NCBI GenBank assembly: GCA_964371505.1
Contig: CAYJNG010000001.1
Coordinates: forward strand, 86-64,085
Length of the DNA: 64,000 bases
Reading direction: 5' to 3'
Source of the DNA: an uncultured Desulfovibrionaceae bacterium
Lineage (GTDB): Bacteria > Desulfobacterota > Desulfovibrionia > Desulfovibrionales > Desulfovibrionaceae
How positions within the stretch are numbered: position 1 is the first letter of the stretch; every line of letters starts with the position of its first letter. Shown here piece after piece: positions 1 through 64,000 of this stretch. Position numbers and translations under genes: made by a program. The notes under the pieces were generated by a model. That model made no database searches, was not told the origin of the DNA, and worked only from the letters and a program-made list of their open reading frames with translations.

Positions 1-803
1 GTCATGGGGCCCACGCCGCCAGGAACAGGGGTAATGGCGCTTGCTTTGGGGGCCACGGAGGCGTAATCCGCATCGCCCACAAGGCCGGTTTCGGTGCGAT
101 TAATGCCAACGTCAATGATAACTGCGCCTGGTTTTACCATATCTGCTGTGAGGAAGTTGGCTTTACCAAGGGCTAAGAATATGAAGTCTGCTTCGCGGCA
201 TTCTTGGGCCAAGTCTGCGGTGCGGCTGTGACACATGGTCACTGTGGCATTGGCAAAGGGGCCATTTTGCGAAAGCAAGAGGGCTAAAGGACGTCCCACA
301 ATATTGGAACGGCCCACAATGACAGCTTTTTTGCCGGCAGGGGAGAGGTTATAGCGCTCTAGTAATTCCATAATGCCGGCTGGTGTGCAGGATACAAAAC
401 CCGGTAAACCTAAGGAAAGGCGACCTACATTTTCAGGGTGAAAGCCATCCACGTCCTTGGCAGGGTCAATGGCAAGCAGGCATGCATCGGCATCAAGGCC
501 CTTGGGCAGGGGCAGCTGTAGTAAAATACCGTCCACATCTTCACGGGCGTTAAGTTCTGCTATAAGGCCAAGCAAAGCCTCTTGTGTGGTGTCAGCAGGA
601 AGGCGGTGCGGCACAGATATAATGCCCACGTCCGCACAGGCTTTTTCTTTGTTACGCACATATACTTGCGAAGCAGGGTCTTCCCCCACTAAAATAACCG
701 CCAAACCAGGGGCACGTTTGCCGCCTTGCATGGCCTTTTGTACCAACTCTTGCAACTCGCCGCGTAAGGTGGCTGCTGTGGCTTTTCCGTCTATGATGGA
801 CAT
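1..803 (-). CDS. folD: Bifunctional methylenetetrahydrofolate dehydrogenase/cyclohydrolase FolD (3' end of the gene lies outside the window)
   Basis: Not in the ORF track because there is no stop inside the window. The reverse complement from ATG 803-801 reads [21 protein letters not shown]. Further in it reads [17 protein letters not shown]. The reverse complement of nt 1-23 reads PGGVGPMT, the conserved FolD C-terminal motif. Confidence 0.85.
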
Positions 804-843
804 AGTGTCTCCGTTATATTTTTTAAGTTTACTTGCTTTGTGT

Positions 844-897
844 GGGGGGAAAGGAGAATCCTTTTGTGAGTGATAAAAAGGGTTCTCCTTTCTCCCC
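844..897. repeat. 22-bp-stem extragenic palindrome (GGGGGGAAAGGAGAATCCTTTT / AAAAGGGTTCTCCTTTCTCCCC)
   Basis: 20 of 22 positions are complementary, and the two exceptions would be G-U pairs in a plus-strand RNA. The loop is 866-875. It lies about 40 nt upstream of the folD start and has no flanking T-run. Its core is shared with the palindrome at 10347-10387. Confidence 0.7.
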
Positions 898-1126
898 ACG
901 CTGCTACCTTTCTCAAAACGCGCTTTAGGGAAAGGCGTTATCAAATGCGTTATTACATGTCTTTGGTTGTTGAATCTTTATGGGGGTACTTTTAGGCTTT
1001 TATTCTACATTTTCATGTGCCGTAATTTTTCCAAAGACAGATGACTTCACCATAAGCTTTTTTGAAAGTAGAGGGGGGAAACCTTTCTGTTATAAAAAGG
1101 TTTCCCCAAAAAGCTTATTATATCTT

Positions 1127-3252
<2,126 letters not shown>

Positions 3253-3378
3253 AACTGTCCTGAAAGGCTTAATATAGCGTTAACGTTCAGAGGTAACTAT
3301 GCCAGAAAAATGCTTGACGTACAAGCAGAAAATTTGTAATTGAGAATTTATCTTAATAAGCATTCCTTGGAGGAAATC

Positions 3379-3561
3379 ATGCAAGACCAAGTATTAAAAG
3401 CCATGCAAGATGCCGGTAAGCCTGTACGCCCCGGTGATATAGCCAAAGCCTTAAATATGGACAGTAAAGATGTTTCTAAGCATATAGCTGAACTTAAGAA
3501 AGGCAATAAAGTGCATTCACCTAAGCGCTGCTACTATGCAGCAGGCCCCGCACCCGAATAG
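3379..3561 (+). CDS. Small winged-helix DNA-binding protein (60 aa)
   Basis: GGAGG lies 6 nt upstream of ATG 3379, so I trimmed the track start at 3340. The pattern PVRPGDIAKALNMDSKDVSKHIAELKK fits a helix-turn-helix. An intrinsic terminator follows. Confidence 0.6.
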   Translation: MQDQVLKAMQDAGKPVRPGDIAKALNMDSKDVSKHIAELKKGNKVHSPKRCYYAAGPAPE

Positions 3562-3565
3562 TAGT

Positions 3566-3600
3566 AAAAACGAGCCCTTTTTTTTTAAGGGCTTTTTTTA
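3566..3600 (+). terminator. Intrinsic terminator
   Basis: AGCCCTT / AAGGGCT stem followed by TTTTTTT, immediately after the stop at 3561. Confidence 0.6.
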
Positions 3601-3627
3601 TACGCAAAAAACACCTAAGGAGCTTTT

Positions 3628-3969
3628 ATGTCGCAAACATTACACATTTTGTGGGTCAATGATAATCCAGTCACGGCAGAGCTTATGGTTTTTATGTATG
3701 CCACCAATTCCTTGCGTAAAGGCTGGTGGGATGAGGTGCATCTTATAGTGTGGGGTTCTACAGCTAAGCTTTTATGCGAAAACACGCGCATGCAAGAGCT
3801 TTTGCGTGAGTTTCAAGCTGAAGGCGGAACCGTATCAGCCTGCCGCGCTTGCGCGGAAAAATTGGATAAAGTGGCTGAGCTTGAAGCCATGGAAGATGTG
3901 GAAGTGCTCTTTATGGGGCAGCCCTTAACACATATTATAAAGGGTGATGATAAACTTATTACGCTATAG
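3628..3969 (+). CDS. DsrE/DsrF-like family protein
   Basis: 113 aa. Size and pattern (HILWVNDNP...MVFMYATNS...VHLIVWGSTAKLL) resemble small DsrE-fold proteins. This is recalled, not searched. Confidence 0.5.
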   Translation: MSQTLHILWVNDNPVTAELMVFMYATNSLRKGWWDEVHLIVWGSTAKLLCENTRMQELLREFQAEGGTVSACRACAEKLDKVAELEAMEDVEVLFMGQPLTHIIKGDDKLITL

Positions 3970-3985
3970 TGTTTATCAGAAGGCA

Positions 3986-4022
3986 TAAAAAAACCTCATT
4001 GTACGCAATGAGGTTTTTTTTA
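3986..4022. terminator. Bidirectional intrinsic terminator between convergent genes
   Basis: AACCTCATTG / CAATGAGGTT stem flanked by an A-run on the left and a T-run on the right. Confidence 0.7.
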
Positions 4023-4036
4023 ATATGGGGTGTTTT

Positions 4037-5029
4037 TTATACGCCGTTTACAATGAGCGTTTGATGTACAATAAGCGTAGTGTCACTTTCGCTATGGGTG
4101 TATTCGGTAAAGCTTGCGTTGGTGTTTTGTGCATGCCAGCCTTGGCTTAGGCTGATGCTGCCATCGGTATTTTTTGTGATGCCCACTTCATACAGCACAT
4201 CTTGCACGTTCTCTCCGGGCAAGTTATCCCCTATGACAGCCATTTCCATGTGGCCATCTTGGCTATGGCTAAACATGTCTTTAACAGAGCTTAGGCTGTT
4301 TTTGGTGCCTAGCAAAACGTCCAAATCATCTGTGCTGTGCTGCAGGGGCTCATCGTACGCGGCATCGTCCACAAAAATACCATCAAAATCCATGAAAACC
4401 ATATCCTCTCCGGCCTCGGCATGTGGGCGTGTGGCAGTAAGGTCAGAATTTTCTAAGCTAAAGAGGTCTTCGGCTTCGGCAAAGGTGTCTTCATCGTGCA
4501 AAAAAGTGTAGGATGAATCAAAAAAAATATCGTCATTGCCGTACTCTATATGCAAATCTCCTTCTTGCAGGGCGCTTAGCTCGTCAAAGCTTTCCGCAGC
4601 GGCCATGGCGTCGGGAGTAAATGTTTTTTCTTTCATAATAAGCTCATCTTCAGGATCTGCTGCCAGCGTGGGCGAAAGTGCTTGCGGCTCCAAGTGGGCA
4701 GTCCTTAATGGTATATTGGCATGTAAGAGTAGAGTATCGCTACCGGAAATATGGTCATCCATACGAGCAAAAAAATCTTCATAAGGGAGTACATCTTGCG
4801 GCAAATAAAAGAGCGGTGAAGCTTCAGAGCTTTCCGTGCCGTAAAAATTTGTGATTGTAATGCGTGCGCCATCGTCAAAGGTAAATATAAAGCTGGCGCC
4901 GTCTTTGCTTGGGGTGGCTTGTGAAGTGTCAAATTGTATGACAAAACGCGAACCAGCCTGTGCATTAACGGTTATATGCTCACCGGCTTTAGGTTTTTCT
5001 AAAACGATATCTGCCACATGCCTACTCAC
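4037..5029 (-). CDS. Hypothetical, highly acidic protein (330 aa)
   Basis: A long ORF with no competing gene. By my count it has about 60 D/E against about 14 K/R. I see no N-terminal signal peptide and recognise no catalytic motif. Confidence 0.6.
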   Translation of the reverse strand: MSRHVADIVLEKPKAGEHITVNAQAGSRFVIQFDTSQATPSKDGASFIFTFDDGARITITNFYGTESSEASPLFYLPQDVLPYEDFFARMDDHISGSDTLLLHANIPLRTAHLEPQALSPTLAADPEDELIMKEKTFTPDAMAAAESFDELSALQEGDLHIEYGNDDIFFDSSYTFLHDEDTFAEAEDLFSLENSDLTATRPHAEAGEDMVFMDFDGIFVDDAAYDEPLQHSTDDLDVLLGTKNSLSSVKDMFSHSQDGHMEMAVIGDNLPGENVQDVLYEVGITKNTDGSISLSQGWHAQNTNASFTEYTHSESDTTLIVHQTLIVNGV

Positions 5030-5208
5030 TTATGGTATCTATCTATGGTGCCTGCTGTGTTCATGCTACTATTAATGATACACAGCATCTGGCTATGAAT
5101 TATGCCTAATAGGTAAGGGTGTCAAGCAGAAGCTGAGTTTGGCGGCAAAAAAATGAATTTTATAAACTGATTATGAATTTGACTATCAAATTGTGGCAGC
5201 AGGTTTTG

Positions 5209-5973
5209 CTATGGTTGAAGAGTACTACCCAAAACATGGGAGCAAAGTACGGTAAATACGCCTTGCTCGTCACTTTTACACAGGCTTATGTGGGCACAGC
5301 TTAACGTAGCAAAGGATGGGCGTAAAAAATCCTCTAATGCACTTTGCAAAGAAGCGTTTTTTGCTTGGCAAACAAGCTTTTGAGCCGGGGAAGCCTTGCT
5401 GTCCATCTTTTCAGCTTGGCATAATGTAATATGAAATACAAATTCGTCGCATACGTAAGGGTAGCCAAAGCGCTCCACGTATTCTTGTTGGCGTGTAGTA
5501 AGCCCTTTGGCTAGACGATTTGCCTTAGATTCGGCAGAAAGCGGCTCGCGAAATGGTTCAAAATCCAAAACAGCATTTTGAGCTAAAGCGTGAATGCATG
5601 CAGGCACGCCATGGCTATGGGGCTTAAGCGCAAAAAAAGAGCCTAAACGCTCCACGCGCCACCCTGCTGGAGAGCATGGCTGTGCTTTTTGGGCAAAGGA
5701 GGCAAAGGCAGTGAGTAAATCCTTTTCACTGTAGTTTTCCGCAAGGTGAAAGGGCGGCTTAAGCGTAGCGTGTAGGCCGTATTTTCGCGCATCCATGGTA
5801 CGTTCGAACCATGTTTCAGCGCTCATGGGTACTTTTTGTAGCTTTTGCAAAAAGCTGGCAGGTGTGGGGATGCTTTGCCCTGTGTAAATATCACGCCCTA
5901 AAAGCTGCGAGCCAAGGGTGTTTAGGGTGCCCCCTTGCGGAGGCACAAAGTAAATGGCGTAACGCGTTTTCAT
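5209..5973 (-). CDS. Phosphonate-cluster 2H phosphoesterase (DUF1045 family, likely functional replacement of PhnP)
   Basis: N-terminal YAIYFVP, and two H-x-T-L motifs (LHATL, FHITL) as in 2H phosphoesterases. Its start overlaps the phnM stop (TAATG). Confidence 0.7.
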   Translation of the reverse strand: MKTRYAIYFVPPQGGTLNTLGSQLLGRDIYTGQSIPTPASFLQKLQKVPMSAETWFERTMDARKYGLHATLKPPFHLAENYSEKDLLTAFASFAQKAQPCSPAGWRVERLGSFFALKPHSHGVPACIHALAQNAVLDFEPFREPLSAESKANRLAKGLTTRQQEYVERFGYPYVCDEFVFHITLCQAEKMDSKASPAQKLVCQAKNASLQSALEDFLRPSFATLSCAHISLCKSDEQGVFTVLCSHVLGSTLQP

Positions 5974-7097
5974 TATAAAACCTGTTTGCCTTCACGCCAT
6001 ACAGCACGTACCACGGGTACATTATCCACTAAGCGTACGCGCACAGCGTCGGCTCTTTTGCCTGCGAGTAATTGCCCGCGATCGGTAAGCCCCACGGTTT
6101 CTGCAGGTGTTTTGGTAATGGTGTGTAAGGCACGGGCCAAGGGTAGGCCGGCTTCTTGGTGTAGCATGAAGGCTGCGTGTAATAAGCTTGCCGGCATATA
6201 GTCGGAAGAGAAAATGTCTAATAGGCCGGCTTTAGCCAATTCCATGGCAGCCACATTGCCAGAATGCGAGCCGCCGCGCACAATATTGGGGGCGCCCATA
6301 ATAATGGCTTGGCCTAAAGCACGGGCTTCGCGTGCTGCTTCAAGGGTGGTGGGAAATTCTGAAATACGCACGCCATGGGCAGCGCTGTCATGCACTTGAT
6401 CCACGGTGGTATCATCGTGGCTGGCAAGGGTGTAACCTTGCTCTTTACAAATTTGCACCACACTTTTTTTATGTTTATCCACGTTTTTTTCTTGCAGATT
6501 TTTTAAGTTTTGTATGCGCTCTTCCACCACAGCATCGGGCATGTCTAAAAGGTCAGAGTAACGCTTATAGGCCTCAAGGCTACGCCATTGGCGTTGGCCT
6601 GGGGTATGATCCATAACAGAAACTAAGCGCAAGTTTTTATGCCCCACCAGTGGCTCTACGCATTGCATAAGGTGGTCGCCTGCCAATTCGCAGCGCAAGT
6701 GTAAAAAGTGCTCCGCGCGGAAAAGATCCTGCTTTTCCCCTTGTTCTAAAGCGCCAAGGCTAATGTCAAAAAGTTCATTGCGCATATGCTTGCCATAGGG
6801 TTCGCCCACAGTAATGGCGTCAAACACTGTGGTAACGCCGGAGCTAATCATATGCATATCGTGCGCAATGGCGGCAGAAATGCCGTGCGGCCAGCTTACG
6901 CCGGTGCGTGGTATAAAGTGCTTTTCAAGGTTGTCGGTATGCAGTTCCACAAGACCGGGGATGAGATAATCCCCTTCAAGGTCGATGCATTGTGCTTGAT
7001 CATGCATAGCGTCTTCGGCCACAAAGGCACCGTTAAAGCACAGGGTATTTACTTCTTCTTCTCCGGCAAAAATATGCCCATTGGTAAAGCGAATCAT
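5973..7097 (-). CDS. phnM: Alpha-D-ribose 1-methylphosphonate 5-triphosphate diphosphatase PhnM
   Basis: 374-aa amidohydrolase-fold protein with an ELHTDNLEKH metal-binding motif. AGAGGA sits upstream of the ATG, and the gene lies inside the phn cluster. Confidence 0.85.
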   Translation of the reverse strand: MIRFTNGHIFAGEEEVNTLCFNGAFVAEDAMHDQAQCIDLEGDYLIPGLVELHTDNLEKHFIPRTGVSWPHGISAAIAHDMHMISSGVTTVFDAITVGEPYGKHMRNELFDISLGALEQGEKQDLFRAEHFLHLRCELAGDHLMQCVEPLVGHKNLRLVSVMDHTPGQRQWRSLEAYKRYSDLLDMPDAVVEERIQNLKNLQEKNVDKHKKSVVQICKEQGYTLASHDDTTVDQVHDSAAHGVRISEFPTTLEAAREARALGQAIIMGAPNIVRGGSHSGNVAAMELAKAGLLDIFSSDYMPASLLHAAFMLHQEAGLPLARALHTITKTPAETVGLTDRGQLLAGKRADAVRVRLVDNVPVVRAVWREGKQVL

Positions 7098-7109
7098 ATG
7101 TATCCTCTA

Positions 7110-7937
7110 TTAAATAAATCGTTTGCGTAAAAGCTGTGAAAGTAAGTCAAAAACGATGACCACGGCGATGATAATGGCCATAACGGCTGCTGTTTGCGCA
7201 AAGGCAAAGCCGCGAATAAGTTCCCATAAAAGAACACCAATGCCGCCGGCGCCCACCATACCTACAACGGTGGCAGAACGTATGTTGGACTCAAAGCGGT
7301 ATAAGGCATAGGAAATCCAGAGGGGGAATACTTGTGGTATGACGCCAAAGATAACTTCTTCTAGCCAAGAGGCACCGGTGGCGCGAATGCCTTCCACGGG
7401 TTGCGGATCCACCGCTTCCACCGCTTCTGAAAAAAGCTTAGCCAAAACGCCTGTGGTATGGACAAAAAGTGCCAATACGCCGGCAAAGGGGCCAAGGCCT
7501 ACAGAAACCACGAAAATCATGGCAAAAACCATTTCATTAATGGCGCGTGCTGCGTCCATAAGGCGGCGCACAGGCTGAAAAATCCACCAAGGAACCACAT
7601 TTTCTGAGCTTAAAATACCCAAGGGCACCGCAAAAATGATGGCTAAGACGGAGCCCCATAGGGCAATTTGAATGGTGACGAGCATTTCTTGCATGTAAAT
7701 GCGCCAGTCGGTAAAATCGGGAGGGAAAAAATCTTTAGCAAAGTTTGCCATGTTTCCTGCATCATTAAGTAAGGCCATGGGGCGAATTTCTGCCCCCTCA
7801 TAGGCCCATGCTAAAACTGCGAGAAAAATACCCCAAGCCACGTAGGTGAAAAGGGAGGTTTTCGCCGGCTTTTGGGGTGTCATGGGCGCCGCGGGGGCGC
7901 TGTGAGGTATTGCGGTCATGTTGTTCTCTTTGTGCAT
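7110..7937 (-). CDS. phnE: Phosphonate ABC transporter permease PhnE
   Basis: 275-aa polytopic membrane protein directly downstream of phnC. The start is uncertain (7937 or 7919). Confidence 0.8.
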
Positions 7938-7964
7938 ACTATTTCGGGGATGTATAAATGAGCC

Positions 7965-8885
7965 TTACATCATGGCAGGGCTAGGTTCACCAAGGTTGCT
8001 CATGGCTAAGGGCATGGCCGGTACCAAGGGTAAGGTCTCTTGTTCTTGGGTGTGACGTTGCGGGGTTGATTTGCTGTCTTGCTTGGTATTGCCATTGGCA
8101 TTTGGTGTGGAATCTTGAGAAGGCGCAAACATTTCTGCACTTTCGGCGCCGTAGAGTTCTTGTAAAAACGCAGGGGTTAAAGCCGAAGAGGGGCCGTCAT
8201 AAACAATTTTACCATCTTTTAAAGCCACGGTACGCGGGCAATATTTAATGGCATAATCCACTTGGTGCAGAGTTACCATGACGGTGATGCCGTCTTTTTG
8301 GTTAATATCAGCTAAAATTTGCATAACGCGGCGAGCAGATTCTGGATCTAACGAAGCAATGGGTTCATCTGCAAGGAGTAGCTTGGCTTTTTGTACAAGG
8401 GCGCGTGCTATGGCTGCGCGTTGTTGCTGACCGCCGGAAAGGGTGGATGCACGCTGATGCGCTTTGGAACCAATGCCCACACGCTGTAACGCGTCCATGG
8501 CAAGGGTTTTATCTTCTTCATGGTACAGGCCAAAAAGGGAGCGCCATAAAGGTGTTCTGCCAAGGGCGCCTAGCATAACATTAGTAAAAACACTTAAGCG
8601 ATCCACAAGGTTGAATTGCTGAAAAATCATGCCGATATTCGTGCGAATATGACGAATTTCACGGTTAATGGCGCCGTTGCTTTGAATGGTTTTACCCATG
8701 CTGACAATATGCCCGCCGTTTTTATCACCACACATAAGGCCACTTACGTGACGCAAGAGGGTAGATTTGCCAGAACCGGAAGCGCCGATAAGGGCTACCA
8801 TTTCCCCTTTTTCAATGGTGAGGGAAATATTGTCGCAAGCTTTTGTGCTGCCAAAGGAGCGAGTAAAATTCTGTATGGTAAGCAT
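7965..8885 (-). CDS. phnC: Phosphonate ABC transporter ATP-binding protein PhnC, with a low-complexity C-terminal tail of about 50 aa
   Basis: Walker [10 protein letters not shown], signature LSGGQQQR and Walker B LLLADEP are present. I set the start at ATG 8885, which has GGAGG 6 nt upstream, rather than the track start at 8966. Confidence 0.85.
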
Positions 8886-9186
8886 GATGTCCTCCGCAAA
8901 ATTGTTATTTAGTGCGGCGCGGTATGCAGCCCCAAAGTTGGGATTCGTACATTTCAACCACGCCACGGAAACTTTTTAGAGGAAAAATGTGGCTGATAAA
9001 TAGCCAAGTGGTGTATGTTTGGTGACGTTTTGTTACATTTTATGTCACATGGAGGTGAGACCTTTGTATATTAAGTTTTTTATTAAAGCATAATTGTAAA
9101 AAATCCTGTATAAATATCTAGTAAATCAGATTATTGTTTTAGTTCGGTATCAAGGTGTAGATAGTTTTTATCTATGCTTGTATGCA

Positions 9187-9262
9187 CCTGTGCTGGTATT
9201 ACATAAAATACTGGCATCAATTGCATCGATGCCAATTGTATTTTATGTAATACCAGCACAGG
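9187..9262. repeat. 76-nt nested palindrome: perfect 25-bp stem around a 26-nt core
   Basis: CCTGTGCTGGTATTACATAAAATAC (9187-9211) is exactly complementary to 9238-9262. The core TGGCATCAATTGCATCGATGCCAATT pairs internally (TGGCAT/ATGCCA). Confidence 0.9.
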
Positions 9263-9308
9263 TTTACTCCTGCATGCTACAAAGATTTCCATGCATAACG
9301 CCAATAGA

Positions 9309-9390
9309 GCTACCTATGAGGATGCTGCAAAAATGTCATTGGTGTCGATGCAATTGACGCCAGCATTTTTGCAGTATCCTCATAGGTAGC
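9309..9390. repeat. 82-nt nested palindrome: 27-bp stem carrying the same core in the opposite orientation
   Basis: 9309-9335 is complementary to 9364-9390 with a single G-T pair. The reverse complement of the loop (CTGGCGTCAATTGCATCGACACCAATGA) matches the 9212-9237 core at 22 of 26 positions. Confidence 0.9.
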
Positions 9391-9512
9391 GCATGTTAAG
9401 GAATAGTTGTTTTTTACCAAGCTAAGACATAGTCATATCATTGAAAATCAATGGACAAGTGCTTTGCTGTAGGTACAGTGTGTATGCTTTGTTTGCTCAG
9501 GGGCATATAACG

Positions 9513-9548
9513 TAAAAAAGGCGAAGGAAATAAACATTTCCCTCGCCT
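9513..9548 (-). terminator. Intrinsic terminator after phnN
   Basis: On the minus strand: GGCGAGGGAAA-tgtttat-TTCCTTCGCC followed by TTTTTT, starting about 20 nt after the phnN stop. Confidence 0.7.
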
Positions 9549-9568
9549 AAAAAGTAGGTAAGAAAGTA

Positions 9569-10168
9569 CTACGCAGATTGTATGGTGCGCATCATGGTAA
9601 TAAAACTTGTAAATTCCTGTAGTGTGCTGTCTAAAGCATGGGAGTTGTCAATGACAATCATATTGGGCGTGGGGGGTAACTCCATGCGGGCCCTTTGCAC
9701 ACGTTTTTCAATCTCCTCGGCGCTTTCTCTGCCTCGTGCTTCAAGGCGGGCTTTAAGGGCTTCGGGGTCAACGCGTATAAGCACTGGTATAAGGCTTGGG
9801 TAGCGGCTTTGCGCTTCGGGTAAATATTCGCGCGAGCCATTAACAAGCACCACGGCGCCGCGCACAAGGCCAGCTTCTACTTCTTGGGTAATGCCGTAGT
9901 ACAGGCCATGGCTTTGCCAATGCATGACATACTCCCCTTGAGCAAGACGTGCAAGGAACTCTTGCTCGGTGCAAGGCAGATGCTGTTCATCCTGACTGTT
10001 GGCAGGTAGGGGGCGGGTGATGTGTCTTTGCACGATAACAAGGCGGCGTAAATGCGGGGCCTCCTGTGGTATGAGGGCGCGTGCCGCGTGCAAAAGAGTG
10101 TCTTTACCAGATCCAGATGCACCCATAAGGTATATGAGCTTACCGGGAGGGGGAAAATCTTGTAACAT
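9569..10168 (-). CDS. phnN: Ribose 1,5-bisphosphate phosphokinase PhnN
   Basis: 199 aa with the P-loop GASGSGKDTLL. It is guanylate-kinase-like in size and sits inside the phn cluster. Confidence 0.75.
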   Translation of the reverse strand: MLQDFPPPGKLIYLMGASGSGKDTLLHAARALIPQEAPHLRRLVIVQRHITRPLPANSQDEQHLPCTEQEFLARLAQGEYVMHWQSHGLYYGITQEVEAGLVRGAVVLVNGSREYLPEAQSRYPSLIPVLIRVDPEALKARLEARGRESAEEIEKRVQRARMELPPTPNMIVIDNSHALDSTLQEFTSFITMMRTIQSA

Positions 10169-10346
10169 AAAATGCCACCGTCTTTAGTAAGATGGTTTGT
10201 AAACATGGGCATAGTACAAAGAATGTTTTTTTTTGTGAAGTAAAAATATGGGAAAAATAGAAGGATTTTTTTAAAATGTTTTTGCTATACATGTGTACTT
10301 TTATAAATACCTTGTTTTATTGTCCACAAATGCACGTCATGAAGAT

Positions 10347-10387
10347 GTGCAGGAGAATCTTTTAGGTGGAAAAGGATTCTCCTGCAC
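10347..10387. repeat. Extragenic palindrome related to 844-897
   Basis: GTGCAGGAGAATCTTTT / AAAAGGATTCTCCTGCAC with one bulged base. It shares the core GGAGAATC(C)TTTT...AAAAGG(A/G)TTCTCC with the 844-897 element. It lies in the 240-bp AT-rich gap between phnL and phnN. Confidence 0.7.
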
Positions 10388-10407
10388 AAAATGACTTTAA
10401 AGATTTA

Positions 10408-11160
10408 TTACTTTGCAGTCACAGTGGTGCTATGTGTCATAAAGGAATAGGTTCTGTTGGCCACGGCTTCGCGTACTTCATCATCATGAAAAATACCAAT
10501 GACGGCAGCGCCGCGGGCTTTTGCTTCTTCAATGAGGGCCACCACCGTTTGCCTATTATGGCTGTCCAGTGAGGCTGTGGGTTCGTCTAAAAGCAACACA
10601 GGGTAGGGCCAAATGAAACCACGGGCAATGTTAACACGTTGCTGCTCACCACCGGAGAAGGTGGCTGGGGCAAGGGGCCAAAGGCGCTGCGGAATGCGTA
10701 AACGCTCTAAGAGCTCCTTAGCTTTTTCATGGGCTTCTGGTAGGGCTATGCCTTTTTCTGTGAGGCGCTCGGCCACAATGTCAAGGCAGGAAACGCGGGG
10801 GATAACACGTAAAAATTGACTAACATACCCCATGGTGTGGGCCCGAACGTCTAAAATATTACGCGGGGCTGCGTTAGCCATGTCTACAATTTGCCCATGA
10901 TGGCGCACGTAAATATGCCCTTCGGTGGGTTTGTAATTGGCATAAAGGGAGCGCAATAAGGTGGATTTTCCGGAGCCGGAAGGGCCGTGCAAGGCTAGGC
11001 ACTCTGCGCCGTGGGCTTCCAATTCCAACTTATCAAAGGCGTCAATGATGGCGCCTTGCTGGGCATGGAGAATAAATTTTTTACTAAGGCCGCGCACTGC
11101 CACTTGCACAGAAGGGGCCATGATGGGCGATGTGGGTATATAATTTTCTGCAAAGCTCAT
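10408..11160 (-). CDS. phnL: C-P lyase system ATPase PhnL
   Basis: ABC-type ATPase motifs [19 protein letters not shown] and LLLDEP. It lies just downstream of phnK. Confidence 0.8.
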   Translation of the reverse strand: MSFAENYIPTSPIMAPSVQVAVRGLSKKFILHAQQGAIIDAFDKLELEAHGAECLALHGPSGSGKSTLLRSLYANYKPTEGHIYVRHHGQIVDMANAAPRNILDVRAHTMGYVSQFLRVIPRVSCLDIVAERLTEKGIALPEAHEKAKELLERLRIPQRLWPLAPATFSGGEQQRVNIARGFIWPYPVLLLDEPTASLDSHNRQTVVALIEEAKARGAAVIGIFHDDEVREAVANRTYSFMTHSTTVTAK

Positions 11161-11178
11161 GGTATGTCCTTTATGTTC

Positions 11179-11976
11179 TTAGCCTTGTAATATGGAAGAA
11201 ACAAGCAGTTGCGTGTAAGGATGATGTGGATCGTCCAACACTTGGTCGGTAAGGCCAGCTTCCACCACATGCCCGCGGCGCATGACCACAATTCTGTGAG
11301 CCAACAAACGAGCCACTGCAAGGTCGTGGGTAACAAGTATGATGGATAAGCCCATATGGCGTACAAGACCGCGTACTAAATCTAGCAAGCGCGCTTGCAC
11401 GGAAACATCAAGGCCGCCGGTGGGCTCGTCCATGAACACTAAGCGCGGTGAGGACACAAGGTTACGGGCAATTTGTAAGCGCTGTTGCATGCCGCCGGAA
11501 TAAGCTGTGGGGGCATCGTCTATGCGGTCGGTGGGTATTTCTACACGTTCAAGCCATTCAAGGCCTGCCTCGCGAATATGGCCATAATGGCGGGCGCCGC
11601 AAGCCATAAGGCGTTCGCCAATATTGCCGCCGGCAGAAACGCTCATGCGCAAACCATCGCGTGGGTGCTGATGCACAAAACCCCATTCCGTGCGTAGTAA
11701 GCGGCGGCGTACCGATTCTGGTAAATTGTGAATATCAAGGCTTTGCCCTTGGTCATTACAATAGGTCACTGTGCCCTGCGTGGGTTGCATGCGACCGGAA
11801 ATAAGGTTGAGCAAGGTACTTTTACCAGATCCGGATTCTCCCACAATGGCCAGTACTTCACCAGGCCATAGGTCAAAGGAAATATCTTCACAGCCAAGGC
11901 GATCCCCATAAAATTTGGAAATGCCTTCCACATGTAAAATACTGGTATTTTCTGGGCAATGAGCATTAGTTTGCAT
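11179..11976 (-). CDS. phnK: C-P lyase system ATPase PhnK
   Basis: Motifs [19 protein letters not shown] and VFMDEP. I set the start at ATG 11976, which has AAGGAAG upstream and overlaps the phnJ stop by 11 nt, rather than the track start at 12075. Confidence 0.85.
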   Translation of the reverse strand: MQTNAHCPENTSILHVEGISKFYGDRLGCEDISFDLWPGEVLAIVGESGSGKSTLLNLISGRMQPTQGTVTYCNDQGQSLDIHNLPESVRRRLLRTEWGFVHQHPRDGLRMSVSAGGNIGERLMACGARHYGHIREAGLEWLERVEIPTDRIDDAPTAYSGGMQQRLQIARNLVSSPRLVFMDEPTGGLDVSVQARLLDLVRGLVRHMGLSIILVTHDLAVARLLAHRIVVMRRGHVVEAGLTDQVLDDPHHPYTQLLVSSILQG

Positions 11977-12877
11977 TATGGTCTTCCTTTTGTGCGCTGA
12001 ACTCTGTATTTTGCGCAGGCTGGCGCTGTGCGCAATAATCTGTGTCGGAACACACATACATACGCGTGCCGGCATCGTCGGCTATGATTTCATCTAAATA
12101 GGTGTCGGTGGCGCCGCAAATTTCGCAAGGTTTATCCCAATGCTGCACCGTGAAAGGATAGTCTTCAAAATCAAGACTTTTTACATTGGTGTAGGGGGGG
12201 ATGGCATAAATGCGCTTCTCACGTCCGGCACCAAAAAGCTGCAGGGCAGGGCTTTGATGCATCTTAGGGTTGTCAAATTTGGGCAAGGGGGAAGGGCTCA
12301 TCACATACCGATCTTGCACCATGACAGGGTAGTCATAAGAGGTGGCAATATCGCCGTGCTTGGCAATGTCTTCATACAATTTTACTTGCATAACGCCGTA
12401 CTCTTCTAAGGCATGCATGGTGCGTGTTTCGCGCTCGCTAGGTTCCATCCAGCGCAATGGCTCAGGAATGGGCACTTGATATACCATAATTTGCCCTTCT
12501 TGCAAAGCCTCTTCGGGTATGCGGTGACGTGTTTGTATAATGGTGGCTTCGCGTGTGGCGGTAGTAACCTTAACATCAGCTACTTTTTGAAAAAACTCGC
12601 GAATGGACACAGCATTGGTGGTATCATCACTGCCTTGGTCAATAACCTTAAAAGTATCGTCCTTACCAAGTACGGCGGCGCTTACTTGCATGCCGCCGGT
12701 GCCCCAGCCATAAGGCATGGGCAACTCTCGCCCGCCAAAGGGCACTTGATAGCCGGGAATGGCCACAGCTTTTAGTAAGGTGCGGCGTAGCATGCGCTTG
12801 CTTTGCTCATCAAGGTAGGCAAAGTTATAGGTCACGGCGCTGTTTTCTGGGAGATGTGCTTCTATATTAAAGGGCAT
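11966..12877 (-). CDS. phnJ: Alpha-D-ribose 1-methylphosphonate 5-phosphate C-P lyase PhnJ
   Basis: Long blocks match E. coli PhnJ as I recall it: YNFAYLDEQSKRM, AIPGYQVPFGGRE.PMPYGWGTGG, and the Cys cluster CEICG...VCSDTDYC. The start is trimmed to ATG 12877. Confidence 0.95.
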   Translation of the reverse strand: MPFNIEAHLPENSAVTYNFAYLDEQSKRMLRRTLLKAVAIPGYQVPFGGRELPMPYGWGTGGMQVSAAVLGKDDTFKVIDQGSDDTTNAVSIREFFQKVADVKVTTATREATIIQTRHRIPEEALQEGQIMVYQVPIPEPLRWMEPSERETRTMHALEEYGVMQVKLYEDIAKHGDIATSYDYPVMVQDRYVMSPSPLPKFDNPKMHQSPALQLFGAGREKRIYAIPPYTNVKSLDFEDYPFTVQHWDKPCEICGATDTYLDEIIADDAGTRMYVCSDTDYCAQRQPAQNTEFSAQKEDHNAN

Positions 12878-14012
12878 GGTTATCCTCGCAAAGGGGGCCT
12901 TGAGTCTCTTGAGTGGTGTTTTTTTGTAAAGAGCGTAAAAGCTCAAGTTCGGCTTGGAAGTCCACATAGTGGGGCAGCTTTAAGTGCTGCACGAAACCAG
13001 AGGATTCCACATTGTCGCTATGGTAAAGAACAAACTCCTCGTCTTGAGCCGGCCCCTTAATGGCTTCGCCCAGTTCCACCGAACGTAAGGAGCGATCCAC
13101 AAGGGCCATACTCATGGCTTTGCGTTCGCCTTCGCCAAAAGTAAGGCCATAGCCGCGCGTAAAGCAGGCAGGCTTACCGCCGCCGCCGCTAAATTTATTT
13201 ACTGTTTCGCATTCGGTAAGGGTTATTTCACCCACAGTAATGGCAAAGCCCAATTCTTCCGGTGCAAAATTTACTTCCACTTCGCCCATGCGTATTTCCC
13301 CTGCAAAGGGGTGGGTGGAGCCAAAGCCGCGCTGGGTGGAGTAGGCAAGGGCCAAGAGTAAGCCTTCATCGCCACGCGCTAAATTTTGTAGGCGAATGTC
13401 GCGCCCTGCAGGCAATTGTAAGGCTTCGCGGGTTAGGTCACCAGGTTTGCCTTCGCTGCGCATTTCTTCGGGCAGGAGTCCTTCTTTTTCTAGAAAACTA
13501 AGAACCTTGGGGCAGGAAATAGTCACGTCTTCTGCCAGCTGTGCCATGTCTTGTAGGCTGTATTGCTGGGCTTTTTGCATGGCTACGGGCGCTGCGTCGC
13601 CGGCCTTGGAGGCTAAGCTACTGTCCAAAAGGCGATGGGTGTAGTCAAAAGTGGGGCCCAATAATTGGCCACCGGGTATATCTTTATACGTGGCAGAAAT
13701 ACGTCGGCGAATTTGCATATTTTCCGTGTCTAGCGCATGGGAGGAGCCAAAACGCGGTAAGGTGGTACGGTAGGCACGCAAGAGGAAAATAGCTTCCATC
13801 ATGTCGCCACGAGCCTGTTTAATGGCTAGGGCTGCGCTGGGTCTATCATATAAAGACCCTTCTTGCATGACACGGTCCACAGCAAGGCTTAATTGTTCGT
13901 CAATTTGATCAATGCCCACTTCGGGCACGGCAGTATTGCCACGGCGCTTTTGCGCCAACAATGCGTGGGCATTGCGAATGGCCTCTTCGCCGCCTTTTAC
14001 AGCCACATACAT
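12867..14012 (-). CDS. phnI: C-P lyase core complex subunit PhnI
   Basis: N-terminus MYVAVKGGEEAI and the blocks VDRVMQEGSLYD and EAIFLLRAYRTTL are as in E. coli PhnI. Confidence 0.93.
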   Translation of the reverse strand: MYVAVKGGEEAIRNAHALLAQKRRGNTAVPEVGIDQIDEQLSLAVDRVMQEGSLYDRPSAALAIKQARGDMMEAIFLLRAYRTTLPRFGSSHALDTENMQIRRRISATYKDIPGGQLLGPTFDYTHRLLDSSLASKAGDAAPVAMQKAQQYSLQDMAQLAEDVTISCPKVLSFLEKEGLLPEEMRSEGKPGDLTREALQLPAGRDIRLQNLARGDEGLLLALAYSTQRGFGSTHPFAGEIRMGEVEVNFAPEELGFAITVGEITLTECETVNKFSGGGGKPACFTRGYGLTFGEGERKAMSMALVDRSLRSVELGEAIKGPAQDEEFVLYHSDNVESSGFVQHLKLPHYVDFQAELELLRSLQKNTTQETQGPLCEDNHAL

Positions 14013-14078
14013 ATCTATTCCCTTTTATTTCTTGGTACGTTAAGTGTTATTTTTTACAATGCAAGCAGCGCGCAAGCC

Positions 14079-14819
14079 TTAGGCTTTGCTCACGCTAACA
14101 GAGCGCGGTAGGGCCATGATTTGTACGCCATTTTCTGTGGCATCCACAAAAATAATGTCCACACCCATGGGGTAACTGGCAGCATTTTGCGCCACATCAT
14201 CCCAAAACCACAGGGGTAATGCCTCTTTGCTTTGGGCTGTGAGCGGCAGAGCCAATGGGCTTTGCCATGGAGCAATGCCAGGGCCTGTGGCGCGTAAGGC
14301 GCTGGGCGCATTTAAAGCAGAATTATTATTGCCAAGGGGGCACGTGATAATAAGGGTGGTGGAGCGGTCTGGATAGGCGAGGCTCCCTTGATTAAAAGAG
14401 CTTAGACGCGGCATATCCAAAGCATTTCCTATGAAAGCAAAGACGCTTTCTTGCGTATCTTCCATTTCTGCCACGGGGCAGGCGCAGTGAAAGCGCATAT
14501 ATTGCATAAGGGCTTCGCTGCGTAGGCTTTGGTCAAACCATACGGTAGTGTCTGCATCACAGAGGGTGCGTGCAAGGGCCAGTAGGCCGCCCATGCGCTT
14601 GGAGGCCTCGGCAGAGTCTGTGTTTATATTGCTGGGTAATGAGGGAACGTGCGGTAAGGGCACAATACTACCCGGACGCGACATGGCATCAAGCACAGCG
14701 CGAAAGGTTTTTTGTGCGGCGTTTACGGCATCGTCAAAGGCGTCATCAAAGCTATCGCTGATAACAGTGGCAAAAACATGGTCTATTTTTTCGCGGGTTA
14801 GGGTATTGGCAGCACTCAT
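14079..14819 (-). CDS. phnH: C-P lyase core complex subunit PhnH
   Basis: FRAVLDAMSRPG motif. The ATGA overlap with the phnG stop fixes the start at 14819; the track ORF extends spuriously to 14897. Confidence 0.85.
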   Translation of the reverse strand: MSAANTLTREKIDHVFATVISDSFDDAFDDAVNAAQKTFRAVLDAMSRPGSIVPLPHVPSLPSNINTDSAEASKRMGGLLALARTLCDADTTVWFDQSLRSEALMQYMRFHCACPVAEMEDTQESVFAFIGNALDMPRLSSFNQGSLAYPDRSTTLIITCPLGNNNSALNAPSALRATGPGIAPWQSPLALPLTAQSKEALPLWFWDDVAQNAASYPMGVDIIFVDATENGVQIMALPRSVSVSKA

Positions 14820-15298
14820 GCGTCTTCTCCTCGTACCATGGTGAAAAAGTCCACCTTGGTGTTGGCGGTTTGTGCGGCTACGTGCTTTCTTTGGCACTCA
14901 AAAGTGCTGAGTAAGGGCGTAACCAGCGTTTTTTCCAAGTTTTCTGCGTAAACACTGTCCTGCATGAGCGCATCCAAAAGCGCCGCCATAATGGCATGCT
15001 TGGGATTGTTGCCCATGATGTAAGCATGGCCTTCGTGATTATTAAGGGACACAGCGCAGCGCGTTACCAGCATTTCGCCAAGGTTAAAGCGCTGCCCGCT
15101 GTTACCGGCCTTTCCTTCCAGCATAATCATGCCGGCTTCGGGTTTGCGTAATACGGTATATGTGGGCGCCGGCTCGCATTGCTGCAAAGCGGCTTCTAAA
15201 ACATGCTCTTGCCCCAAGGCAAAGGCGCGCATCCAGCGCTGTCTTGCGGGCGTCCTTTCAAGTGCAATGGTGTGATGCGTTTGAGGGCTCAATGACAT
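14816..15298 (-). CDS. phnG: C-P lyase core complex subunit PhnG
   Basis: 160 aa. The C-terminal VDFFTMVRGEDA matches the PhnG C-terminus. It is the first gene of the operon. Confidence 0.9.
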   Translation of the reverse strand: MSLSPQTHHTIALERTPARQRWMRAFALGQEHVLEAALQQCEPAPTYTVLRKPEAGMIMLEGKAGNSGQRFNLGEMLVTRCAVSLNNHEGHAYIMGNNPKHAIMAALLDALMQDSVYAENLEKTLVTPLLSTFECQRKHVAAQTANTKVDFFTMVRGEDA

Positions 15299-15687
15299 AG
15301 CTTCTCCTTAAATTCGGAAAAAATCCGCGCGGGCAGGCTTTTTATTTCCCTGCGTGCCGCTTTCACGTTATTGGCTTTTTATGTGACAACCGTATGCCAT
15401 ATAAAAAAAGATGTTGTGACAGTGGGGTCAATGTTAAAAATGCACTATTTCAGCTTGTTATGTATTATATATGCTTGTTGTTAGGTGTATTGTTAAGAAA
15501 AAATGTTTTTTGTGACAATTTGGCGAAAAGAGGAGGGCAAGTATGCTTTTTTACGTACAATGGGGGCGCGGTGTTATAATTTCTTGCTGTGTGAAAGGAA
15601 AAAATATATCACTTACACAGCCCTTACACGGGGTGCTATGTAGGAGCAATGTTTAGTTGTAATAGTGTTTTTAAGTGAGATGCTTAT

Positions 15688-16371
15688 ATGAAAGAATATT
15701 TACGCATAGGTTTGAGTATGCGTGTTACTACTGAGGAATTCCCCAATGGTATAAGGGAAAAACGTGATACTGTGGCCCATAACTGGCCTCTTTTTTTGCA
15801 ACATGCGCTACCTGAGGCCCTTTGGGTGCCCTTGCCCAACGCGCATGACGGCAGAGACAGCGTACGTATGGCGCAGGAGCTTGGCTTACAAGGCCTCATT
15901 CTCACCGGCGGTAATGATTTTGGTGCAGAACCCTCGCGCGATAATACAGAATTTGCTTTACTTTCTTGGGCTAAGCAATGGAAATTACCTGTTATTGGCA
16001 TTTGCCGCGGGGCACATATGCTTAATGTCTTTTGTGGCGGTGCCATATCGGCTTTACAGCGCGGGCCCTATTGTGCGGACGAGCGTAAAGAGACGGTAGC
16101 GGAGGCCAAGAGCGCAGGGGACACGCCTGAGCAACAGGCTAAACAAGCCTTGATAGTGCACAAATACGGCATACTGGGGAGTGATATTTCACGTGAATTT
16201 ACCCCTCTATCCATGGCAAATGATGGTTACATAGAAGCTTTTTCACACAAGGCCTTACCGTGGCTTGGTTTACTTTGGCATCCTGAGCGGGAGGTAAACC
16301 CACGTGAGGAAGATGTGGCCCTGTTTCAGGATCTTTTTTTACATAAAAAATGCCTACACCTTAGACCATAG
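15688..16371 (+). CDS. Class I glutamine amidotransferase-like / peptidase C26 (PuuD-like gamma-glutamyl amidohydrolase)
   Basis: Nucleophile elbow GICRGAHMLN and LLWHPERE (His-x-Glu). An insertion of about 45 aa lies between the two motifs. Confidence 0.65.
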   Translation: MKEYLRIGLSMRVTTEEFPNGIREKRDTVAHNWPLFLQHALPEALWVPLPNAHDGRDSVRMAQELGLQGLILTGGNDFGAEPSRDNTEFALLSWAKQWKLPVIGICRGAHMLNVFCGGAISALQRGPYCADERKETVAEAKSAGDTPEQQAKQALIVHKYGILGSDISREFTPLSMANDGYIEAFSHKALPWLGLLWHPEREVNPREEDVALFQDLFLHKKCLHLRP

Positions 16372-16411
16372 TGGGCGTGAAGTGATTTATTTTAATAAAT
16401 AAGGTTTTTGT

Positions 16412-16822
16412 ATGAATAGTATGGCTTCTTGGCGGCCTTGGCTGTGGCTTTTGGCCGCCATTTCTTTGGAGGTGCTGGGCACTTCCACCATGAAATTTTC
16501 TCAAAATTGGACTTTTGCCCTAGGCATGTACGTGGGGCTCATGTGTATGTGGGCTTGCATAGCTTTATCGTATTTTTCACTAGCTAAGGCCTCGGTGCAT
16601 ATACCCATTGGGGTGGCTTTTGCCTTGTGGGATGCCTTGGGGTTGGTATTTATTGTGGCTGTGTCCTTTTTTATGTTGCAAGAGCCTCTTACGCTAAAAA
16701 CGAGTTTGGGTCTTTTGTGCGTACTTTTGGGGGGCTTTTTAGTGCATCTTGGGACGGATAAAAGTGATGACGCCGCGCAGGAGGGGACAACCCAAAAGAA
16801 CACGGAGGAGAAGTCATGCTAA
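16412..16822 (+). CDS. Small multidrug resistance (SMR) family protein, subunit 1 of a paired SMR
   Basis: Four predicted TM helices, with the TM1 acidic residue in SLEVLGTSTMK, and a hydrophilic C-terminal tail. It overlaps the next SMR gene by 7 nt. Confidence 0.75.
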   Translation: MNSMASWRPWLWLLAAISLEVLGTSTMKFSQNWTFALGMYVGLMCMWACIALSYFSLAKASVHIPIGVAFALWDALGLVFIVAVSFFMLQEPLTLKTSLGLLCVLLGGFLVHLGTDKSDDAAQEGTTQKNTEEKSC

Positions 16823-17154
16823 CGCAGTTGCAACAGATGTTTTCTTATGCCGTATTATTGGTATTGGCTGCGGCCTTTTTAGACATTGTGGCCAATATTC
16901 TTTTGGCCAAATCTCAAGGCTTTGCCAACAAAAAACTAGGCCTTTTTGCCATTGCCTTGGTGGGCATGGCTTTTTGGTTGCTTTCCTTGGCGGTGCGCGA
17001 GCTGGATTTATCGGTGGCTTACGCCTTATGGGGTTGTTTTGGTATTTTGGGTACCAGTCTTTCTGGTTGGCTTATTTTGGGGCAAAGAATGCGCTGGCCG
17101 GCTTTTGCAGGCATGGGCTTATTATTTTGCGGTATTATTTTACTGCGTTTGTAA
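16816..17154 (+). CDS. Small multidrug resistance (SMR) family protein, subunit 2
   Basis: 112 aa with four TM helices. TM1 reads FLDIVANILLAKS (Asp in place of Glu). It is translationally coupled to the preceding gene. Confidence 0.75.
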   Translation: MLTQLQQMFSYAVLLVLAAAFLDIVANILLAKSQGFANKKLGLFAIALVGMAFWLLSLAVRELDLSVAYALWGCFGILGTSLSGWLILGQRMRWPAFAGMGLLFCGIILLRL

Positions 17155-17281
17155 GAAGAGCGCGTGCTCTCCTTAATTATTTACACTTAGGCTTATAGTT
17201 TTCTTAGGGTATTATCCTTTACATATGCGACAAAAGCCTATAGGCAATAAAAAAAGAGTCCATTTTTGCCTTGGAGGTACT

Positions 17282-18088
17282 ATGAATATACATGTGGCGC
17301 GAGCCTTTATTTTTTTCTTATGTATTACTTTTTCTACGATGGGCGCCATGGCTGCTCATGCGGCAGGTGCTAGCATAGCGCAAGTTATTTCCATAACGGG
17401 CGGTGCCAGTGTGGAGCGCGCAGGTCAAACACTTAAGCTTGCTTTAAAAGATGCCTTGTATGTGCAAGACATTGTGCGTACCGACGCCACAGGCAAGGTA
17501 CAGCTTATGTTTCATGATGACACCGTGGTAAGTGTGAGCGTAAATACTATTTTTAGCATGAGTAATTTTAGCAATGGTGCAGATGCCAGCTTTAATGCGC
17601 ATGTGCCCAGTGGTTTTGCGCGTTTTGTTACCGGTACCATTGTGGAAAAAAATCCCGAAGCCTTTACCGTGCGCACACCGGAAGTGACTGTGGGCATACG
17701 CGGAACCACCTTTGCCGTGCAAAGACGTGCAGAACAAACCACAGTGTACACAGAAAATAGCACCAAGGCACGTAGCGTTATGGTGAGCAGTACCACCATT
17801 CCTTCGGGCTATTATGCGGTGTTTGGGGCAGGAGCTACGGTTATCACGCCGCCAAGCCCCATGAGCGATGCCCAAAGGCAGGAGCTTGTTTCACGCGCTG
17901 TGATTACAGCCTCTCCGGCGCTCTCCTCTGTGGAGTGGGGGCAAGAAAATCCTTTGTCTGATTTAGAAAACGGCCTTGGAGATTCTTTAGATGTGGGTGG
18001 TTCTTTAGATTTGGGCGGCTCTGTGACGGCACCTACTTTACAAGAAGGCATTTTGGACGATGATGACTTGGATGATGATGACGATTAA
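17282..18088 (+). CDS. Secreted FecR-domain protein with a poly-Asp C-terminus
   Basis: GGAGG lies 5 nt upstream of ATG 17282. Signal peptide MNIHVARAFIFFLCITFSTMGAMAAHA. FecR-like core VQDIVRTDATGKVQLMF...TPEVTVGIRGTTFAV. The C-terminus is DDDDLDDDDD. Confidence 0.7.
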   Translation: MNIHVARAFIFFLCITFSTMGAMAAHAAGASIAQVISITGGASVERAGQTLKLALKDALYVQDIVRTDATGKVQLMFHDDTVVSVSVNTIFSMSNFSNGADASFNAHVPSGFARFVTGTIVEKNPEAFTVRTPEVTVGIRGTTFAVQRRAEQTTVYTENSTKARSVMVSSTTIPSGYYAVFGAGATVITPPSPMSDAQRQELVSRAVITASPALSSVEWGQENPLSDLENGLGDSLDVGGSLDLGGSVTAPTLQEGILDDDDLDDDDD

Positions 18089-18155
18089 AAGAGATACTGT
18101 TGAAAAGTATGTAATCGTACGTAGATACTAAAATTTTATTTGACGACACTATCTA

Positions 18156-18206
18156 GGCTTCGCCAGAAAAGGTATTTCATGCTTTTTCTGGCGAAGCTTC
18201 TTTATT
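18156..18206 (+). terminator. Intrinsic terminator after the FecR-domain gene
   Basis: 14-bp stem GCTTCGCCAGAAAA / TTTTCTGGCGAAGC followed by a T-rich tract. Confidence 0.65.
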
Positions 18207-18225
18207 TAATGCCATTCACTATAAA

Positions 18226-18654
18226 CTATTCAACAAATTCGTATGTAACGCTATCTTCATTGTCAAATTCCACAAAGTCAAACTCCACTGTTTGGCGGTT
18301 GTCTCCGCGGGGGCGGTTGGCGCCGACAACTTTAAATTTACTGGTCACAATCATGCGTTTAATATCGTCTGAATCCATTTCGCCGGGCCAAATGTAAGAT
18401 TTGGACTGGGCGTGAATGTAGATATAGTTGCTGGTTGTAGGAACTGTAAGTTCTGTTGTCCTGTTTGGCGGGGCTTGCCACCAACCTTCGGTTACCCATT
18501 CTTCTTCATCGTTATCATAGTAACAAATGGTAATGCTAATGTTTTCGCTTGTTTGGTTTTCAGCGATAAGAGTTTTGCTTTCTGCATGGGATACTGCGGG
18601 AATGAAATATAGACCTACGACAAAAAGGATAAGAAAATGGCGCATGAACTTCAT
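18226..18654 (-). CDS. Small secreted protein, DUF1036-like (142 aa)
   Basis: Signal peptide MKFMRHFLILFVVGLYFIPAVSHA. The mature part, with ISITICYY...WVTEGWWQAPPN...YIYIHAQS, resembles the DUF1036 pattern as I recall it. The gene is visibly more AT-rich than its neighbours. Confidence 0.55.
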   Translation of the reverse strand: MKFMRHFLILFVVGLYFIPAVSHAESKTLIAENQTSENISITICYYDNDEEEWVTEGWWQAPPNRTTELTVPTTSNYIYIHAQSKSYIWPGEMDSDDIKRMIVTSKFKVVGANRPRGDNRQTVEFDFVEFDNEDSVTYEFVE

Positions 18655-18752
18655 GGCGACTCCTTGGGGTTAAAGGTGTATTTACATATAAAAACTTCTT
18701 TGGCGGCATTTTAGGTGGAAGGGTGCGTTAACGCAAGAAGATTTTTTTAGCC

Positions 18753-18800
18753 AAAAAAGGCATGAAGCGGCACAGAACAGTGCGCCATTTCATGCCTTTG
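18753..18800 (-). terminator. Intrinsic terminator after the outer-membrane protein gene
   Basis: On the minus strand: GGCATGAA...TTCATGCC stem followed by TTTTTT. It separates the OMP gene from the small secreted protein gene. Confidence 0.6.
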
Positions 18801-18814
18801 TTATTATCGACTAT

Positions 18815-20167
18815 TTAGAAAGACCACACAATGCCAAGATTGGTCACGTGCTGGTCGTATTCATACAGCTCACTGGTGGAGGTGTTTTTAACGTATTGGT
18901 AGCCTAGCTCCACGCTCCATGCATCATGGATGGGAATGGTGACCGAAAGGCCTGTGGCTAGGCGATAGTCTCGGCGAAATTCATCTTCATGTGTGGTGGC
19001 AGGGGCGTGAAAATACTCGCCGCCATAGGAAATGAAGGGGGCAATGCTGATGTCATAATAGGGGAGCATAAAGGAAAATTTAAGGCTAGCTTCAAAACCG
19101 TCATAGCTATAGCGGGCTTGATCTGCAGCGGCGCCCATATAGCGCCCCCCAAGGGTTACGTGGGTGCCTTTTCCGCCAAAGAAAAAGCGCACATATTGCC
19201 CCGCAGAGCCGTACCAGCCATTATAGCCTTCATTGTTGGAATACATACGCCCGCTGATGTTGGCCTTGGTAATAAGGTGCACCTTAGGGCTTAGGGCATA
19301 CACTAACGTGCTTTCTGGCCCGAGCGCTACCACGTTTTGCTCAAAGCCGTAGTCAAAAACTTCGGCCTCAGCGCGTATTTCCCATAATACGCTGTCTGTA
19401 AGGTAACGCACACCGGCGGTGCCGCGTAACCATTCCGAACTGGAAAGGCCAAGGTCATACAAATCTTGATGGGCGTTGTAGCGTAAAAGAGTATTACCAC
19501 TGCCCACAAGCCACCAAGAACTTTCAGGGCTAAGTCTATAGGCAAGGTCTACAGAGCCGCCCACATAGGCACCAAAGCTTTCCTGGGCCTTTGCGTCAGA
19601 GAGGGCAAAGTCTCGCCGGCCAAGGGAAATTTCATTGGAGGCAGGGCCTGTGTTTACATTGCTATCGTACAGCATGCCCGCACGTAATTTGCCGCTTACT
19701 TGAAGGCGTTGATTTTTCTTTTTCCACTGTTCGGTAATGTCGGCATGTTGTGTGCTGCTGCCTGAGGTATCTTTGGCCAATTCCATAACGGCACGTTGGC
19801 CATCGTTTTGCTGTTGTAAGGCTGTGGCTAGTTCCTGTAGGAGTACAGGCTCTGTGGGGTACTTGGCCAGCAAGCGTTCATAAGCCATGACGGCTTGCCC
19901 AGCTTTGCCGTGGCGCAGTGCAGCTCGCGCATAGCCAAGGTTTATAAGATCGTCTTGCGGCTCTGCACGCAAAAGCTTGCCGTAGGCGGCATAGGCAGCA
20001 GCAATAGAACCTTGTTCTAGTAATTGGGCAGCCTGAGCCTTACTTTGATGTATACTGCTGTGCGTGGCAGGCGGGGTAACGGTTTTACGTATTTCTTGGG
20101 CCATAGCCTCTTGCCCGCCACAAAGCAGACAAAGCGAAAGAAGGAGTAGGCAAAAGTTTTTTGACAT
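18815..20167 (-). CDS. Outer-membrane protein with an N-terminal TPR domain and a C-terminal beta-barrel (Slam / DUF560 / type XI secretion-like)
   Basis: Signal peptide MSKNFCLLLLSLCLLCGGQEAMA. About 130 aa are TPR-like (AAYAAYGKLLRAEPQD..., AVMAYERLLAKYP). About 290 aa show an alternating-hydrophobic barrel pattern starting GKLRAGMLYDSNVN and ending in the OMP signature ...GIVWSF. The start is uncertain (20167 or 20212). Confidence 0.6.
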   Translation of the reverse strand: MSKNFCLLLLSLCLLCGGQEAMAQEIRKTVTPPATHSSIHQSKAQAAQLLEQGSIAAAYAAYGKLLRAEPQDDLINLGYARAALRHGKAGQAVMAYERLLAKYPTEPVLLQELATALQQQNDGQRAVMELAKDTSGSSTQHADITEQWKKKNQRLQVSGKLRAGMLYDSNVNTGPASNEISLGRRDFALSDAKAQESFGAYVGGSVDLAYRLSPESSWWLVGSGNTLLRYNAHQDLYDLGLSSSEWLRGTAGVRYLTDSVLWEIRAEAEVFDYGFEQNVVALGPESTLVYALSPKVHLITKANISGRMYSNNEGYNGWYGSAGQYVRFFFGGKGTHVTLGGRYMGAAADQARYSYDGFEASLKFSFMLPYYDISIAPFISYGGEYFHAPATTHEDEFRRDYRLATGLSVTIPIHDAWSVELGYQYVKNTSTSELYEYDQHVTNLGIVWSF

Positions 20168-20569
20168 GAGGTGTTCCGCGAGTATTCTCCAGCCATGGCG
20201 CATTATAGGCATGGCATAGGGAGAGGTTATAGTCTAATGAGAGACCTCTACACAATTATTTTCAAATATAGTTTTGTGTCTAAATTTTGAAAATTTGTTC
20301 GAAGTGTAAAACAACGTGTGCAGAGGTAAAGACACAAAAACCAATCACTTAACGGCGAAGCAAAGCTACGCCTATTCTTGATTTTTGGTCGCATTGACTG
20401 TCGTCAACGCTCCATGAGACCCTACGTAATGAATTGCGCAGAGGTCTTAATGATGTGTCACTGTAGAATATATTAACCGGCTTGTAAAGATTGTAATAGC
20501 TTATAAAAATTATACTATGCCTTGCTTTGTAGGCGGTATAGTCCTACAGCTATAGCAGCATAAGGCGCG

Positions 20570-20598
20570 TTGACAAAGGTTCTTGTACTGCTTATTTC
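20570..20598 (+). promoter_or_regulatory. Candidate sigma-70 promoter for the MBL-GAF-HD-GYP gene
   Basis: TTGACA (20570-20575), a 17-bp spacer, then TATTTC (20593-20598), about 70 nt upstream of ATG 20671. This is pattern only. Confidence 0.3.
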
Positions 20599-20670
20599 TA
20601 ACGCATGATTTAGCGTTGCCGTATTTTTAGAAAATATTTTCTTTTTCATATTCTACACGGGATTATCTTC

Positions 20671-22737
20671 ATGCAAGTTCAGCTTTGGGGCGTGCGCGGT
20701 TCTTTAGGGAGTGGTTGCAGCTCTTCCATGCGCTATGGGTGCAATACCTCTTGTTACACCGTGGAGGCGCCGCAGTCTCCCTATATTATTTTAGATGCCG
20801 GTTCTGGCATTCGAGCCTTTGGCAGCGCCATTGCCAAGGCACCGCGTGTAAAAAAGTGCGTGATTTTTTTAACTCATGGTCACTGGGACCATGTGGCAGG
20901 TTTGCCTTTTTTTGAGCCCTTATATTTGAATGATTGGGATATTACCATTTATGCCCCTGAGGCCATAGGCGCATTGGAACCGCAAGCGTTTGTACAGCGT
21001 CTTTTTAATACCTCATTTTTCCCTGTGCCGTGGGAGCGCTTAAACTCTAAACCTAAGATATTGCCCTTGCATGAGGGGCAAGTGGTGGCTGTGGAAGGAG
21101 GTGTGCATGTTTCTGCGCATAAGGCCAGCCACGGCGGGCATGAAACGCAAGGGCTCTTTGCGGCGGCGTACCGTGTGGAGCATGAAGGCCATGCGGTATT
21201 TTATAGTGGCGACCATGAACTGGGAGAAAATCCGCAAGAGCTGGATTTGTCCTCTTCCTTTTTTACAGGCTTGCGCCATGCTGATGTGGCCATTTTAGAT
21301 GCGCAATATACGCTGGAAAATTATAAAAAGCATGTGGGGTGGGGGCATTCTGCCATGGAGCAATGGCCGCCCATTTTGCGCAAGCTAGGGGTAAAAACCT
21401 TTGTGCCCACGCATTACGCGCCAAGTTCTTCCGATGCCATGCTAGACACCATGTGCAGTAAACTCTTGGTGCAATTTCCTGAGCTGGAAACCTCCATGCG
21501 CATGGCTTATGAAGGGCTTATCTTTACCTTCCCGCAAGCAAGTAGCCATGTGAATGATTGCGCTCCGGGGGCGTGTAATTGTGAAAATTGCACCTTTTCC
21601 ACGGAGTTATCGCATACTCCGGATTTAAGCTCCGTCCTTGATAGCTTGCTCATGCGCGCCAGACAGTTGAGCAAGGCCGATGCCGGCACCATTTATTTGG
21701 TAGAAGATGACGAGCTTGTGTTTTCCTATTCGCATAATGATACGCTTTTTACCCATTCACAAGCGGCGCGGCAGCAATATTTAACGGCACGCTTGCCCAT
21801 GACGCCGCACTCCATTGCCGGCTATGTGGCTTGCCACGGCACTGTGTTAAACATTCCCAATGTGCGCTGCATACCGGAAGGCATGCCCTATGCCTTTAAT
21901 GATTCTTTTGACAAAAAAACAGGCTATTCCACTGTATCCATTTGTGCCTTGCCTTTATTTTCGCAGAAAAAAAAGCTTTTGGGCGTTATGCAAATTATTA
22001 ACTGCATGCATGAAAATGAGCCTGTGCCTTTTTCTTTTTCCATGGAGTCGGCCCTACGTGAAATTTGCTTCATTGGAGCTCAAGCCATTGAGCAGTCCTT
22101 GGTGACTAAGGATATGCTTTTACGCATACTAGAAACGGCTCGCTTGCGAGACCCCGACGAAACGGGCCCGCATGTGGTGCGCGTGGGGGCCATGGCGGCG
22201 GAATTATATCATCATTGGGCAGAAAAAAATGGTGTGGATATTGTTGAAATAGCAAGTATAAAAGCAAGTTTACGCTTGGCGTCCATGCTGCATGATGTGG
22301 GCAAGGTGGGCATTTCTGACCGTATTCTTAAAAAGCCTGGTGCTTTTACGGATGAAGAGCGTAAAATTATGCAAACCCATTGCGCCATAGGGGCTGCTAT
22401 TTTTAAAGATGTAACGCGCACCCTAGACAGACTTTCGGCCAGCATTGCCTTACATCACCATCAGCGTTGGGATGGCACAGGGTATACGGGTGATGATGCA
22501 CCCCCTCTTTCCGGAAAGGATATTCCCTTTGAGGCGCGTATAACGTCCATTGTGGATGTGTTTGATGCCTTGGTGTCGGAGCGTTGCTACAAGCCGCCCT
22601 TACCTTTTGAGGAGGCGGTGCGTATTATCCAAAGGGATGCCGGAGCTGCTTTTGATCCGGAAATGGTGCAATGTTTCATGGAAATTTTAGACACCATTCA
22701 GGCCATTCAGGAAAAATATCAAGAAGAGCCCGCGTAG
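20671..22737 (+). CDS. Multidomain signalling phosphodiesterase: MBL-fold hydrolase + GAF + HD-GYP-type HD domain
   Basis: The N-terminal domain has LTHGHWDHVAGLPFF (HxHxDH). The middle region is GAF-like. The C-terminal domain has MLHDVGK and HHHQRWDGTGYTG, an HD-GYP signature with GYT in place of GYP. Confidence 0.8.
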   Translation: MQVQLWGVRGSLGSGCSSSMRYGCNTSCYTVEAPQSPYIILDAGSGIRAFGSAIAKAPRVKKCVIFLTHGHWDHVAGLPFFEPLYLNDWDITIYAPEAIGALEPQAFVQRLFNTSFFPVPWERLNSKPKILPLHEGQVVAVEGGVHVSAHKASHGGHETQGLFAAAYRVEHEGHAVFYSGDHELGENPQELDLSSSFFTGLRHADVAILDAQYTLENYKKHVGWGHSAMEQWPPILRKLGVKTFVPTHYAPSSSDAMLDTMCSKLLVQFPELETSMRMAYEGLIFTFPQASSHVNDCAPGACNCENCTFSTELSHTPDLSSVLDSLLMRARQLSKADAGTIYLVEDDELVFSYSHNDTLFTHSQAARQQYLTARLPMTPHSIAGYVACHGTVLNIPNVRCIPEGMPYAFNDSFDKKTGYSTVSICALPLFSQKKKLLGVMQIINCMHENEPVPFSFSMESALREICFIGAQAIEQSLVTKDMLLRILETARLRDPDETGPHVVRVGAMAAELYHHWAEKNGVDIVEIASIKASLRLASMLHDVGKVGISDRILKKPGAFTDEERKIMQTHCAIGAAIFKDVTRTLDRLSASIALHHHQRWDGTGYTGDDAPPLSGKDIPFEARITSIVDVFDALVSERCYKPPLPFEEAVRIIQRDAGAAFDPEMVQCFMEILDTIQAIQEKYQEEPA

Positions 22738-22747
22738 CTTTTTCTGT

Positions 22748-24997
22748 TTAGTTTTTTTCTGTATAGCTCCATACGCCGTCCCATTGTTGTGGCGGTGCGG
22801 CTAAAAGCAAGGCAGAGCGTTGCGTGTATACCTTGTACAATAAGGTGTGCGGAAAGGCTTCATGTAAGTGCTGAAATATGTCATGGGCTTTTTGAAAATA
22901 GCCGCTTACATAGTGTTGCCTGCCTTCTAAAAATTGTTGTAGCTCTTCTTCCATGCTTGCCTTGTGACTTTGGGCAAGGGGCAAGCAAATTTCCACAGGT
23001 TGTTGTTTGCCTTTTACGCGAATGGCGTCAAGAGGAAGAAAATAAGGAACGCTTTCCGCAAGGGGAGCGTTTTTTTCTTGGGCATAGCTTTGGCAAAGCT
23101 GTGCTGTTTCTGCTGAGGTGAGAATGGGCACACCGTACACCGCGCAAAGGCTTTCAAGCCTTGCGGTAATGTTTACGCTATCGCCTATACAAGTATAATC
23201 CAAAAGCTCTGCGCTGCCCATATTGCCCACAAAAACCTTACCTGTATGTATGCCTATGCCTGTGCTAAAGGAGATATCAAGCTCTTTTTGTAAGGTTATA
23301 TTCAGTTCTGCGAGGGCGTTTTGCATGGCTAAAGCGCTGTTGACGGCGCGTAGGGGGTGTTGCTGCACAGGCAGGGGCGCGTTCCAAAAAGCCATGACAG
23401 AATCGCCGATGAATTTGTCCACCGTGCCTTCGTTGGCATGAATAATGGCGGTGATGGGAGTGAAATAGCGGTTCAGTGCATGAACCACTTCATGCGGCTT
23501 AAGACGCTCCGATAGCGAGGTAAAACCCCTAATGTCCGTAAAAAGCAAGGTGACTGTGCGCTCTTCACCTGCCAATACGGCTTCGCCTTTTTCCACAATG
23601 CGTTCCACCATATGCGGGGCAATATAGCGGGTAAATGCCGTACGTAGGGTGCGCTTTTGCTTTGCTTCTTGCCAAAAGCGTACAGCCAGTAACAACACAG
23701 CTTGCGAAAAAATAATAAGTAAGACGTATAAAGGAGAAAGGTATATACCGTCATTAAATGCGTCCCATGTGCCAAAAAGGATGAGGCAGGTAAGCGCCAC
23801 AAGCACAGGCATATAGGCCGATGCCGCCACCATGGCAAAAATAAGCGCCCCTACAATGCCTACACTTACCATGGCTGTTTTTTGGATTTTGGCATGGGAG
23901 GGAGGTATTTGTATAAAGCGCTGACTTAAAATAGCATCTATAACGGTGGCATGTATTTCTGCACCGGAGTAAATGGCGTCAAAGGGGGTGGGGCGAATAT
24001 CTAAAAGGCCGGGGGCTGAGGTGCCCACAATAAAAACGCGATGTTGCAGTTTTTCAACAGGAATTTTTTTTTGCAAAATATCCACAGCGCTAAAGGTAGG
24101 ATAATAATGGCGTGGCCCGCGAAAGGGAATCATAAAGTAGCCGTTGGGGTTTACTGGTATGGTATATGTGCCCATTTTCAAGGAGCTAAGCCCCAAGGGG
24201 CCGCTGTTTAGCCCTATACTTTGCAGGCCCATGGCACGCATGAGCGTGCGCACCGATAAGGATAAGAAAATACGATCATCCACTTGCGTTAATAAGGGCA
24301 CGGAGCGGCTAATGCCGTCGGGGTCCGGCTCGGCATTGAGAGAGGCTAAAGGCGCCTTAGCGCGTAATGCAGCCAAAGGAAGGGTGACCCCTTGCCCTTT
24401 GGGTATGAAAGACGTGGCTGGTAAGCTATTTGGCGGGTTGTTCATCCATACCCCATCGGGGGGAGGCATATCTTGAGGAAGAGGGCTTACTTTGCCTTTA
24501 AATTGCGTAAAAGAACCTAATACCACAGGGCTTTGCGCTATGCTAGCCGCTAAAATGCTGTCATTATCATACATATGGGCGGGAATGCCCTGCAAGGGTA
24601 AGGGGATATTGTAATGCTGCTCAAAGGATTTTTGCACGTGGGTAAGGGAAGTATTATCCGGCTCGGAAAAAATAATATCAAGCCCAATGGCTGCGGCGCC
24701 GGCCTCGGTAAGATTATCCACTAACTTTGCCACCACATGACGTGGCCAAGGCCATTGGCCCACGGCGGCAAGGCTGGCATCGTCAATATCAATGAGTGCT
24801 GGCGCAGGGGAAGGCGTGCCGCCGCCATGAGCACGCAAGAAGATATCGTATATATTTCTATCGGCTTGTTGCAAAAGTGTAGGTTGCACCATGTATAGGG
24901 CAAAAAAAAGACTAAGTATGCCAAGGCCAAGGCCAAGGCGCAGACCCCTTTCGCGAAAGGTACGAGATGTTTTGCCTTTTATATCCAATATGCCCAT
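22748..24997 (-). CDS. CHASE2-domain membrane-bound class III adenylate/guanylate cyclase
   Basis: An N-terminal TM helix, a periplasmic domain of about 330 aa, then three TM helices. The cyclase core reads LLFTDIRGFTSL, DKFIGDSVMAFW, GIHTGKVFVGNMG and IGDSVNITARLES. The Lys (DKFIGD) and Asp (LDYTCIGD) suggest ATP specificity. The start is set at ATG 24997, which has AAGGA upstream. Confidence 0.85.
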   Translation of the reverse strand: MGILDIKGKTSRTFRERGLRLGLGLGILSLFFALYMVQPTLLQQADRNIYDIFLRAHGGGTPSPAPALIDIDDASLAAVGQWPWPRHVVAKLVDNLTEAGAAAIGLDIIFSEPDNTSLTHVQKSFEQHYNIPLPLQGIPAHMYDNDSILAASIAQSPVVLGSFTQFKGKVSPLPQDMPPPDGVWMNNPPNSLPATSFIPKGQGVTLPLAALRAKAPLASLNAEPDPDGISRSVPLLTQVDDRIFLSLSVRTLMRAMGLQSIGLNSGPLGLSSLKMGTYTIPVNPNGYFMIPFRGPRHYYPTFSAVDILQKKIPVEKLQHRVFIVGTSAPGLLDIRPTPFDAIYSGAEIHATVIDAILSQRFIQIPPSHAKIQKTAMVSVGIVGALIFAMVAASAYMPVLVALTCLILFGTWDAFNDGIYLSPLYVLLIIFSQAVLLLAVRFWQEAKQKRTLRTAFTRYIAPHMVERIVEKGEAVLAGEERTVTLLFTDIRGFTSLSERLKPHEVVHALNRYFTPITAIIHANEGTVDKFIGDSVMAFWNAPLPVQQHPLRAVNSALAMQNALAELNITLQKELDISFSTGIGIHTGKVFVGNMGSAELLDYTCIGDSVNITARLESLCAVYGVPILTSAETAQLCQSYAQEKNAPLAESVPYFLPLDAIRVKGKQQPVEICLPLAQSHKASMEEELQQFLEGRQHYVSGYFQKAHDIFQHLHEAFPHTLLYKVYTQRSALLLAAPPQQWDGVWSYTEKN

Positions 24998-25169
24998 GAA
25001 TAGTCCTTTACATACATAAAAACCCATGTGGCTGTGCTTTGGCACAGCTTTATTGCGGTTAAAGTCTCACGGAGCATGGAGGCCAGTCAATGTAAAAAAA
25101 GCGTAGCAAGCATGGCCTGAGGCACCTTATACTTAGGCGCTAAAATGTGTAAAAAATACGTATAATAAA

Positions 25170-26276
25170 TTATGTGTTAAGAACTTCATGCCTTTTTACA
25201 CAGTTTTTACACAAATTTGTGGTGGGATTTCCTGCGGCATGCTGAGCGCGAAATTGTATATAATTTTCCTTTTGCCAAATATGCAGGGCGTTTTCTTCAT
25301 TCACATTGCCAAAGAGGCATGTGCTATCTTGCGCCTTTTGTGAGGGTACTTGTAAATACACACAAGGGGAAATGCTACCTTGAGCACTTATGTATAAGCT
25401 TTTTTGAATGTTTTCACGGCAAGCGCGGGCCATATGGGGGCTTGGTAAGGCATAGTGTACGTCTATATGATACTCTTGAGCTTCGGCCTGCACCTTTTGT
25501 AAAAGAGCATGGGCTTTGGCTAAAAGAGCCTTTTGTTCAGGTGTGTCTTTGGCCGTGAGGGCTAAGGCCGCTTGGGCTGCATCGGGGGCGTAATCTAAGG
25601 TGCTAATGATGGCGGCGTGCATGCCAAGTTTGTGTAAAAGCTTGGGTAGAGCAAGCACAGCTTCAAGGCGATCTGCCAATAAAAGGTAGGCCAAGTGAAT
25701 TTCTAGATGTACGGCCATATGTTTTTTGCGCAGCTCTTGAAGCAATAAAATTTTTTCGCATACGGTATCAAAATCAGCCCCCACGCGTACGCTATTGCTG
25801 ATGGCGTCCGTGCCTGCCAAAGAAAAAGCCAGAATATCTATGCCGCTATCTATTATCTTTTTGCAGGTTTTTTCGTGCAAATGCAGGGCGCAAGATGTGG
25901 AGGATACAAGGCAGCCGGCTTTACGCGCAAAGGCCACAAAATCAAAGAAATGCGGGTGTAAGAAGGGTTCTCCCCATCCTTGCAAATGCACGCGCGTGCT
26001 TTGTTTAAGCAAGGGCCACAAATTAGCAAAGGTATGGGCTTGCATATGCTGGCCTTGCCATGTGTGGGCATCAGTGGTGTGTGGGCAGTATGTGCATTTT
26101 GCGGCGCATTGGGAGGTTATTTCCACTTGTAAACAGTCTAGTGGGCGCACTTGTGGTTTAAAGAGCTCTTTTATCATTTCTCCTATGCCGGCTTCCCGCA
26201 GCTCCTTATGGTGTAAAATGTCGCAGGGCTGTGCATAGTTTTGGTGTTGTGGCGATATGGGAAAGGTAAGTGGCAT
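25170..26276 (-). CDS. Radical SAM enzyme with a SPASM/twitch-like C-terminal Cys cluster
   Basis: CAAKCTYC (CX3CX2C), GWGEPF, and the C-terminal pattern ISPCVYL...FGNV...CKNCVK. Confidence 0.8.
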   Translation of the reverse strand: MPLTFPISPQHQNYAQPCDILHHKELREAGIGEMIKELFKPQVRPLDCLQVEITSQCAAKCTYCPHTTDAHTWQGQHMQAHTFANLWPLLKQSTRVHLQGWGEPFLHPHFFDFVAFARKAGCLVSSTSCALHLHEKTCKKIIDSGIDILAFSLAGTDAISNSVRVGADFDTVCEKILLLQELRKKHMAVHLEIHLAYLLLADRLEAVLALPKLLHKLGMHAAIISTLDYAPDAAQAALALTAKDTPEQKALLAKAHALLQKVQAEAQEYHIDVHYALPSPHMARACRENIQKSLYISAQGSISPCVYLQVPSQKAQDSTCLFGNVNEENALHIWQKENYIQFRAQHAAGNPTTNLCKNCVKRHEVLNT

Positions 26277-26285
26277 GGGTATTCC

Positions 26286-27218
26286 TTAAGAGAAAAGGCG
26301 GGCAAGCCAATGAGAAGGTTTTTTAGTTTTTTGTACGTCTGCAACGCGCCATGAGCTTTGTACCAGAGGGAGCAAAGGCTGTGCGCCCCATTTTTCTTTA
26401 AAAAAGCGTATGCCACTGTGTATGCCAAGGCCAAGATTGCATGAGCCATAGCCACGCTGTGCAGCCTCTTGTAATAAGGCCATAAGAAGAGCCTCGGCGG
26501 TGCCGGGTGTGGCCTTAGGGTGGCGAAAGGCAAACATGTAAAAAGCCGTGTGCAGTGAGGTGAAGTCTGCCACGGTGCAGCCCATAAGGGCGCCGCTGTG
26601 CACGTCATAGGCAGAAAATAAGCGCGCTTGCGCTACGTTGCGACAATACATTCCCACACGTTGAAAAATACTGCTCATTTCTTTACTGAGCCCTTGGCGG
26701 CTTACATAGTGGAGCATAAGTTCTTGGTGGGCCCCTGTCCATGCGTGCTCGCCTTGGCTTTGCTCTATGCGTAGGTGCGCTAAAGCACGGCGACACATGG
26801 AAAGCACATGGGGCAAGTTTTTTTCTTCTAGGGGCAGGGGTAAAAAATAATAGGCATCGTTATAGCAGGTTGTTTCATGCGGCGTACAATGAGGGTGCAA
26901 GGGAGGACGCAGGGGGGCAAGCACGGTAATATGCTCTATGTGCGGGCTTTGCTGCAAGTGCTGTATGCACAGATGTAGTTGGGCTTCATGGTCGGGTGCC
27001 AAGGAGAAGGCATGGGCAGGCCAAGATGAGCAATCGTAGGCCACAAGGGTGGCATGCCCTGCGTTTTCATGCACAAGAAAGTTACCCACGCTATAACTTG
27101 TGGCTGCGCTAACGGCCTGTACATAGGGTATAAGTTGTTCCGGCACCAAGGCTTGTAAGCTGTATTGCTGCGCATGCATGGCAGATAAAGGGGTATGAAG
27201 GGGGCTGTGCTGCGGCAT
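26286..27218 (-). CDS. FemABX/MprF-C (DUF2156)-like GNAT-fold protein, paralogue of the N-terminal half of the upstream gene product
   Basis: 310 aa. It shares DAYYFL and LGLGIHSGIRFFKEKWGAQP...SW with the 27221-29152 product. The G-x-x-FK-x-KWG ending resembles aa-tRNA-dependent transferases; this is recalled, not searched. Confidence 0.45.
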   Translation of the reverse strand: MPQHSPLHTPLSAMHAQQYSLQALVPEQLIPYVQAVSAATSYSVGNFLVHENAGHATLVAYDCSSWPAHAFSLAPDHEAQLHLCIQHLQQSPHIEHITVLAPLRPPLHPHCTPHETTCYNDAYYFLPLPLEEKNLPHVLSMCRRALAHLRIEQSQGEHAWTGAHQELMLHYVSRQGLSKEMSSIFQRVGMYCRNVAQARLFSAYDVHSGALMGCTVADFTSLHTAFYMFAFRHPKATPGTAEALLMALLQEAAQRGYGSCNLGLGIHSGIRFFKEKWGAQPLLPLVQSSWRVADVQKTKKPSHWLARLFS

Positions 27219-27220
27219 AG

Positions 27221-29152
27221 TTATATACGGCCTTGTTTTTTTATTTTATGGCGCAGGGCATGGCGCCATGTGGGCTGCACTTGTGTAAGGGTAAAGCCAT
27301 CTTCTTGCAGCATGGGGCGTAAATTGAGCATATGCGCCGTACCCACAAAAACCGCCGCGCGCCCTTGCTCTAAAAATGGCCGCATGCGCCGGCGAAAGCG
27401 CTCGTCTCGTTTATTGATAATGGTATGCGTGCGGGTGGGAAACTCGGCACTGGTGCCCATAAGGCGCAATAAATCTCCCTGCAAGTACGCTTGTACATTT
27501 TTACGTATCATGGAGGGCCACGTGTGGCAGTTTTGAAAATACCGTATGACACGCTGCGGCGGCACCGCATTTAATGAGGCCAACTGCTCTTCTAAGCTTT
27601 CCATGGCCACCACATTTTTTCCCATTTCATGGGCTAGATGCCATGCTTCCAAGTCCACCGACTGTTGCCACCCTTTACGCTCTAAAAAGCTTGTCCAAAG
27701 GGTGAAAAGAGCCGTCCATGGGCGGGTGTGGGCTAAGTACCACCGCACATCCACACGGCGTTTTGCCTGCATATTGAGTAGACGCGCCCAAAAACCTTCG
27801 GGCCCGCGTACCATGCGCTCCAAAGCGCGTATTTCGCTTTCTGTCAGTAAGGGTAAGAGCGGCTGTTGCTCAGGGGTAAGTGTTTTACCTTGTAAGCTTA
27901 CTTCTTGTAGGCTTTGTGCATCCAAGGGGCCTTCAAAAAGCACCGTATCCACTTGGTCAAAAAGTTTACGAAAATCTCGCTCAAAGGAATAGCAAAAAAA
28001 GTGTGCTGAGCCGCCAATCCACGAAATAGCATCGCCTTTTTGCACACGCCATAGCATGGCATGGGGGCGCTGTTCCGGTAGGGAGGCTAAAATCTGCCTT
28101 TTGGATAGCCCGCTTAAAAGATGTATGTTTTGTATGGCTTGGCTGGCGCCTTCCTTGTTAATGGCGCCGGAAGGCTGAGCCGCAGGGGCCGCGCCAAGGG
28201 CTGTAAGAAAAAGCCTTTGCACATCCTTGGTGAGGTTTTCTGCGTGCGGGGCTTCCATCCATGAGGCACGCATATAGGGTATGGTGGGCACGCCGCCCCA
28301 TTTACGCTTAAAGCGGGAAATACCTTCATGCACGCCTAAGCCCAAGTGAATGAAGGTCTTCTTTTCCTCGCGGGCCATATGCAGCATATGGGCAAAAAGA
28401 GCATCCACGGCATGGGGTATGTAATGGGTGCGAGAGTGCGCCCCCAGCACATAGGCGCAAAAGGTGGCGGGGGCAAAGTCTAATAATAAGGTGGCGGTGA
28501 GGTGCCCCTCATGTGTATATGCGTTGAGCAGACGTAAATGGGTGTGCGGCGTTCCAAGTACGCTGGGGGTGGCGAGGAAGAGGCGACGTACCATGTTATG
28601 CATGGGGGCGGGGTTAGACGCGGGCTTAGAGCCTGCGCTGCTACCCAAGGGGGTTGCATCATGCCCTTGCCTGCCTAAAAATTCCGTCCAAAGGCGACGA
28701 TGCTCCAAGGTAAAGTCTTGTCCCACATCAATACGTATGCGCTCATGGGCTTTGGCTATGGGCCTGCGTAACTTGTGTGGCACAGGGGCGTGCGCATCTA
28801 AGGTATAAAAAACATCTTTTTCTTGCACATGGGGCAGAAGTTCGGAGGGGAAATCTGGCCCTATGGCATAGCATTGTGTGGCGCCGGTGCGCGCCACGGC
28901 GGCATTTTTGGCTTGCAAAAAGTTTGGTGCTTGCAAAAAGTTTGGCGCTTGTAAAAAATTTTGCGCTGTGGGGGTGGCCTTGTCACTGTGTTTAGGCAAT
29001 AGCGGATAGCCTATGATGGTAAGCCAATCTTGCGCGCTGTAGCATAGGTAACCATCTTGCATAAAGGCCTGCCCTTGCGACACTTCGCGCATAAAGTGCA
29101 AGGAGTGTTCGGGCACGCTGGCGCGTAGGTAAAGGTCATCAGTGTCGAGCAT
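27221..29152 (-). CDS. Fusion protein: FemABX/MprF-C (DUF2156)-like domain + TraB/GumN/Tiki-type domain
   Basis: The N-terminal half has DVFYTL and LGLGVHEGISRFKRKWGGVP...SW. The C-terminal half has LWRVQKGDAISWIGGSAHF, ESLEEQL and AAVFVGTAHML, the TraB/GumN pattern. I favour the start at ATG 29152, which has GGAGA 5 nt upstream, over the track start at 29176. Confidence 0.55.
   Translation of the reverse strand: MLDTDDLYLRASVPEHSLHFMREVSQGQAFMQDGYLCYSAQDWLTIIGYPLLPKHSDKATPTAQNFLQAPNFLQAPNFLQAKNAAVARTGATQCYAIGPDFPSELLPHVQEKDVFYTLDAHAPVPHKLRRPIAKAHERIRIDVGQDFTLEHRRLWTEFLGRQGHDATPLGSSAGSKPASNPAPMHNMVRRLFLATPSVLGTPHTHLRLLNAYTHEGHLTATLLLDFAPATFCAYVLGAHSRTHYIPHAVDALFAHMLHMAREEKKTFIHLGLGVHEGISRFKRKWGGVPTIPYMRASWMEAPHAENLTKDVQRLFLTALGAAPAAQPSGAINKEGASQAIQNIHLLSGLSKRQILASLPEQRPHAMLWRVQKGDAISWIGGSAHFFCYSFERDFRKLFDQVDTVLFEGPLDAQSLQEVSLQGKTLTPEQQPLLPLLTESEIRALERMVRGPEGFWARLLNMQAKRRVDVRWYLAHTRPWTALFTLWTSFLERKGWQQSVDLEAWHLAHEMGKNVVAMESLEEQLASLNAVPPQRVIRYFQNCHTWPSMIRKNVQAYLQGDLLRLMGTSAEFPTRTHTIINKRDERFRRRMRPFLEQGRAAVFVGTAHMLNLRPMLQEDGFTLTQVQPTWRHALRHKIKKQGRI
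28911..28964. repeat. In-frame 18-bp tandem repeat x3 inside the fusion gene
   Basis: GCTTGCAAAAAGTTTGGT / GCTTGCAAAAAGTTTGGC / GCTTGTAAAAAATTTTGC, which encode QNFLQAPNFLQAPNFLQAKN on the minus strand. Confidence 0.95.
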
Positions 29153-29231
29153 ACTTTTCTCCACAAGTTTGTGCATACGAAAATCTGAGACTACTGGGAA
29201 TTTGATTATTTATAGTATAAAAAATTAGAGT

Positions 29232-29450
29232 TTGTGCAAAGAGAAAAATTCACAAAGTGGCATTTTTCCTCTGTCTAGGATGGATAAAACGTGTTTTCGT
29301 TATGTGCAGGACAAAAATATTTGTATAGAGTTTTCTACTCAGAAAAACATCCAAAGAGAGTGTTACTTGCGTTTTACATGGGCTTTTTGCTCATGGGCAA
29401 AAAGATGCCAGCTTCTGTGCCAGCGCAAGAGATGGAGTGCTAGCCCTTAA
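29232..29450 (+). other. Candidate small transcript: Cys-rich sORF (56 aa from ATG 29280, 72 aa from TTG 29232) or an sRNA/leader
   Basis: The open frame ends 18 nt before a strong plus-strand terminator. The peptide is MDKTCFRYVQDKNICIEFSTQKNIQRECYLRFTWAFCSWAKRCQLLCQRKRWSASP. There is no convincing Shine-Dalgarno, so coding status is unproven. Confidence 0.25.
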
Positions 29451-29467
29451 AGCTTTTCTTTTATATC

Positions 29468-29494
29468 AAGCCCCGACTGCTCGGGGCTTTTTTG
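29468..29494 (+). terminator. Intrinsic terminator (or attenuator) 70 nt upstream of the dCMP deaminase-rib operon
   Basis: AAGCCCCGA-ctgc-TCGGGGCTT followed by TTTTTG. Confidence 0.75.
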
Positions 29495-29564
29495 TCCCCT
29501 TTAACACTTGGCAAAGAGGGGCTTCCTGTGTATTGTCGTGCTTTGTGTAAAATAAGAGGACTGT

Positions 29565-30020
29565 ATGGAAAGACTGCCTTGGCCAGAATATTTCATGCGC
29601 ATCGCTTATATGGTGGCAGAGCGCAGTACATGTGCACGCCGTAAGGTGGGCGCTGTTGCCGTGCGGGATAATCGCATCCTTGCTACAGGCTATAATGGCG
29701 CGCCTGCGGGCATGCGGCACTGTCTTGATATAGGGTGCTTGCGTCAGCAAATGGCCATTCCTTCTGGGGAGCGTCACGAAATTTGCCGCGCCATCCATGC
29801 AGAACAAAATATTATTGTGCAAGCAGCCACTCACGGTGTGCAGCTTGATGGAGCCGATATTTATTGTACTACCTTTCCTTGCGGTATTTGTGCAAAGTTG
29901 TTGATTAATTGTGGTATAAAGTCCATATTTTATGTGGAGTATTACCCCGATGAACTGGCTGTGCAAATGCTTCGTGAGGCAAATATTATGTGTATGCAAA
30001 TGGAGCGCCCCAAGGAGTAG
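29565..30020 (+). CDS. dCMP deaminase (ComEB-type cytidine/deoxycytidylate deaminase)
   Basis: Zinc motifs HAEQN and PCGICAKLL. 151 aa. Confidence 0.85.
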
Positions 30021-30023
30021 TTT

Positions 30024-31163
30024 ATGGAAGAAGTAACTTTTGCCAACGCCATGCGTCATGCTGCAACCCTTGCTTTGCAAGGGCGTGCGCTAGTATATCC
30101 TAACCCCACAGTGGGTGCGGTGCTTGTGCGTGACGGTGCCATTGTGGCCGAAGGGTGGCATAAAGTTTACGGCGGGCCCCATGCTGAGGTGGTATGTTTA
30201 CAAGATGCTGCAGAAAAAGGCGTTGATGCTAGTCAGTGCACTTTAGTGGTAACTCTTGAGCCTTGCCACCATCACGGTAAAACGCCTCCTTGCACGGAAG
30301 CCATTGTAAAGGCCGGCATTAAACATGTGGTTTTTGGCATGCGCGACCCCAACGAAAAAGCCGCCGGCGGCGCTGCTTATCTTGCCTCTCAAGGTATTAA
30401 GGTAGAAGAAGGCGTGGAAGCGCAGCTGTGCCAAGATCTTTTGGCGGATTTTCTTTGCTGGCGAGAGAAAAAGCGCCCCTATGTATTGCTCAAGCTTGCT
30501 TCTACTTTAGATGGGCGCATAGCTACACGTTCTGGGCATTCGCAATGGGTGAGCAGCCAAGGTTCGCGTAATAGGGTGCAGCTTATGCGCAGAAAGCTTG
30601 CGCAAGTGGGCGGAGCCATTATGATTGGCGGAGGTACCTTTCGAGTGGATAATCCGCGCCTTACTGTGCGCTATCCCGAAGGTGAAGACGGCCCGCAACC
30701 CCTTGCTTGTATTGTCACTTCTCGTTTACCTGTGGTAAGTCTTGATAATACTTTATTGCAAACACGCCCTAAGGACGCCATATTCTTTTCCACTCCTGCT
30801 GGGGCGGCTTCTCCCACAGCTAAAGCCCTAGAAGAAATGGGCGCCAGAGTGTGGTCACAGGCGCCGCAAAGCGGGGCTGTGCGTTTGCCGCAATTGGATA
30901 TTTTGCTTGAGCGTCTTTTTACGGAATTAAATTGTCCTTATGTACTGTGCGAAGGCGGCGGAAAGCTTGCTTTAAGCCTGCTTGAGCTTGGCCTTGTGGA
31001 TGAGTTTCACCTGCACCTTGCCCCCTGCATTTTGGGGGATAATGAAGCCAAACCTCTTTTTGACGGTAAGAGCCCCATGAATATGTCTGAAGCGCTTTCC
31101 TTACGCATTAGCGATTATGAAATGCATGGCGAAGATATTCATATAGTATTGAGACCCAAATAA
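30024..31163 (+). CDS. ribD: Bifunctional riboflavin biosynthesis deaminase/reductase RibD
   Basis: HAEV and TLEPCHHHGKTPPC deaminase motifs, plus a C-terminal reductase domain (KLASTLDGRIA). Confidence 0.93.
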   Translation: MEEVTFANAMRHAATLALQGRALVYPNPTVGAVLVRDGAIVAEGWHKVYGGPHAEVVCLQDAAEKGVDASQCTLVVTLEPCHHHGKTPPCTEAIVKAGIKHVVFGMRDPNEKAAGGAAYLASQGIKVEEGVEAQLCQDLLADFLCWREKKRPYVLLKLASTLDGRIATRSGHSQWVSSQGSRNRVQLMRRKLAQVGGAIMIGGGTFRVDNPRLTVRYPEGEDGPQPLACIVTSRLPVVSLDNTLLQTRPKDAIFFSTPAGAASPTAKALEEMGARVWSQAPQSGAVRLPQLDILLERLFTELNCPYVLCEGGGKLALSLLELGLVDEFHLHLAPCILGDNEAKPLFDGKSPMNMSEALSLRISDYEMHGEDIHIVLRPK

Positions 31164-31828
31164 TGTTTACAGGACTTATTCAAGGGCAGGGCACCATTAC
31201 TGCCATACAAGCTCAAGGTGCTGATAAGCGCCTTTCTTTACGCACGCACTTTGTGCTGGACGCTTTGGAAATGGGCGAATCCATAGCCGTGAACGGCGTT
31301 TGTTTAACGGTAGAAAGTGGGAGTAGTCATTCCTTTACAGCCTTTGTATCTGCTGAATCCCTCACGCATACTAATATAGGCCTTTTATCGCAGGGTGATG
31401 TGGTAAATCTGGAGCGAGCTTTGGCCGTGGGCCAGCGTCTTGGCGGTCATATAGTGAGCGGGCATGTGGATTGTGTGGCCACCGTGGCAGATATTAGCCT
31501 TGTGGGGCAGTCGCGCTGCATACGTTTGCACTTTCCGCAGCAGTATAGCCCAGAAATTATTTCCAAGGGCTCTGTCACCTTGGACGGTATTAGCCTTACC
31601 GTAAACGCATGTGGCCCTGACTTTTTGGAAGTAAATGTTATTCCAGAAACATGGTCTGTTACCACTGTGGGTGCGTGGAAGGTGGGAGCAAAGGTAAACC
31701 TAGAAACGGATATTATCGGTAAATATGTGCGGCATATGCTTAGTCCTTTTGTTACTACGGGGCAAGGCGTAACGCAAAAGCAAAGTGCCATTACCGAAAG
31801 TTTATTACAGCAACACGGATTTTTATAA
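31163..31828 (+). CDS. ribE: Riboflavin synthase
   Basis: The N-terminus MFTGLIQGQG and an internal duplicated lumazine-binding repeat (GESIAVNGVCLTV / GSVTLDGISLTV). Confidence 0.93.
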   Translation: MFTGLIQGQGTITAIQAQGADKRLSLRTHFVLDALEMGESIAVNGVCLTVESGSSHSFTAFVSAESLTHTNIGLLSQGDVVNLERALAVGQRLGGHIVSGHVDCVATVADISLVGQSRCIRLHFPQQYSPEIISKGSVTLDGISLTVNACGPDFLEVNVIPETWSVTTVGAWKVGAKVNLETDIIGKYVRHMLSPFVTTGQGVTQKQSAITESLLQQHGFL

Positions 31829-31855
31829 AATCGCATTATTGTAAGGAAATATATT

Positions 31856-33094
31856 ATGCCATTGTGTACCATAGAAGAGGCCATTGAGGATATTCGCCAA
31901 GGTAAAATGATTATCTTGGTGGATGATGAAGACCGTGAAAATGAAGGCGATCTTACCATTGCTGCAGAGCATGTGACACCAGAAGTTATTAATTTTATGG
32001 CTAAATACGGCCGTGGTCTCATTTGTTTACCGCTAAGCGCTGAGCGCTGCGACCACTTGAACCTTGGGCTTATGACACAGCGTAATGGCTCAAAATTTGG
32101 TACCAATTTTACCGTATCCATTGAAGCGCGTCATGGTGTGACCACCGGTATTTCTGCCAGTGATAGAGCCACCACCATTTTAGCTGCCGTGGCCGATGAT
32201 GTGCGCCCCGAAGATATTGTAACCCCTGGGCATATTTTCCCTTTACGCGCCCGCCCCGGCGGCGTGCTTGTGCGCGCAGGACAAACCGAAGGCAGTGTGG
32301 ATCTTTCCGTATTGGCCGGTTGCAAAGATGCAGCGGTTATTTGCGAAATTATGAATGACGATGGCGAGATGATGCGTCTGCCGGAGTTGGAAGTTTTTGC
32401 TGCAGAGCATGGATTAAAAATTGCTGCAGTGAAGGATCTTATTCGTTATCGCATGCGCCGCGGGCAGGTTTCTGTTCGCCGTGTGGGTGAGGCGCATTTG
32501 CCCTCTGTTCATGGGGACTTTACCATAGTAGCCTATGAAAATGATGTGGATAGCAGTGAGCATGTGGCCATTGTGAAGGGAGATATTTCCGGCACAGACC
32601 CTGTGCTTGTGCGTGTCCATAGTGAGTGCCTAACCGGCGATGCTTTAGGCTCCATACGTTGCGATTGCCGCGGGCAGCTGGCTGCTGCTTTACAGCGCAT
32701 AGAAAAAGAAGGTCGCGGTGTGGTCTTATACATGCGTCAGGAAGGGCGTGGCATTGGTCTTGCCAATAAAATTCGCGCTTATGCTTTGCAAGATCAAGGC
32801 TATGACACTGTAGAAGCCAATGAAAAGCTTGGTTTTGCGCCGGACTTGCGTGATTACGGCACCGGAGCGCAAATATTAGTAGATTTAGGCATTGGTAAAA
32901 TGCGCATGATGACCAATAATCCTAAGAAGATTGTAGGATTAGAAGGTTATGGTATTGAAATTGTGGAGCGCGTGCCCATTGAAACTAAAGCTTGTGCTTG
33001 CAATACGGGATATTTGCAAACCAAGAAGGAAAAGATGGGGCATTTGCTTTCTGAACTTTGTGAAGATTGTGCAGAGAAAGTAGGCGACGCATAG
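31856..33094 (+). CDS. ribBA: Bifunctional 3,4-dihydroxy-2-butanone-4-phosphate synthase / GTP cyclohydrolase II
   Basis: [11 protein letters not shown] (RibB) and [22 protein letters not shown] (RibA zinc site). Confidence 0.95.
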
Positions 33095-33269
33095 CTATAA
33101 GCTTTTATGGCTTGGTCGTATGTACCTTGTACTGTAAATAGTGCTGCCTGCGCGTATTCCATACGCACAGGCAGAAAATTATGCGGTATGAAAAGAAGTA
33201 ATGCCACAGTCAAAAAATCATCTTAACAAAGTAAAATAAACATATACTATAAAAATTTCGGAGGAATAT

Positions 33270-33740
33270 ATGTCAAAAATTCGCACCGTAGAGGGCATGT
33301 TGGATGCCAAGGGTTTAAAGTTTACCATCATTGCCACACGTTTTAACGACTTTATTGTGGATCGTTTGGTGGGTGGTGCCGTGGATTATTTAGTACGTCA
33401 TGGTTGTTCTGAAAAGGATATTACCATTGTGCGCATTCCCGGTGCTTTTGAAATGCCTGTGGTGTGCAAAAAAATTGCCGCCAAGAAAGATTGTGACGGT
33501 ATTTTGGCTTTGGGCGCTGTTATTCGTGGTGGCACCCCGCATTTTGATTTTGTAGCCAACGAAGCCACCAAGGGTCTTGCCCAAGTGTCTTTGGAATCAG
33601 GTATTCCCGTAGGCTTTGGTCTTTTAACCACTGATAACCTAGAGCAAGCCATAGAGCGCGCCGGCACCAAAGCTGGAAATAAGGGCGTTGAAGCCGCCGC
33701 TGCCGTGCTTGAGACTGTTCGTGTGTTGGAGCACATTTAG
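33270..33740 (+). CDS. ribH: 6,7-dimethyl-8-ribityllumazine synthase
   Basis: 156 aa. Blocks [20 protein letters not shown] and [14 protein letters not shown]. Confidence 0.95.
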
Positions 33741-34196
33741 ATGGCCAAAAAAAATTCACGCCGCAGCGAGCGCAGCTTTGCTTTTCAGGTACTATACAGC
33801 CTTTCTTTTTCGCCTGCGCACAGTTTAGAAGGCGTGCGTTCTGCTTTTCGTAAGTCTCCGGACTTTGTAGAAAAAGAAGACGCGCTTGAGGCTGTTCAAG
33901 GTTTTGCATGGGAGCTTGTTTCCGGCATTTGGAGCCATGAAAAAGAATTGGATGAGCTCATTGCCAAGTATTCGCACAATTGGCGTGTGAACCGCATGGG
34001 GCGTATTGAGCTTACCATCTTACGTATGGGCATGTTTGAAATGCTGTTTAGAGAAGATATCCCCGCCAAGGTGGCTATTAACGAGGCTTTGGAACTTTCT
34101 CGCCAGTACGGTGAAGAAAGCGCCAGATCTTTTTTAAATGGTATTTTGGATGCCGCGGCTAAGGCCTTGGAAAGCGGCGAAATTACAAAACGATAA
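33741..34196 (+). CDS. nusB: Transcription antitermination factor NusB
   Basis: 151 aa, immediately after ribH (conserved ribH-nusB linkage). Contains the AINEALELSRQYG block. Confidence 0.88.
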   Translation: MAKKNSRRSERSFAFQVLYSLSFSPAHSLEGVRSAFRKSPDFVEKEDALEAVQGFAWELVSGIWSHEKELDELIAKYSHNWRVNRMGRIELTILRMGMFEMLFREDIPAKVAINEALELSRQYGEESARSFLNGILDAAAKALESGEITKR

Positions 34197-34253
34197 TACA
34201 GTGGTCATGCGCTCTTGTGGCGCTGTGACTGAGAAGAGTTTTAAGGAAATTCC

Positions 34254-36791
34254 ATGACGCAGGATAAATATACACCGGGTAGCATTGAAGTAAAATGGCA
34301 AGCCCACTGGGACAAAGAACAAACTTTTGCCGTATCGCACACTTCGCCCAAGCCTAAATACTATGTGCTGGAAATGTTGCCCTATCCTTCCGGTAATATT
34401 CATATGGGCCATGTGCGTAACTACTCCATTGGAGATGTGGTAGCGCGTTTTAAGCGCATGCAAGGTTTTAATGTATTGCACCCCATGGGTTGGGATGCTT
34501 TGGGCCTGCCTGCAGAAAATGCCGCCATTAAAAACAATACGCATCCTGCCGCATGGACTTTTTCTAACATTGATAATATGCGTAAGCAGTTACGTCGCCT
34601 TGGCTATTCTTATGACTGGAATAGAGAGGTGGCCACCTGCGTGCCGGAGTATTATCGTTGGGAGCAGCTATTCTTTTTGAAAATGCTGGAAAAAGACCTT
34701 ATTTATCGTAAAAAAGCGCCGCAAAACTGGTGTCCAGATTGTCATACCGTGCTTGCCAATGAGCAAGTTATTGACGGTCTTTGCTGGCGCTGTGATTCTG
34801 TGGTGGAGCAAAAAGAACTTACTCAGTGGTTTGTACGTATTACAGCCTATGCAGAAGAACTTTTGGCTGATTTAGACAAATTGCATAAAGGCTGGCCTGA
34901 GCGCGTTATTGCCATGCAAAATAACTGGATTGGCAAATCCCACGGGGCAGAAATTACTTTCCCCTTGGAAAATGCGCTCACCGTGGATGGCAAAGAGTAT
35001 AAGGGTATTGATGTCTTTACCACTCGTCCAGATACAGTCTTTGGCGTAAGCTTTATGACGCTTGCCCCTGAGCACCCCTTGGTGGAGCAGCTCATAGCTG
35101 GTAAGCCGCAAGAGGCTGAGGTGCGCGCCTTTGTGGAGCGTATCCGCAATATGGATCGTATAGACAGGCAAGCTGAAACGTTAGAAAAAGAAGGCATTGC
35201 CACCGGTGCCTATTGCACGCACCCCTTTACTGGTAAGCAAGTGCCCATCTGGTTAGGAAATTTTGTTTTGGCAGATTATGGTACCGGCGCCGTTATGGGC
35301 GTACCAGCGCATGATCAACGTGATTTTGAATTTGCCAAAAAATATGGCTTGAGTTTTATTCCCGTTATTCAGCCTGAAGGCGTGGCTACGCTTGATGTGG
35401 CGAGCATGACTGAAGCCTGGACAGGCGCTGGCGTCATGTTTAATTCCGGTGAATTTGACGGCACAGACAATGAAGAAGGTAAAAAAGCTGTGGCCAGCGC
35501 TTTGGAAGATAAGGTTCTTGGCAAAGCTACAGTGCAATACCGCCTGCGCGATTGGAATATTTCTCGTCAGCGTTATTGGGGTGCCCCCATACCCATTATC
35601 TTCTGTGAAGCGTGCGGTGTGGTGCCAGAAAAGGAAGAAAATCTGCCTGTGGTATTGCCGCTGGATGTGAAAACGCAAGAAGACGGACGCTCTCCCTTGC
35701 CTGATGCGGCTTCCTTCTACGCCTGCACCTGCCCTCAGTGTGGCGGTGAGGCCCGTCGCGAGACGGACACCATGGATACCTTTGTGGAGTCTTCTTGGTA
35801 TTTTGCTCGTTATGCCGATGCGCGCAACGATAAAGCGCCTTTTGATAAGGATATTATTAAGCATTGGATGCCGGTGGACCAATATATTGGTGGCGTTGAG
35901 CATGCTATTTTGCACTTGTTGTACTCACGCTTTTATACCAAAGCCTTGCGCGATTTAGGTTTTTATCCGGATGATATGGATGAGCCATTTACCAACCTGC
36001 TTACGCAAGGTATGGTGCTTATGGATGGTTCTAAAATGTCTAAATCTAAGGGCAATGTAGTTGACCCTACGCAGATGATAGAAAAATACGGCGCTGATAC
36101 CGTGCGCTTGTTCTGCCTTTTTGCAGCGCCACCAGAGCGTGATTTTGACTGGTCGGAAAGCGGCATTGACGGCTCATCGCGTTTCTTAAATCGTGTTTGG
36201 CGTTTGTTTGCCGATGAGCGTGCGTATTTATTGCCTATGACGTCTTGCTCCAGCACGGCACAAGATGCTGCCAGCGCAGAAAATAGTGCCGCTGCTAAGG
36301 AGTTGCGCCGCAAAGAGCACCTCACAGTGAAGAAGGTGCAAAGCGATATAGAAAATAAATATCAGTTTAACACTGCCATTTCTGCTGTTATGGAACTGGT
36401 TAATGCCATGTATTTGTCTCGTGAAGCCTTGCGAGACGAAGCAGGGCGTAAGGTCTTTTCTTCAGCCATGGGCACGGTTATCACCTTATTATGTCCCTTC
36501 ACGCCGCATATGAGCGAGGAGCTATGGCAAGACCTTGGGCATGTGGGTGAAGTTTGTGACATGGCTTGGCCCACATGGCAGGCTGAAGCCACAGAGCAAG
36601 ATGTCATAACCCTTGTGGTACAGATTAACGGTAAATTACGTGGTAAGCTAGAAGTGCCAGCGCAAACCTCTAAAGAAGAGGCAGAAAAACTGGCCCTTGC
36701 CGATGCACAAGTGCAAAAGCATCTGAGTGGCTTAACAGTACGTAAAGTTATCGTAGTTCCGCAAAAACTGGTAAATATTGTAGCAAGTTAG
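34254..36791 (+). CDS. leuS: Leucine--tRNA ligase
   Basis: 845 aa. HIGH-type motif [13 protein letters not shown] and KMSKS motif SKMSKSKGN. Confidence 0.97.
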
Positions 36792-36978
36792 AAAGTATTG
36801 AGTTTGTATGCGGGGGAGGAAATTCTTTTTGCTAGTGTCAAAAAGGTTTTCTTTCTCCGCATCTGCGTTGCTTTTAAAGTACACTTTGTTTGTGCAGAGC
36901 TGCTAGAGCATTTTTGACATACCCATAACATACGTTAGTATAAACCCATAGCCATTCTCTTACATAATTAGGTTCGCC

Positions 36979-38028
36979 ATGTCACGACCGGGATTTTTCT
37001 TTTGCATTTGCCCCGATGCTGGGCTTATGAAGCGACAAATAGACCAATTGCAGCAGGATTTTCCGGCGCATTTGGAGCAAGGCGCTCAAGGTGGTGGCAT
37101 GCTGGGCGGCGATTTATTGGGCGGTCAAGGCGTAAGTGATGGCCCAGCCCCATGGGAGCGCCATGTTTATTGGGGCGATGAGGATTTACCTCAAGCTTTT
37201 TGGGAGCATCTCATGCTTCAAGGTTTATTTTCTAAGCCACGCCTTATTATTTTACGCAATGCGCAAAACATTTCTGCCGCTCGCTGGAAAGAGCTTTCTG
37301 CAGCACTTTCCAACCCTAATCCCCTTACATGGTTGATTCTTTGCCTCGAGGGCCCTTGGGATAAAGGGCAACCTAAGCTTCCTGCCCATGTGGTTAAACA
37401 AAAGTCCTTGGGTTTTGCTGACAAAAAAGGTTGGATTTGGCGTCATTCTGGGCTTGATATTCAAGGGATTAAAAAGTATATTCAAGGAAAGGCGCAAACC
37501 TTAAGCCTCACCTTTGACCCTCATGCCCTCGATGTTCTTTGCGCCAGCGTACCGCCAGACGCCACAGCCATTGATAGTGAGTTGGAAAAACTTCAACTTG
37601 CAGCAGAGGATGGGCGTGTTCAGATGTCCATGGTGGGGTCGGGCTCGTATATACCGGAATCAAATATTTTCTCTTTTATGAATCAGATTTACGCAGGGAA
37701 TATGAGTGCAGCTTGGCGTGAGATATATCGCAGCCAGCACGATATGGACGCCTTATTATTCCCATTTTTAGCCTTACTGTCTCGCGATGCCAAAACACTT
37801 TGGCAGATTTTGGCAGGTGAAAGTCCACGTATGCATCCTGCAGCTGCAAAGGAGAAGGAGTCCTGCGCAAGACGACTTGGTTTCACAGGCATTGCAGAGG
37901 TTTTTGCTTGTATAGTACGTGCAGAGCTTGCCATTAAAAGTGGTGAGCGCAACGTAGAGCAAACCTTAGAAGCCCTTGTGGCAGAGCTCACATTGCTTTT
38001 TAGCCCAAAAAGGCAGAACATACGTTAG
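36979..38028 (+). CDS. holA: DNA polymerase III delta subunit (probable)
   Basis: 349 aa at the conserved position downstream of leuS. I recognise no diagnostic motif, so the call rests on length and synteny. Confidence 0.55.
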   Translation: MSRPGFFFCICPDAGLMKRQIDQLQQDFPAHLEQGAQGGGMLGGDLLGGQGVSDGPAPWERHVYWGDEDLPQAFWEHLMLQGLFSKPRLIILRNAQNISAARWKELSAALSNPNPLTWLILCLEGPWDKGQPKLPAHVVKQKSLGFADKKGWIWRHSGLDIQGIKKYIQGKAQTLSLTFDPHALDVLCASVPPDATAIDSELEKLQLAAEDGRVQMSMVGSGSYIPESNIFSFMNQIYAGNMSAAWREIYRSQHDMDALLFPFLALLSRDAKTLWQILAGESPRMHPAAAKEKESCARRLGFTGIAEVFACIVRAELAIKSGERNVEQTLEALVAELTLLFSPKRQNIR

Positions 38029-38111
38029 CTTTTATGCGGCGTATATACCGGTGGCAAAATTTTTGGCTTTTTATCTTCTACCCCTTGCGTTTGGCGTAAG
38101 ACTGTTTAGTT

Positions 38112-38801
38112 ATGACTAGAAAGAGTACAAAAGATGATTTTCACGCTGGGCACAGGCAGCGCATTAAAGGGCGTTTTTTGCAAGACCCGCAGCGAGTGGA
38201 AGATTATGAGCTTTTGGAAATCCTTTTAGGCTATGCGCTAGTGCGCAAAGATACAAAGCCACTTGCTAAGCAGCTTTTACAATACTTTGGCTCCCTTTCG
38301 GGCGTACTTGCAGCAAGACAAGAAGAATTAGTTCAATTTACAGGATTTGGCGTAGGAACTTGGACCTTATGGCAAGTTATACGCGAATGTATGGCGCGCA
38401 CCGCGGTGGCACCTCTTATGCAAAGAGAAGTGCTTGCCTCGCCTGAAGCCATAGCAAGAGCAGCAAAAGAACGCTTTGTGGGTAAAACCATAGAAGAATG
38501 CTGGATTGCTTTGGTAGATGCTGGTACTCGCTGTTTAGGGTGGGAAAGGCTTATGCAGGGCGGTATTTCGTCCATTCCCATTACACCAAGAGATATTATA
38601 GCTAAAGTTTTGGAGCGAAAAGCTCATGGCTTTATCTTGGTGCACAATCATCCAAGTGGTAATGCCAAACCTTCTCGAGCAGATTTGATTCTCACAGAGC
38701 AGCTACGGCAATTGAGCCCACCCATGGGCATAACTTTTATTGAACATATTATTATTACAGAAAAAGAGTGTCGTAGTATTTTATCTGGATATACATTTTA
38801 G
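38112..38801 (+). CDS. radC: RadC-family JAB/MPN-domain protein
   Basis: 229 aa. N-terminal HhH-like region and the JAMM motif FILVHNHPSGNAKPS. Confidence 0.88.
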   Translation: MTRKSTKDDFHAGHRQRIKGRFLQDPQRVEDYELLEILLGYALVRKDTKPLAKQLLQYFGSLSGVLAARQEELVQFTGFGVGTWTLWQVIRECMARTAVAPLMQREVLASPEAIARAAKERFVGKTIEECWIALVDAGTRCLGWERLMQGGISSIPITPRDIIAKVLERKAHGFILVHNHPSGNAKPSRADLILTEQLRQLSPPMGITFIEHIIITEKECRSILSGYTF

Positions 38802-38842
38802 TGAGCGAGAGCTTCCTCTACGATATTTGAGGAGTGAATATT

Positions 38843-41344
38843 ATGTCAGACGAAAATAAAGATATAAATATAAATGCAGAGGCTGAGCTTGATGATGAAA
38901 GCTCTGTGTTTAATGAAGATGAAAGCGTAGGCTTTAGGGAAGATCCTGAAGGGCAAAATGATGCTTCGCATGAGCATGATGATGAGCATGACGATGAGCA
39001 TGACGAGCAATTTGCTGAGCAATCCCCCTTCCCTGATGTTATGCCTGTTCTGGCCGTGCGCGATGTAGTTGTTTTTAACTACATGATTTTGCCGCTGTTC
39101 ATTGGGCGGGATAAATCCGTGCAGGCCATGGAAGCCACCCTTGATAGGGACAGGTATCTTTTTGTGTGCACGCAAAAAGATGAAAATAATGAAGATCCAA
39201 CTTCGGAAGATTTGTACACCGTTGGCTCTATAGTCAATGTGATGCGTATGCTTAAAATGCCTGATGGGCGCATCAAAGTGCTGGTGCAAGGCGTAAGCCG
39301 CGCAAGAATAAAGCGTTTTACCCAAGAAGATCCCTTCCTTGAGGCTGAAGTAGAAGCCATTGAAGAAGTGAGCGTGGATAGTACACCTGAAGTGGAAGCC
39401 ATGTTGCGCTCAGCACGCGATCAAAGCGAAAAAATACTGACACTACGCGGTATTTCTAGCTCAGACGTAGTAAATATGCTGCAAAATGTGGATGACCCAG
39501 GTCACCTTGCTGATCTTATCGCAGCTAATTTGCGCATGAAGATTGAAGACGCTCAAGCCATTTTGGAAGAGGAAAATCCTGTTTTACGTCTGGAGCTTGT
39601 AAATAATCAGCTCAATAAAGAAGTAGAAGTGGCTACCATGCAGGCGCGTATTCAGTCTTCTGCTCGTGAAGGCATGGATAAAGCACAAAAAGATTATTAT
39701 TTGCGTGAGCAGATGAAAGCCATTCGTCAAGAACTTGGCGATGGGCAGGCCGACCAAGAAGAAGAAATTGACGATCTTGGCAAGGCCATTGCTAAAGCGG
39801 GTATGCCTAAGGATGTGCGTAAAGAAGCAGATAAGCAATTGCGCCGTCTTGGTTCTATGCATTCTGACTCTTCCGAAGCTAACGTGGTGCGTACGTATTT
39901 AGAATGGCTTGTGGAGCTTCCATGGAAGAAAACCACGCGCGATAGCCTAGATATTAAAAATGCTTCGGACACGTTAAATGAAGATCACTACGCCCTTGAA
40001 AAGGTAAAAGATCGTATTTTAGAATATTTGTCCGTGCGTAAGCTCAACCCCAATTCTAAAGGCCCCATTCTTTGCTTTGTGGGCCCTCCAGGAACAGGAA
40101 AAACCTCCCTTGGGCGCTCCATTGCACGCGCTCTTGGGCGTAAGTTCCAGCGTTTATCGCTTGGTGGCATGCGCGATGAGGCAGAAATTCGTGGGCATAG
40201 ACGCACGTATATTGGCGCCATGCCAGGGCGTATTATTCAGGCTTTGAAGCAGGCAGGTACCAAAAACCCTGTTATTGTGCTTGATGAATTAGATAAGCTT
40301 GGTACAGATTTTAGGGGCGATCCTTCTTCTGCCTTGCTTGAGGTGCTTGACCCAGAGCAAAATAGCACCTTTAGCGATCACTATTTAAATGTACCCTTTG
40401 ACTTATCAAAGATTATGTTTTTGTGTACGGCCAATAATTTAGATACTATTCCTGCGCCATTACGCGATAGAATGGAAATTATTACCTTGCCCGGCTATAC
40501 CGTGCATGAGAAAAAATCCATTGCAGAAATTCACCTTTTGCCAAAGATGATTAAAGAAAATGGCCTAAAAGTGAAAGATGTAACCATTGCTGATAAAGCT
40601 GTGGAGCGCGTTATTAAAGAATATACTCGTGAGGCGGGCTTACGTAATCTTGAGCGTGAGCTTGGTACCATTTGCCGTAAGCTTGCTCGTAAAAGAGCTG
40701 AAGGTGAGGAAGGCGCTTTTGATGTCTCTGAGGCGCAAGTGCCTACGCTTTTGGGTGTGCCACGCTTTGTGGAAGATGATACCGAAAAGCAATTGCCTCC
40801 CGGTTCTGCTCTTGGCCTTGCTTGGACACCCTTTGGCGGCGATGTGCTTAACATCGAAGTATCGCTTATGAAAGGTAAGGGCGCGCTCTTACTCACAGGA
40901 CAATTGGGTGATGTGATGAAGGAAAGTGCTCAAGCCGGCCTTTCTTACACGCGTAGCCGCGCTGTGGAATTGGGCATCGATGTGGACTTTGCACGTAAGC
41001 ACGATATTCATATTCACGTACCTGCTGGTGCTACGCCTAAGGATGGCCCTTCAGCGGGGATTACCTTATGCTCAGCGCTTATTTCTGCTCTTACAGAAAA
41101 AAGCTTGGCGCCGCATTTATGCATGACAGGGGAAATAACCCTGCGTGGTAGAGTGCTGCCTGTGGGTGGAATTAAAGAAAAAATTCTTGCTGCTGTGGCA
41201 CGAGACCTTAAGCATGTGATTATTCCTAAGCAAAATGTGAAGGACCTTGAAGATGTGCCCAAGGATTTGCTGGCAAAAATCAGTGTGCACCCTGTGGCGC
41301 ATATTGATGAAGTCCTCCCCATAGCCTTTGGGACAAAGCAATAG
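38843..41344 (+). CDS. lon: ATP-dependent Lon protease with an acidic N-terminal extension
   Basis: Walker A GPPGTGKTS and catalytic serine block PKDGPSAGITL. GGAG lies 8 nt upstream of ATG 38843. Confidence 0.96.
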   Translation: MSDENKDININAEAELDDESSVFNEDESVGFREDPEGQNDASHEHDDEHDDEHDEQFAEQSPFPDVMPVLAVRDVVVFNYMILPLFIGRDKSVQAMEATLDRDRYLFVCTQKDENNEDPTSEDLYTVGSIVNVMRMLKMPDGRIKVLVQGVSRARIKRFTQEDPFLEAEVEAIEEVSVDSTPEVEAMLRSARDQSEKILTLRGISSSDVVNMLQNVDDPGHLADLIAANLRMKIEDAQAILEEENPVLRLELVNNQLNKEVEVATMQARIQSSAREGMDKAQKDYYLREQMKAIRQELGDGQADQEEEIDDLGKAIAKAGMPKDVRKEADKQLRRLGSMHSDSSEANVVRTYLEWLVELPWKKTTRDSLDIKNASDTLNEDHYALEKVKDRILEYLSVRKLNPNSKGPILCFVGPPGTGKTSLGRSIARALGRKFQRLSLGGMRDEAEIRGHRRTYIGAMPGRIIQALKQAGTKNPVIVLDELDKLGTDFRGDPSSALLEVLDPEQNSTFSDHYLNVPFDLSKIMFLCTANNLDTIPAPLRDRMEIITLPGYTVHEKKSIAEIHLLPKMIKENGLKVKDVTIADKAVERVIKEYTREAGLRNLERELGTICRKLARKRAEGEEGAFDVSEAQVPTLLGVPRFVEDDTEKQLPPGSALGLAWTPFGGDVLNIEVSLMKGKGALLLTGQLGDVMKESAQAGLSYTRSRAVELGIDVDFARKHDIHIHVPAGATPKDGPSAGITLCSALISALTEKSLAPHLCMTGEITLRGRVLPVGGIKEKILAAVARDLKHVIIPKQNVKDLEDVPKDLLAKISVHPVAHIDEVLPIAFGTKQ

Positions 41345-41357
41345 TTAGTTAAACACG

Positions 41358-41390
41358 AAAGCCCCTACGAGATTGTAGGGGCTTTTTTTA
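41358..41390 (+). terminator. Intrinsic terminator after lon
   Basis: AGCCCCTAC / GTAGGGGCT stem followed by TTTTTTT. Confidence 0.8.
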
Positions 41391-41710
41391 ATTACTAGTA
41401 AAAAAATAGTGTTTTTTCTAAATAATGTGATTTATATATCCAAAATATCCCCAAAATGTCCTGTGGTGTAAATTATTTTTTTCACAAACTGCGTAAAAAT
41501 GTTGCACTTTTGCAACCATGTATAAATAGGGGTGTAGGTACAGTGAAATACGCTAAAAAAGCAGGTCTTGGCGTGTTTTTTTATGGGTTTTTCGCTATTT
41601 TTGAAATCAGTGTTCCATGAGATTTTTTTCTCAAAATTTCTAACTCCGCTTGACCTAGGCTAATATAGATGTAAAGACTAAGTATGTGAAAATTTGCTTT
41701 AGGAGTGTTT

Positions 41711-42778
41711 ATGACAGCAGTGAATGATGAAAAGCAAGGTGTGGTGGCACAAGTATCCAAGGTATTACCGGGCATGATACTTTTTATTACTGTAGCTTTG
41801 GTTGCTTGGTACATTACTCCCATTTTAACGTCCTTACATCCCATGATTAAGAACATGAATATTAGCAACTTTATTGTTGCTATTATTTTAGGTATGGCCA
41901 TTTTGAATATTTTTGGCGTACCTGAGGTTTGTAAGCCGGGGCTACAGTTCTCAACCATTTTGACAAAAACAGGCATTGTGGTCATGGGCTGTAAATACTC
42001 CTTTGCGGGGCTTTTAAAAACCGGTACAGAAGCCATTGTCATTATAGCCGTGTTTCTTTTTGTTTCGGCTTTTGTGCTTATGTGGATAGGGAAAAAGCTT
42101 AAAATGTCTCCCTCCCTTAGTGCCTGTTTGGCGGCGGGTCTGTCTGTATGCGGTGTTTCTGCCTGTGTGGCCATTGCCCCTGCTGTACGCGCCAAAAACG
42201 AAGATATGGCCTATACCATTGCTGTAGTGCTCATGTTTGGCCTTCTGGCTTTACTAGTGTTTCCATTTGTGGGGCAGTGGTTTGAGCTTTCAGCCAATCA
42301 ATTTGGTGCCTTTGTGGGTGTGGGTGTTATTAACTCAGCCCAAGTGCTTGCAGCTGGTTTTGCCTATAGCCAAGATGCAGGCGTGGTAGCCGGTGTGTAT
42401 AACATTGGGCGCGTTATCTTCTTGCCCTTTATTGTGTTAAGCCTTGCCATTATGGTGGCTACACAAGATGCTGAAGTGCAGTCTCAAATGCAAGGCAGCA
42501 GCAAAATGAAGATGATTATAGATAAATTCCCCGTTTTCGTGGTGGGCTTTTTAGCTATTGTTACTTTAAACACCTTAGGTTTCTTAGAAACAGCAGAAGT
42601 AAAAATGGCAAGTACTTTTATGGATTGGTGTTTCTTACTTGGTTTCTCCAGCATAGGGCTTACCACGCGCCTTTCCGATATTAAGGCTGCTGGCCTTTCC
42701 GGAGCTGCGGTGGGCTTTGTAGTAGCAGGCCTTAAGGCTGTATTGGCCCTATGGGTTGTATTGTACTTCTTGCAATAA
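41711..42778 (+). CDS. YeiH/UPF0324-family polytopic membrane protein (putative sulfate-exporter-family transporter)
   Basis: About 10 TM helices. The C-terminal pattern GFSSIGLTTRLSDIKAAG resembles the YeiH family. AGGAG lies upstream of the ATG. Confidence 0.6.
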   Translation: MTAVNDEKQGVVAQVSKVLPGMILFITVALVAWYITPILTSLHPMIKNMNISNFIVAIILGMAILNIFGVPEVCKPGLQFSTILTKTGIVVMGCKYSFAGLLKTGTEAIVIIAVFLFVSAFVLMWIGKKLKMSPSLSACLAAGLSVCGVSACVAIAPAVRAKNEDMAYTIAVVLMFGLLALLVFPFVGQWFELSANQFGAFVGVGVINSAQVLAAGFAYSQDAGVVAGVYNIGRVIFLPFIVLSLAIMVATQDAEVQSQMQGSSKMKMIIDKFPVFVVGFLAIVTLNTLGFLETAEVKMASTFMDWCFLLGFSSIGLTTRLSDIKAAGLSGAAVGFVVAGLKAVLALWVVLYFLQ

Positions 42779-42798
42779 GAAAGATTTAGGAGAATATC

Positions 42799-42891
42799 AT
42801 GTGGAACAAAATATCCAAGAGCAGACGCCAAGACATCATCGTTATCATCTTCGGTGTGACTTTAGTGCTAGTGGCCAAGGTGCTTGTATAA
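42799..42891 (+). CDS. Candidate 30-aa single-TM micropeptide (MWNKISKSRRQDIIVIIFGVTLVLVAKVLV)
   Basis: AGGAG lies 6 nt upstream of ATG 42799. The peptide has a basic N-terminus followed by a hydrophobic helix. It overlaps the N-terminal part of the 42801 ORF in a different frame. Confidence 0.35.
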   Translation: MWNKISKSRRQDIIVIIFGVTLVLVAKVLV

Positions 42892-43256
42892 TTTTTTCTG
42901 GGCATAAAGAGGCGCCGCTTGAGCCGGAAGATGTGCAGGCTTTTTTGGCTTTGCACAAAAAAGATGCCGCTCATGTGGAACTTTTTTACCATATACCAAG
43001 TAGTCTAACGCATTATGGTAAAGTGGACTCCTTAGTAACAGCTGGAGCCATGGCAGACTTTGTGGAATATGTGCAAAAGCAAGAGGTGGAAGAAGCTAAA
43101 GCTTTTTTTGCTGCACTTGCAGCTCATGTGCCCAAGGCCTTGGAAGAAATATATATTGTGCGTGAACCCAAAGACTGGGAAAAAGCTTTGAAGGTTTTGG
43201 GAAAAGCGTATGCGAAGATAGGGCAGTTTGCCCCCATAGCAGGGCTATGTGATTGA
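42801..43256 (+). CDS. Hypothetical soluble protein (start uncertain)
   Basis: From about 42915 onward the translation looks protein-like (EDVQAFLALHKKDAAHVELFYHIPSSL...) and the gene is followed by a terminator. The first 35 or so codons from GTG 42801 have odd composition. No in-frame ATG occurs until well inside the ORF. Confidence 0.5.
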   Translation: MEQNIQEQTPRHHRYHLRCDFSASGQGACIIFSGHKEAPLEPEDVQAFLALHKKDAAHVELFYHIPSSLTHYGKVDSLVTAGAMADFVEYVQKQEVEEAKAFFAALAAHVPKALEEIYIVREPKDWEKALKVLGKAYAKIGQFAPIAGLCD

Positions 43257-43263
43257 TACGATA

Positions 43264-43295
43264 CCGGGGGTAAGGCAACTTACCTCCGGTTTTTT
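43264..43295 (+). terminator. Intrinsic terminator
   Basis: CCGGGGGTAAG / CTTACCTCCGG stem with one G-U pair, followed by TTTTTT. Confidence 0.7.
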
Positions 43296-43297
43296 CA

Positions 43298-43333
43298 TAA
43301 AAAACGCGCCTCGAAATAAATTTCAAGGCGCGT
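43298..43333 (-). terminator. Intrinsic terminator after nfnB
   Basis: ACGCGCCT / AGGCGCGT stem. On the minus strand it is followed by TTTTTT. Confidence 0.65.
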
Positions 43334-43369
43334 ATAAAGTGCAAAAAAGTCGCTATTTTCCGATGCTAC

Positions 43370-44812
43370 TTAGGCATCTTCACCTAGTAAGCGTTTGCAT
43401 ATGTCTTGTGCGGCTTTGCGGCCTGCACCCATGGCAAGAATAACCGTAGCAGCGCCGGTTACAATGTCGCCACCGGCATATACATTAGGTATGGAAGTTT
43501 CGCCAGTTTCTTCATTGGTGACAATATAACCCCATTTATTCAGTTCAAGGCCAGGGGTGGCTTCGAGCAAAATGGGGTTGGATTGGGTACCAAGGGCAAT
43601 GATGGCTAAATCTGTAGGTAAGTCGTACACATCGCCTTCAATGGGTTCTGGTCTGCAGCGACCGGAAGCATCGGGCTCGCCCAATTTCATGCGCTGCAAG
43701 GTAACGGACGTAAGAGTCAACTTGTCATCACCATTAAATTGCACAGGCGATGCTAACAGCTCTAATTGAATGCCTTCTTCCTCAGCGTGGTGGATTTCTT
43801 CCAAACGTGCAGGCATTTCGGCCTTGGTGCGACGGTACACAATGTGTACGCTTTCGGCGCCCATGCGCATGGCGGTACGTGCTGCGTCCATGGCCACGTT
43901 ACCAGCGCCAAATACGGTGACGTTTTTGCCAGGGTACGTGGGGGTGTCTTGCTCAGGGAAGAGATACGCACGGCCAAGGTTGGCACGAGTTAAATATTCG
44001 TTGGCGGAGAACACGCCCACATAGTTTTCACCGGGAATGTTTAAGAACATGGGTAAACCGGCTCCAACGCCTATGAATACAGCATTATAGCCTTCGTCCA
44101 AGAGGTCTTGCACGGTAATGGTGCGACCACCCACCCAGTTAAGCTTAAAATCCACACCGGTAAGGCGCAGGCCATTAAGCTCTGTGGCTACCACATCTTT
44201 GGGTAAACGGAAGGAAGGAATACCGTAAACAAGCACGCCACCGGGCTCATGTAGGGCTTCATATACATCTACTTTAATGCCCTTGGAAGCAATGTACCCT
44301 GCTGCTGTTAAGGAGGCAGGGCCAGAACCTAGGCAAGCAACCTTTAGGTGCTCATGGGGCAAGGCGCAAGCATTGGTGCCTGTTACCTGCTCGCACGCTG
44401 TGGTGGCAATATAGGTATCAGCCACGTAGCGCTCAAGGCGACCAATGGCAATGGGCTCTCCTTTAGCATTGAGTACGCATTTGCCTTCACATTGTACTTC
44501 TTGCGGACAAACGCGACCACATACAGCGGGTAGGCTATTAGTGCTTTTGATAATGCGGTAAGCAGAATCCATATCACCGCGAGCCACGGCAGCGATGAAT
44601 TGCGGAATGGGTACTTCCACAGGACAGCCGCTAACGCATTTGGGCTTTTTGCATTGAATACAGCGCTGGGCTTCTGCCATAGCCATTTCACGCGTATAGC
44701 CTGTGGCTACTTCTTCAAAATTGCGCGCACGAATGTCTGCAGGTAAGCAGGGCATGGGGATACGCGGTGCAATGGGCTTTTTGGGGGCTTTTTTAGGAGT
44801 ATTATTTTCCAT
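43370..44812 (-). CDS. nfnB: NfnB-type subunit (glutamate synthase small-chain-like, NADPH-binding Fe-S flavoprotein)
   Basis: Fe-S motif CIQCKKPKCVSGCP and dinucleotide fold CLGSGPASLTAAGY. The start is trimmed to ATG 44812 and overlaps nfnA by 11 nt. Confidence 0.7.
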   Translation of the reverse strand: MENNTPKKAPKKPIAPRIPMPCLPADIRARNFEEVATGYTREMAMAEAQRCIQCKKPKCVSGCPVEVPIPQFIAAVARGDMDSAYRIIKSTNSLPAVCGRVCPQEVQCEGKCVLNAKGEPIAIGRLERYVADTYIATTACEQVTGTNACALPHEHLKVACLGSGPASLTAAGYIASKGIKVDVYEALHEPGGVLVYGIPSFRLPKDVVATELNGLRLTGVDFKLNWVGGRTITVQDLLDEGYNAVFIGVGAGLPMFLNIPGENYVGVFSANEYLTRANLGRAYLFPEQDTPTYPGKNVTVFGAGNVAMDAARTAMRMGAESVHIVYRRTKAEMPARLEEIHHAEEEGIQLELLASPVQFNGDDKLTLTSVTLQRMKLGEPDASGRCRPEPIEGDVYDLPTDLAIIALGTQSNPILLEATPGLELNKWGYIVTNEETGETSIPNVYAGGDIVTGAATVILAMGAGRKAAQDICKRLLGEDA

Positions 44813-45644
44813 GGCAATTACACCTATAATGGTCAAAAGAAGTTTTTTCTTGTTCGGCAAAGGCAGCAAGGCGGCGACGTAATTCAGCAAAATCTACTTG
44901 ATGTCCGTCAAACTCTGGGCCGTCGGCACAGGCAAATTTTGTTTTGCCACCAACGGTAACGCGGCAAGCACCGCACATGCCTATACCGTCCACCATGATG
45001 GAGTTAAGGCTCACAGTGGTGGGGGTGTTAAAAGGTTTTGTGGTGGCGGCAACGGCGCTCATCATAGGCACGGGCCCTACAGCAACCACTTCAAAAATAT
45101 CTTTATCTTTTTCTAATCTATCGAGGAGCAAGTCAGTTACTAAGCCTTGGTGGCCTTGGCTGCCGTCATCGGTGGAAATGAGTAATTCATCCACAAAAGA
45201 AGAGAGTTCTTTTTCAAAAAGGAGTAAATCCTTGCTGCGAGCGCCAATGATGCCAATAACTTTATTGCCGGCTCGGTGATGGCCTTTAGCAATGTGGTGC
45301 ATGGCTGCAATGCCGGTTCCGCCGCCAACGCAAACAACAGTGCCCTTTTTTTCAATGTGTGTGGGCTTACCAAGGGGGCCGCAAAGGTCAAGAATGGTGT
45401 CGCCGGCTTTATAGGATTCAAGCAAGGCTGTGCTCTTACCAAGTACAATGTACACAATGGTAATGGTGCCGGCTTCGGCGTCGGCGTCAGCAATGGTAAG
45501 GGGAATGCGCTCGCCGCCTTCGTGAAGGCGAAGCATGACAAAATGCCCAGGTTGGGCTTTTTTTGCCACATGCGGGGCATCCAAAACAAGCTTACTTGTG
45601 GTGCCCGGTATGAGGGATTCTTTGACAAGAATGGGAACTGGCAT
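44802..45644 (-). CDS. nfnA: NfnA-type subunit (PyrK/ferredoxin-NADP reductase-like FAD/NAD, 2Fe-2S)
   Basis: FNR-like fold (RIPLTIAD, GGGTGIA) and a C-terminal Cys cluster GMCGACRV...C. AAGGAG lies 8 nt upstream of ATG 45644. Confidence 0.7.
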   Translation of the reverse strand: MPVPILVKESLIPGTTSKLVLDAPHVAKKAQPGHFVMLRLHEGGERIPLTIADADAEAGTITIVYIVLGKSTALLESYKAGDTILDLCGPLGKPTHIEKKGTVVCVGGGTGIAAMHHIAKGHHRAGNKVIGIIGARSKDLLLFEKELSSFVDELLISTDDGSQGHQGLVTDLLLDRLEKDKDIFEVVAVGPVPMMSAVAATTKPFNTPTTVSLNSIMVDGIGMCGACRVTVGGKTKFACADGPEFDGHQVDFAELRRRLAAFAEQEKTSFDHYRCNCHGK

Positions 45645-45988
45645 GGAAACAACTCCTTTTGATGCTGTTTGCTTGTACACAAGGTGCAAGCGTCTGTGGG
45701 GAGACTCCCTTTAACTAAGCCAACATCGTACACAACCATGTTGGCAAAAATTCCCAGTAACTTTATCTGAATTTTTAGATGTTGGCAAGCAAAGACAGAT
45801 AAAAAATACTTCTAATACACCGCATTGTGGGCGAGTTTTTCCTATGTAACAGGAAGTTGTTTGTCAGTATAAAGCAGCCGTTTATGGCTTGGCTAAGGTG
45901 TGAAAAATTTTTTGTGTGAGAGCATAGGAGCTTGCATGTTATGCTACACTAACATATAATGATGCATTAATTTTTTTGGGAGATAATT

Positions 45989-46924
45989 ATGTCTAACATT
46001 GCACTTCTTTTTCCCGGTCAGGGCGCGCAAGAGCTTGGCATGGGCCGACGCCTTGCGGAGCATTCTTCCGATGCCATGGACTTGTGGAAAAAGGCTGAAA
46101 ATATAAGTGGTTTACCCTTACGAGAAATTTATTGGGAAGGCGATGACGCCGCCATGAGCGATACCCGCGCGTTGCAGCCAGCCTTAACGGTGGTGAACCT
46201 TGCCTTGTGGCAGGCTTTGGTGGGGCGTTTTTCCCCTACCTGCACAGCCGGTCATAGCCTTGGGGAATACGCTTCCTTGGCAGCAGCCAAAGCTTTGAGC
46301 TTTGAAAAGGTGCTCGAACTTACAGCCTTACGTGGTCGCCTCATGGCAGAGGCAGATCCTAACGGCGTGGGCGCCATGGCTGCTATTTTGAAGCTGGAGC
46401 AAGCAAAAGTACAAGAGCTTGCCCTTGCCATTGCTGATGAAAGCGGTGAAATGTTGCGCATTGCCAATTATAACACGCCGGGGCAATTTGTGCTAAGCGG
46501 TACCAAAACCACCATTGAATTGGCTTTAGCTCGTGTGAAAGAGATAAAGGGCCGCGGCATTGCTCTTAAGGTAAGCGGCGCTTTTCATAGTCCGCTCATG
46601 GCAGAAGCTGCCGAAGAGTTGGCACCTGTACTGCGTAAGGCAGATTGGTCTAAGCCTATTATGCCTGTGTACTGCAATGTGCATGGTAAGGCTGTAAAGG
46701 ATGCTGAAGTGTTGCGTGAATGCATGATTGCGCAAATGACGTCTTCTGTGCAGTGGATAGATACAGTGCAACAGCAATGGAACGACGGCACACGTGCGTT
46801 CTTAGAAGTGGGGCCCAAGGCTGTGCTTTCTAAGATGGTGGCGCCTTGCCTTGCGCCTATCACCGAGGAAAAAGCTTCCACAGCGTGCTTGACAGATTTT
46901 GATCAAGAAGCGCAGTGGGCATAA
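45989..46924 (+). CDS. fabD: Malonyl-CoA:ACP transacylase
   Basis: LFPGQGAQ N-terminus and the active-site GHSLGEY motif. Confidence 0.93.
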   Translation: MSNIALLFPGQGAQELGMGRRLAEHSSDAMDLWKKAENISGLPLREIYWEGDDAAMSDTRALQPALTVVNLALWQALVGRFSPTCTAGHSLGEYASLAAAKALSFEKVLELTALRGRLMAEADPNGVGAMAAILKLEQAKVQELALAIADESGEMLRIANYNTPGQFVLSGTKTTIELALARVKEIKGRGIALKVSGAFHSPLMAEAAEELAPVLRKADWSKPIMPVYCNVHGKAVKDAEVLRECMIAQMTSSVQWIDTVQQQWNDGTRAFLEVGPKAVLSKMVAPCLAPITEEKASTACLTDFDQEAQWA

Positions 46925-46990
46925 TTTTTACTGGAATGCCCGCAAATATTACCATAATAGGGTAGATACCAAAGAGTTTTTGAGGAAAAT

Positions 46991-48646
46991 ATGGACGCTA
47001 CACTGATTGTACGTAAAGCCTTGCAAGATATAGTGCAAGATATGGGGCTTACCTTCCCCGAAAAGGTAACCATTGAACCACCAAGAGATACCAAGCATGG
47101 CGGCGACCTAGCGGCCAACGTGGCCATGATGTTAGCAAAGGAAGCTAAAATGGCCCCGCGCGCTTTGGCTGAAAGCCTCGCGGAAAAATTGGGCGCCATG
47201 CCATTTATAGCCCTTGTGGAAGTGGCAGGCCCAGGCTTTTTAAATGTGACGCTTAAGGCAGAATTTTGGCAAGAATTCCTCTTACATATGGAAGCACAAG
47301 GCCCTGCCTTTGGCGGCAATGTGGTGGATGAAAAAATAAAAACGCAAGTGGAATACGTATCCGCCAACCCCACAGGCCCCTTGCATATAGGCCATGGTCG
47401 CGGCGCTGCGGTGGGCGATAGTGTGGCAAGAATTTTGCGCTTTGCAGGTCATGAGGTTGCCACTGAGTATTACATTAACGATGCCGGTAATCAAATGCGT
47501 TTGCTGGGGTATTCTGTATGGTTGCGCGCAAGAGAAATTAAAGGCTTACCTGTGGAGTGGCCTGAGTCTTACTATAAAGGCTCGTACATTATAGATATTG
47601 CACATGAAGTGCTAGCTCAAGATGCAGATCTTTTGCAAAAAGATGATACTGTGGCCCAAGATATTTGCTACGAATATGCCATGAATAGTATTATGGATGG
47701 CATTAAGCAAGATTTACAAGATTTTCGTGTGGGCCATGATGTGTGGTTTTCGGAGAAATCCTTGGTGGAGCGCGGCGCTGTGGATGCGGCCTTTGCTGCC
47801 CTTAAAGAAGCCGGCCTCTCCTATGAAAAAGACGATGCTTTGTGGTTTGCCACGGAAAGCCTTGGCGATGATAAAGACAGAGTACTGCGTAAGTCTGATG
47901 GTTCTTTAACCTATTTTGCTTCAGACATTGCGTATCATCATCATAAATTTGAACGCGGCTTTGACTATCTTATAGATGTGTGGGGCGCGGATCACCATGG
48001 CTATATTCCGCGTATGCGCGCAGCCATTAGCGCCATTGGGCGTGAGCAAAGCTCTTTTGATGTGGTGCTCATTCAATTGGTAAACTTGCTTGAAAATGGC
48101 AAGCCTGTGAGCATGTCCACCCGTGCGGGCACTTTTGAAACTTTGGCCGATGTGGTTGCTGAAGTGGGCGTGGATGCAGCACGCTTCATGTTCCTATCAC
48201 GCAAAAGTGACAGCCCGCTGGACTTTGACCTTGAGCTTGTAAAGCAACGCAGCATGGATAATCCTGTGTATTATGTGCAATATGCCCATGCTAGAATATG
48301 TGCTTTATTGCGCCGCTGTGAAGAAAGAGGCATGACTTTAACCACTAAAACCGCTATGGCAGATGTGGCGCCCTTAATCCATGCCGATGACCTTGCGCTC
48401 ATTCGTAATGTGGCACGCTTTCCCCATGTGGTTAAGCTTGCTGCCAATAATTTAGGGCCGCATTACATTAGTCATTATCTTTCTGAACTTGCAGCAGCTT
48501 TGCATAGCTATTATGGCAAGCATCACATTTTGCAAGAAGAAGATGTGGCCCTTGCCACGGCACGTATGGCTTTATTGCGTACGGCAGGAAATGTGCTTGC
48601 CACTGGTTTAGACTTATTGGGCGTTTCTGCGCCTGAAGCCATGTAA
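46991..48646 (+). CDS. argS: Arginine--tRNA ligase
   Basis: 551 aa. HIGH motif PTGPLHIGHGRG, the SMSTR variant of KMSKS, and a C-terminal DALR-type domain ending in ...M. Confidence 0.95.
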   Translation: MDATLIVRKALQDIVQDMGLTFPEKVTIEPPRDTKHGGDLAANVAMMLAKEAKMAPRALAESLAEKLGAMPFIALVEVAGPGFLNVTLKAEFWQEFLLHMEAQGPAFGGNVVDEKIKTQVEYVSANPTGPLHIGHGRGAAVGDSVARILRFAGHEVATEYYINDAGNQMRLLGYSVWLRAREIKGLPVEWPESYYKGSYIIDIAHEVLAQDADLLQKDDTVAQDICYEYAMNSIMDGIKQDLQDFRVGHDVWFSEKSLVERGAVDAAFAALKEAGLSYEKDDALWFATESLGDDKDRVLRKSDGSLTYFASDIAYHHHKFERGFDYLIDVWGADHHGYIPRMRAAISAIGREQSSFDVVLIQLVNLLENGKPVSMSTRAGTFETLADVVAEVGVDAARFMFLSRKSDSPLDFDLELVKQRSMDNPVYYVQYAHARICALLRRCEERGMTLTTKTAMADVAPLIHADDLALIRNVARFPHVVKLAANNLGPHYISHYLSELAAALHSYYGKHHILQEEDVALATARMALLRTAGNVLATGLDLLGVSAPEAM

Positions 48647-48669
48647 TGGTATAAAACATAGAGAAAACC

Positions 48670-49485
48670 ATGACACAGAATACAAAGAATACAGAACAAG
48701 CGCCTGCTAAACCTTCCATGAAAGATTTTAGCGTCACGCTGGGTTTTTCTTCTTTAATGACAGCGCTTACGGCACTTGTGGGTTGTGTGGTGGTGGCTTT
48801 TATGATGGGTGTTATTGTGGGGCGTGATGATACTGCACGCCCCACTTTAGCGCAAATTGTGGCAGAAAAAGAAGCGGCTAAAGCAGCGGAACAAGCCGAT
48901 GCCCAAGCCGATACTCAGGGTTCTGGCTCAGCTTCGGGGCAACAGTCTGACCAAGACGCAGGGCAGGTTCTATCACCTTTAGAGCCGGCAAGGGCGCATA
49001 AAACTGTTATGTCTGCTGAAGAACTGAGATATGCTACGGAGTTGAAAGGTAAAGTGGCTGGAGCTGCAAAAGCACCGTCAAAACCTACTGCTGGAGCCAA
49101 GCCTGAAGCTACGCAAAATGCTGCCGCACAAAGTACGCCTTCTTCAACCACGGCTCCCACTGGGGCTTCCACAACGCCAGCCAACGTAACTACTACAGCC
49201 ACCACAACTTCCTCTGGCACGCAGGCTCCCTCTGCGTCCAACGCCACGGCTTTGTATGATTACGTGTATCAAGTGGCTTCCTTAAAAAGTGAAGAGTCGG
49301 TAGATGTGCTACGCGCGCAGCTAGAGGGTGAAGGCTTGCGTACTCGCATGGTGAAAAGCGGCGATTACCTTATGGTGCAAGTGCTTATGCGCGGCACCAC
49401 GCAGCAAGCCAAAGCTTTGCAAGACCTTATGGTGCAGTTAAAGCTGGGCGCACCGGTACAACAACAAAAGAAGGCTGTGGAATAA
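48670..49485 (+). CDS. SPOR-domain membrane protein
   Basis: A single TM helix, a low-complexity Ala/Thr/Ser-rich linker, and a C-terminal SPOR-like block YVYQVASLKSEESVDVLRAQLEGEGL. Confidence 0.7.
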   Translation: MTQNTKNTEQAPAKPSMKDFSVTLGFSSLMTALTALVGCVVVAFMMGVIVGRDDTARPTLAQIVAEKEAAKAAEQADAQADTQGSGSASGQQSDQDAGQVLSPLEPARAHKTVMSAEELRYATELKGKVAGAAKAPSKPTAGAKPEATQNAAAQSTPSSTTAPTGASTTPANVTTTATTTSSGTQAPSASNATALYDYVYQVASLKSEESVDVLRAQLEGEGLRTRMVKSGDYLMVQVLMRGTTQQAKALQDLMVQLKLGAPVQQQKKAVE

Positions 49486-49489
49486 AAAT

Positions 49490-50278
49490 ATGCTGACTTC
49501 TCTATGCGCGAAAGTGGGGGCAGCCTCTCTTAGTATTGTAGCCACCATGGGCTCTTTGTTTTTATTTCTGCTCATGTCTTGTAAGCAAGCCTTTTCTACG
49601 CCGCATCTTTTTTCTAAATTTCGCCAACAGCTTTACATCATAGGCTCCATGTCGCTTTTTCTTATACTTCTCATAGGGGTATTTTGCGGTATGGTGTTGG
49701 GTTTGCAAGGGTACTATACCCTTATAAAATTTGGCTCCACAGGCATGCTTGGGGCGGGGGTTGCCTTAACGCTTATTCGAGAGCTTGGCCCCGTGCTTAC
49801 GGCTATAATGCTTACAGGGCGCGCCGGTTCAGCCATGACGGCAGAAATTGGCGTCATGCGTATTTCGGATCAAGTGGACGCCTTGGAGGTGATGGATATT
49901 CACCCCATGGGGTATTTGGCCACGCCGCGCCTCTTGGCTGGGCTTGTGGCCTTTCCTTTCTTAACAGCCGTGTTTAACGTGGTGGGTATTCTTGGTGGCT
50001 ATTTAACCGGTGTGCTTATGCTTGGCATTAATGAAGGGGCGTACTTTTATCAGATTGAAAGCGCCGTGTCTTTGTCTGATGTTATGGGCGGTTTTATAAA
50101 GGCCATTACCTTTGGTATTATTGTTATTACTGTGTGTTGTCACCAAGGCTATTATGCCCATTTGCGCCGTGACAGTGTAGGGCCTGCAGCTGTGGGCAAT
50201 GCGACTACTTCGGCGGTGGTTTTGGCCTCCAGTCTTATTCTTGTGGCAGACTATGTGCTCACGTCCTTATTATTGTAG
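49490..50278 (+). CDS. mlaE: Phospholipid ABC transporter permease MlaE
   Basis: 262-aa polytopic permease. It is the first gene of a run whose products match the Mla permease, ATPase, MCE protein, MlaC and VacJ/MlaA in that order (mlaE-F-D-C-A). Confidence 0.85.
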   Translation: MLTSLCAKVGAASLSIVATMGSLFLFLLMSCKQAFSTPHLFSKFRQQLYIIGSMSLFLILLIGVFCGMVLGLQGYYTLIKFGSTGMLGAGVALTLIRELGPVLTAIMLTGRAGSAMTAEIGVMRISDQVDALEVMDIHPMGYLATPRLLAGLVAFPFLTAVFNVVGILGGYLTGVLMLGINEGAYFYQIESAVSLSDVMGGFIKAITFGIIVITVCCHQGYYAHLRRDSVGPAAVGNATTSAVVLASSLILVADYVLTSLLL

Positions 50279-50285
50279 GTGAAAC

Positions 50286-51101
50286 ATGCAAGATACCACC
50301 ATCACATTAGAAAATTGCACCATAGGTTATGATGACCATGTGGTTGTACGCGGTATAAATGCCCATTTGCCGCAAGGTAAAATTTCTGTCATCCTTGGCG
50401 GTTCCGGCAGTGGAAAATCGACGCTCTTGCGCCATCTGGTGGGCTTGTCGCGCCCCAGTGCAGGAAAGGTTTTGTTAGGTTCTACAGATTTTTTTGCTTT
50501 GCCCGATAAAGAGTTTCGGCGCATGCGCCGGCGCATGGGCATGCTTTTTCAAGACGGCGCATTGCTTGGGGCACTAAATCTTTTGGATAATGTGTCTTTG
50601 CCTTTGCACGAGCATACAAATTTATCGCAAGATTGCATTCATAAAGCTGCATTACGTACCTTGCGATTGGTGGGCTTAGAGGAATTTGCGCAATTTTACC
50701 CCAGCCAACTTTCCGGCGGCATGCGCAAAAGGGCTGGCCTTGCCCGCGCTATCATTACCGATCCACCCGTGTTGTTTTGTGATGAACCCACATCGGGCTT
50801 AGATCCCATTACCGCAGCGCAAATGGATCAATTACTCTTGGATATGAAAAAAGCTTTTCCGCGCATGACCATGGTGGTGGTAAGCCATGACCTCGCCAGT
50901 ATTGAACGCATAGCTGACCATGCACTGGTGTTGCACGCAGGGGAGCTTGCCTTTTGCGGGCCATGGGAAGAGCTTAAAAAGGCTCAAGACAGTTATATAC
51001 AAGATTTTCTTTTGCGCAGAGCAGAGCCTTTGGCGCAAGGGCATTTCGAAGAGCAAGACCCTGCCGTACAAGCGGCTTTGCAAGCTTGGATGCAGGAATA
51101 A
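50286..51101 (+). CDS. mlaF: Phospholipid ABC transporter ATP-binding protein MlaF
   Basis: [19 protein letters not shown] and LFCDEP. Confidence 0.88.
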   Translation: MQDTTITLENCTIGYDDHVVVRGINAHLPQGKISVILGGSGSGKSTLLRHLVGLSRPSAGKVLLGSTDFFALPDKEFRRMRRRMGMLFQDGALLGALNLLDNVSLPLHEHTNLSQDCIHKAALRTLRLVGLEEFAQFYPSQLSGGMRKRAGLARAIITDPPVLFCDEPTSGLDPITAAQMDQLLLDMKKAFPRMTMVVVSHDLASIERIADHALVLHAGELAFCGPWEELKKAQDSYIQDFLLRRAEPLAQGHFEEQDPAVQAALQAWMQE

Positions 51102-51119
51102 GAAGTAAGAAAAGAGGGT

Positions 51120-51566
51120 ATGATGAAAACATCTCGTGAAATAAATGTGGGCATTTTTGTCTTGTTGGGCTTGCTGTGTATTGGCTATCTCACCATAAAA
51201 TTAGGCAAAATGGAAGTTATAGGCGGTGATGGCTATACAGTGGAAGCGCATTTTTCTTCTGTATCCGGATTGCGCGTAGGTGCCAGCATTGAAATTGCCG
51301 GTGTAGGCGTAGGCCGAGTGTCTTCCATTGGCCTTGATGCAGAACGTGGTCAAGCTGTGGTGACATTGTATGTGAATAATGGTATCAAGCTTACGGAAGA
51401 TACTATTGCTTCGGTAAAAACTAGCGGACTTATTGGAGATAAATATATTAGCCTTGCTCCTGGCGGTTCTGATGTGTATTTGGAGCCAGGAGATGCCATT
51501 GTGGATACGGAATCTGCGGTGGATTTAGAATCTATTATAGGAAAATTCGCCTTTGGAGGTGTGTAA
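51120..51566 (+). CDS. mlaD: MCE-domain protein MlaD
   Basis: 148 aa with an N-terminal TM anchor and an MCE core. Confidence 0.85.
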   Translation: MMKTSREINVGIFVLLGLLCIGYLTIKLGKMEVIGGDGYTVEAHFSSVSGLRVGASIEIAGVGVGRVSSIGLDAERGQAVVTLYVNNGIKLTEDTIASVKTSGLIGDKYISLAPGGSDVYLEPGDAIVDTESAVDLESIIGKFAFGGV

Positions 51567-52207
51567 TGCGTCGTTCTTTATTTTCGTCTTTAGCATTGTT
51601 AGCAGTACTTATTATGTGTCTTCCTGTGGTGGCCACCGGCTCTACCAATCCTGCCGATGCACAAACAAGTTTACAAACGTCGGTGAGCCGCATTTTAGGC
51701 TTCATTCAATCTCCGGGCTATGCTAACCCTGCAACTCGTCAAAGTTTAAACGCTTCCATTGAAAAGGAAGTGTATGCTATTTTTGATTTTGATGAGTTTT
51801 CCATGCGCACCGTGGGCGCCTTTTGGAAGCAATTTAGCCCAAAGCAAAAGCAAGACTTCACCAAGGCTTTTTCTGACTTGCTTTTTGCAACCTATCTTGG
51901 CCGCATAGAAGGCTATAATGGGGAAAAGGTGCTGTATGATGGCTTTGTTAGCGGGAATAACGGTAAGCGCGTGGAAGTGCGCACTGTAATAAATTTAAAG
52001 GGTAATACTAAAATTCCTTTAAATTATCGCATGCTTCCAAAAAATGGTAAATGGGTTGTGTATGATGTACTTGTGGAAGGTGTGAGCCTTGTGAAGAATT
52101 ATCGCACGCAATTTAATGACGCTTTACAAAGCGGTTCCCCTGAGGCGCTTATTGCACGCGTGAAGGAAAGAGCCGCTGCCATGAAGAGTGCTTCCCATGC
52201 AAAATAA
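51566..52207 (+). CDS. mlaC: Periplasmic phospholipid-binding protein MlaC (Ttg2D family)
   Basis: Has a signal peptide, is 213 aa, and lies in the mla operon. Confidence 0.8.
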   Translation: MRRSLFSSLALLAVLIMCLPVVATGSTNPADAQTSLQTSVSRILGFIQSPGYANPATRQSLNASIEKEVYAIFDFDEFSMRTVGAFWKQFSPKQKQDFTKAFSDLLFATYLGRIEGYNGEKVLYDGFVSGNNGKRVEVRTVINLKGNTKIPLNYRMLPKNGKWVVYDVLVEGVSLVKNYRTQFNDALQSGSPEALIARVKERAAAMKSASHAK

Positions 52208-53015
52208 AAGCTTACGACTCATACTGGCCTTGTGGCTATTTTTGGGCACGGTGGGGGCAGGGCAAGTTTTTGCGGCTTCCATGGTGCATTCGGCAGGGCA
52301 GGCCGGCTATAAGCAAGGCACTTTGCAACAATCAGCCGTGGTGCAAGAGTTAGAAGGGGGCTTTGGCGGCGATCTTGATGATTATGATGTGATTCCCATT
52401 CAAGGTATTGCCGATCCTCTGGAGCCATGGAATAGGTTTTGGTTTGGCTTTAATGATATTTTTTATATGCATATAGCCAACCCTGTATATAGTGCCTATG
52501 ACTATGTCATGCCGGATCAAGTGCAAGGTGGATTAAGTAATTTTTTTAACAACTTGCTTTTCCCTGTGCGCTTTGTCAATGCGCTGTTGCAAGGTAAGGT
52601 GCAGCTGGCAGGGGTAGAATTTGGCCGGTTTATGATCAATACCACCGTGGGTATGGCTGGTTTTATTGATGTGGCTGCGCGCCATAAAACCGTGGTGCCC
52701 TATACGCGCGATGGGGAGGATTTTGGCCAAACTTTGGGAGCTTGGGGCGTTGGACAAGGTTTTTATGTGGTGTGGCCCATTCTGGGGCCAAGCTCAGCCC
52801 GTGGTTCTGTAGGAACCGCAGTGGATTTTTTCATAGATCCTACCTTCTTTTTAGACCCCACCTATATTTCTACAGGGGTGCGTGCCGGCCTTGAGTTTAA
52901 TGATTTAAACAGCGTGCTTGCTTTGTATGGGGATGCTAAGTCGGTGGCGGTGGACCCTTATGTGGCCATGCGCGAAGCCTATGCGGCCTATCGCAAACAG
53001 CAAATTTTTCATTAA
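52188..53015 (+). CDS. mlaA: VacJ/MlaA family lipoprotein
   Basis: DPLEPWNRFWFGFND motif typical of VacJ/MlaA. The start may instead be ATG 52197. Confidence 0.85.
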   Translation: MLPMQNKSLRLILALWLFLGTVGAGQVFAASMVHSAGQAGYKQGTLQQSAVVQELEGGFGGDLDDYDVIPIQGIADPLEPWNRFWFGFNDIFYMHIANPVYSAYDYVMPDQVQGGLSNFFNNLLFPVRFVNALLQGKVQLAGVEFGRFMINTTVGMAGFIDVAARHKTVVPYTRDGEDFGQTLGAWGVGQGFYVVWPILGPSSARGSVGTAVDFFIDPTFFLDPTYISTGVRAGLEFNDLNSVLALYGDAKSVAVDPYVAMREAYAAYRKQQIFH

Positions 53016-53048
53016 TAGACAGTTGAAAAAATATTCTAAGGATAGGCT

Positions 53049-53080
53049 TTAGGGCCTATCCTTTTTTTGTGTAAAAATGT
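53049..53080 (+). terminator. Intrinsic terminator after mlaA
   Basis: AAGGATAGGC / GCCTATCCTT stem followed by TTTTTTG. Confidence 0.75.
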
Positions 53081-53182
53081 TTGCAAAAGTAAGCTTAGAT
53101 TAGCCTTGTATAGACGGGGCTACTTGCTTTTATGTTGGAAAGACTTATAGTTCCTTGTGACATTTTATCAAAAGGAGATAGT

Positions 53183-55867
53183 ATGTTTTTTTCATATACA
53201 CATAAAACTTTAGCCTCATTGTGCATGGGAGTATGTATGCTTGGAACCTCATTGGGGCATGCCAGTGCCAATAGCGTTAGCGCAGCACAGGCAGATAAAA
53301 AAGGCGAAGCGCAAGCGCAAGCTTTATTGCAAGACTCAAGGCATATAACGAAGCTAAAAAACGGCCTCACAGTGCTGGTTATAGAAGATGAGCGCTTTCC
53401 CCTTGTTTCCACACGTCTGTATGTGAAGGCAGGCTCTGCGTACGAAACACCGCAAGATGCAGGCATTAGCCATGTGCTAGAGCATATGGTGTTTAAAGGC
53501 ACACAAAAAAGACCTAAGGGCGCCATTTCTCAAGAAGTAGAAGCTGCCGGCGGCTATTTAAATGCTGCCACCTCCTTTGACTATACAGTCTATCAAACAG
53601 ACTTACCTGCAAAGCATTGGGCTTTAAGCCTTGATATAGTCAAAGATATGGCCTTTTATCCTACCTTAGACGCGGCGGAGTTAGAGTCGGAAAAGCAGGT
53701 TATTTTATCAGAGTTGCAGCGCGGCAATGATAACCCTGCGCAAAGAATTTTTAAAGAGCTACACACCAATGCTTTAAAGGGCACGCCTTATGATCATCCC
53801 ATCATAGGGTACGAAGACACCATTAAGGCTGTAACACCGGCCTCCATGCGCGCTTATATTGCTAAATATTACCAACCACAAAACATGCTTTTGGTGGTGG
53901 TAGGTAATGTGCAGGCCAAAGATGTGCTTGAGGAAAGTCAAAAGCTTTTTGGGCAGTTGAAAAACACCTCACTGCTGCATCCTGTACAAGCCATTGATGC
54001 TCAAAAACTTAACTCTGCGCAGATAAATATACAAGAAGGTCAGTGGAATAAGGTTTACTTGGGCATGGCTTTACCTGTACCTGGTTCTGCTGATGTGCGT
54101 AGCGTTCCCCTTGATATATTGACCATGGTCATGGGCGGCGATGCTACTTCTTATTTATATAAAAAATACAAATACGAAAAGCAGCTTGTGGATAGTATTT
54201 CTGTGTCCAATTACGGCTTTGAGCGAGTGGGGCTTGTGTATTTTACCGTACAGCTTGATGCGGAAAATGTGGAAGCCTTTTGGAAAGAGTTTATGGCGGA
54301 TATGGCTTCCCTGAAGGCCACAGCTTTTACTGAAAAGGATATTGCACGCGCGCAGTTGCGCCTTGAAGATAGTACCCATAGAGCTAAAGAAACGTTATCC
54401 GGCCTGGCCTCTTGGAAGGGCTATTCTGAGCTTTTCCTTGATGGTGAACAAGGGGAGAGGAACATGCTTGCGGTTATTGCAGATGTAAACCAAGAGCAAT
54501 TGCAAGAAGCCCTAAATACATGGTTTACGCCGCAGCGTTTAAGCGTGGCTGTGCTTGCCCCTACAGGGACTAAGCTTCCGGACTTGCAGGCCGTGTTACA
54601 AAAAGAATGGCCTGCCCCCAAGCAAGAAAATGTAGGCCTTGCTGCCAAGGCCACAGGCAAAAAGCAAGTGGTGGACCTTGGTGATGGACGCCAAGTGGTG
54701 CTTATTCCAGATGCTACCATGCCCTATACGGCTGTGGATTTTTATATGACAGGGGGCAATAGTTTAAGCGGTAAGCGCCAAGGGCTTGCGGCTTTAACGG
54801 CTTCTGTTTTAACGGCGGGCACCAAGAGCATGACTTCTCCGCAAATAGACACCTTCCTTGCGGAGCGTGTTTCCTCCATGGGGGCAGGAAGTGGGCGCCA
54901 AGTATTTTGGTTTTCCATGAAGCAGCCCACACGTTTTAATGCCGATATGTTTGGCCTTATGAAGGACGTGCTAACTGAGCCGGCCTTTAGCGTCGAAGAA
55001 GTGGAAAGAGAGAAAAATAATCAAATGGCTGCCATTGCCTCGCGAGATGATCAACCTTTAGGCTTGGCTTTTTCTAAAATGGCACCTTTTCTTTTTGGGG
55101 AAGAGCATCCGTACGGCTTTAAAAACTTAGGCGATGCAGCCACTGTAAAAGCCTATACCCAGCAAGATATTGTGGACTTTTGGAAAAATCAATCACAGCA
55201 GCCTTGGGTTTTGTCTGTGGCAGGAGATTTTGATACGGAAGCCGTATTAGCCTTTGCACGTTCCTTGCCCAAGCCCAGTGTGGCTACGCAAGAAGTTGCG
55301 GCTCCCACTTGGGGCACAGAAAAGGCCTTAACGGTAGCTGTGCCCGGTCGTGAGCAGGCGCATCATATGCTTGTTTTTAAAACAGTGCCCAATAGCCATG
55401 AAGATGCGGCAGCCTTAGAGTTGTTACAATTGGCTCTTGCTGGACAAAGCGGTATTCTTTTTAATGAATTGCGCGACAAACAAGGCCTTGGGTATTCGGT
55501 AACAGCGCAAAAATCCTTTTTCCCCACCACAGGCTATATGCTCTTTTATATAGGCACAGAGCCAGATAAAGTGCAGCAAGCCCATGAAGGCTTTAAAGGG
55601 GTGGTGCATGATTTGCAAAAGAATCTTTTGCCTGAAGCCTTGCTGCAAAGGGCTAAAAATCAAATGGAAGGGGATTTTTACCGTGATGCACAAAGTTTGA
55701 AATCTCGCTCCGGTGAGGCCGCCGTGCGTGCCATCTTGGGGCAAGATGTGGACTTTAGAAAGCACTTTATTGAAAAGGCCAAAAAGGTGAGCCCAGAAGA
55801 TGTGCGCCGTGTGGCCCAAAAGTATTTGGACTGGGATAATGCCTATGTGGTGGATGTCACCCCATAG
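53183..55867 (+). CDS. Secreted M16-family zinc peptidase (PqqL-like, two tandem M16 modules)
   Basis: AAGGAG lies upstream of ATG 53183. It has a signal peptide and the inverted zincin motif HVLEHMVFKG. At about 890 aa it corresponds to a duplicated M16 architecture. Confidence 0.85.
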   Translation: MFFSYTHKTLASLCMGVCMLGTSLGHASANSVSAAQADKKGEAQAQALLQDSRHITKLKNGLTVLVIEDERFPLVSTRLYVKAGSAYETPQDAGISHVLEHMVFKGTQKRPKGAISQEVEAAGGYLNAATSFDYTVYQTDLPAKHWALSLDIVKDMAFYPTLDAAELESEKQVILSELQRGNDNPAQRIFKELHTNALKGTPYDHPIIGYEDTIKAVTPASMRAYIAKYYQPQNMLLVVVGNVQAKDVLEESQKLFGQLKNTSLLHPVQAIDAQKLNSAQINIQEGQWNKVYLGMALPVPGSADVRSVPLDILTMVMGGDATSYLYKKYKYEKQLVDSISVSNYGFERVGLVYFTVQLDAENVEAFWKEFMADMASLKATAFTEKDIARAQLRLEDSTHRAKETLSGLASWKGYSELFLDGEQGERNMLAVIADVNQEQLQEALNTWFTPQRLSVAVLAPTGTKLPDLQAVLQKEWPAPKQENVGLAAKATGKKQVVDLGDGRQVVLIPDATMPYTAVDFYMTGGNSLSGKRQGLAALTASVLTAGTKSMTSPQIDTFLAERVSSMGAGSGRQVFWFSMKQPTRFNADMFGLMKDVLTEPAFSVEEVEREKNNQMAAIASRDDQPLGLAFSKMAPFLFGEEHPYGFKNLGDAATVKAYTQQDIVDFWKNQSQQPWVLSVAGDFDTEAVLAFARSLPKPSVATQEVAAPTWGTEKALTVAVPGREQAHHMLVFKTVPNSHEDAAALELLQLALAGQSGILFNELRDKQGLGYSVTAQKSFFPTTGYMLFYIGTEPDKVQQAHEGFKGVVHDLQKNLLPEALLQRAKNQMEGDFYRDAQSLKSRSGEAAVRAILGQDVDFRKHFIEKAKKVSPEDVRRVAQKYLDWDNAYVVDVTP

Positions 55868-55966
55868 AGCATAGCAAGGGCGCTGTTGCGCGTATTGCGT
55901 TATGCAAAGCCTCTTTGTGCACATCTTGCGCGAAGGGGCTTTTTCTTTAGGTAAGAGAGTGCGTTT

Positions 55967-56956
55967 TTATGTATGTAGGGATTTTAGGCAAAAGTGGAGA
56001 TGGCATAGCTTATGGGCTTTATCCCCATGGGCTAAAAAGGGCTGTAAAATTTCAAGTGCGCTGCTTTTGTGGCCTAACTTTGCCAAGAGCAAGGCCTTGG
56101 CGTAGAAGGGAAATTCTAAATCCTGTAAGCTAATATTTTTTCCTTGCTTTTGTTTTTGTACAACAAGTTGTAAGGATTTTTCATTGGCGGTGAATTGCTC
56201 TTCTGCTTCTTTACGAGGCATAACATCATCTCGTAAAAAATGGAGAACAGCTTGCTCATGCAGTTTTTCTTCTTCTTGCAATAAGGCACGCGCATTACTT
56301 TTAGCCAGATTATGCTCGTAGGAAAGGAATAGCCCTAGCATTTTAGGAATATGTAAGAAAGGATAGCGCTGCGACATGCGTAACCACATGTCATAATCTC
56401 CGGCTATGGTGAAGCTCTCGTCAAAATAACCTACCTCTTCATGCACGGAGCGCCGCCACATGGGTTGCGGGCCGGCTAAGCAGGCATACATAAGGCGCAC
56501 ATGGCTGTATGCTGGCTGCACAAGCCTGCCAAGCAGCGGGGCTGCATCAAAGGTGGCGTTTTCTTGCGCTGTAACGCGGCAATTGGCATAGGCAAGGGCC
56601 ACATGGGGGTTGAGATCTAAAGCTGTAGCAAGGGTTTCAAGGGCGTGTGGGGCGTGCCTATCATCGGCATTGGCATTGGTAATGTAAGAGCCGCGGGCCA
56701 TGTGTAAAGCTCTATTCCATGAGGCATACAAGGTTTCGCGTTGTGCTGTGCGGTAGTAAAGAATATTATCGTATTTTTTGGTGTATTCTTCGATGATACT
56801 ACGCTCATTTTGCGGTGAACAAGCGTCTATGATGATGATTTCTGTTTGTGCAAAGATGCTTTGCCCTAGCAAATCTTCTAAACAGCCGCGTATAAATCGC
56901 TCGGCATTATAGAGCGAAACTAGGGCAGTGACTTTATAAGGGCTAGCGTGTGACAT
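55967..56956 (-). CDS. Family 2 glycosyltransferase
   Basis: The N-terminal VTALVSLYNAERFIRGCLEDLLGQ and the IIIDACSPQNE and NADD blocks follow the GT-A/GT2 pattern. The C-terminal 100 or so aa are helical. Confidence 0.8.
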   Translation of the reverse strand: MSHASPYKVTALVSLYNAERFIRGCLEDLLGQSIFAQTEIIIIDACSPQNERSIIEEYTKKYDNILYYRTAQRETLYASWNRALHMARGSYITNANADDRHAPHALETLATALDLNPHVALAYANCRVTAQENATFDAAPLLGRLVQPAYSHVRLMYACLAGPQPMWRRSVHEEVGYFDESFTIAGDYDMWLRMSQRYPFLHIPKMLGLFLSYEHNLAKSNARALLQEEEKLHEQAVLHFLRDDVMPRKEAEEQFTANEKSLQLVVQKQKQGKNISLQDLEFPFYAKALLLAKLGHKSSALEILQPFLAHGDKAHKLCHLHFCLKSLHT

Positions 56957-57002
56957 GCTGTGCTTTGTGTTGAGGTTGTATTACGGCATGTTTTTGCATG
57001 GT

Positions 57003-57035
57003 TAAAAAAGGGGGAAAAGATTTCTCTTTTCCCCC
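57003..57035 (-). terminator. Intrinsic terminator after the AGCS symporter gene
   Basis: GGGGGAAAAGA / TCTTTTCCCCC stem. On the minus strand it is followed by TTTTTTA. Confidence 0.75.
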
Positions 57036-57052
57036 AAACAAACCGCAGTTTG

Positions 57053-58438
57053 TTACTTCATGATATTTTGAGCTTCTCTTTCTTTAAACTCTTTCACAGT
57101 GGCAAGTACCACAGGGCTGAGCATAAGAATGGCAATCAAGTTGGGGATGGCCATACAAGCATTTAAGGTGTCAGAAAGAAGCCATACGGTTTCTAACTTG
57201 GCTACGGCGCCAATGGGCACTACCAAGGTAAAGATGATGCGGAAAGGCTTTAGGGCTGCATCACCAAAGAGGTAAATAACGCAACGCTCACTGTATACGC
57301 ACCAGCCAAGAATGGTGGTGAAAGCAAAAAGCGCTAAAGAGATGGTAACGATTACGCCGCCAGCACCTGTAGGCAAGATGCCATCAAGTACAGAGTTAAA
57401 GGCAGCTGTTGTTAAGGCAGCGCCGTTAACAGTACCGGGGCCATTATCCAAGAGGCCGGAAGCTAAAATGGCAAAGCCGGTCATGGAGCAGATGATAATG
57501 GTATCAATAAAGGTGCCGAGCATACCGATGAGAGCTTGGTTTACAGGCTCTTTGGTGGTGGCTGTGGCGTGAGCAATAGGGGCAGAACCAAGGCCGGCTT
57601 CGTTAGAGAAAACACCGCGGGCCACACCAAAGCGAATGGTCATCCAAATGGAGGCACCAAAGGCAGCAGAAGGTGTGAAGGCTTCTTCGATAATCATACC
57701 AAAGATATGGGGAATCATATCCACTTTAACGATGATAACTAGTAAGGAGGCAGCCACGTAAAAAAGAGCCATGATGGGAACAACTTTACCAGCCACAGCA
57801 CCAATACGCTTTACACCACCAATGAGCACGGCACCTACAAACACGGTGAGGGCAGCGGCTGTTACGTAAGGATCTATGCTAAAGGTGGCTTCTACAGCGC
57901 CAGCAATGGAGTTGGTTTGGGTCATGTTGCCGATACCAAAACCAGCGATGGCACCAAAGATAGCAAAGGCGGTGCCCATCCAAGCCCACTTGGGCCCAAG
58001 ACCGTTTTTGATATAGTACATGGGGCCACCCACCACGTTACCTTCGGGGGTTACCTCACGAAAACGTACGGCAAGAAGTACTTCAGAAAATTTAGTGGCC
58101 ATACCTACCATGGCGGTACACCACATCCAGAAAATGGCGCCGGGGCCACCCACAAAGATAGCTGTGGCAACACCGGCAATGTTACCGGTACCTACTGTGG
58201 CAGAAAGGGCTGTCATAAGCGCATTAAAAGGAGACAATTCACCATCGGCGCTATCGTCTTGCTTTCTATGTGTCCAGAGTTTTTTAAAGCCATCGGGAAT
58301 ACGCATGAAGGTTAAAAAACGTAAGCCAAAGGTGAGGAACACACCTGTGCCGAGTAACAGAACAAGCATGAGCGGGCCCCATACTACGCCGTTGACGGCA
58401 TTTAAAATGTCTGTAACAAATTTAATAAAAGCTTCCAT
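57053..58438 (-). CDS. Alanine/glycine:cation symporter (AGCS family)
   Basis: 461-aa polytopic protein. The N-terminal block VWGPLMLVLLLGTGVFLTFGLRF and the FSNEAGLGSAP motif are typical of AGCS. GAGGAG lies upstream of ATG 58438. Confidence 0.88.
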   Translation of the reverse strand: MEAFIKFVTDILNAVNGVVWGPLMLVLLLGTGVFLTFGLRFLTFMRIPDGFKKLWTHRKQDDSADGELSPFNALMTALSATVGTGNIAGVATAIFVGGPGAIFWMWCTAMVGMATKFSEVLLAVRFREVTPEGNVVGGPMYYIKNGLGPKWAWMGTAFAIFGAIAGFGIGNMTQTNSIAGAVEATFSIDPYVTAAALTVFVGAVLIGGVKRIGAVAGKVVPIMALFYVAASLLVIIVKVDMIPHIFGMIIEEAFTPSAAFGASIWMTIRFGVARGVFSNEAGLGSAPIAHATATTKEPVNQALIGMLGTFIDTIIICSMTGFAILASGLLDNGPGTVNGAALTTAAFNSVLDGILPTGAGGVIVTISLALFAFTTILGWCVYSERCVIYLFGDAALKPFRIIFTLVVPIGAVAKLETVWLLSDTLNACMAIPNLIAILMLSPVVLATVKEFKEREAQNIMK

Positions 58439-58656
58439 ATAATCTCCTCTGCTAGATTTAGGTATCACGTTAAGCATTGTGCTATTATAAAAAATGCCCC
58501 CAGTATGTGTATACGGTATGCTATTTTATCACAAAGATAAATATTTTTTTGGTATATTGGCAAAAAAAGACTTTTTTCACGAAGTGTGTGGGCTATTTTA
58601 CTAAAAAGTAGAACGTGGCACGGTGTATATTTGCAAGCGTGTGTGCAACACAGTCC

Positions 58657-59934
58657 TTATTGTTCAGCCTCTTTCGCGTCACATTGTTCCATAAGTATGC
58701 GGGGAATGGGCCGCGCATTTTGCATAAGCTTTTGTTGTAATTGCTGGGCTTTTTCTTGCCACTGGGCTTGTTTGCGTAATTGGCAAAGCCACTCAAAAGC
58801 TGAGTAATCAAAATGTTTGTGGCTTTCTTGAAAATTTCTTTCTAGCCAAAGTTCAATAATATCCAGTCGGCATTGTACTAATATGCGGCAAACGTTGTGT
58901 TTATCACGCAAGTTACAAATGCCAAAGAGTAGCTGAGCTTGTAAGGGCAGATGCTTTGTAAGAACAGGGGATTCTGCTTTTTTTAAGCATTCATAGGCAA
59001 AATAATGGCAAGAGGCTCGATTGTTTTTGCGCTTCTGTAGCCAAGAGAGTAACTGCGCCAGCGCAGCATCACCATTGGTGCAATGTACCAAAATTTCTAA
59101 CCAATTTTCAAAGCGCGTTTGCGGCTCTTCCATGCCTGGCAGGTCTTCGTCGTGGGCGATGCTTTCCTTCAGGGCCAGCACAGATTCTTTATAGCTTCCC
59201 TTTTTGTTTTGTGCTGCCAGGGGTAAAGGCGGGGAGCTTTTTTGCTCCATGTCTTCAGAGCTGTCTATACGATATAAAAATTCTTTCACTGCTTTTTCAT
59301 ACAAGGTTATATCTTGTGCGTGACGCTCATAAAAAAGATCTTTGCAGTGAGTGCTTAGGCCCCATTCTTCTTGGGCTGAAACATTTTTTACCGTAATTTT
59401 TTGTTGCGCCAAGGCAGGTATGCTTTGTGATAAGAGTTTTATGGATTTTGCAAAATACTCTTGTAAACCAAAGAAAACATAACGGGAGAAGAGGTTTTCT
59501 TCTGCTAAAGCGGCGTTGCCATGTCCCAAATAATGTATAAGCATATTGGGCTTAAATTCCAGCAAGATTTTTTCTTCTGAGCGCATGTAAAAAGGATCAA
59601 AAGGAGTAAGCCATCGAAAAAATCGTATGAGGGATTGCGCGAGTGTCCAAGGGTGGCGTAAAATGGTGATATAAAAATACGGCGTGTTTTCTGGGAGATA
59701 ATGCTCAAGACCGCTGACGCCGTGCCCATGGTAGAATTGTCTGTCCATGGGCACGGCGTTAAAGTCAAAAATGCTGTGGTGCACATCGCAGGCATGCGGA
59801 TAGCACCCGCGCAGCATATGCGTGAGGCTAAGCCCGCCGCACTTGGGGATATGGTTATAAAAAAGCACAGCATCTCGGCTTATGTTTGGCTCCAAAAGCG
59901 TATGCCGTGCAACGTAGGTTATTTCTTGTGCCAT
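58657..59934 (-). CDS. Sulfotransferase-family protein with a long helical C-terminal domain
   Basis: FYNHIPKCGGLSLTHML resembles the PAPS 5'-phosphosulfate-binding loop (hIPKtGGTS) of family-2 sulfotransferases. ATG 59934 lies 1 nt after the upstream gene's TAG. Confidence 0.6.
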   Translation of the reverse strand: MAQEITYVARHTLLEPNISRDAVLFYNHIPKCGGLSLTHMLRGCYPHACDVHHSIFDFNAVPMDRQFYHGHGVSGLEHYLPENTPYFYITILRHPWTLAQSLIRFFRWLTPFDPFYMRSEEKILLEFKPNMLIHYLGHGNAALAEENLFSRYVFFGLQEYFAKSIKLLSQSIPALAQQKITVKNVSAQEEWGLSTHCKDLFYERHAQDITLYEKAVKEFLYRIDSSEDMEQKSSPPLPLAAQNKKGSYKESVLALKESIAHDEDLPGMEEPQTRFENWLEILVHCTNGDAALAQLLSWLQKRKNNRASCHYFAYECLKKAESPVLTKHLPLQAQLLFGICNLRDKHNVCRILVQCRLDIIELWLERNFQESHKHFDYSAFEWLCQLRKQAQWQEKAQQLQQKLMQNARPIPRILMEQCDAKEAEQ

Positions 59935-59935
59935 A

Positions 59936-60847
59936 CTAAGACTCTTGCAAGGTATGGTGCAAAGTAATAAGTAATGCAGCGCGGTGTAAGAACATTCTTT
60001 GCGCTTGTAAATCGGCTTCAGCCTTGGCATACTTGGCCTTGGGCTCTGTGGCTACAATGCGTACCTCAGGCAAAGCATAGGCAAGATTTGCTTCTGTTAA
60101 AGCAAGGCCCTTTTCCCAAATAAAGTTATCGCTTACAGGGTAAATGGGTATGGGCTTGGCAGGGGTTTTGGCCGTGGTCATGGCTTCTAAGCTTTCGTCC
60201 ATATAGATGATATGTGCTTCGTCAAGGGCAAGGCGTGGCTCACGCGTCATAAATATTTTTGCCCCTGCCTTTAAGGCCATGTCGGTGCTGCTATGGTCTG
60301 GGTCGCTCCAAGTGGGGATGCCCATGAAAAGCTCATAAGGGGTGTAAATGGCTGCTTCCATAAGGGACTGCGCCACAGGGCTTACGCCCCCAAGCCAACA
60401 TATGCGCCATGAATCGAGATTTTGGGTAAGGCTTACAGTAAAGGCCGCTTCAGCTAAGCCGGCCCACGGGCAAGCGCACTCGGCAAGGCCGTTGAACCAA
60501 GCCCCTTGAGCTTGTCTTGTTAGGATAAGTAATTGCGTTTCGTTAAAGCCACAGGTGATATTGAGGGTATTAGCGCCGTCATAAGCTTGTGCGGCGGCTT
60601 CTAAAGCTTCGCTGTCCATGTGGGTGCAGTCATGCTCAGTATAGGGCAAGCCTTGTTCTTGCAACAATTGTAAAAAGGCTTGCTTATCCTGCTCATTTTT
60701 TGGGCCTACCCATAGGTGCAAGGGCGTTTTTTGAATCTCAGCACGCAAAGTTTGCAAATGTTCCTCGTTGGCATCGGTAACATTTTGTAAAAGTTGCCAA
60801 AAAGTGTTTTGACCAAGGTCAAGAAGGCGTAAAAATTTTTTTTGCAT
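59936..60847 (-). CDS. Aspartate/ornithine carbamoyltransferase-fold protein lacking the canonical catalytic motifs
   Basis: The collinear blocks are KKFLRLLDLGQNTFWQLL, WFNGLAECACPWAGLAE, ICWLGGVSPVAQSLMEAA, IIYMDESLEAM and AYALPEV. They occupy the positions of the family blocks around STRTR, HPxQ and HCLP, but those catalytic residues are replaced. Confidence 0.45.
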   Translation of the reverse strand: MQKKFLRLLDLGQNTFWQLLQNVTDANEEHLQTLRAEIQKTPLHLWVGPKNEQDKQAFLQLLQEQGLPYTEHDCTHMDSEALEAAAQAYDGANTLNITCGFNETQLLILTRQAQGAWFNGLAECACPWAGLAEAAFTVSLTQNLDSWRICWLGGVSPVAQSLMEAAIYTPYELFMGIPTWSDPDHSSTDMALKAGAKIFMTREPRLALDEAHIIYMDESLEAMTTAKTPAKPIPIYPVSDNFIWEKGLALTEANLAYALPEVRIVATEPKAKYAKAEADLQAQRMFLHRAALLITLHHTLQES

Positions 60848-61017
60848 GTGAGCTCCTTAGAGTAGTCGTATTGGCGTGCAAACTAAGGTTGGAACCTGCC
60901 AAATATTTTGCACAGCTTTGTACACTTGGGTAAGTGAACTCCATACAATTACCTTAGACTAGCCCTTGGGCGCAAGATGCCAAGGCAAAAAAAATGTATT
61001 TAACGAAAGGAAAAGGC

Positions 61018-61824
61018 ATGAAGATTGCCCCAAAAAAAATTCACCATGGGTGGCAAAGGCAATATAGAGAGCGTTGTGCGCCGCGCCAAGGAGAGCGTGT
61101 TTTTCAGATAGTGCGCGGAGAAAGTGATTTACGCATTCTTGTGGGCGGAGGGCAAGAGGAGCAAACGCAGCAAGAGCTAGCCGCACACATGTGTCAAACG
61201 CTAGAGCGTTTGCGGGCAGATGTGAGCTCTTGGGCGAGGGTGTATCCTGAGTTTCGTACCTCCCTAGCGCCCCTACCCCTGCCAGAGAATGCACCGCAGG
61301 TAATACAGCGCATGTATGCCGGTGCGGCTTTGGCTGCTGTGGGGCCTTTTGCCGCCGTGGCAGGCACCATTTCGCAGATGCTTGTGGAGGCTCACAAAGA
61401 GCAATTTTCTGATATTATAGTGGAAAACGGTGGTGATGTGTACATGCATTCTTCCAAGGAGCGCGTGGTAGCTCTTTTGGCTCAGCCGCAAAGCGTAGAA
61501 AACGCAGAAGACAGTGCGCATGACGGTACCGCTTATCTTGGCTTGCGCTTTACGGAGCAAGATTTTCCTCTGGCTTTATGCGCTTCTTCTGCCACCATTG
61601 GTCATTCTTTAAGCCTTGGCAGGGGTGAACTTGCAGTGGTGCGAGCGCGTGATGGTGCCTTGGCAGATGCTGTGGCTACCGCCATGGGGAATAGGCTTAA
61701 GGGTGCTTCTTCGGTGCAGCAGGCACTGGATTTTGGCCAAAGTATTGAAGGTGTGGAGGGGCTTTTTGTGCAATGTGATGACGCATTGGGGCTTTGGGGC
61801 GCCATGGAATTGGTGGCGCTGTAG
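61018..61824 (+). CDS. UPF0280 family protein (ApbE-like fold)
   Basis: VGPFAAVAGTISQMLVEA...IIVENGGDVYM matches the UPF0280 signature as I recall it. The start is set at ATG 61018. Confidence 0.65.
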   Translation: MKIAPKKIHHGWQRQYRERCAPRQGERVFQIVRGESDLRILVGGGQEEQTQQELAAHMCQTLERLRADVSSWARVYPEFRTSLAPLPLPENAPQVIQRMYAGAALAAVGPFAAVAGTISQMLVEAHKEQFSDIIVENGGDVYMHSSKERVVALLAQPQSVENAEDSAHDGTAYLGLRFTEQDFPLALCASSATIGHSLSLGRGELAVVRARDGALADAVATAMGNRLKGASSVQQALDFGQSIEGVEGLFVQCDDALGLWGAMELVAL

Positions 61825-61995
61825 TCTTTTTATTTTTTCTTCAACGCTAAGTGTACGGTATACTGTATATAGTTTTGTGAAAAGAGTCACGTAGGCAGCA
61901 AAAAAATAATGTTTGGTTTTTATGTAAAATGTGCTAATGTTTTTTGGTAGGTTTATTTGTTTTCACATTAAAACTATCCTTATTTGGGAGGAAAG

Positions 61996-63120
61996 ATGAA
62001 AAAGTTTTTTACGCTTCTTTGTGTCTTAATGCTCTCTTTAGCCGGTGCCGTAGTGGCTTTTGCTGGCGAAATTAAAGTGGGCCTTATGTGTCCGCTTACT
62101 GGTAAATGGGCCTCTGAAGGGCAGGATATGAAAAATGTTGTATCCATGCTCGTGGACGAAGTAAATGCTAAAGGCGGCATTAACGGCGATACCATTAAGC
62201 TCATCGTAGAAGATGATGCCGGTGATCCACGTAACGCAGCGCTTGCTTCGCAAAAGCTTGCTTCTGCAGGTGTAGTGGCTGTTATTGGTACCTACGGCTC
62301 TGCTGTTACTGAAGCTTCTCAAAATATCTTAAATGAATCCGAAATTGTACAAGTGGCCACAGGTGCTACCTCTGTACGTCTTACAGAAAAAGGTTATAAA
62401 AACTTTTTCCGCACATGTCCGCGTGACGATGCTCAAGGTATTGCCGCGGCCAGCACTATTTTAAAAAATGGCTACAAATCTGTAGCTTTATTGCACGATA
62501 ATTCTTCTTATGCCAAGGGCTTTGCTGAAGAAGTAAAGGCTATTTTGGATGAGAAGGGAGTGAAAGTTGTTTTTTATGACGCTTTGAGTCCCGGTGAGCG
62601 CGACTATAACGCTATTTTAACCAAATTGCGTTCCGCTAAGCCTGAAGCTGTGTTCTTTACCGGTTACTATCCTGAAGCCGGCATGCTTTTACGCCAAAAA
62701 AGTGAAATGGGCTGGGATGTACCTTTCCTTGGTGGCGATGCTTCCAATCACCAAGACCTTGTAAAAATTGCCGGTAATGCTGCCGCCAATAATTACATCT
62801 TCATTAGCCCTCCATTACCACAGGATTTGGATTCTCAAGAAGCTACTAAGTTCTTGCAGGATTATAAGGCAAAATACAATGCTATCCCTCTTTCTGTATA
62901 CTCCATCTTAGCAGGCGATGCGTTTAAAGCGCTTGTGGCTGCTTTTGAAGCCGGTAAAAAAGAATCTGCAGATATTATGGCTTTCTTGCCCACGCTTAAG
63001 GGCCTTCCTGGTTTCTCCGGTGAAATTGGCTTTAATGCCAAGGGTGACCGTGTAGGCGACTTCTACCGCACCTATGTTGTGGATGATAAGGGTAACTTTG
63101 TTTTACAGCCCATTAAATAA
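61996..63120 (+). CDS. Branched-chain amino acid ABC transporter substrate-binding protein (LivJ/LivK-like)
   Basis: GGGAGG lies upstream of ATG 61996. It has a signal peptide and IKVGLMCPLTGKWASEGQD, the type 1 periplasmic binding fold pattern. Confidence 0.85.
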   Translation: MKKFFTLLCVLMLSLAGAVVAFAGEIKVGLMCPLTGKWASEGQDMKNVVSMLVDEVNAKGGINGDTIKLIVEDDAGDPRNAALASQKLASAGVVAVIGTYGSAVTEASQNILNESEIVQVATGATSVRLTEKGYKNFFRTCPRDDAQGIAAASTILKNGYKSVALLHDNSSYAKGFAEEVKAILDEKGVKVVFYDALSPGERDYNAILTKLRSAKPEAVFFTGYYPEAGMLLRQKSEMGWDVPFLGGDASNHQDLVKIAGNAAANNYIFISPPLPQDLDSQEATKFLQDYKAKYNAIPLSVYSILAGDAFKALVAAFEAGKKESADIMAFLPTLKGLPGFSGEIGFNAKGDRVGDFYRTYVVDDKGNFVLQPIK

Positions 63121-63163
63121 TTGAAGTAAATGTGGAGAAGGGCTTAGGCCTTTCTCAGTACAT

Positions 63164-63200
63164 AAGCCCGCATTGCGTAGCTCGCATTGCGGGCTTTTTT
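63164..63200 (+). terminator. Intrinsic terminator
   Basis: AAGCCCGCA...TGCGGGCTT stem followed by TTTT. Confidence 0.75.
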
Positions 63201-63423
63201 ATGGGTAGGAGCCTATAGTAAAACCCCTGAGGGATAGCCATGATATGCGGGCGCTAGCTTTTATGACATCATGATTTGGGGCATGTTAAGTGTAAGTGCA
63301 GGTGTTAATTATGAGGGCTTATAGAGTAGGGAGGGGCTGCAGGTAAGCACTGCCCCTAGTGAGGTAAGAATTAGCTACTGTTAGCTTAGCAAGGCAGGAA
63401 AAGATATGGGATATGCGAGCAGG

Positions 63424-63684
63424 TTAGTCAAATTTGGTGCCACCATGGGGTAAAAATTTAATGGTGTCGCGATTGTTTCTTTCGGCTTCCATGGTAACGG
63501 GCACATCATTATAGTAAAGGGCGCCTGTCATAATGTCATTATCCTTAGCAACTTGACCGTAATGGGCCAAAGCGGGGATGTTATCTACCAGTACAGGGGT
63601 TACATGCCAAATAACAAACCAAATGCCAAGGCATAAACCAACTAATTGACACAGGCCCTTGGTGAAAGATTTTTGCTGTTCCAT
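63424..63684 (-). CDS. Small single-TM protein (86 aa), hypothetical
   Basis: One hydrophobic helix (LCQLVGLCLGIWFVIWHV) followed by a soluble tail. It lies immediately downstream of a YeiH-like gene on the same strand. Confidence 0.5.
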   Translation of the reverse strand: MEQQKSFTKGLCQLVGLCLGIWFVIWHVTPVLVDNIPALAHYGQVAKDNDIMTGALYYNDVPVTMEAERNNRDTIKFLPHGGTKFD

Positions 63685-63741
63685 GATGCGTTCTCTTTTT
63701 TAGAAAAAAGGGGCCGACAAGCGGCCCCTAGATGTACGGTA

Positions 63742-64000
63742 TTAGATTCTTGCTGTAATTTCAGGGAATACAACATAGAACATAATGTAAGCCATGGTAA
63801 GGGTAAGGAGCAAGTTAAAGCTCTGACCGCAAACATAGAGGATAACCGGCTTGCCGCCCTTGAAGTAGTGCGTAAGCTCGCGGAAGTTGGTAGCAAGACC
63901 AATGGCCGCAAAGGAGAGGTTAAAGCACCAACCACGTAAGGGTGAGGTTAAGCTCTTAATGGTACCTGCAGTGAGTAGGCCTTGGCTCATGTCAGAACCA
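63742..64000 (-). CDS. C-terminal part of a polytopic membrane protein, YeiH/UPF0324-like (5' end outside the window)
   Basis: [27 protein letters not shown] resembles the AMAALGL.T...L...G.KP block of YeiH. The frame stays open to the window edge. Confidence 0.5.

Follow-up and report, generated by a model that had tools for sequence, protein, structure and literature searches.

Paired long hairpins in a phnN-phnC spacer are probably inner modules of a decayed IS1595-type MITE

The two large palindromes in the phnN-phnC spacer of an uncultured Desulfovibrionaceae bacterium are very probably the inner hairpin modules of one non-autonomous MITE of about 312 bp, at positions 9126-9437 of the window (the whole 64,000-nucleotide stretch of DNA analysed here), with ends of the IS1595 type. 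The initial annotation of this stretch had listed a MITE or REP-like element family among several possible meanings of the palindromes, and the idea of such a family is borne out: the core recurs in the same genome and in its relatives, where copies bounded by terminal inverted repeats (TIRs) were found. The kind of element, an IS1595-type MITE, is already known; full-text literature searches returned no description of the present family, which is apparently undescribed.

Hairpin A (9186-9263) consists of a perfect outer stem of 26 bp, a 3-nt bulge (ATT on the + strand), a 10-bp tip stem with one A·C mismatch, and a 3-nt loop. A repeat search gives its arms as 9186-9211 and 9238-9263, 26 nt each and 100% complementary, around a 26-nt loop; the perfect stem described initially therefore stands, although its length of 25 bp does not. 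Hairpin B (9309-9390) has the design of A inverted, with a 27-bp outer stem that includes one G-T pair, just as first described (arms 9309-9335 and 9364-9390, 27 nt, 96% complementary). The 26-nt 'loop' is itself a stem, in which TGGCATCAAT and ATCGATGCCA are paired except for one A·C, and each hairpin totals about 37 bp, interrupted by a bulge of 3 nt and closed by a 3-nt loop. The folding energies range from -51 to -60 kcal/mol, with z = -10.7 to -13.8 relative to shuffled sequences. In hairpin A the two strands differ slightly in folding energy, in favour of - (-53.8 vs -51.0 kcal/mol on +); in hairpin B the difference is much larger and favours + (-60.3 vs -47.3 kcal/mol on -), because + has G·U mismatches where - has A·C. 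The only open reading frames crossing the hairpins are spurious ones.

The conserved part of each hairpin is its tip of about 40 nt. In A this spans 9205-9244 and reads AAAATAC-TGGCATCAATTGCATCGATGCCA-ATT-GTATTTT; in B it spans 9330-9369 and, according to the repeat search and pair tables, is the A tip reverse-complemented with two compensated pair changes. Together the two tips make a 40-nt inverted repeat (9205-9244 vs 9330-9369) at 83%, with 85 nt between its arms. That the palindromes share a 26-nt core in opposite orientation, at 22 of 26 positions, was correctly noticed at the outset: the cores of A and B differ at four positions, and the 13-mer TCAATTGCATCGA has two exact occurrences in the window, one per strand, against a chance expectation of 0.09. 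The outer stems were described as unrelated, which is true inside the window but not across the family, where both stem types can be recognised as diverged paralogues. The tip of hairpin A is 100% identical to that of the copy on contig C59 of the same genome, and 98% identical to copies in other species. A sigma-54 promoter within the core (TGGCA...TTGCA) was considered and rejected, the GG-to-GC spacing being 9 rather than 11 (by eye).

The extent of the element was established by collinear alignment with TIR-bearing copies. In local alignments the window element matches two copies from the congener G045, L170 at 84% over 270 columns (window 9165-9429) and L186 at 79% over 294 columns (window 9129-9415), with a score of 310 where shuffled controls reached 30 at most. 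The window copy has a subfamily-specific insertion and its A-stem sequence in common with L170 and L186, and the linker between its hairpins (9264-9308) can be aligned with the linkers of G045 copies. The remaining copies in the window's own genome have different stems and fall into a second subfamily. The boundaries at 9126 and 9437 were placed by alignment with complete G045 copies. The left TIR (9126-9149, + strand), a degenerate TCAGATTATTGTTTTAGTTCGGTA, agrees with the consensus TGTGGCTATTGCCTTAACTCAGCA at 14 of 24 positions (alignment, counted by eye), and the right TIR (9415-9437, - strand), aligned with the complete copies, is a degenerate TACCAAGCTAAGACATAGTCATA; at about 14/24 per end, both are roughly 60% conserved, and given these weak ends it is full-length collinearity on which family membership of the window copy is based. 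We found no target duplication at the window copy, whose 8-bp flanks (ctagtaaa vs tcattgaa) are equal at 4 of 8 positions. The weak ends and the missing duplication together argue that this copy is old, and it is probably also immobile. Loss of the duplication is expected for an old copy and does not discriminate between explanations.

The draft genome that holds the window (2.5 Mb in 264 contigs, 45% G+C) also has the core on contigs C39, C59, C55, C134, C227 and C233, usually as an inverted hairpin pair about 100 bp apart. Similarity between copies extends over about 260 bp, with 82.7% between C59 and C39, and several copies are at contig ends, as repeats that break assemblies would be expected to be. 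All copies in this genome are intergenic. Their neighbours encode an efflux subunit, a MarR-type regulator, an ammonium transporter, a glycosyltransferase, Lon, a flagellar protein, a dihydroxy-acid dehydratase and yajC/secD.

A search for the core in the genome and its relatives had been proposed in the initial annotation. We counted matches to a 20-nt tip pattern, allowing one mismatch, in 33 genomes of the genus, and found 10 in the window's genome, 84, 29, 14, 4 and 2 in five congeners (G045, G002, G013, G018 and G017, respectively), and three single matches besides; a reversed control pattern gave none in the genus. Across 373 genomes from 71 other genera of the family the tip gave 1-2 matches per genome, nearly all mismatched, which is the chance level. 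Genomes from other families of the order, 16 in all, gave no matches in a DNA search, a scan of a genome contig collection with a 17-base pattern gave chance single matches in unrelated taxa, none with hairpin context, and a scan of viral contigs likewise gave chance matches only. In the genomes searched, the family is thus restricted to some members of a single genus, with a patchy distribution. Among these it seems to have moved between species: element copies of the window's genome and G045 are 84% identical, whereas the PhnN-like proteins of the two (putative orthologues) share 51% identity and PhnC homologues from elsewhere in the genus share 73-79%. That the copies are more alike than these proteins suggests recent horizontal spread of the MITE family.

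The anatomy of the family is clearest in G045, from which we aligned 16 complete hairpin pairs together with the window copy. Complete G045 copies are 298-304 bp long with sharp ends in the alignment, and the family order is 5'-TGTGGCTATTGCCTTAACTCAGCA, hairpin A, linker, inverted hairpin B, TGCTGAGTTAAGGCAATAGCCACA-3'. The TIRs of complete copies are 24 bp, with the consensus TGTGGCTATTGCCTTAACTCAGCA counted in five genomes; a 20-nt end pattern (three mismatches or fewer) has 48 occurrences in G045 and 14 in G002, and a control pattern has none. Direct repeats flank three of nine complete G045 copies (TAATAAAAT, TATAAAAA and TTCCTTA), in AT-rich DNA; they are 8-9 bp long and in one case 7 bp. 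The A and B units are inverted relative to one another with their tips 121-128 nt apart, both in the window's genome and in G045, where the A-linker-B arrangement is repeated dozens of times and multi-copy forms are nearly all bounded by TIRs. Half-elements with hairpin A alone or hairpin B alone also exist.

A hairpin tip can also occur without recognisable inverted-repeat ends. One such site is orthologous in two species (L029 in G018 and L033 in G013); there a hairpin directly follows a stop codon and has been kept in both species with compensatory changes, so persistence through speciation is possible, while a second hairpin at the same site has decayed in one of them. In G013 the tip is also found within a separate repeat family with other flanks. 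The hairpin may thus be an independent unit, and these occurrences count to some extent against the MITE reading. A separate observation is that the tip is more strongly conserved than the transposon ends, which is unusual for a MITE and which transposition alone does not explain.

The family has a candidate parent. When metagenome contigs were scanned for the family end sequence, we recovered the 1188-bp contig QMCE01116562.1 (L235). It contains a 994-bp insertion sequence (IS) with a single gene, whose product has the domains Zn_ribbon_IS1595 and DDE_Tnp_IS1595 (PF12760 and PF12762). The right-hand end of this IS agrees with the MITE family consensus at 26/26 positions and its left-hand end at 30/34, and an 8-bp duplication, TAAAATAA, flanks the IS. 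Transposases 75-88% identical to that of L235 belong to elements with similar ends and 8-bp duplications (for example TCGCAATA on L259). By analogy with the IS1595 family, an IS1595-type transposase would be supplied in trans, presumably binding the terminal repeats, and the element would insert into AT-rich DNA with duplication of 8 (sometimes 9) bases. We infer this transposition chemistry from what is known of the family; the repeats, the duplications and a matching IS were directly observed. The L235 IS has little non-coding DNA, about 65 bases on one side of its gene and hardly any on the other. With no room for them there, the hairpins were not derived from the IS, and are instead cargo of the MITE.

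A possible objection to the MITE reading is that no IS1595-type transposase was found in the window's genome or in the 32 other genomes of the genus, all of them fragmented, MAG-like assemblies, and that the link between the L235 IS and the genus consists of shared ends only. The flanks of the L235 IS, and the same flanks joined into an empty site, had no match in any genus genome, and an exact look-up of the L235 transposase returned contig L235 alone. The listed transposase homologues are nearly all on contigs of about 1 kb, which is what an IS collapsed in a short-read assembly would yield; as contigs of this size would be discarded in binning, this would explain its absence from binned genomes. 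Other candidates were set aside: rve and DDE_Tnp_1 as mobilising enzymes are absent from the window's genome, the MITE ends are missing from the IS contigs of congeners, and solo inverted-repeat matches in G045 and G002, considered as possible autonomous copies, adjoin ordinary genes only.

We collected 119 distinct hairpins from seven genomes. Column identity to the majority base is 0.89 in the tip and 0.49-0.50 in the outer arms, and most tip columns are at least 90% conserved, including those of the A-run and the T-run. The outer stems of about 25 bp diverge among copies yet stay paired: of 24 outer pairs, 19.8 are Watson-Crick when both arms are from the same copy, vs 11.7 when the arms are from different copies. 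In a gapless subset (n = 68), 89.9% of positions are paired, compared with 68.3% in 500 shuffles (maximum 69.9%) and 34-42% when the arms are slid by 1-3 positions. Members of this subset were selected to have a single register and 17 pairs or more, so that the paired percentage is inflated, although the double changes are not. Double changes were found in 27 of 36 pairs of this same subset, and three or four Watson-Crick types occur at most outer positions. RNAalifold, applied to a MAFFT alignment of the 119 hairpins, recovered just nine tip pairs because the diverged arms were misaligned; we used the register-based counts with shuffle and slide controls instead.

The A and B types are distinguished within the tip by positions 40-41/55-56, which are CA/TG in one type and TG/CA in the other. 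An A·C mismatch occupies position 44/52 in 117 of the 119 hairpins (G·U on the other strand), and it is the G·U-bearing strand that carries a GNA loop. Counted over all hairpins in the 'core' orientation, the non-Watson-Crick cells comprise 293 A·C and 91 G·T. Given this A·C bias, it is the opposite strand (5'-TCGATGNAATTGA) that has the wobble pairs, and it usually folds better. The bias points to a single-stranded RNA or DNA form of a defined strand; the favoured strands of A and B within a pair are opposite.

The window element itself is most likely a passenger. It is situated between a PhnC homologue (an ABC ATPase; 7965-8885, - strand) and a PhnN homologue (guanylate-kinase-like; 9569-10168, - strand), in a spacer of 683 bp (8886-9568), which agrees with the gap of some 680 bp downstream of a phnN terminator that was reported initially. 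The terminator-like hairpin after the phnN-like gene (9519-9548, - strand; 13 pairs followed by TTTTTT in a terminator scan) is outside the element, 81 bp past its right end. Upstream of the phnC-like gene, and 77 bp outside the left end, is the repeat motif GTGACATAAAATGTAACAAAACGTCAC (9022-9048, - strand), possibly a Pho-box-like sequence, which is recognisable upstream of phnC in six other species of the genus, with or without the element. The element would have landed between the phnN terminator and the phnC promoter motif, and since neither signal is interrupted we take it to have little or no role in phn control.

The orthologous phn clusters of six congeners all have a phnN-phnC spacer without the element. 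In G042, phnC follows phnN after a spacer of 157 bp; in G015 and G046 the two are separated by a Phosphonate-bd (phnD) gene, consistent with the initial remark that a phnD gene would normally sit there; and in G018 other inserted DNA, about 1.4 kb of it, lies between them. The window spacer contains no phnD remnant, and a phnD homologue is found elsewhere in the genome (C87:5773-6708, 61% identity). Mobile DNA thus explains the large phnN-phnC gap.

These comparisons bear on two locus-specific explanations offered initially. One was that the palindromes are a dedicated operator, presented on cruciform or hairpin DNA, for a regulator of the phosphonate genes. The dyad symmetry of the tip and the location between two phn transcription units would suit an operator, but the copies adjoin efflux, ammonium transport, flagellar, protease and other unrelated genes, the spacer lacks them in the six congeners (as in the short one of G042), and a protein would have to read different bases in different hairpins, given the compensatory changes of the tip stem (TGGCA/TGCCA vs TGGTG/CACCA). 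We regard a phn operator as very improbable.

The other made the two cores paired recombinase sites, with the short segment between them inverting to switch phnC expression. The 40-nt inverted repeat upstream of phnC, with 85 nt between its arms, would be in keeping with such a switch. First, however, the same arrangement is repeated genome-wide in G045, at dozens of unrelated intergenic sites. Second, inversion would produce chimeric hairpins with one A arm and one B arm, and there are none among the 119, the poorly paired ones being truncated or carrying indels. Third, the genome has just two tyrosine recombinase genes, of Xer size, on other contigs (C2 and C42). Fourth, the conserved phnC promoter motif is outside the segment that would be inverted. 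An invertible switch is hardly credible on these grounds.

A further alternative to the MITE reading is that the hairpins are an independent family of the REP or REPIN kind, which spread as single-stranded DNA by means of a RAYT-type tyrosine enzyme or another hairpin-recognising enzyme and was captured by a MITE. Inverted doublets of two related hairpin types are also the form of BIMEs and REPINs, the tip occurs at some sites without inverted-repeat ends (one of them the site retained with compensatory changes in G018 and G013), and the strand bias of the mismatches, 293 A·C vs 91 G·T, resembles the G-T pattern of REPs (PMC3733652). The defining mark of a REP is a GTAG tetranucleotide, conserved at one of the ends of its palindrome (Di Nocera et al. 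2013, PMC3733652). Here, GTAG is present in the 3' arm of just 38 of 119 hairpins (25 B-type, 12 A-type and one untyped), where it is paired inside the stem, and it is absent from hairpin A of the window. No RAYT/Y1_Tnp gene (PF01797) was found in the incomplete assemblies of the window's genome and of G045, the genome richest in copies; PF01797 matches in G004, G002, G017 and G048 do not track element copy number. The units, at 76-82 nt, are AT-rich and far longer than REPs, and the multi-copy forms of G045 are, as noted above, nearly all enclosed by TIRs. A reading as GTAG-REPs was dropped, with the defining GTAG and RAYT both wanting, and we consider an independent REP-like family of any kind quite unlikely.

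Accepting that the hairpins travel in a MITE, what they do there is a separate question. Both window tips are picked up by a terminator scan, that of A on the - strand and that of B on the + strand, and bidirectional terminators or transcript-end hairpins would, from this pattern match, be the most economical function. The tips may then insulate the insertion, acting on single-stranded nucleic acid; this is a tentative proposal within the MITE reading, to which we give real weight but which we would stop short of calling probable. Alternatively, the hairpins might present an RNA or single-stranded DNA motif that is recognised by a protein, or might have no function, their pairing being kept by template-switch 'correction'. 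Long quasi-palindromes can stay perfect without selection through template switching during replication.

A related alternative would make the hairpins functional RNA or transcript elements (bidirectional terminators, mRNA-end stabilisers or small RNAs) that are kept by selection, with the MITE as their vehicle; this is compatible with the MITE reading. The conserved part is exactly an A-run, a stem-loop and a T-run, both tips being terminator-like, and the nearly invariant wobble position with a GNA loop on the G·U strand, the strong covariation, and the hairpin retained after a stop codon in two species are all what such a role would predict. Several observations pull the other way. The gene at the two-species site reads the hairpin in its weaker (A·C) orientation, and the second hairpin there has not been kept in both species. 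Within the long stem the T-run is itself base-paired to the A-run, which does not suit a simple terminator, and template switching could keep the long stems perfect in any case. Searches of Rfam gave sub-threshold matches only, to microRNA precursor models, in effect recognising 'a long hairpin', and no family above threshold. On balance, selection for an RNA function seems to us possible but rather unlikely. Of the structured RNA that the initial annotation had also offered, a locus-specific device is not supported, while some RNA role of the hairpins may still be envisaged.

More speculative still is the idea that the hairpin with its 40-nt tip is a module maintained by selection and acting as a single strand, either REP-like without RAYT or terminator-like, which is independent of the transposon and has repeatedly hitch-hiked in IS1595-type MITEs. 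We think this unlikely. If it were true, hairpin and MITE would form a functional partnership, in which the hairpins insulate the insertion site and so lower the cost of insertion, or else aid mobilisation.

For annotation, the palindromes are best treated as ordinary mobile DNA and not as a phosphonate-specific switch or operator. The parent IS was visible only on unbinned metagenome contigs of about 1 kb, and the autonomous partners of MITEs are systematically lost from MAGs. The hairpins, of which there are about 120 variants, are also a natural data set for asking whether pairing is kept by selection on RNA or single-stranded DNA or by template-switch correction.

Among known systems, the closest are MITEs derived from the IS1595 family, as reportedly defined by Siguier, Gagnevin and Chandler in 2009. 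Like these, the present elements are short and non-coding, have TIRs matching an IS1595-family IS, are associated with 8-bp duplications in AT-rich DNA, and occur in many intergenic copies. Unlike them, they carry an internal doublet of long hairpins (about 220 bp) that is absent from the parent IS, none of the genus genomes has an assembled parent IS, and the tip is better conserved than the ends.

REP, BIME and REPIN elements (REPINs with their RAYT transposases being reportedly the subject of Bertels and Rainey 2011) likewise have two related inverted palindromes with a linker, an intergenic location, compensatory stem changes and a strand-biased G-T pattern. The present family differs in having no consistent GTAG and no RAYT gene, in units about three times longer and AT-rich, and in being placed inside inverted repeats of the DDE type.

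The Correia elements of Neisseria are MITEs with built-in promoters, terminators and hairpins cleaved by RNase III. They resemble the present family in that the transcript of a MITE forms long hairpins and can alter or insulate neighbouring transcription. Their hairpins, however, are the terminal repeats and their target duplication is TA, whereas here the hairpins are internal modules of an element with an 8-bp duplication.

The copy of the MITE family in the window (9126-9437), a non-coding transposon of about 300 bp with IS1595-type ends and two inverted hairpins, is 84% identical to its counterpart in another species of the genus (locus L170, G045:C16), whereas the PhnN-like proteins of the same two genomes are only 51% identical and may not be orthologues. 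This disparity between the two species suggests that the family has moved horizontally or spread recently.

At one site, family hairpins are found in two species. In both G018 (L029, G018:C232) and G013 (L033, G013:C177) one and the same conserved gene is followed, directly after its stop codon, by two hairpins in tandem. Both genomes retain the first hairpin, in which compensatory changes have occurred; the 5' arm of the second has been lost in G018. G013 furthermore carries the same 40-nt hairpin tip inside a different repeat (L034, L035, L038 and L039), which has stems of the form TTTCAGCACTACCC... and is flanked by direct repeats such as GAGGTAGGGGAnAGAAAGA; ends of the IS1595 type were not recognisable at these loci.

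Within G000, the draft genome to which the window belongs, a further copy of the element lies on contig C14, within approximately 26190-26390, where a stretch of N, standing for withheld or unassembled bases, hides part of it. The gap 5' of phnN contains a palindrome (window 10346-10388) with 18-nt arms that are 94% complementary; this is a terminator-like hairpin of the ordinary kind and has no relation to the element family. A search of this whole genome (95% complete) with the dsrA model TIGR02064 gave no match.

The phn cluster of the window is without phnD, and a phnD homologue (61% identical) is encoded on a different contig of G000 (C87:5773-6708). In G015 a Phosphonate-bd gene (L156:467-1468) occupies the exact position between phnN and phnC, and G046 has the same order of phnN, Phosphonate-bd gene and phnC. 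The orthologous spacer of G018 (L143, G018:C11) is about 1.4 kb long and holds two small overlapping ORFs and one membrane-protein-like ORF, with neither the element nor phnD present.

On the minus strand, about 140-160 bp 5' of the phnC start, lies the motif GTGACATAAAATGTAACAAAACGTCAC (window 9022-9048), which contains TGTnACA-like repeats with a period of roughly 11 bp. A counterpart is recognisable in the phnC upstream regions of six other species, and the motif, which resembles a Pho-box-type activator site, may be one.

Follow-up and report, generated by a model that had tools for sequence, protein, structure and literature searches.

The cassette and its conservation

The window, i.e. 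the whole stretch of 64,000 nucleotides that was analyzed, carries a cassette of three genes, A, B and C, all on the minus strand and tightly packed head to tail (Table 1). The A/B junction reads TAA-CT-ATG, with a spacer of 2 nt, and the B/C junction reads TAA-GGAATACCC-ATG, with a spacer of 9 nt, in agreement with the preliminary description of this locus. All of the motifs quoted there are likewise found in the ORF translations, namely: the A/B pair DVFYTL/DAYYFL and the A/B terminal-block pair HLGLGVHEGISRFKRKWGGVP/NLGLGIHSGIRFFKEKWGAQP; LWRVQKGDAISWIGGSAHF, ESLEEQL and AAVFVGTAHML; and CAAKCTYC and GWGEPF. The presumed co-transcription of the three genes rests on their spacing and on the gene order kept elsewhere. 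A scan for promoters and terminators gave results at chance level, which are uninformative either way, and no riboswitch was found for the cassette. No transmembrane segments are predicted in A, B or C.

Table 1. Positions of the cassette genes, their domains and related features in the window.
Feature	Position	Strand	Description
Gene A	27221..29176	-	651 aa; N-terminal tandem GNAT and C-terminal TraB/GumN (TIKI-superfamily) hydrolase domain; ORF list
A residues ~1-310	28247..29176	-	FemX/MprF-C-type tandem GNAT; orthologue of 'GNAT1' in unfused cassettes
18-bp tandem repeat, 3.2 copies	28911..28967	.	Encodes QNFLQAP-type triple repeat; Tandem Repeats Finder
A residues 131-148	28733..28786	-	Positively charged helix after the D121 strand, alpha(+) helix position
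A residues 374-632	27281..28057	-	TraB/PrgY/GumN domain; Pfam TraB_PrgY_gumN E 2e-36
Gene B	26286..27218	-	310 aa; free-standing tandem GNAT; orthologue of 'GNAT2'
B residues 131-148	26775..26828	-	Positively charged helix after the D121 strand
Gene C	25170..26276	-	368 aa; radical-SAM enzyme, abridged SPASM (twitch-like) C-terminal domain
C residues 286-359	25200..25421	-	Auxiliary-cluster region; CX13GX4C, later CX2C; four invariant Cys only
PF03601 (YeiH-family) long membrane protein	63754..64000	-	C-terminal fragment, cut by window end

The gap to the CHASE2 cyclase gene, given earlier as about 170 bp, is indeed ~172 nt if the in-frame ATG at 24997 is taken as the start, and 124 nt if counted to the earliest potential one, a GTG at 25045. 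The cyclase lies beside the cassette in only ~6 loci and is a local, non-conserved neighbour.

The A-B-C order is kept in ~80 Desulfovibrionaceae loci with otherwise variable flanks, and its carriers include Bilophila wadsworthia and Desulfovibrio piger. In other Desulfobacterota, the cassette has the unfused form GNAT1-TraB-GNAT2-rSAM, which is ancestor-like and usually adjoins a long membrane protein of the YeiH family (PF03601). Sulfate-reducing bacteria from the gut and from the environment share the conserved cassette, its three genes being kept together and in some organisms fused (as A+B and as B+C, i.e. B+rSAM, proteins); the earlier label 'orphan' no longer applies. It should be noted that the L093/L094 lineage has no radical-SAM gene nearby.

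The PF03601 gene adjoins the cassette in at least 20 loci, and this adjacency persists through rearrangement in L174/L175, L093-L095, L004 and L081. In the genome of the window, the PF03601 gene lies away from the cassette. The fragment at the window end matches the C-terminal part of the L004 protein with 58% identity (tblastn) and, from this alignment, looks orthologous to the cassette-adjacent gene of other lineages; a connection with the cassette in this genome is no more than possible.

The paralogous tandem GNATs

The N-domain of A (GNAT1) and B (GNAT2) are paralogues, as proposed earlier: BLASTP aligns them better than chance, at E 3e-15 with 25% identity over A residues 8-306. Their AlphaFold models (mean pLDDT of 87 for A and 92.1 for B) fold as tandem GNATs, with best PDB matches to the MprF synthase domain, DUF2156 proteins, FemX and Sbb17/Sba18. 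The top Foldseek matches of B (E 5e-10 to 1e-8, moderate TM of 0.5-0.6) are 9goe, 4v34 and 4v36 (MprF), 2hqy and 5vrv (DUF2156), 1ne9 (FemX) and 9wqx (Sbb17), and the best matches of the A N-domain (E from 3e-9 to 1e-7) are 4v36 (L-PGS), 5vrv (DUF2156), 7z6a and 1ne9 (FemX) and 4v34 (A-PGS). The top-ranked matches of both are all aminoacyl-tRNA-dependent; CoA-dependent tandem GNATs such as 2wpw, VipF and N-myristoyltransferase (NMT) also match the models (E 1e-8 to 1e-5) and rank lower.

By sequence, the GNATs are tied to solved structures only by noise-level matches (E 0.1-0.4). Among 33 B homologues, 23 match PF09924 (LPG_synthase_C) and 15 match PF13480, while A and B of the window have no DUF2156 or FemAB match above the Pfam/NCBIfam threshold (B scores 11.7 bits on PF09924, under the threshold of 27.5), and Pfam FemAB is matched by neither the window proteins nor the B homologues searched. 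The B profile aligns APPGTADALL...NLGLG with APKG...NMGMA of MprF, and an environmental GNAT2 gives sub-threshold matches to arginyltransferase and PEP-CTERM FemAB. In addition, the A N-domain scores 149 bits against environmental g1 and 119 bits against g3. The Fem/MprF-C-like fold that had been proposed from family signatures is thus borne out by both the homologue matches and the structures, which place the paralogous domains in no unrelated fold.

The invariant residues of the A N-domain include D121, H159, D233, Y242, D258 and F289-K290-x-K292-W293. The conserved candidate active-site set common to A and B comprises D121, H159/H164, D233/D218, Y242/Y227 and FK.KW, and since both paralogues keep it, both look catalytically competent as judged from their alignments. 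The CoA-loop motif [QR]xxGx[GA] (pyrophosphate-binding loop) is not conserved in any of the three GNAT families. The helix that follows the D121 strand (residues 134-146 in the A model and 136-146 in the B model) is strongly basic, with means of 4.7 K+R vs. 0.7 D+E in 106 A sequences and 5.0 vs. 1.0 in 120 B sequences. All three families have ~5 K+R per 18-21 residues here, vs. 10-12% K+R overall, and the net charge is +4 in A and B (18 residues) and +2.8 in the environmental set. Helices of this kind are reported as characteristic of aminoacyl-tRNA transferases: ErgS cannot do without its own, and aaPGS, Fem and L/F-transferases all have one (PMC8913301, PMC6103681).

A QNFLQAP-type insertion in a loop of A is specific to the window, being missing in the 31 others of a 32-sequence alignment, and sits in a low-pLDDT region of the model (blocks 61-80).

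The hydrolase domain and the radical-SAM enzyme

The assignment of the C-terminal half of A to TraB/PrgY/GumN holds, the Pfam match covering the entire model (positions 1-263 of 263). All 106 A sequences have H392 (GGSAHFF), E415 (FEGPLD), E526/E530 (MESLEEQ) and R582; H615 (VFVGTAHM) does not vary within the 32-sequence set, and its conservation across the 106 is at least 90%. These His and Glu are candidate catalytic residues, consistent with the 2His/2Glu catalytic set of the TIKI/TraB superfamily, of which Tiki and RRSP are endopeptidases (PMC6254334). Almost all of the 476 A homologues are full-length fusions, and the GNAT-TraB fusion is lineage-specific; the motifs of the domain in A recur in the TraB proteins that stand alone in L086 and L093.

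Pfam confirms both parts of the radical-SAM and SPASM call for C (Radical_SAM 1.6e-11, SPASM 9.5e-12), but the SPASM domain is abridged, having four invariant cysteines and not seven. In an alignment of 74 orthologues, the invariant cysteines are C57/C61/C64, C286, C305, C356 and C359, and direct reading of the L086 and L089 orthologues gives the same four-Cys pattern. With only four in the SPASM region, the enzyme probably has a single auxiliary cluster. Among curated families, C comes closest to TIGR04317 (116 bits, cut-off 380) and TIGR04311 (111 bits, cut-off 400), and among solved structures its closest sequence match is BtrN (E 1.7e-6). Only ~45 residues precede CX3CX2C, too few for an RRE domain.

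A possible pathway and its alternatives

We tentatively favour the reading that the cassette encodes one cytoplasmic aminoacyl-tRNA-dependent pathway, in which two paralogous transferases act on a lipid or small molecule. GNAT1 and GNAT2 would each draw an amino acid from charged tRNA and attach it, probably successively, to an acceptor not encoded beside the cassette; for this acceptor, a membrane lipid or small metabolite is the most probable candidate, ahead of a dedicated precursor peptide. The domain of the TraB/TIKI family on GNAT1 may cleave the product or an intermediate at an ester or amide bond, and the radical-SAM enzyme, with its likely single auxiliary cluster, may carry out chemical tailoring of the aminoacylated product. 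Where the cassette is unfused, as in its ancestor-like form, the neighbouring long YeiH-family protein would probably carry substrate, product or by-product across the membrane; YeiH itself, the best-studied PF03601 member, is linked to sulfite stress resistance, not to lipids or metabolites.

The substrate had earlier been given as a peptide or envelope lipid, and the peptide half of that proposal becomes less likely because there is neither an adjacent precursor gene nor an RRE-sized domain. In ~70 loci, the ~450 nt upstream and 400 nt downstream hold no small ORF (12 aa or longer) that is conserved, nor is conservation seen for the Cys-rich 72-aa ORF upstream of A, and no further gene family is shared by more than about 10 of the ~80 Desulfovibrionaceae loci. 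We therefore regard as unlikely a peptide or protein maturation system with its substrate gene elsewhere in the genome, in which the radical-SAM/SPASM protein would modify a peptide or enzyme, the TIKI-family domain would be a peptidase that cuts a leader or an N-terminus, and the GNATs would add aminoacyl-tRNA residues as L/F- or arginyl-transferases do. SPASM-domain enzymes do act mostly on peptides or proteins, and TIGR04317 and TIGR04311 are annotated as metalloenzyme maturases, although C scores under one third of their cut-offs, carries just four SPASM-region Cys and has as its nearest solved relative BtrN, which works on a small molecule. The endopeptidase activity of Tiki and RRSP and the sub-threshold arginyltransferase match of an environmental GNAT2 also fit a peptide, as does the co-occurrence of Tiki/TraB-family peptidases with SPASM enzymes in predicted graspetide loci (PMC8939145).

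The donor could also be acyl-CoA or acyl-ACP, as for the clavulanate tandem GNAT, VipF and N-myristoyltransferase; the product made or remodelled by the cassette would in that case be an N-acylated compound, to be deacylated afterwards by the TraB-type esterase. The lower-ranked structural matches would suit this, NCBI labels the homologues 'GNAT family N-acetyltransferase', PF13480 (Acetyltransf_6) takes in members whose donor is unknown, and the best PDB profile match is the small CoA-type GNAT YsnE, at only E 0.13. The lack of a conserved pyrophosphate-binding loop, the conserved basic helix, the uniformly tRNA-dependent top structural matches and the convergence of sub-threshold sequence matches on MprF-C, FemAB and arginyltransferase make it quite improbable. 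A cell-wall branch resembling FemX, in which the GNATs would aminoacylate UDP-MurNAc-peptide or lipid II and the stem peptide would be trimmed by the TraB domain and modified by the radical-SAM enzyme, appears very improbable. FemX has the highest TM-scores (0.58-0.60) among the best matches, and bacA (undecaprenyl-diphosphatase gene) lies directly upstream of the cassette, but in one lineage only; other cell-wall genes do not recur nearby, and Pfam FemAB is not matched. The taxa are Gram-negative, and we know of no interpeptide bridges in them nor of any radical-SAM step in peptidoglycan precursor synthesis. FemX, FemA and FemB do offer a precedent for successive paralogous transferases (PMC6103681).

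The literature searched contains no description of the A-B-C gene set or its product, in keeping with the earlier statement that no characterized pathway has this combination, and no match to such a pathway emerged. The aaPGS and ErdS genes are characteristically paired with a hydrolase gene (PMC8913301, PMC6103681). The TraB/TIKI-family domain may accordingly be a turnover partner, as is usual for aminoacyl-lipid synthases, or may serve a release step. Known aminoacyl-lipid hydrolases are extracytoplasmic, whereas the hydrolase domain here is predicted to be cytoplasmic and is fused to the predicted synthase itself, an arrangement that would give an apparent futile cycle unless the hydrolase acts on a different bond.

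Genomic context and conservation of the cassette

The cassette comprises three genes, A (tandem GNAT plus TraB/GumN), B (tandem GNAT) and C (radical SAM). The ORF listing of the window bears out the three minus-strand genes of the preliminary description and their positions, and every motif quoted there is found in the translations of A, B and C. The genes are separated by spacers of 2 nt (A/B junction, TAA-CT-ATG) and 9 nt (B/C junction, TAA-GGAATACCC-ATG). The paralogy claimed between the N-terminal half of A and B is real: residues 8-306 of A and full-length B are 25% identical in alignment (E 3e-15).

Positions of the cassette genes and of neighbouring features in the window
Feature	Position	Strand	Remark
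Gene A	29176-27221	minus	651 aa ORF
Gene B	27218-26286	minus	310 aa ORF
Gene C	26276-25170	minus	368 aa ORF
CHASE2-adenylate/guanylate cyclase gene	22748-25045	minus	3' of cassette
Short YeiH-like paralogue	41705-42778	plus	12 kb from cassette
PF03601 orthologue fragment, cut by window end	63754-64000	minus	~35 kb from cassette

The cyclase ORF that lies 3' of C (Pfam CHASE2 and Guanylate_cyc) has its first GTG 124 nt beyond C and an in-frame ATG at about 172 nt. It was rejected as a member of the system, being downstream of the cassette in only about six closely related loci. Convergent with it is a 688-aa ORF (20671-22737, plus strand), whose HGHWDH and HD..K motifs we take to suggest a metallo-beta-lactamase fold and an HD-type domain. 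Divergent from A are four plus-strand ORFs (29565-33094), which we read as a dCMP-deaminase-like gene followed by ribD, riboflavin synthase and ribBA; the cassette and this neighbourhood are not conserved together.

A Cys-rich ORF of 72 aa (29232-29450, plus strand, TTG start) also diverges from A and stops just 5' of a strong terminator-like hairpin (29468-29489, AAGCCCCGACTGCTCGGGGCTT) that is followed by a T-run. Related loci hold no counterpart of this ORF, which is therefore probably spurious. Rfam gave no match in E-value mode for positions 24900-29700, and the promoter/terminator scan was uninformative since its counts were at shuffle level. Within A, an 18-bp tandem repeat (3.2 copies, 28911-28967) encodes a QNFLQAP-type triple repeat in a low-confidence loop of the protein; this insertion is missing from the other 31 members of a 32-sequence alignment.

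In a 90%-clustered protein collection, 171 relatives were found for B and 476 for A, while an exhaustive search with the B profile recovered 449 clusters at 50% identity. Scanning one genome per species gave matches in 256 genomes, the best 80 of which are almost all Desulfovibrionaceae, including Desulfovibrio, Mailhella, Bilophila wadsworthia ATCC 49260 and D. piger. In these 80 genomes, tblastn finds the order A-B-C in essentially all loci where the contig permits. The flanks vary by lineage (e.g. polA in a D. porci-type locus and bacA in a termite-type MAG), and clustering of flanking ORFs yields no further gene family in more than about 10 of about 80 Desulfovibrionaceae loci. A few Desulfovibrio MAGs have inserts between B and C (comparison loci L047, L052, L057 and L066), and these have nothing in common from locus to locus. 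Three kinds occur: an extra small GNAT gene (L057, 7144-7668), a 470-aa transposase-like ORF (L066, 3746-5158) and repeat-rich DNA (L047, ~3310-3870). In L045 and L081, the radical-SAM gene is a few kb from the rest and in the opposite orientation.

All three genes are linked by natural fusions, which combine them differently from organism to organism. A and B occur as single proteins of 877-943 aa, e.g. in Mailhella (the homologues P0179 and P0254 are examples, with 890-910 aa), and B is joined to the radical-SAM/SPASM enzyme in single proteins of 615-633 aa (e.g. P0252 and P0265). NCBIfam has no model for these fused proteins.

A distant environmental branch of stand-alone GNATs, each about 283 aa long, counts at least 1080 proteins, which come from sediments and 'Deltaproteobacteria' MAGs. 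The genes of this branch are part of unfused cassettes with two separate transferases, GNAT1 and GNAT2, to which the N-domain of A and B, respectively, are orthologous by bit score. The gene order is GNAT1-TraB-GNAT2-radical-SAM in L086 and L089, and GNAT2-GNAT1-TraB-radical-SAM in L095. Given this orthology and the unfused cassettes, the fusion in A is, judged by sequence, a state peculiar to the Desulfovibrionaceae, and the four-gene system is older. In L093 and L094, GNAT1-TraB is accompanied by a GNAT2 gene some genes off (six in L094), with no radical-SAM gene nearby. The environmental lineage of L093, L094, L088 and L091 has GNAT1-TraB without a nearby radical-SAM gene, so that the system may, in its minimal form, consist of the transferase-hydrolase pair.

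In non-Desulfovibrionaceae lineages and in two MAGs, the cassette is adjoined by a long membrane protein of the PF03601/YeiH family (453-584 aa), the MAG loci being L004 (Desulfovibrionaceae) and L081 (Desulfobulbaceae). The long PF03601 gene is near the cassette in L004, L081, L086, L089, L090, L093-L095 and L098-L176, many of which are 67-78% identical and thus do not count as independent observations. It is convergent and directly 3' of the cassette in about 20 distinct metagenome loci, 5' of it in L174/L175, and one or two genes off in L093-L095. This adjacency outlasts rearrangement, which argues for a functional link to the cassette. The family bears the label 'putative sulfate exporter'. 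In Salmonella, sulfite stress resistance depends chiefly on YeiH, the one member that has been studied (PMC12880088); by analogy, the PF03601 neighbour could signal export of the pathway product or a link to sulfur-oxyanion metabolism in these sulfate/sulfite reducers.

Transferase, hydrolase and radical-SAM domains

In Pfam, B reaches PF09924 (LPG_synthase_C) below threshold (11.7 bits vs 27.5, E 0.13) and A does not match it; no NCBIfam model matches A or B. PF09924 is matched by 23 of the 33 aligned B homologues (E <= 0.01; best E 2.4e-9) and PF13480 by 15 of them, and one B homologue, P0270, clears the PF09924 threshold with 38.8 bits. Against solved structures, the B-family profile gave nothing better than E 0.13-0.37, and searches with P0270, with the isolated TraB domain, with a 34-aa peptide bearing the FK motif and with the profiles A4 and A5 gave nothing or noise.

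The AlphaFold models of both transferases are confident (pLDDT 92.1 for B and 87.0 for A) and have a tandem GNAT fold, the top Foldseek matches having a probability of 1.00 and a TM-score of 0.5-0.6. For A and B alike, the best PDB matches are the MprF synthase domain (9goe, 4v34, 4v36), free-standing DUF2156 proteins (2hqy, 5vrv), FemX (1ne9, 7z6a) and the aa-tRNA-dependent peptide synthases Sbb17/Sba18. The models also predict a helix that follows the strand with the invariant D121 (residues 136-146 in B and 134-146 in A). This helix has a mean of about 5 K+R vs about 1 D+E per 18 residues, or a net charge of about +4 (A, n = 106; B, n = 120), in families whose overall K+R fraction is just 10-12%; its placement as the alpha(+) helix between GNAT I and GNAT II is judged by position only. 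A basic helix between the GNAT halves is common to aminoacyl-phosphatidylglycerol synthases (aaPGS), Fem and L/F-transferases (PMC6103681, PMC8913301), and in ErgS it was found to be essential by mutagenesis (PMC8913301). Since the N-domain of A and B retain the same conserved residues, an FK(K/R)KWG block among them, both look active. Several B homologues (P0040, P0069 and P0098) bear the public name 'translation initiation factor IF-2', which looks like a mis-annotation because these proteins are tandem GNATs of about 290 aa.

The C-terminal half of A contains a full-length match to TraB_PrgY_gumN (PF01963; residues 374-632, model positions 1-263 of 263, 126.6 bits vs 26.8, E 2e-36). Across 106 sequences, H392 (GGSAHFF), E415 (FEGPLD) and E526/E530 (MESLEEQ) never vary and H615 (VFVGTAHM) is conserved to at least 90%; within the 32-sequence alignment, H615 is invariant too. 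A catalytic set of two His and two Glu residues, including a His-Glu pair, has been described for the TIKI-superfamily hydrolases (PMC6254334). The conserved residues of A provisionally agree with this set and are candidate catalytic residues; H392 and E415 are 23 residues apart, a distance similar to the 28 residues of the His-Glu pair of Bcr135.

C exceeds the Pfam thresholds of both Radical_SAM (PF04055, 45.1 bits vs 29.5) and SPASM (PF13186, 45.5 bits vs 21.5, residues 286-359). The motif C57-X3-C61-X2-C64 is invariant in 74 orthologues, as is the GGE-like motif GWGEP. A full SPASM domain with two auxiliary clusters has seven Cys (CX9-15GX4C ... CX2CX5CX3C ... C). In this region of C just four, C286, C305, C356 and C359, are invariant, giving CX13GX4C and a terminal CX2C, nine residues past which the protein ends; the orthologues in L086 and L089 have the same pattern. 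Having only these four Cys points to a single auxiliary cluster in C, as twitch domains have. Among solved proteins, the one closest in sequence is BtrN, a twitch enzyme with a small-molecule substrate. The nearest curated families in NCBIfam are TIGR04317 (116.1 vs a cut-off of 380) and TIGR04311 (111.5 vs 400); with scores below a third of the cut-offs, C was not assigned to these 'maturase' families, and the fused B-radical-SAM proteins likewise fall below the cut-offs. PADLOC gives only a partial pVip match, which corresponds to the generic radical-SAM core of C, and a defence system was therefore rejected.

No transmembrane segments are predicted in A, B or C. The component superfamilies are known; A, B and the combination are without a curated family or a paper that we could find, no published account of this set of genes having emerged from the literature searched.

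A proposed pathway and its alternatives

Our preferred reading, held tentatively, is a cytoplasmic pathway of two transferases dependent on aminoacyl-tRNA (aa-tRNA), a radical-SAM enzyme and a TIKI-type hydrolase, which act on an acceptor that is not encoded next to the cassette. In the order of steps that we propose, the N-domain of A and B would transfer amino acids from aa-tRNA to an acceptor that is either encoded elsewhere or not gene-encoded, and that would more likely be a membrane lipid or a small metabolite than a precursor peptide. The radical-SAM enzyme, with its one auxiliary cluster, would tailor the product, and the hydrolase would cleave an ester or amide bond of either the product or an intermediate. 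The pairing of transferase and hydrolase has precedent in the operons that aaPGS genes usually form with genes of unrelated hydrolases, and in the fungal pair ErdS/ErdH (PMC6103681, PMC8913301).

One rival reading is the maturation of a peptide or protein whose gene lies at a remote site. When ORFs of at least 12 aa from about 70 upstream and 65 downstream flanks were clustered, no conserved precursor-peptide gene emerged; the recurring small ORFs are only fragments of lineage-specific neighbours, with nothing common beyond close relatives. With this clustering empty and the 72-aa ORF unconserved, a RiPP cluster with an adjacent precursor gene was rejected. Neither Pfam nor NCBIfam matches a PqqD-like domain or RiPP recognition element, for which the roughly 45 residues of C that precede CX3CX2C are too few, though a divergent element may lie in A or B. 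We regard peptide maturation from a remote gene as unlikely. Somewhat less likely again is that the GNATs depend on acyl-CoA. CoA-dependent tandem GNATs do occur among the Foldseek matches of A and B, ranking lower than the tRNA-dependent ones, and the canonical CoA pyrophosphate loop [QR]xxGx[GA] is conserved nowhere in these GNAT families. The lack of this motif is indirect support for aa-tRNA as the putative acyl donor.

A FemX-like branch in cell-wall synthesis has structural similarity on its side: the FemX/FemA/FemB proteins share the tandem GNAT fold, give the highest TM-scores (0.58-0.60) and offer a precedent for paralogous transferases acting in succession. Pfam FemAB matches neither the window proteins nor the 33 B homologues, and no cell-wall genes recur nearby. 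Membership of the FemABX peptidoglycan enzymes was thus rejected, the similarity being structural only, and a cell-wall branch appears improbable.

Returning to the aa-tRNA-dependent pathway, its fuller form is a doubtful but possible extension: a new class of tRNA-dependent aminoacylation in sulfate/sulfite reducers, in which two soluble MprF-C/FemX-type transferases would furnish a membrane lipid or an exported metabolite with an aminoacyl or dipeptidyl head group, the radical-SAM enzyme would tailor this head group, the fused TIKI esterase would set the level of the product and the YeiH-family protein would see to transport. We know of no aminoacylated lipid whose head group is tailored by a radical-SAM enzyme. 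MprF, Fem and ErdS/ErgS divert charged tRNAs from translation and alter surface charge, antimicrobial-peptide resistance and virulence. If true, the combination of a soluble transferase pair with a TIKI-type hydrolase and a radical-SAM partner would be architecturally new for such chemistry, and the identity of the product could yield a new class of lipid or metabolite, a radical-SAM reaction not seen before and, for the first time, a defined cytoplasmic role of a bacterial TraB/GumN protein. The cassette is present in the human gut sulfidogens Bilophila wadsworthia and Desulfovibrio piger, both studied in connection with intestinal inflammation, and is also widespread in environmental Desulfobacterota. 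What makes the system interesting is its conservation in many species of the family, these gut sulfidogens included, and its size: with three to five genes, it lends itself to direct testing by heterologous expression.

Comparison with known systems

The closest working analogues, so far as likeness can tell, are aaPGS with its hydrolase and ErdS/ErgS with ErdH. The cassette resembles aaPGS (MprF synthase domain, DUF2156/PF09924) and the hydrolases encoded in their operons, AhyD, VirJ/PA0919 and PesT, in its tandem GNAT fold and best Foldseek matches, its basic helix, the PF09924 matches of many homologues and the genetic coupling of transferase and hydrolase. The cassette proteins, however, are soluble and have no flippase or membrane domain, there are two paralogous transferases instead of one, and the window proteins fall below the PF09924 threshold. 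In place of the extracytoplasmic alpha/beta-type hydrolase of aaPGS, the cassette has a TIKI/TraB domain that is cytoplasmic and joined to the synthase, and a radical-SAM enzyme is included. The fungal systems are ErgS, a free-standing DUF2156 enzyme, and the pair ErdS/ErdH, which carry out tRNA-dependent aminoacylation of ergosterol and its hydrolysis. They share with the cassette soluble tandem GNATs that stand free, measure about 280-310 aa and have an alpha(+) helix, as well as the pairing of synthase and hydrolase (PMC8913301). They differ in that the cassette hosts are bacteria, in which sterols are not expected, and in that the cassette lacks an aminoacyl-tRNA synthetase fusion, has a hydrolase of a fold unrelated to ErdH and has a radical-SAM partner.

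Sbb17/Sba18/Orf11, PacB, VlmA, DhpH/DhpK and FzmI are likewise soluble GNAT-type enzymes that use aa-tRNA, in their case to place amino acids on metabolites with an amine or hydroxyl. Two of them, Sbb17 and Sba18, rank near the top of the structural matches of the cassette transferases, and DhpH/DhpK are a precedent for two tRNA-dependent additions within one pathway (PMC6103681). These antibiotic-pathway enzymes belong to large, sporadic biosynthetic clusters, whereas the cassette is compact and family-wide with variable flanks.

The C-terminal domain of A joins the TIKI/TraB/PrgY/GumN/erythromycin-esterase superfamily through its full-length Pfam match, and its conserved His and Glu residues provisionally fit the 2His/2Glu set, yet Tiki, PrgY and ChaN are secreted or membrane-bound while the domain of A is cytoplasmic and GNAT-fused. 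C shares CX3CX2C, GWGEP and CX13GX4C with a terminal CX2C with the twitch/SPASM enzymes BtrN, TIGR04317 ('tungsten cofactor oxidoreductase maturase') and TIGR04311, but it scores far below the family cut-offs, has four rather than seven auxiliary Cys and has other genomic partners. What sets the cassette apart from its analogues is the soluble transferase pair, the fused cytoplasmic TIKI hydrolase, the radical-SAM partner and the YeiH-family neighbour.
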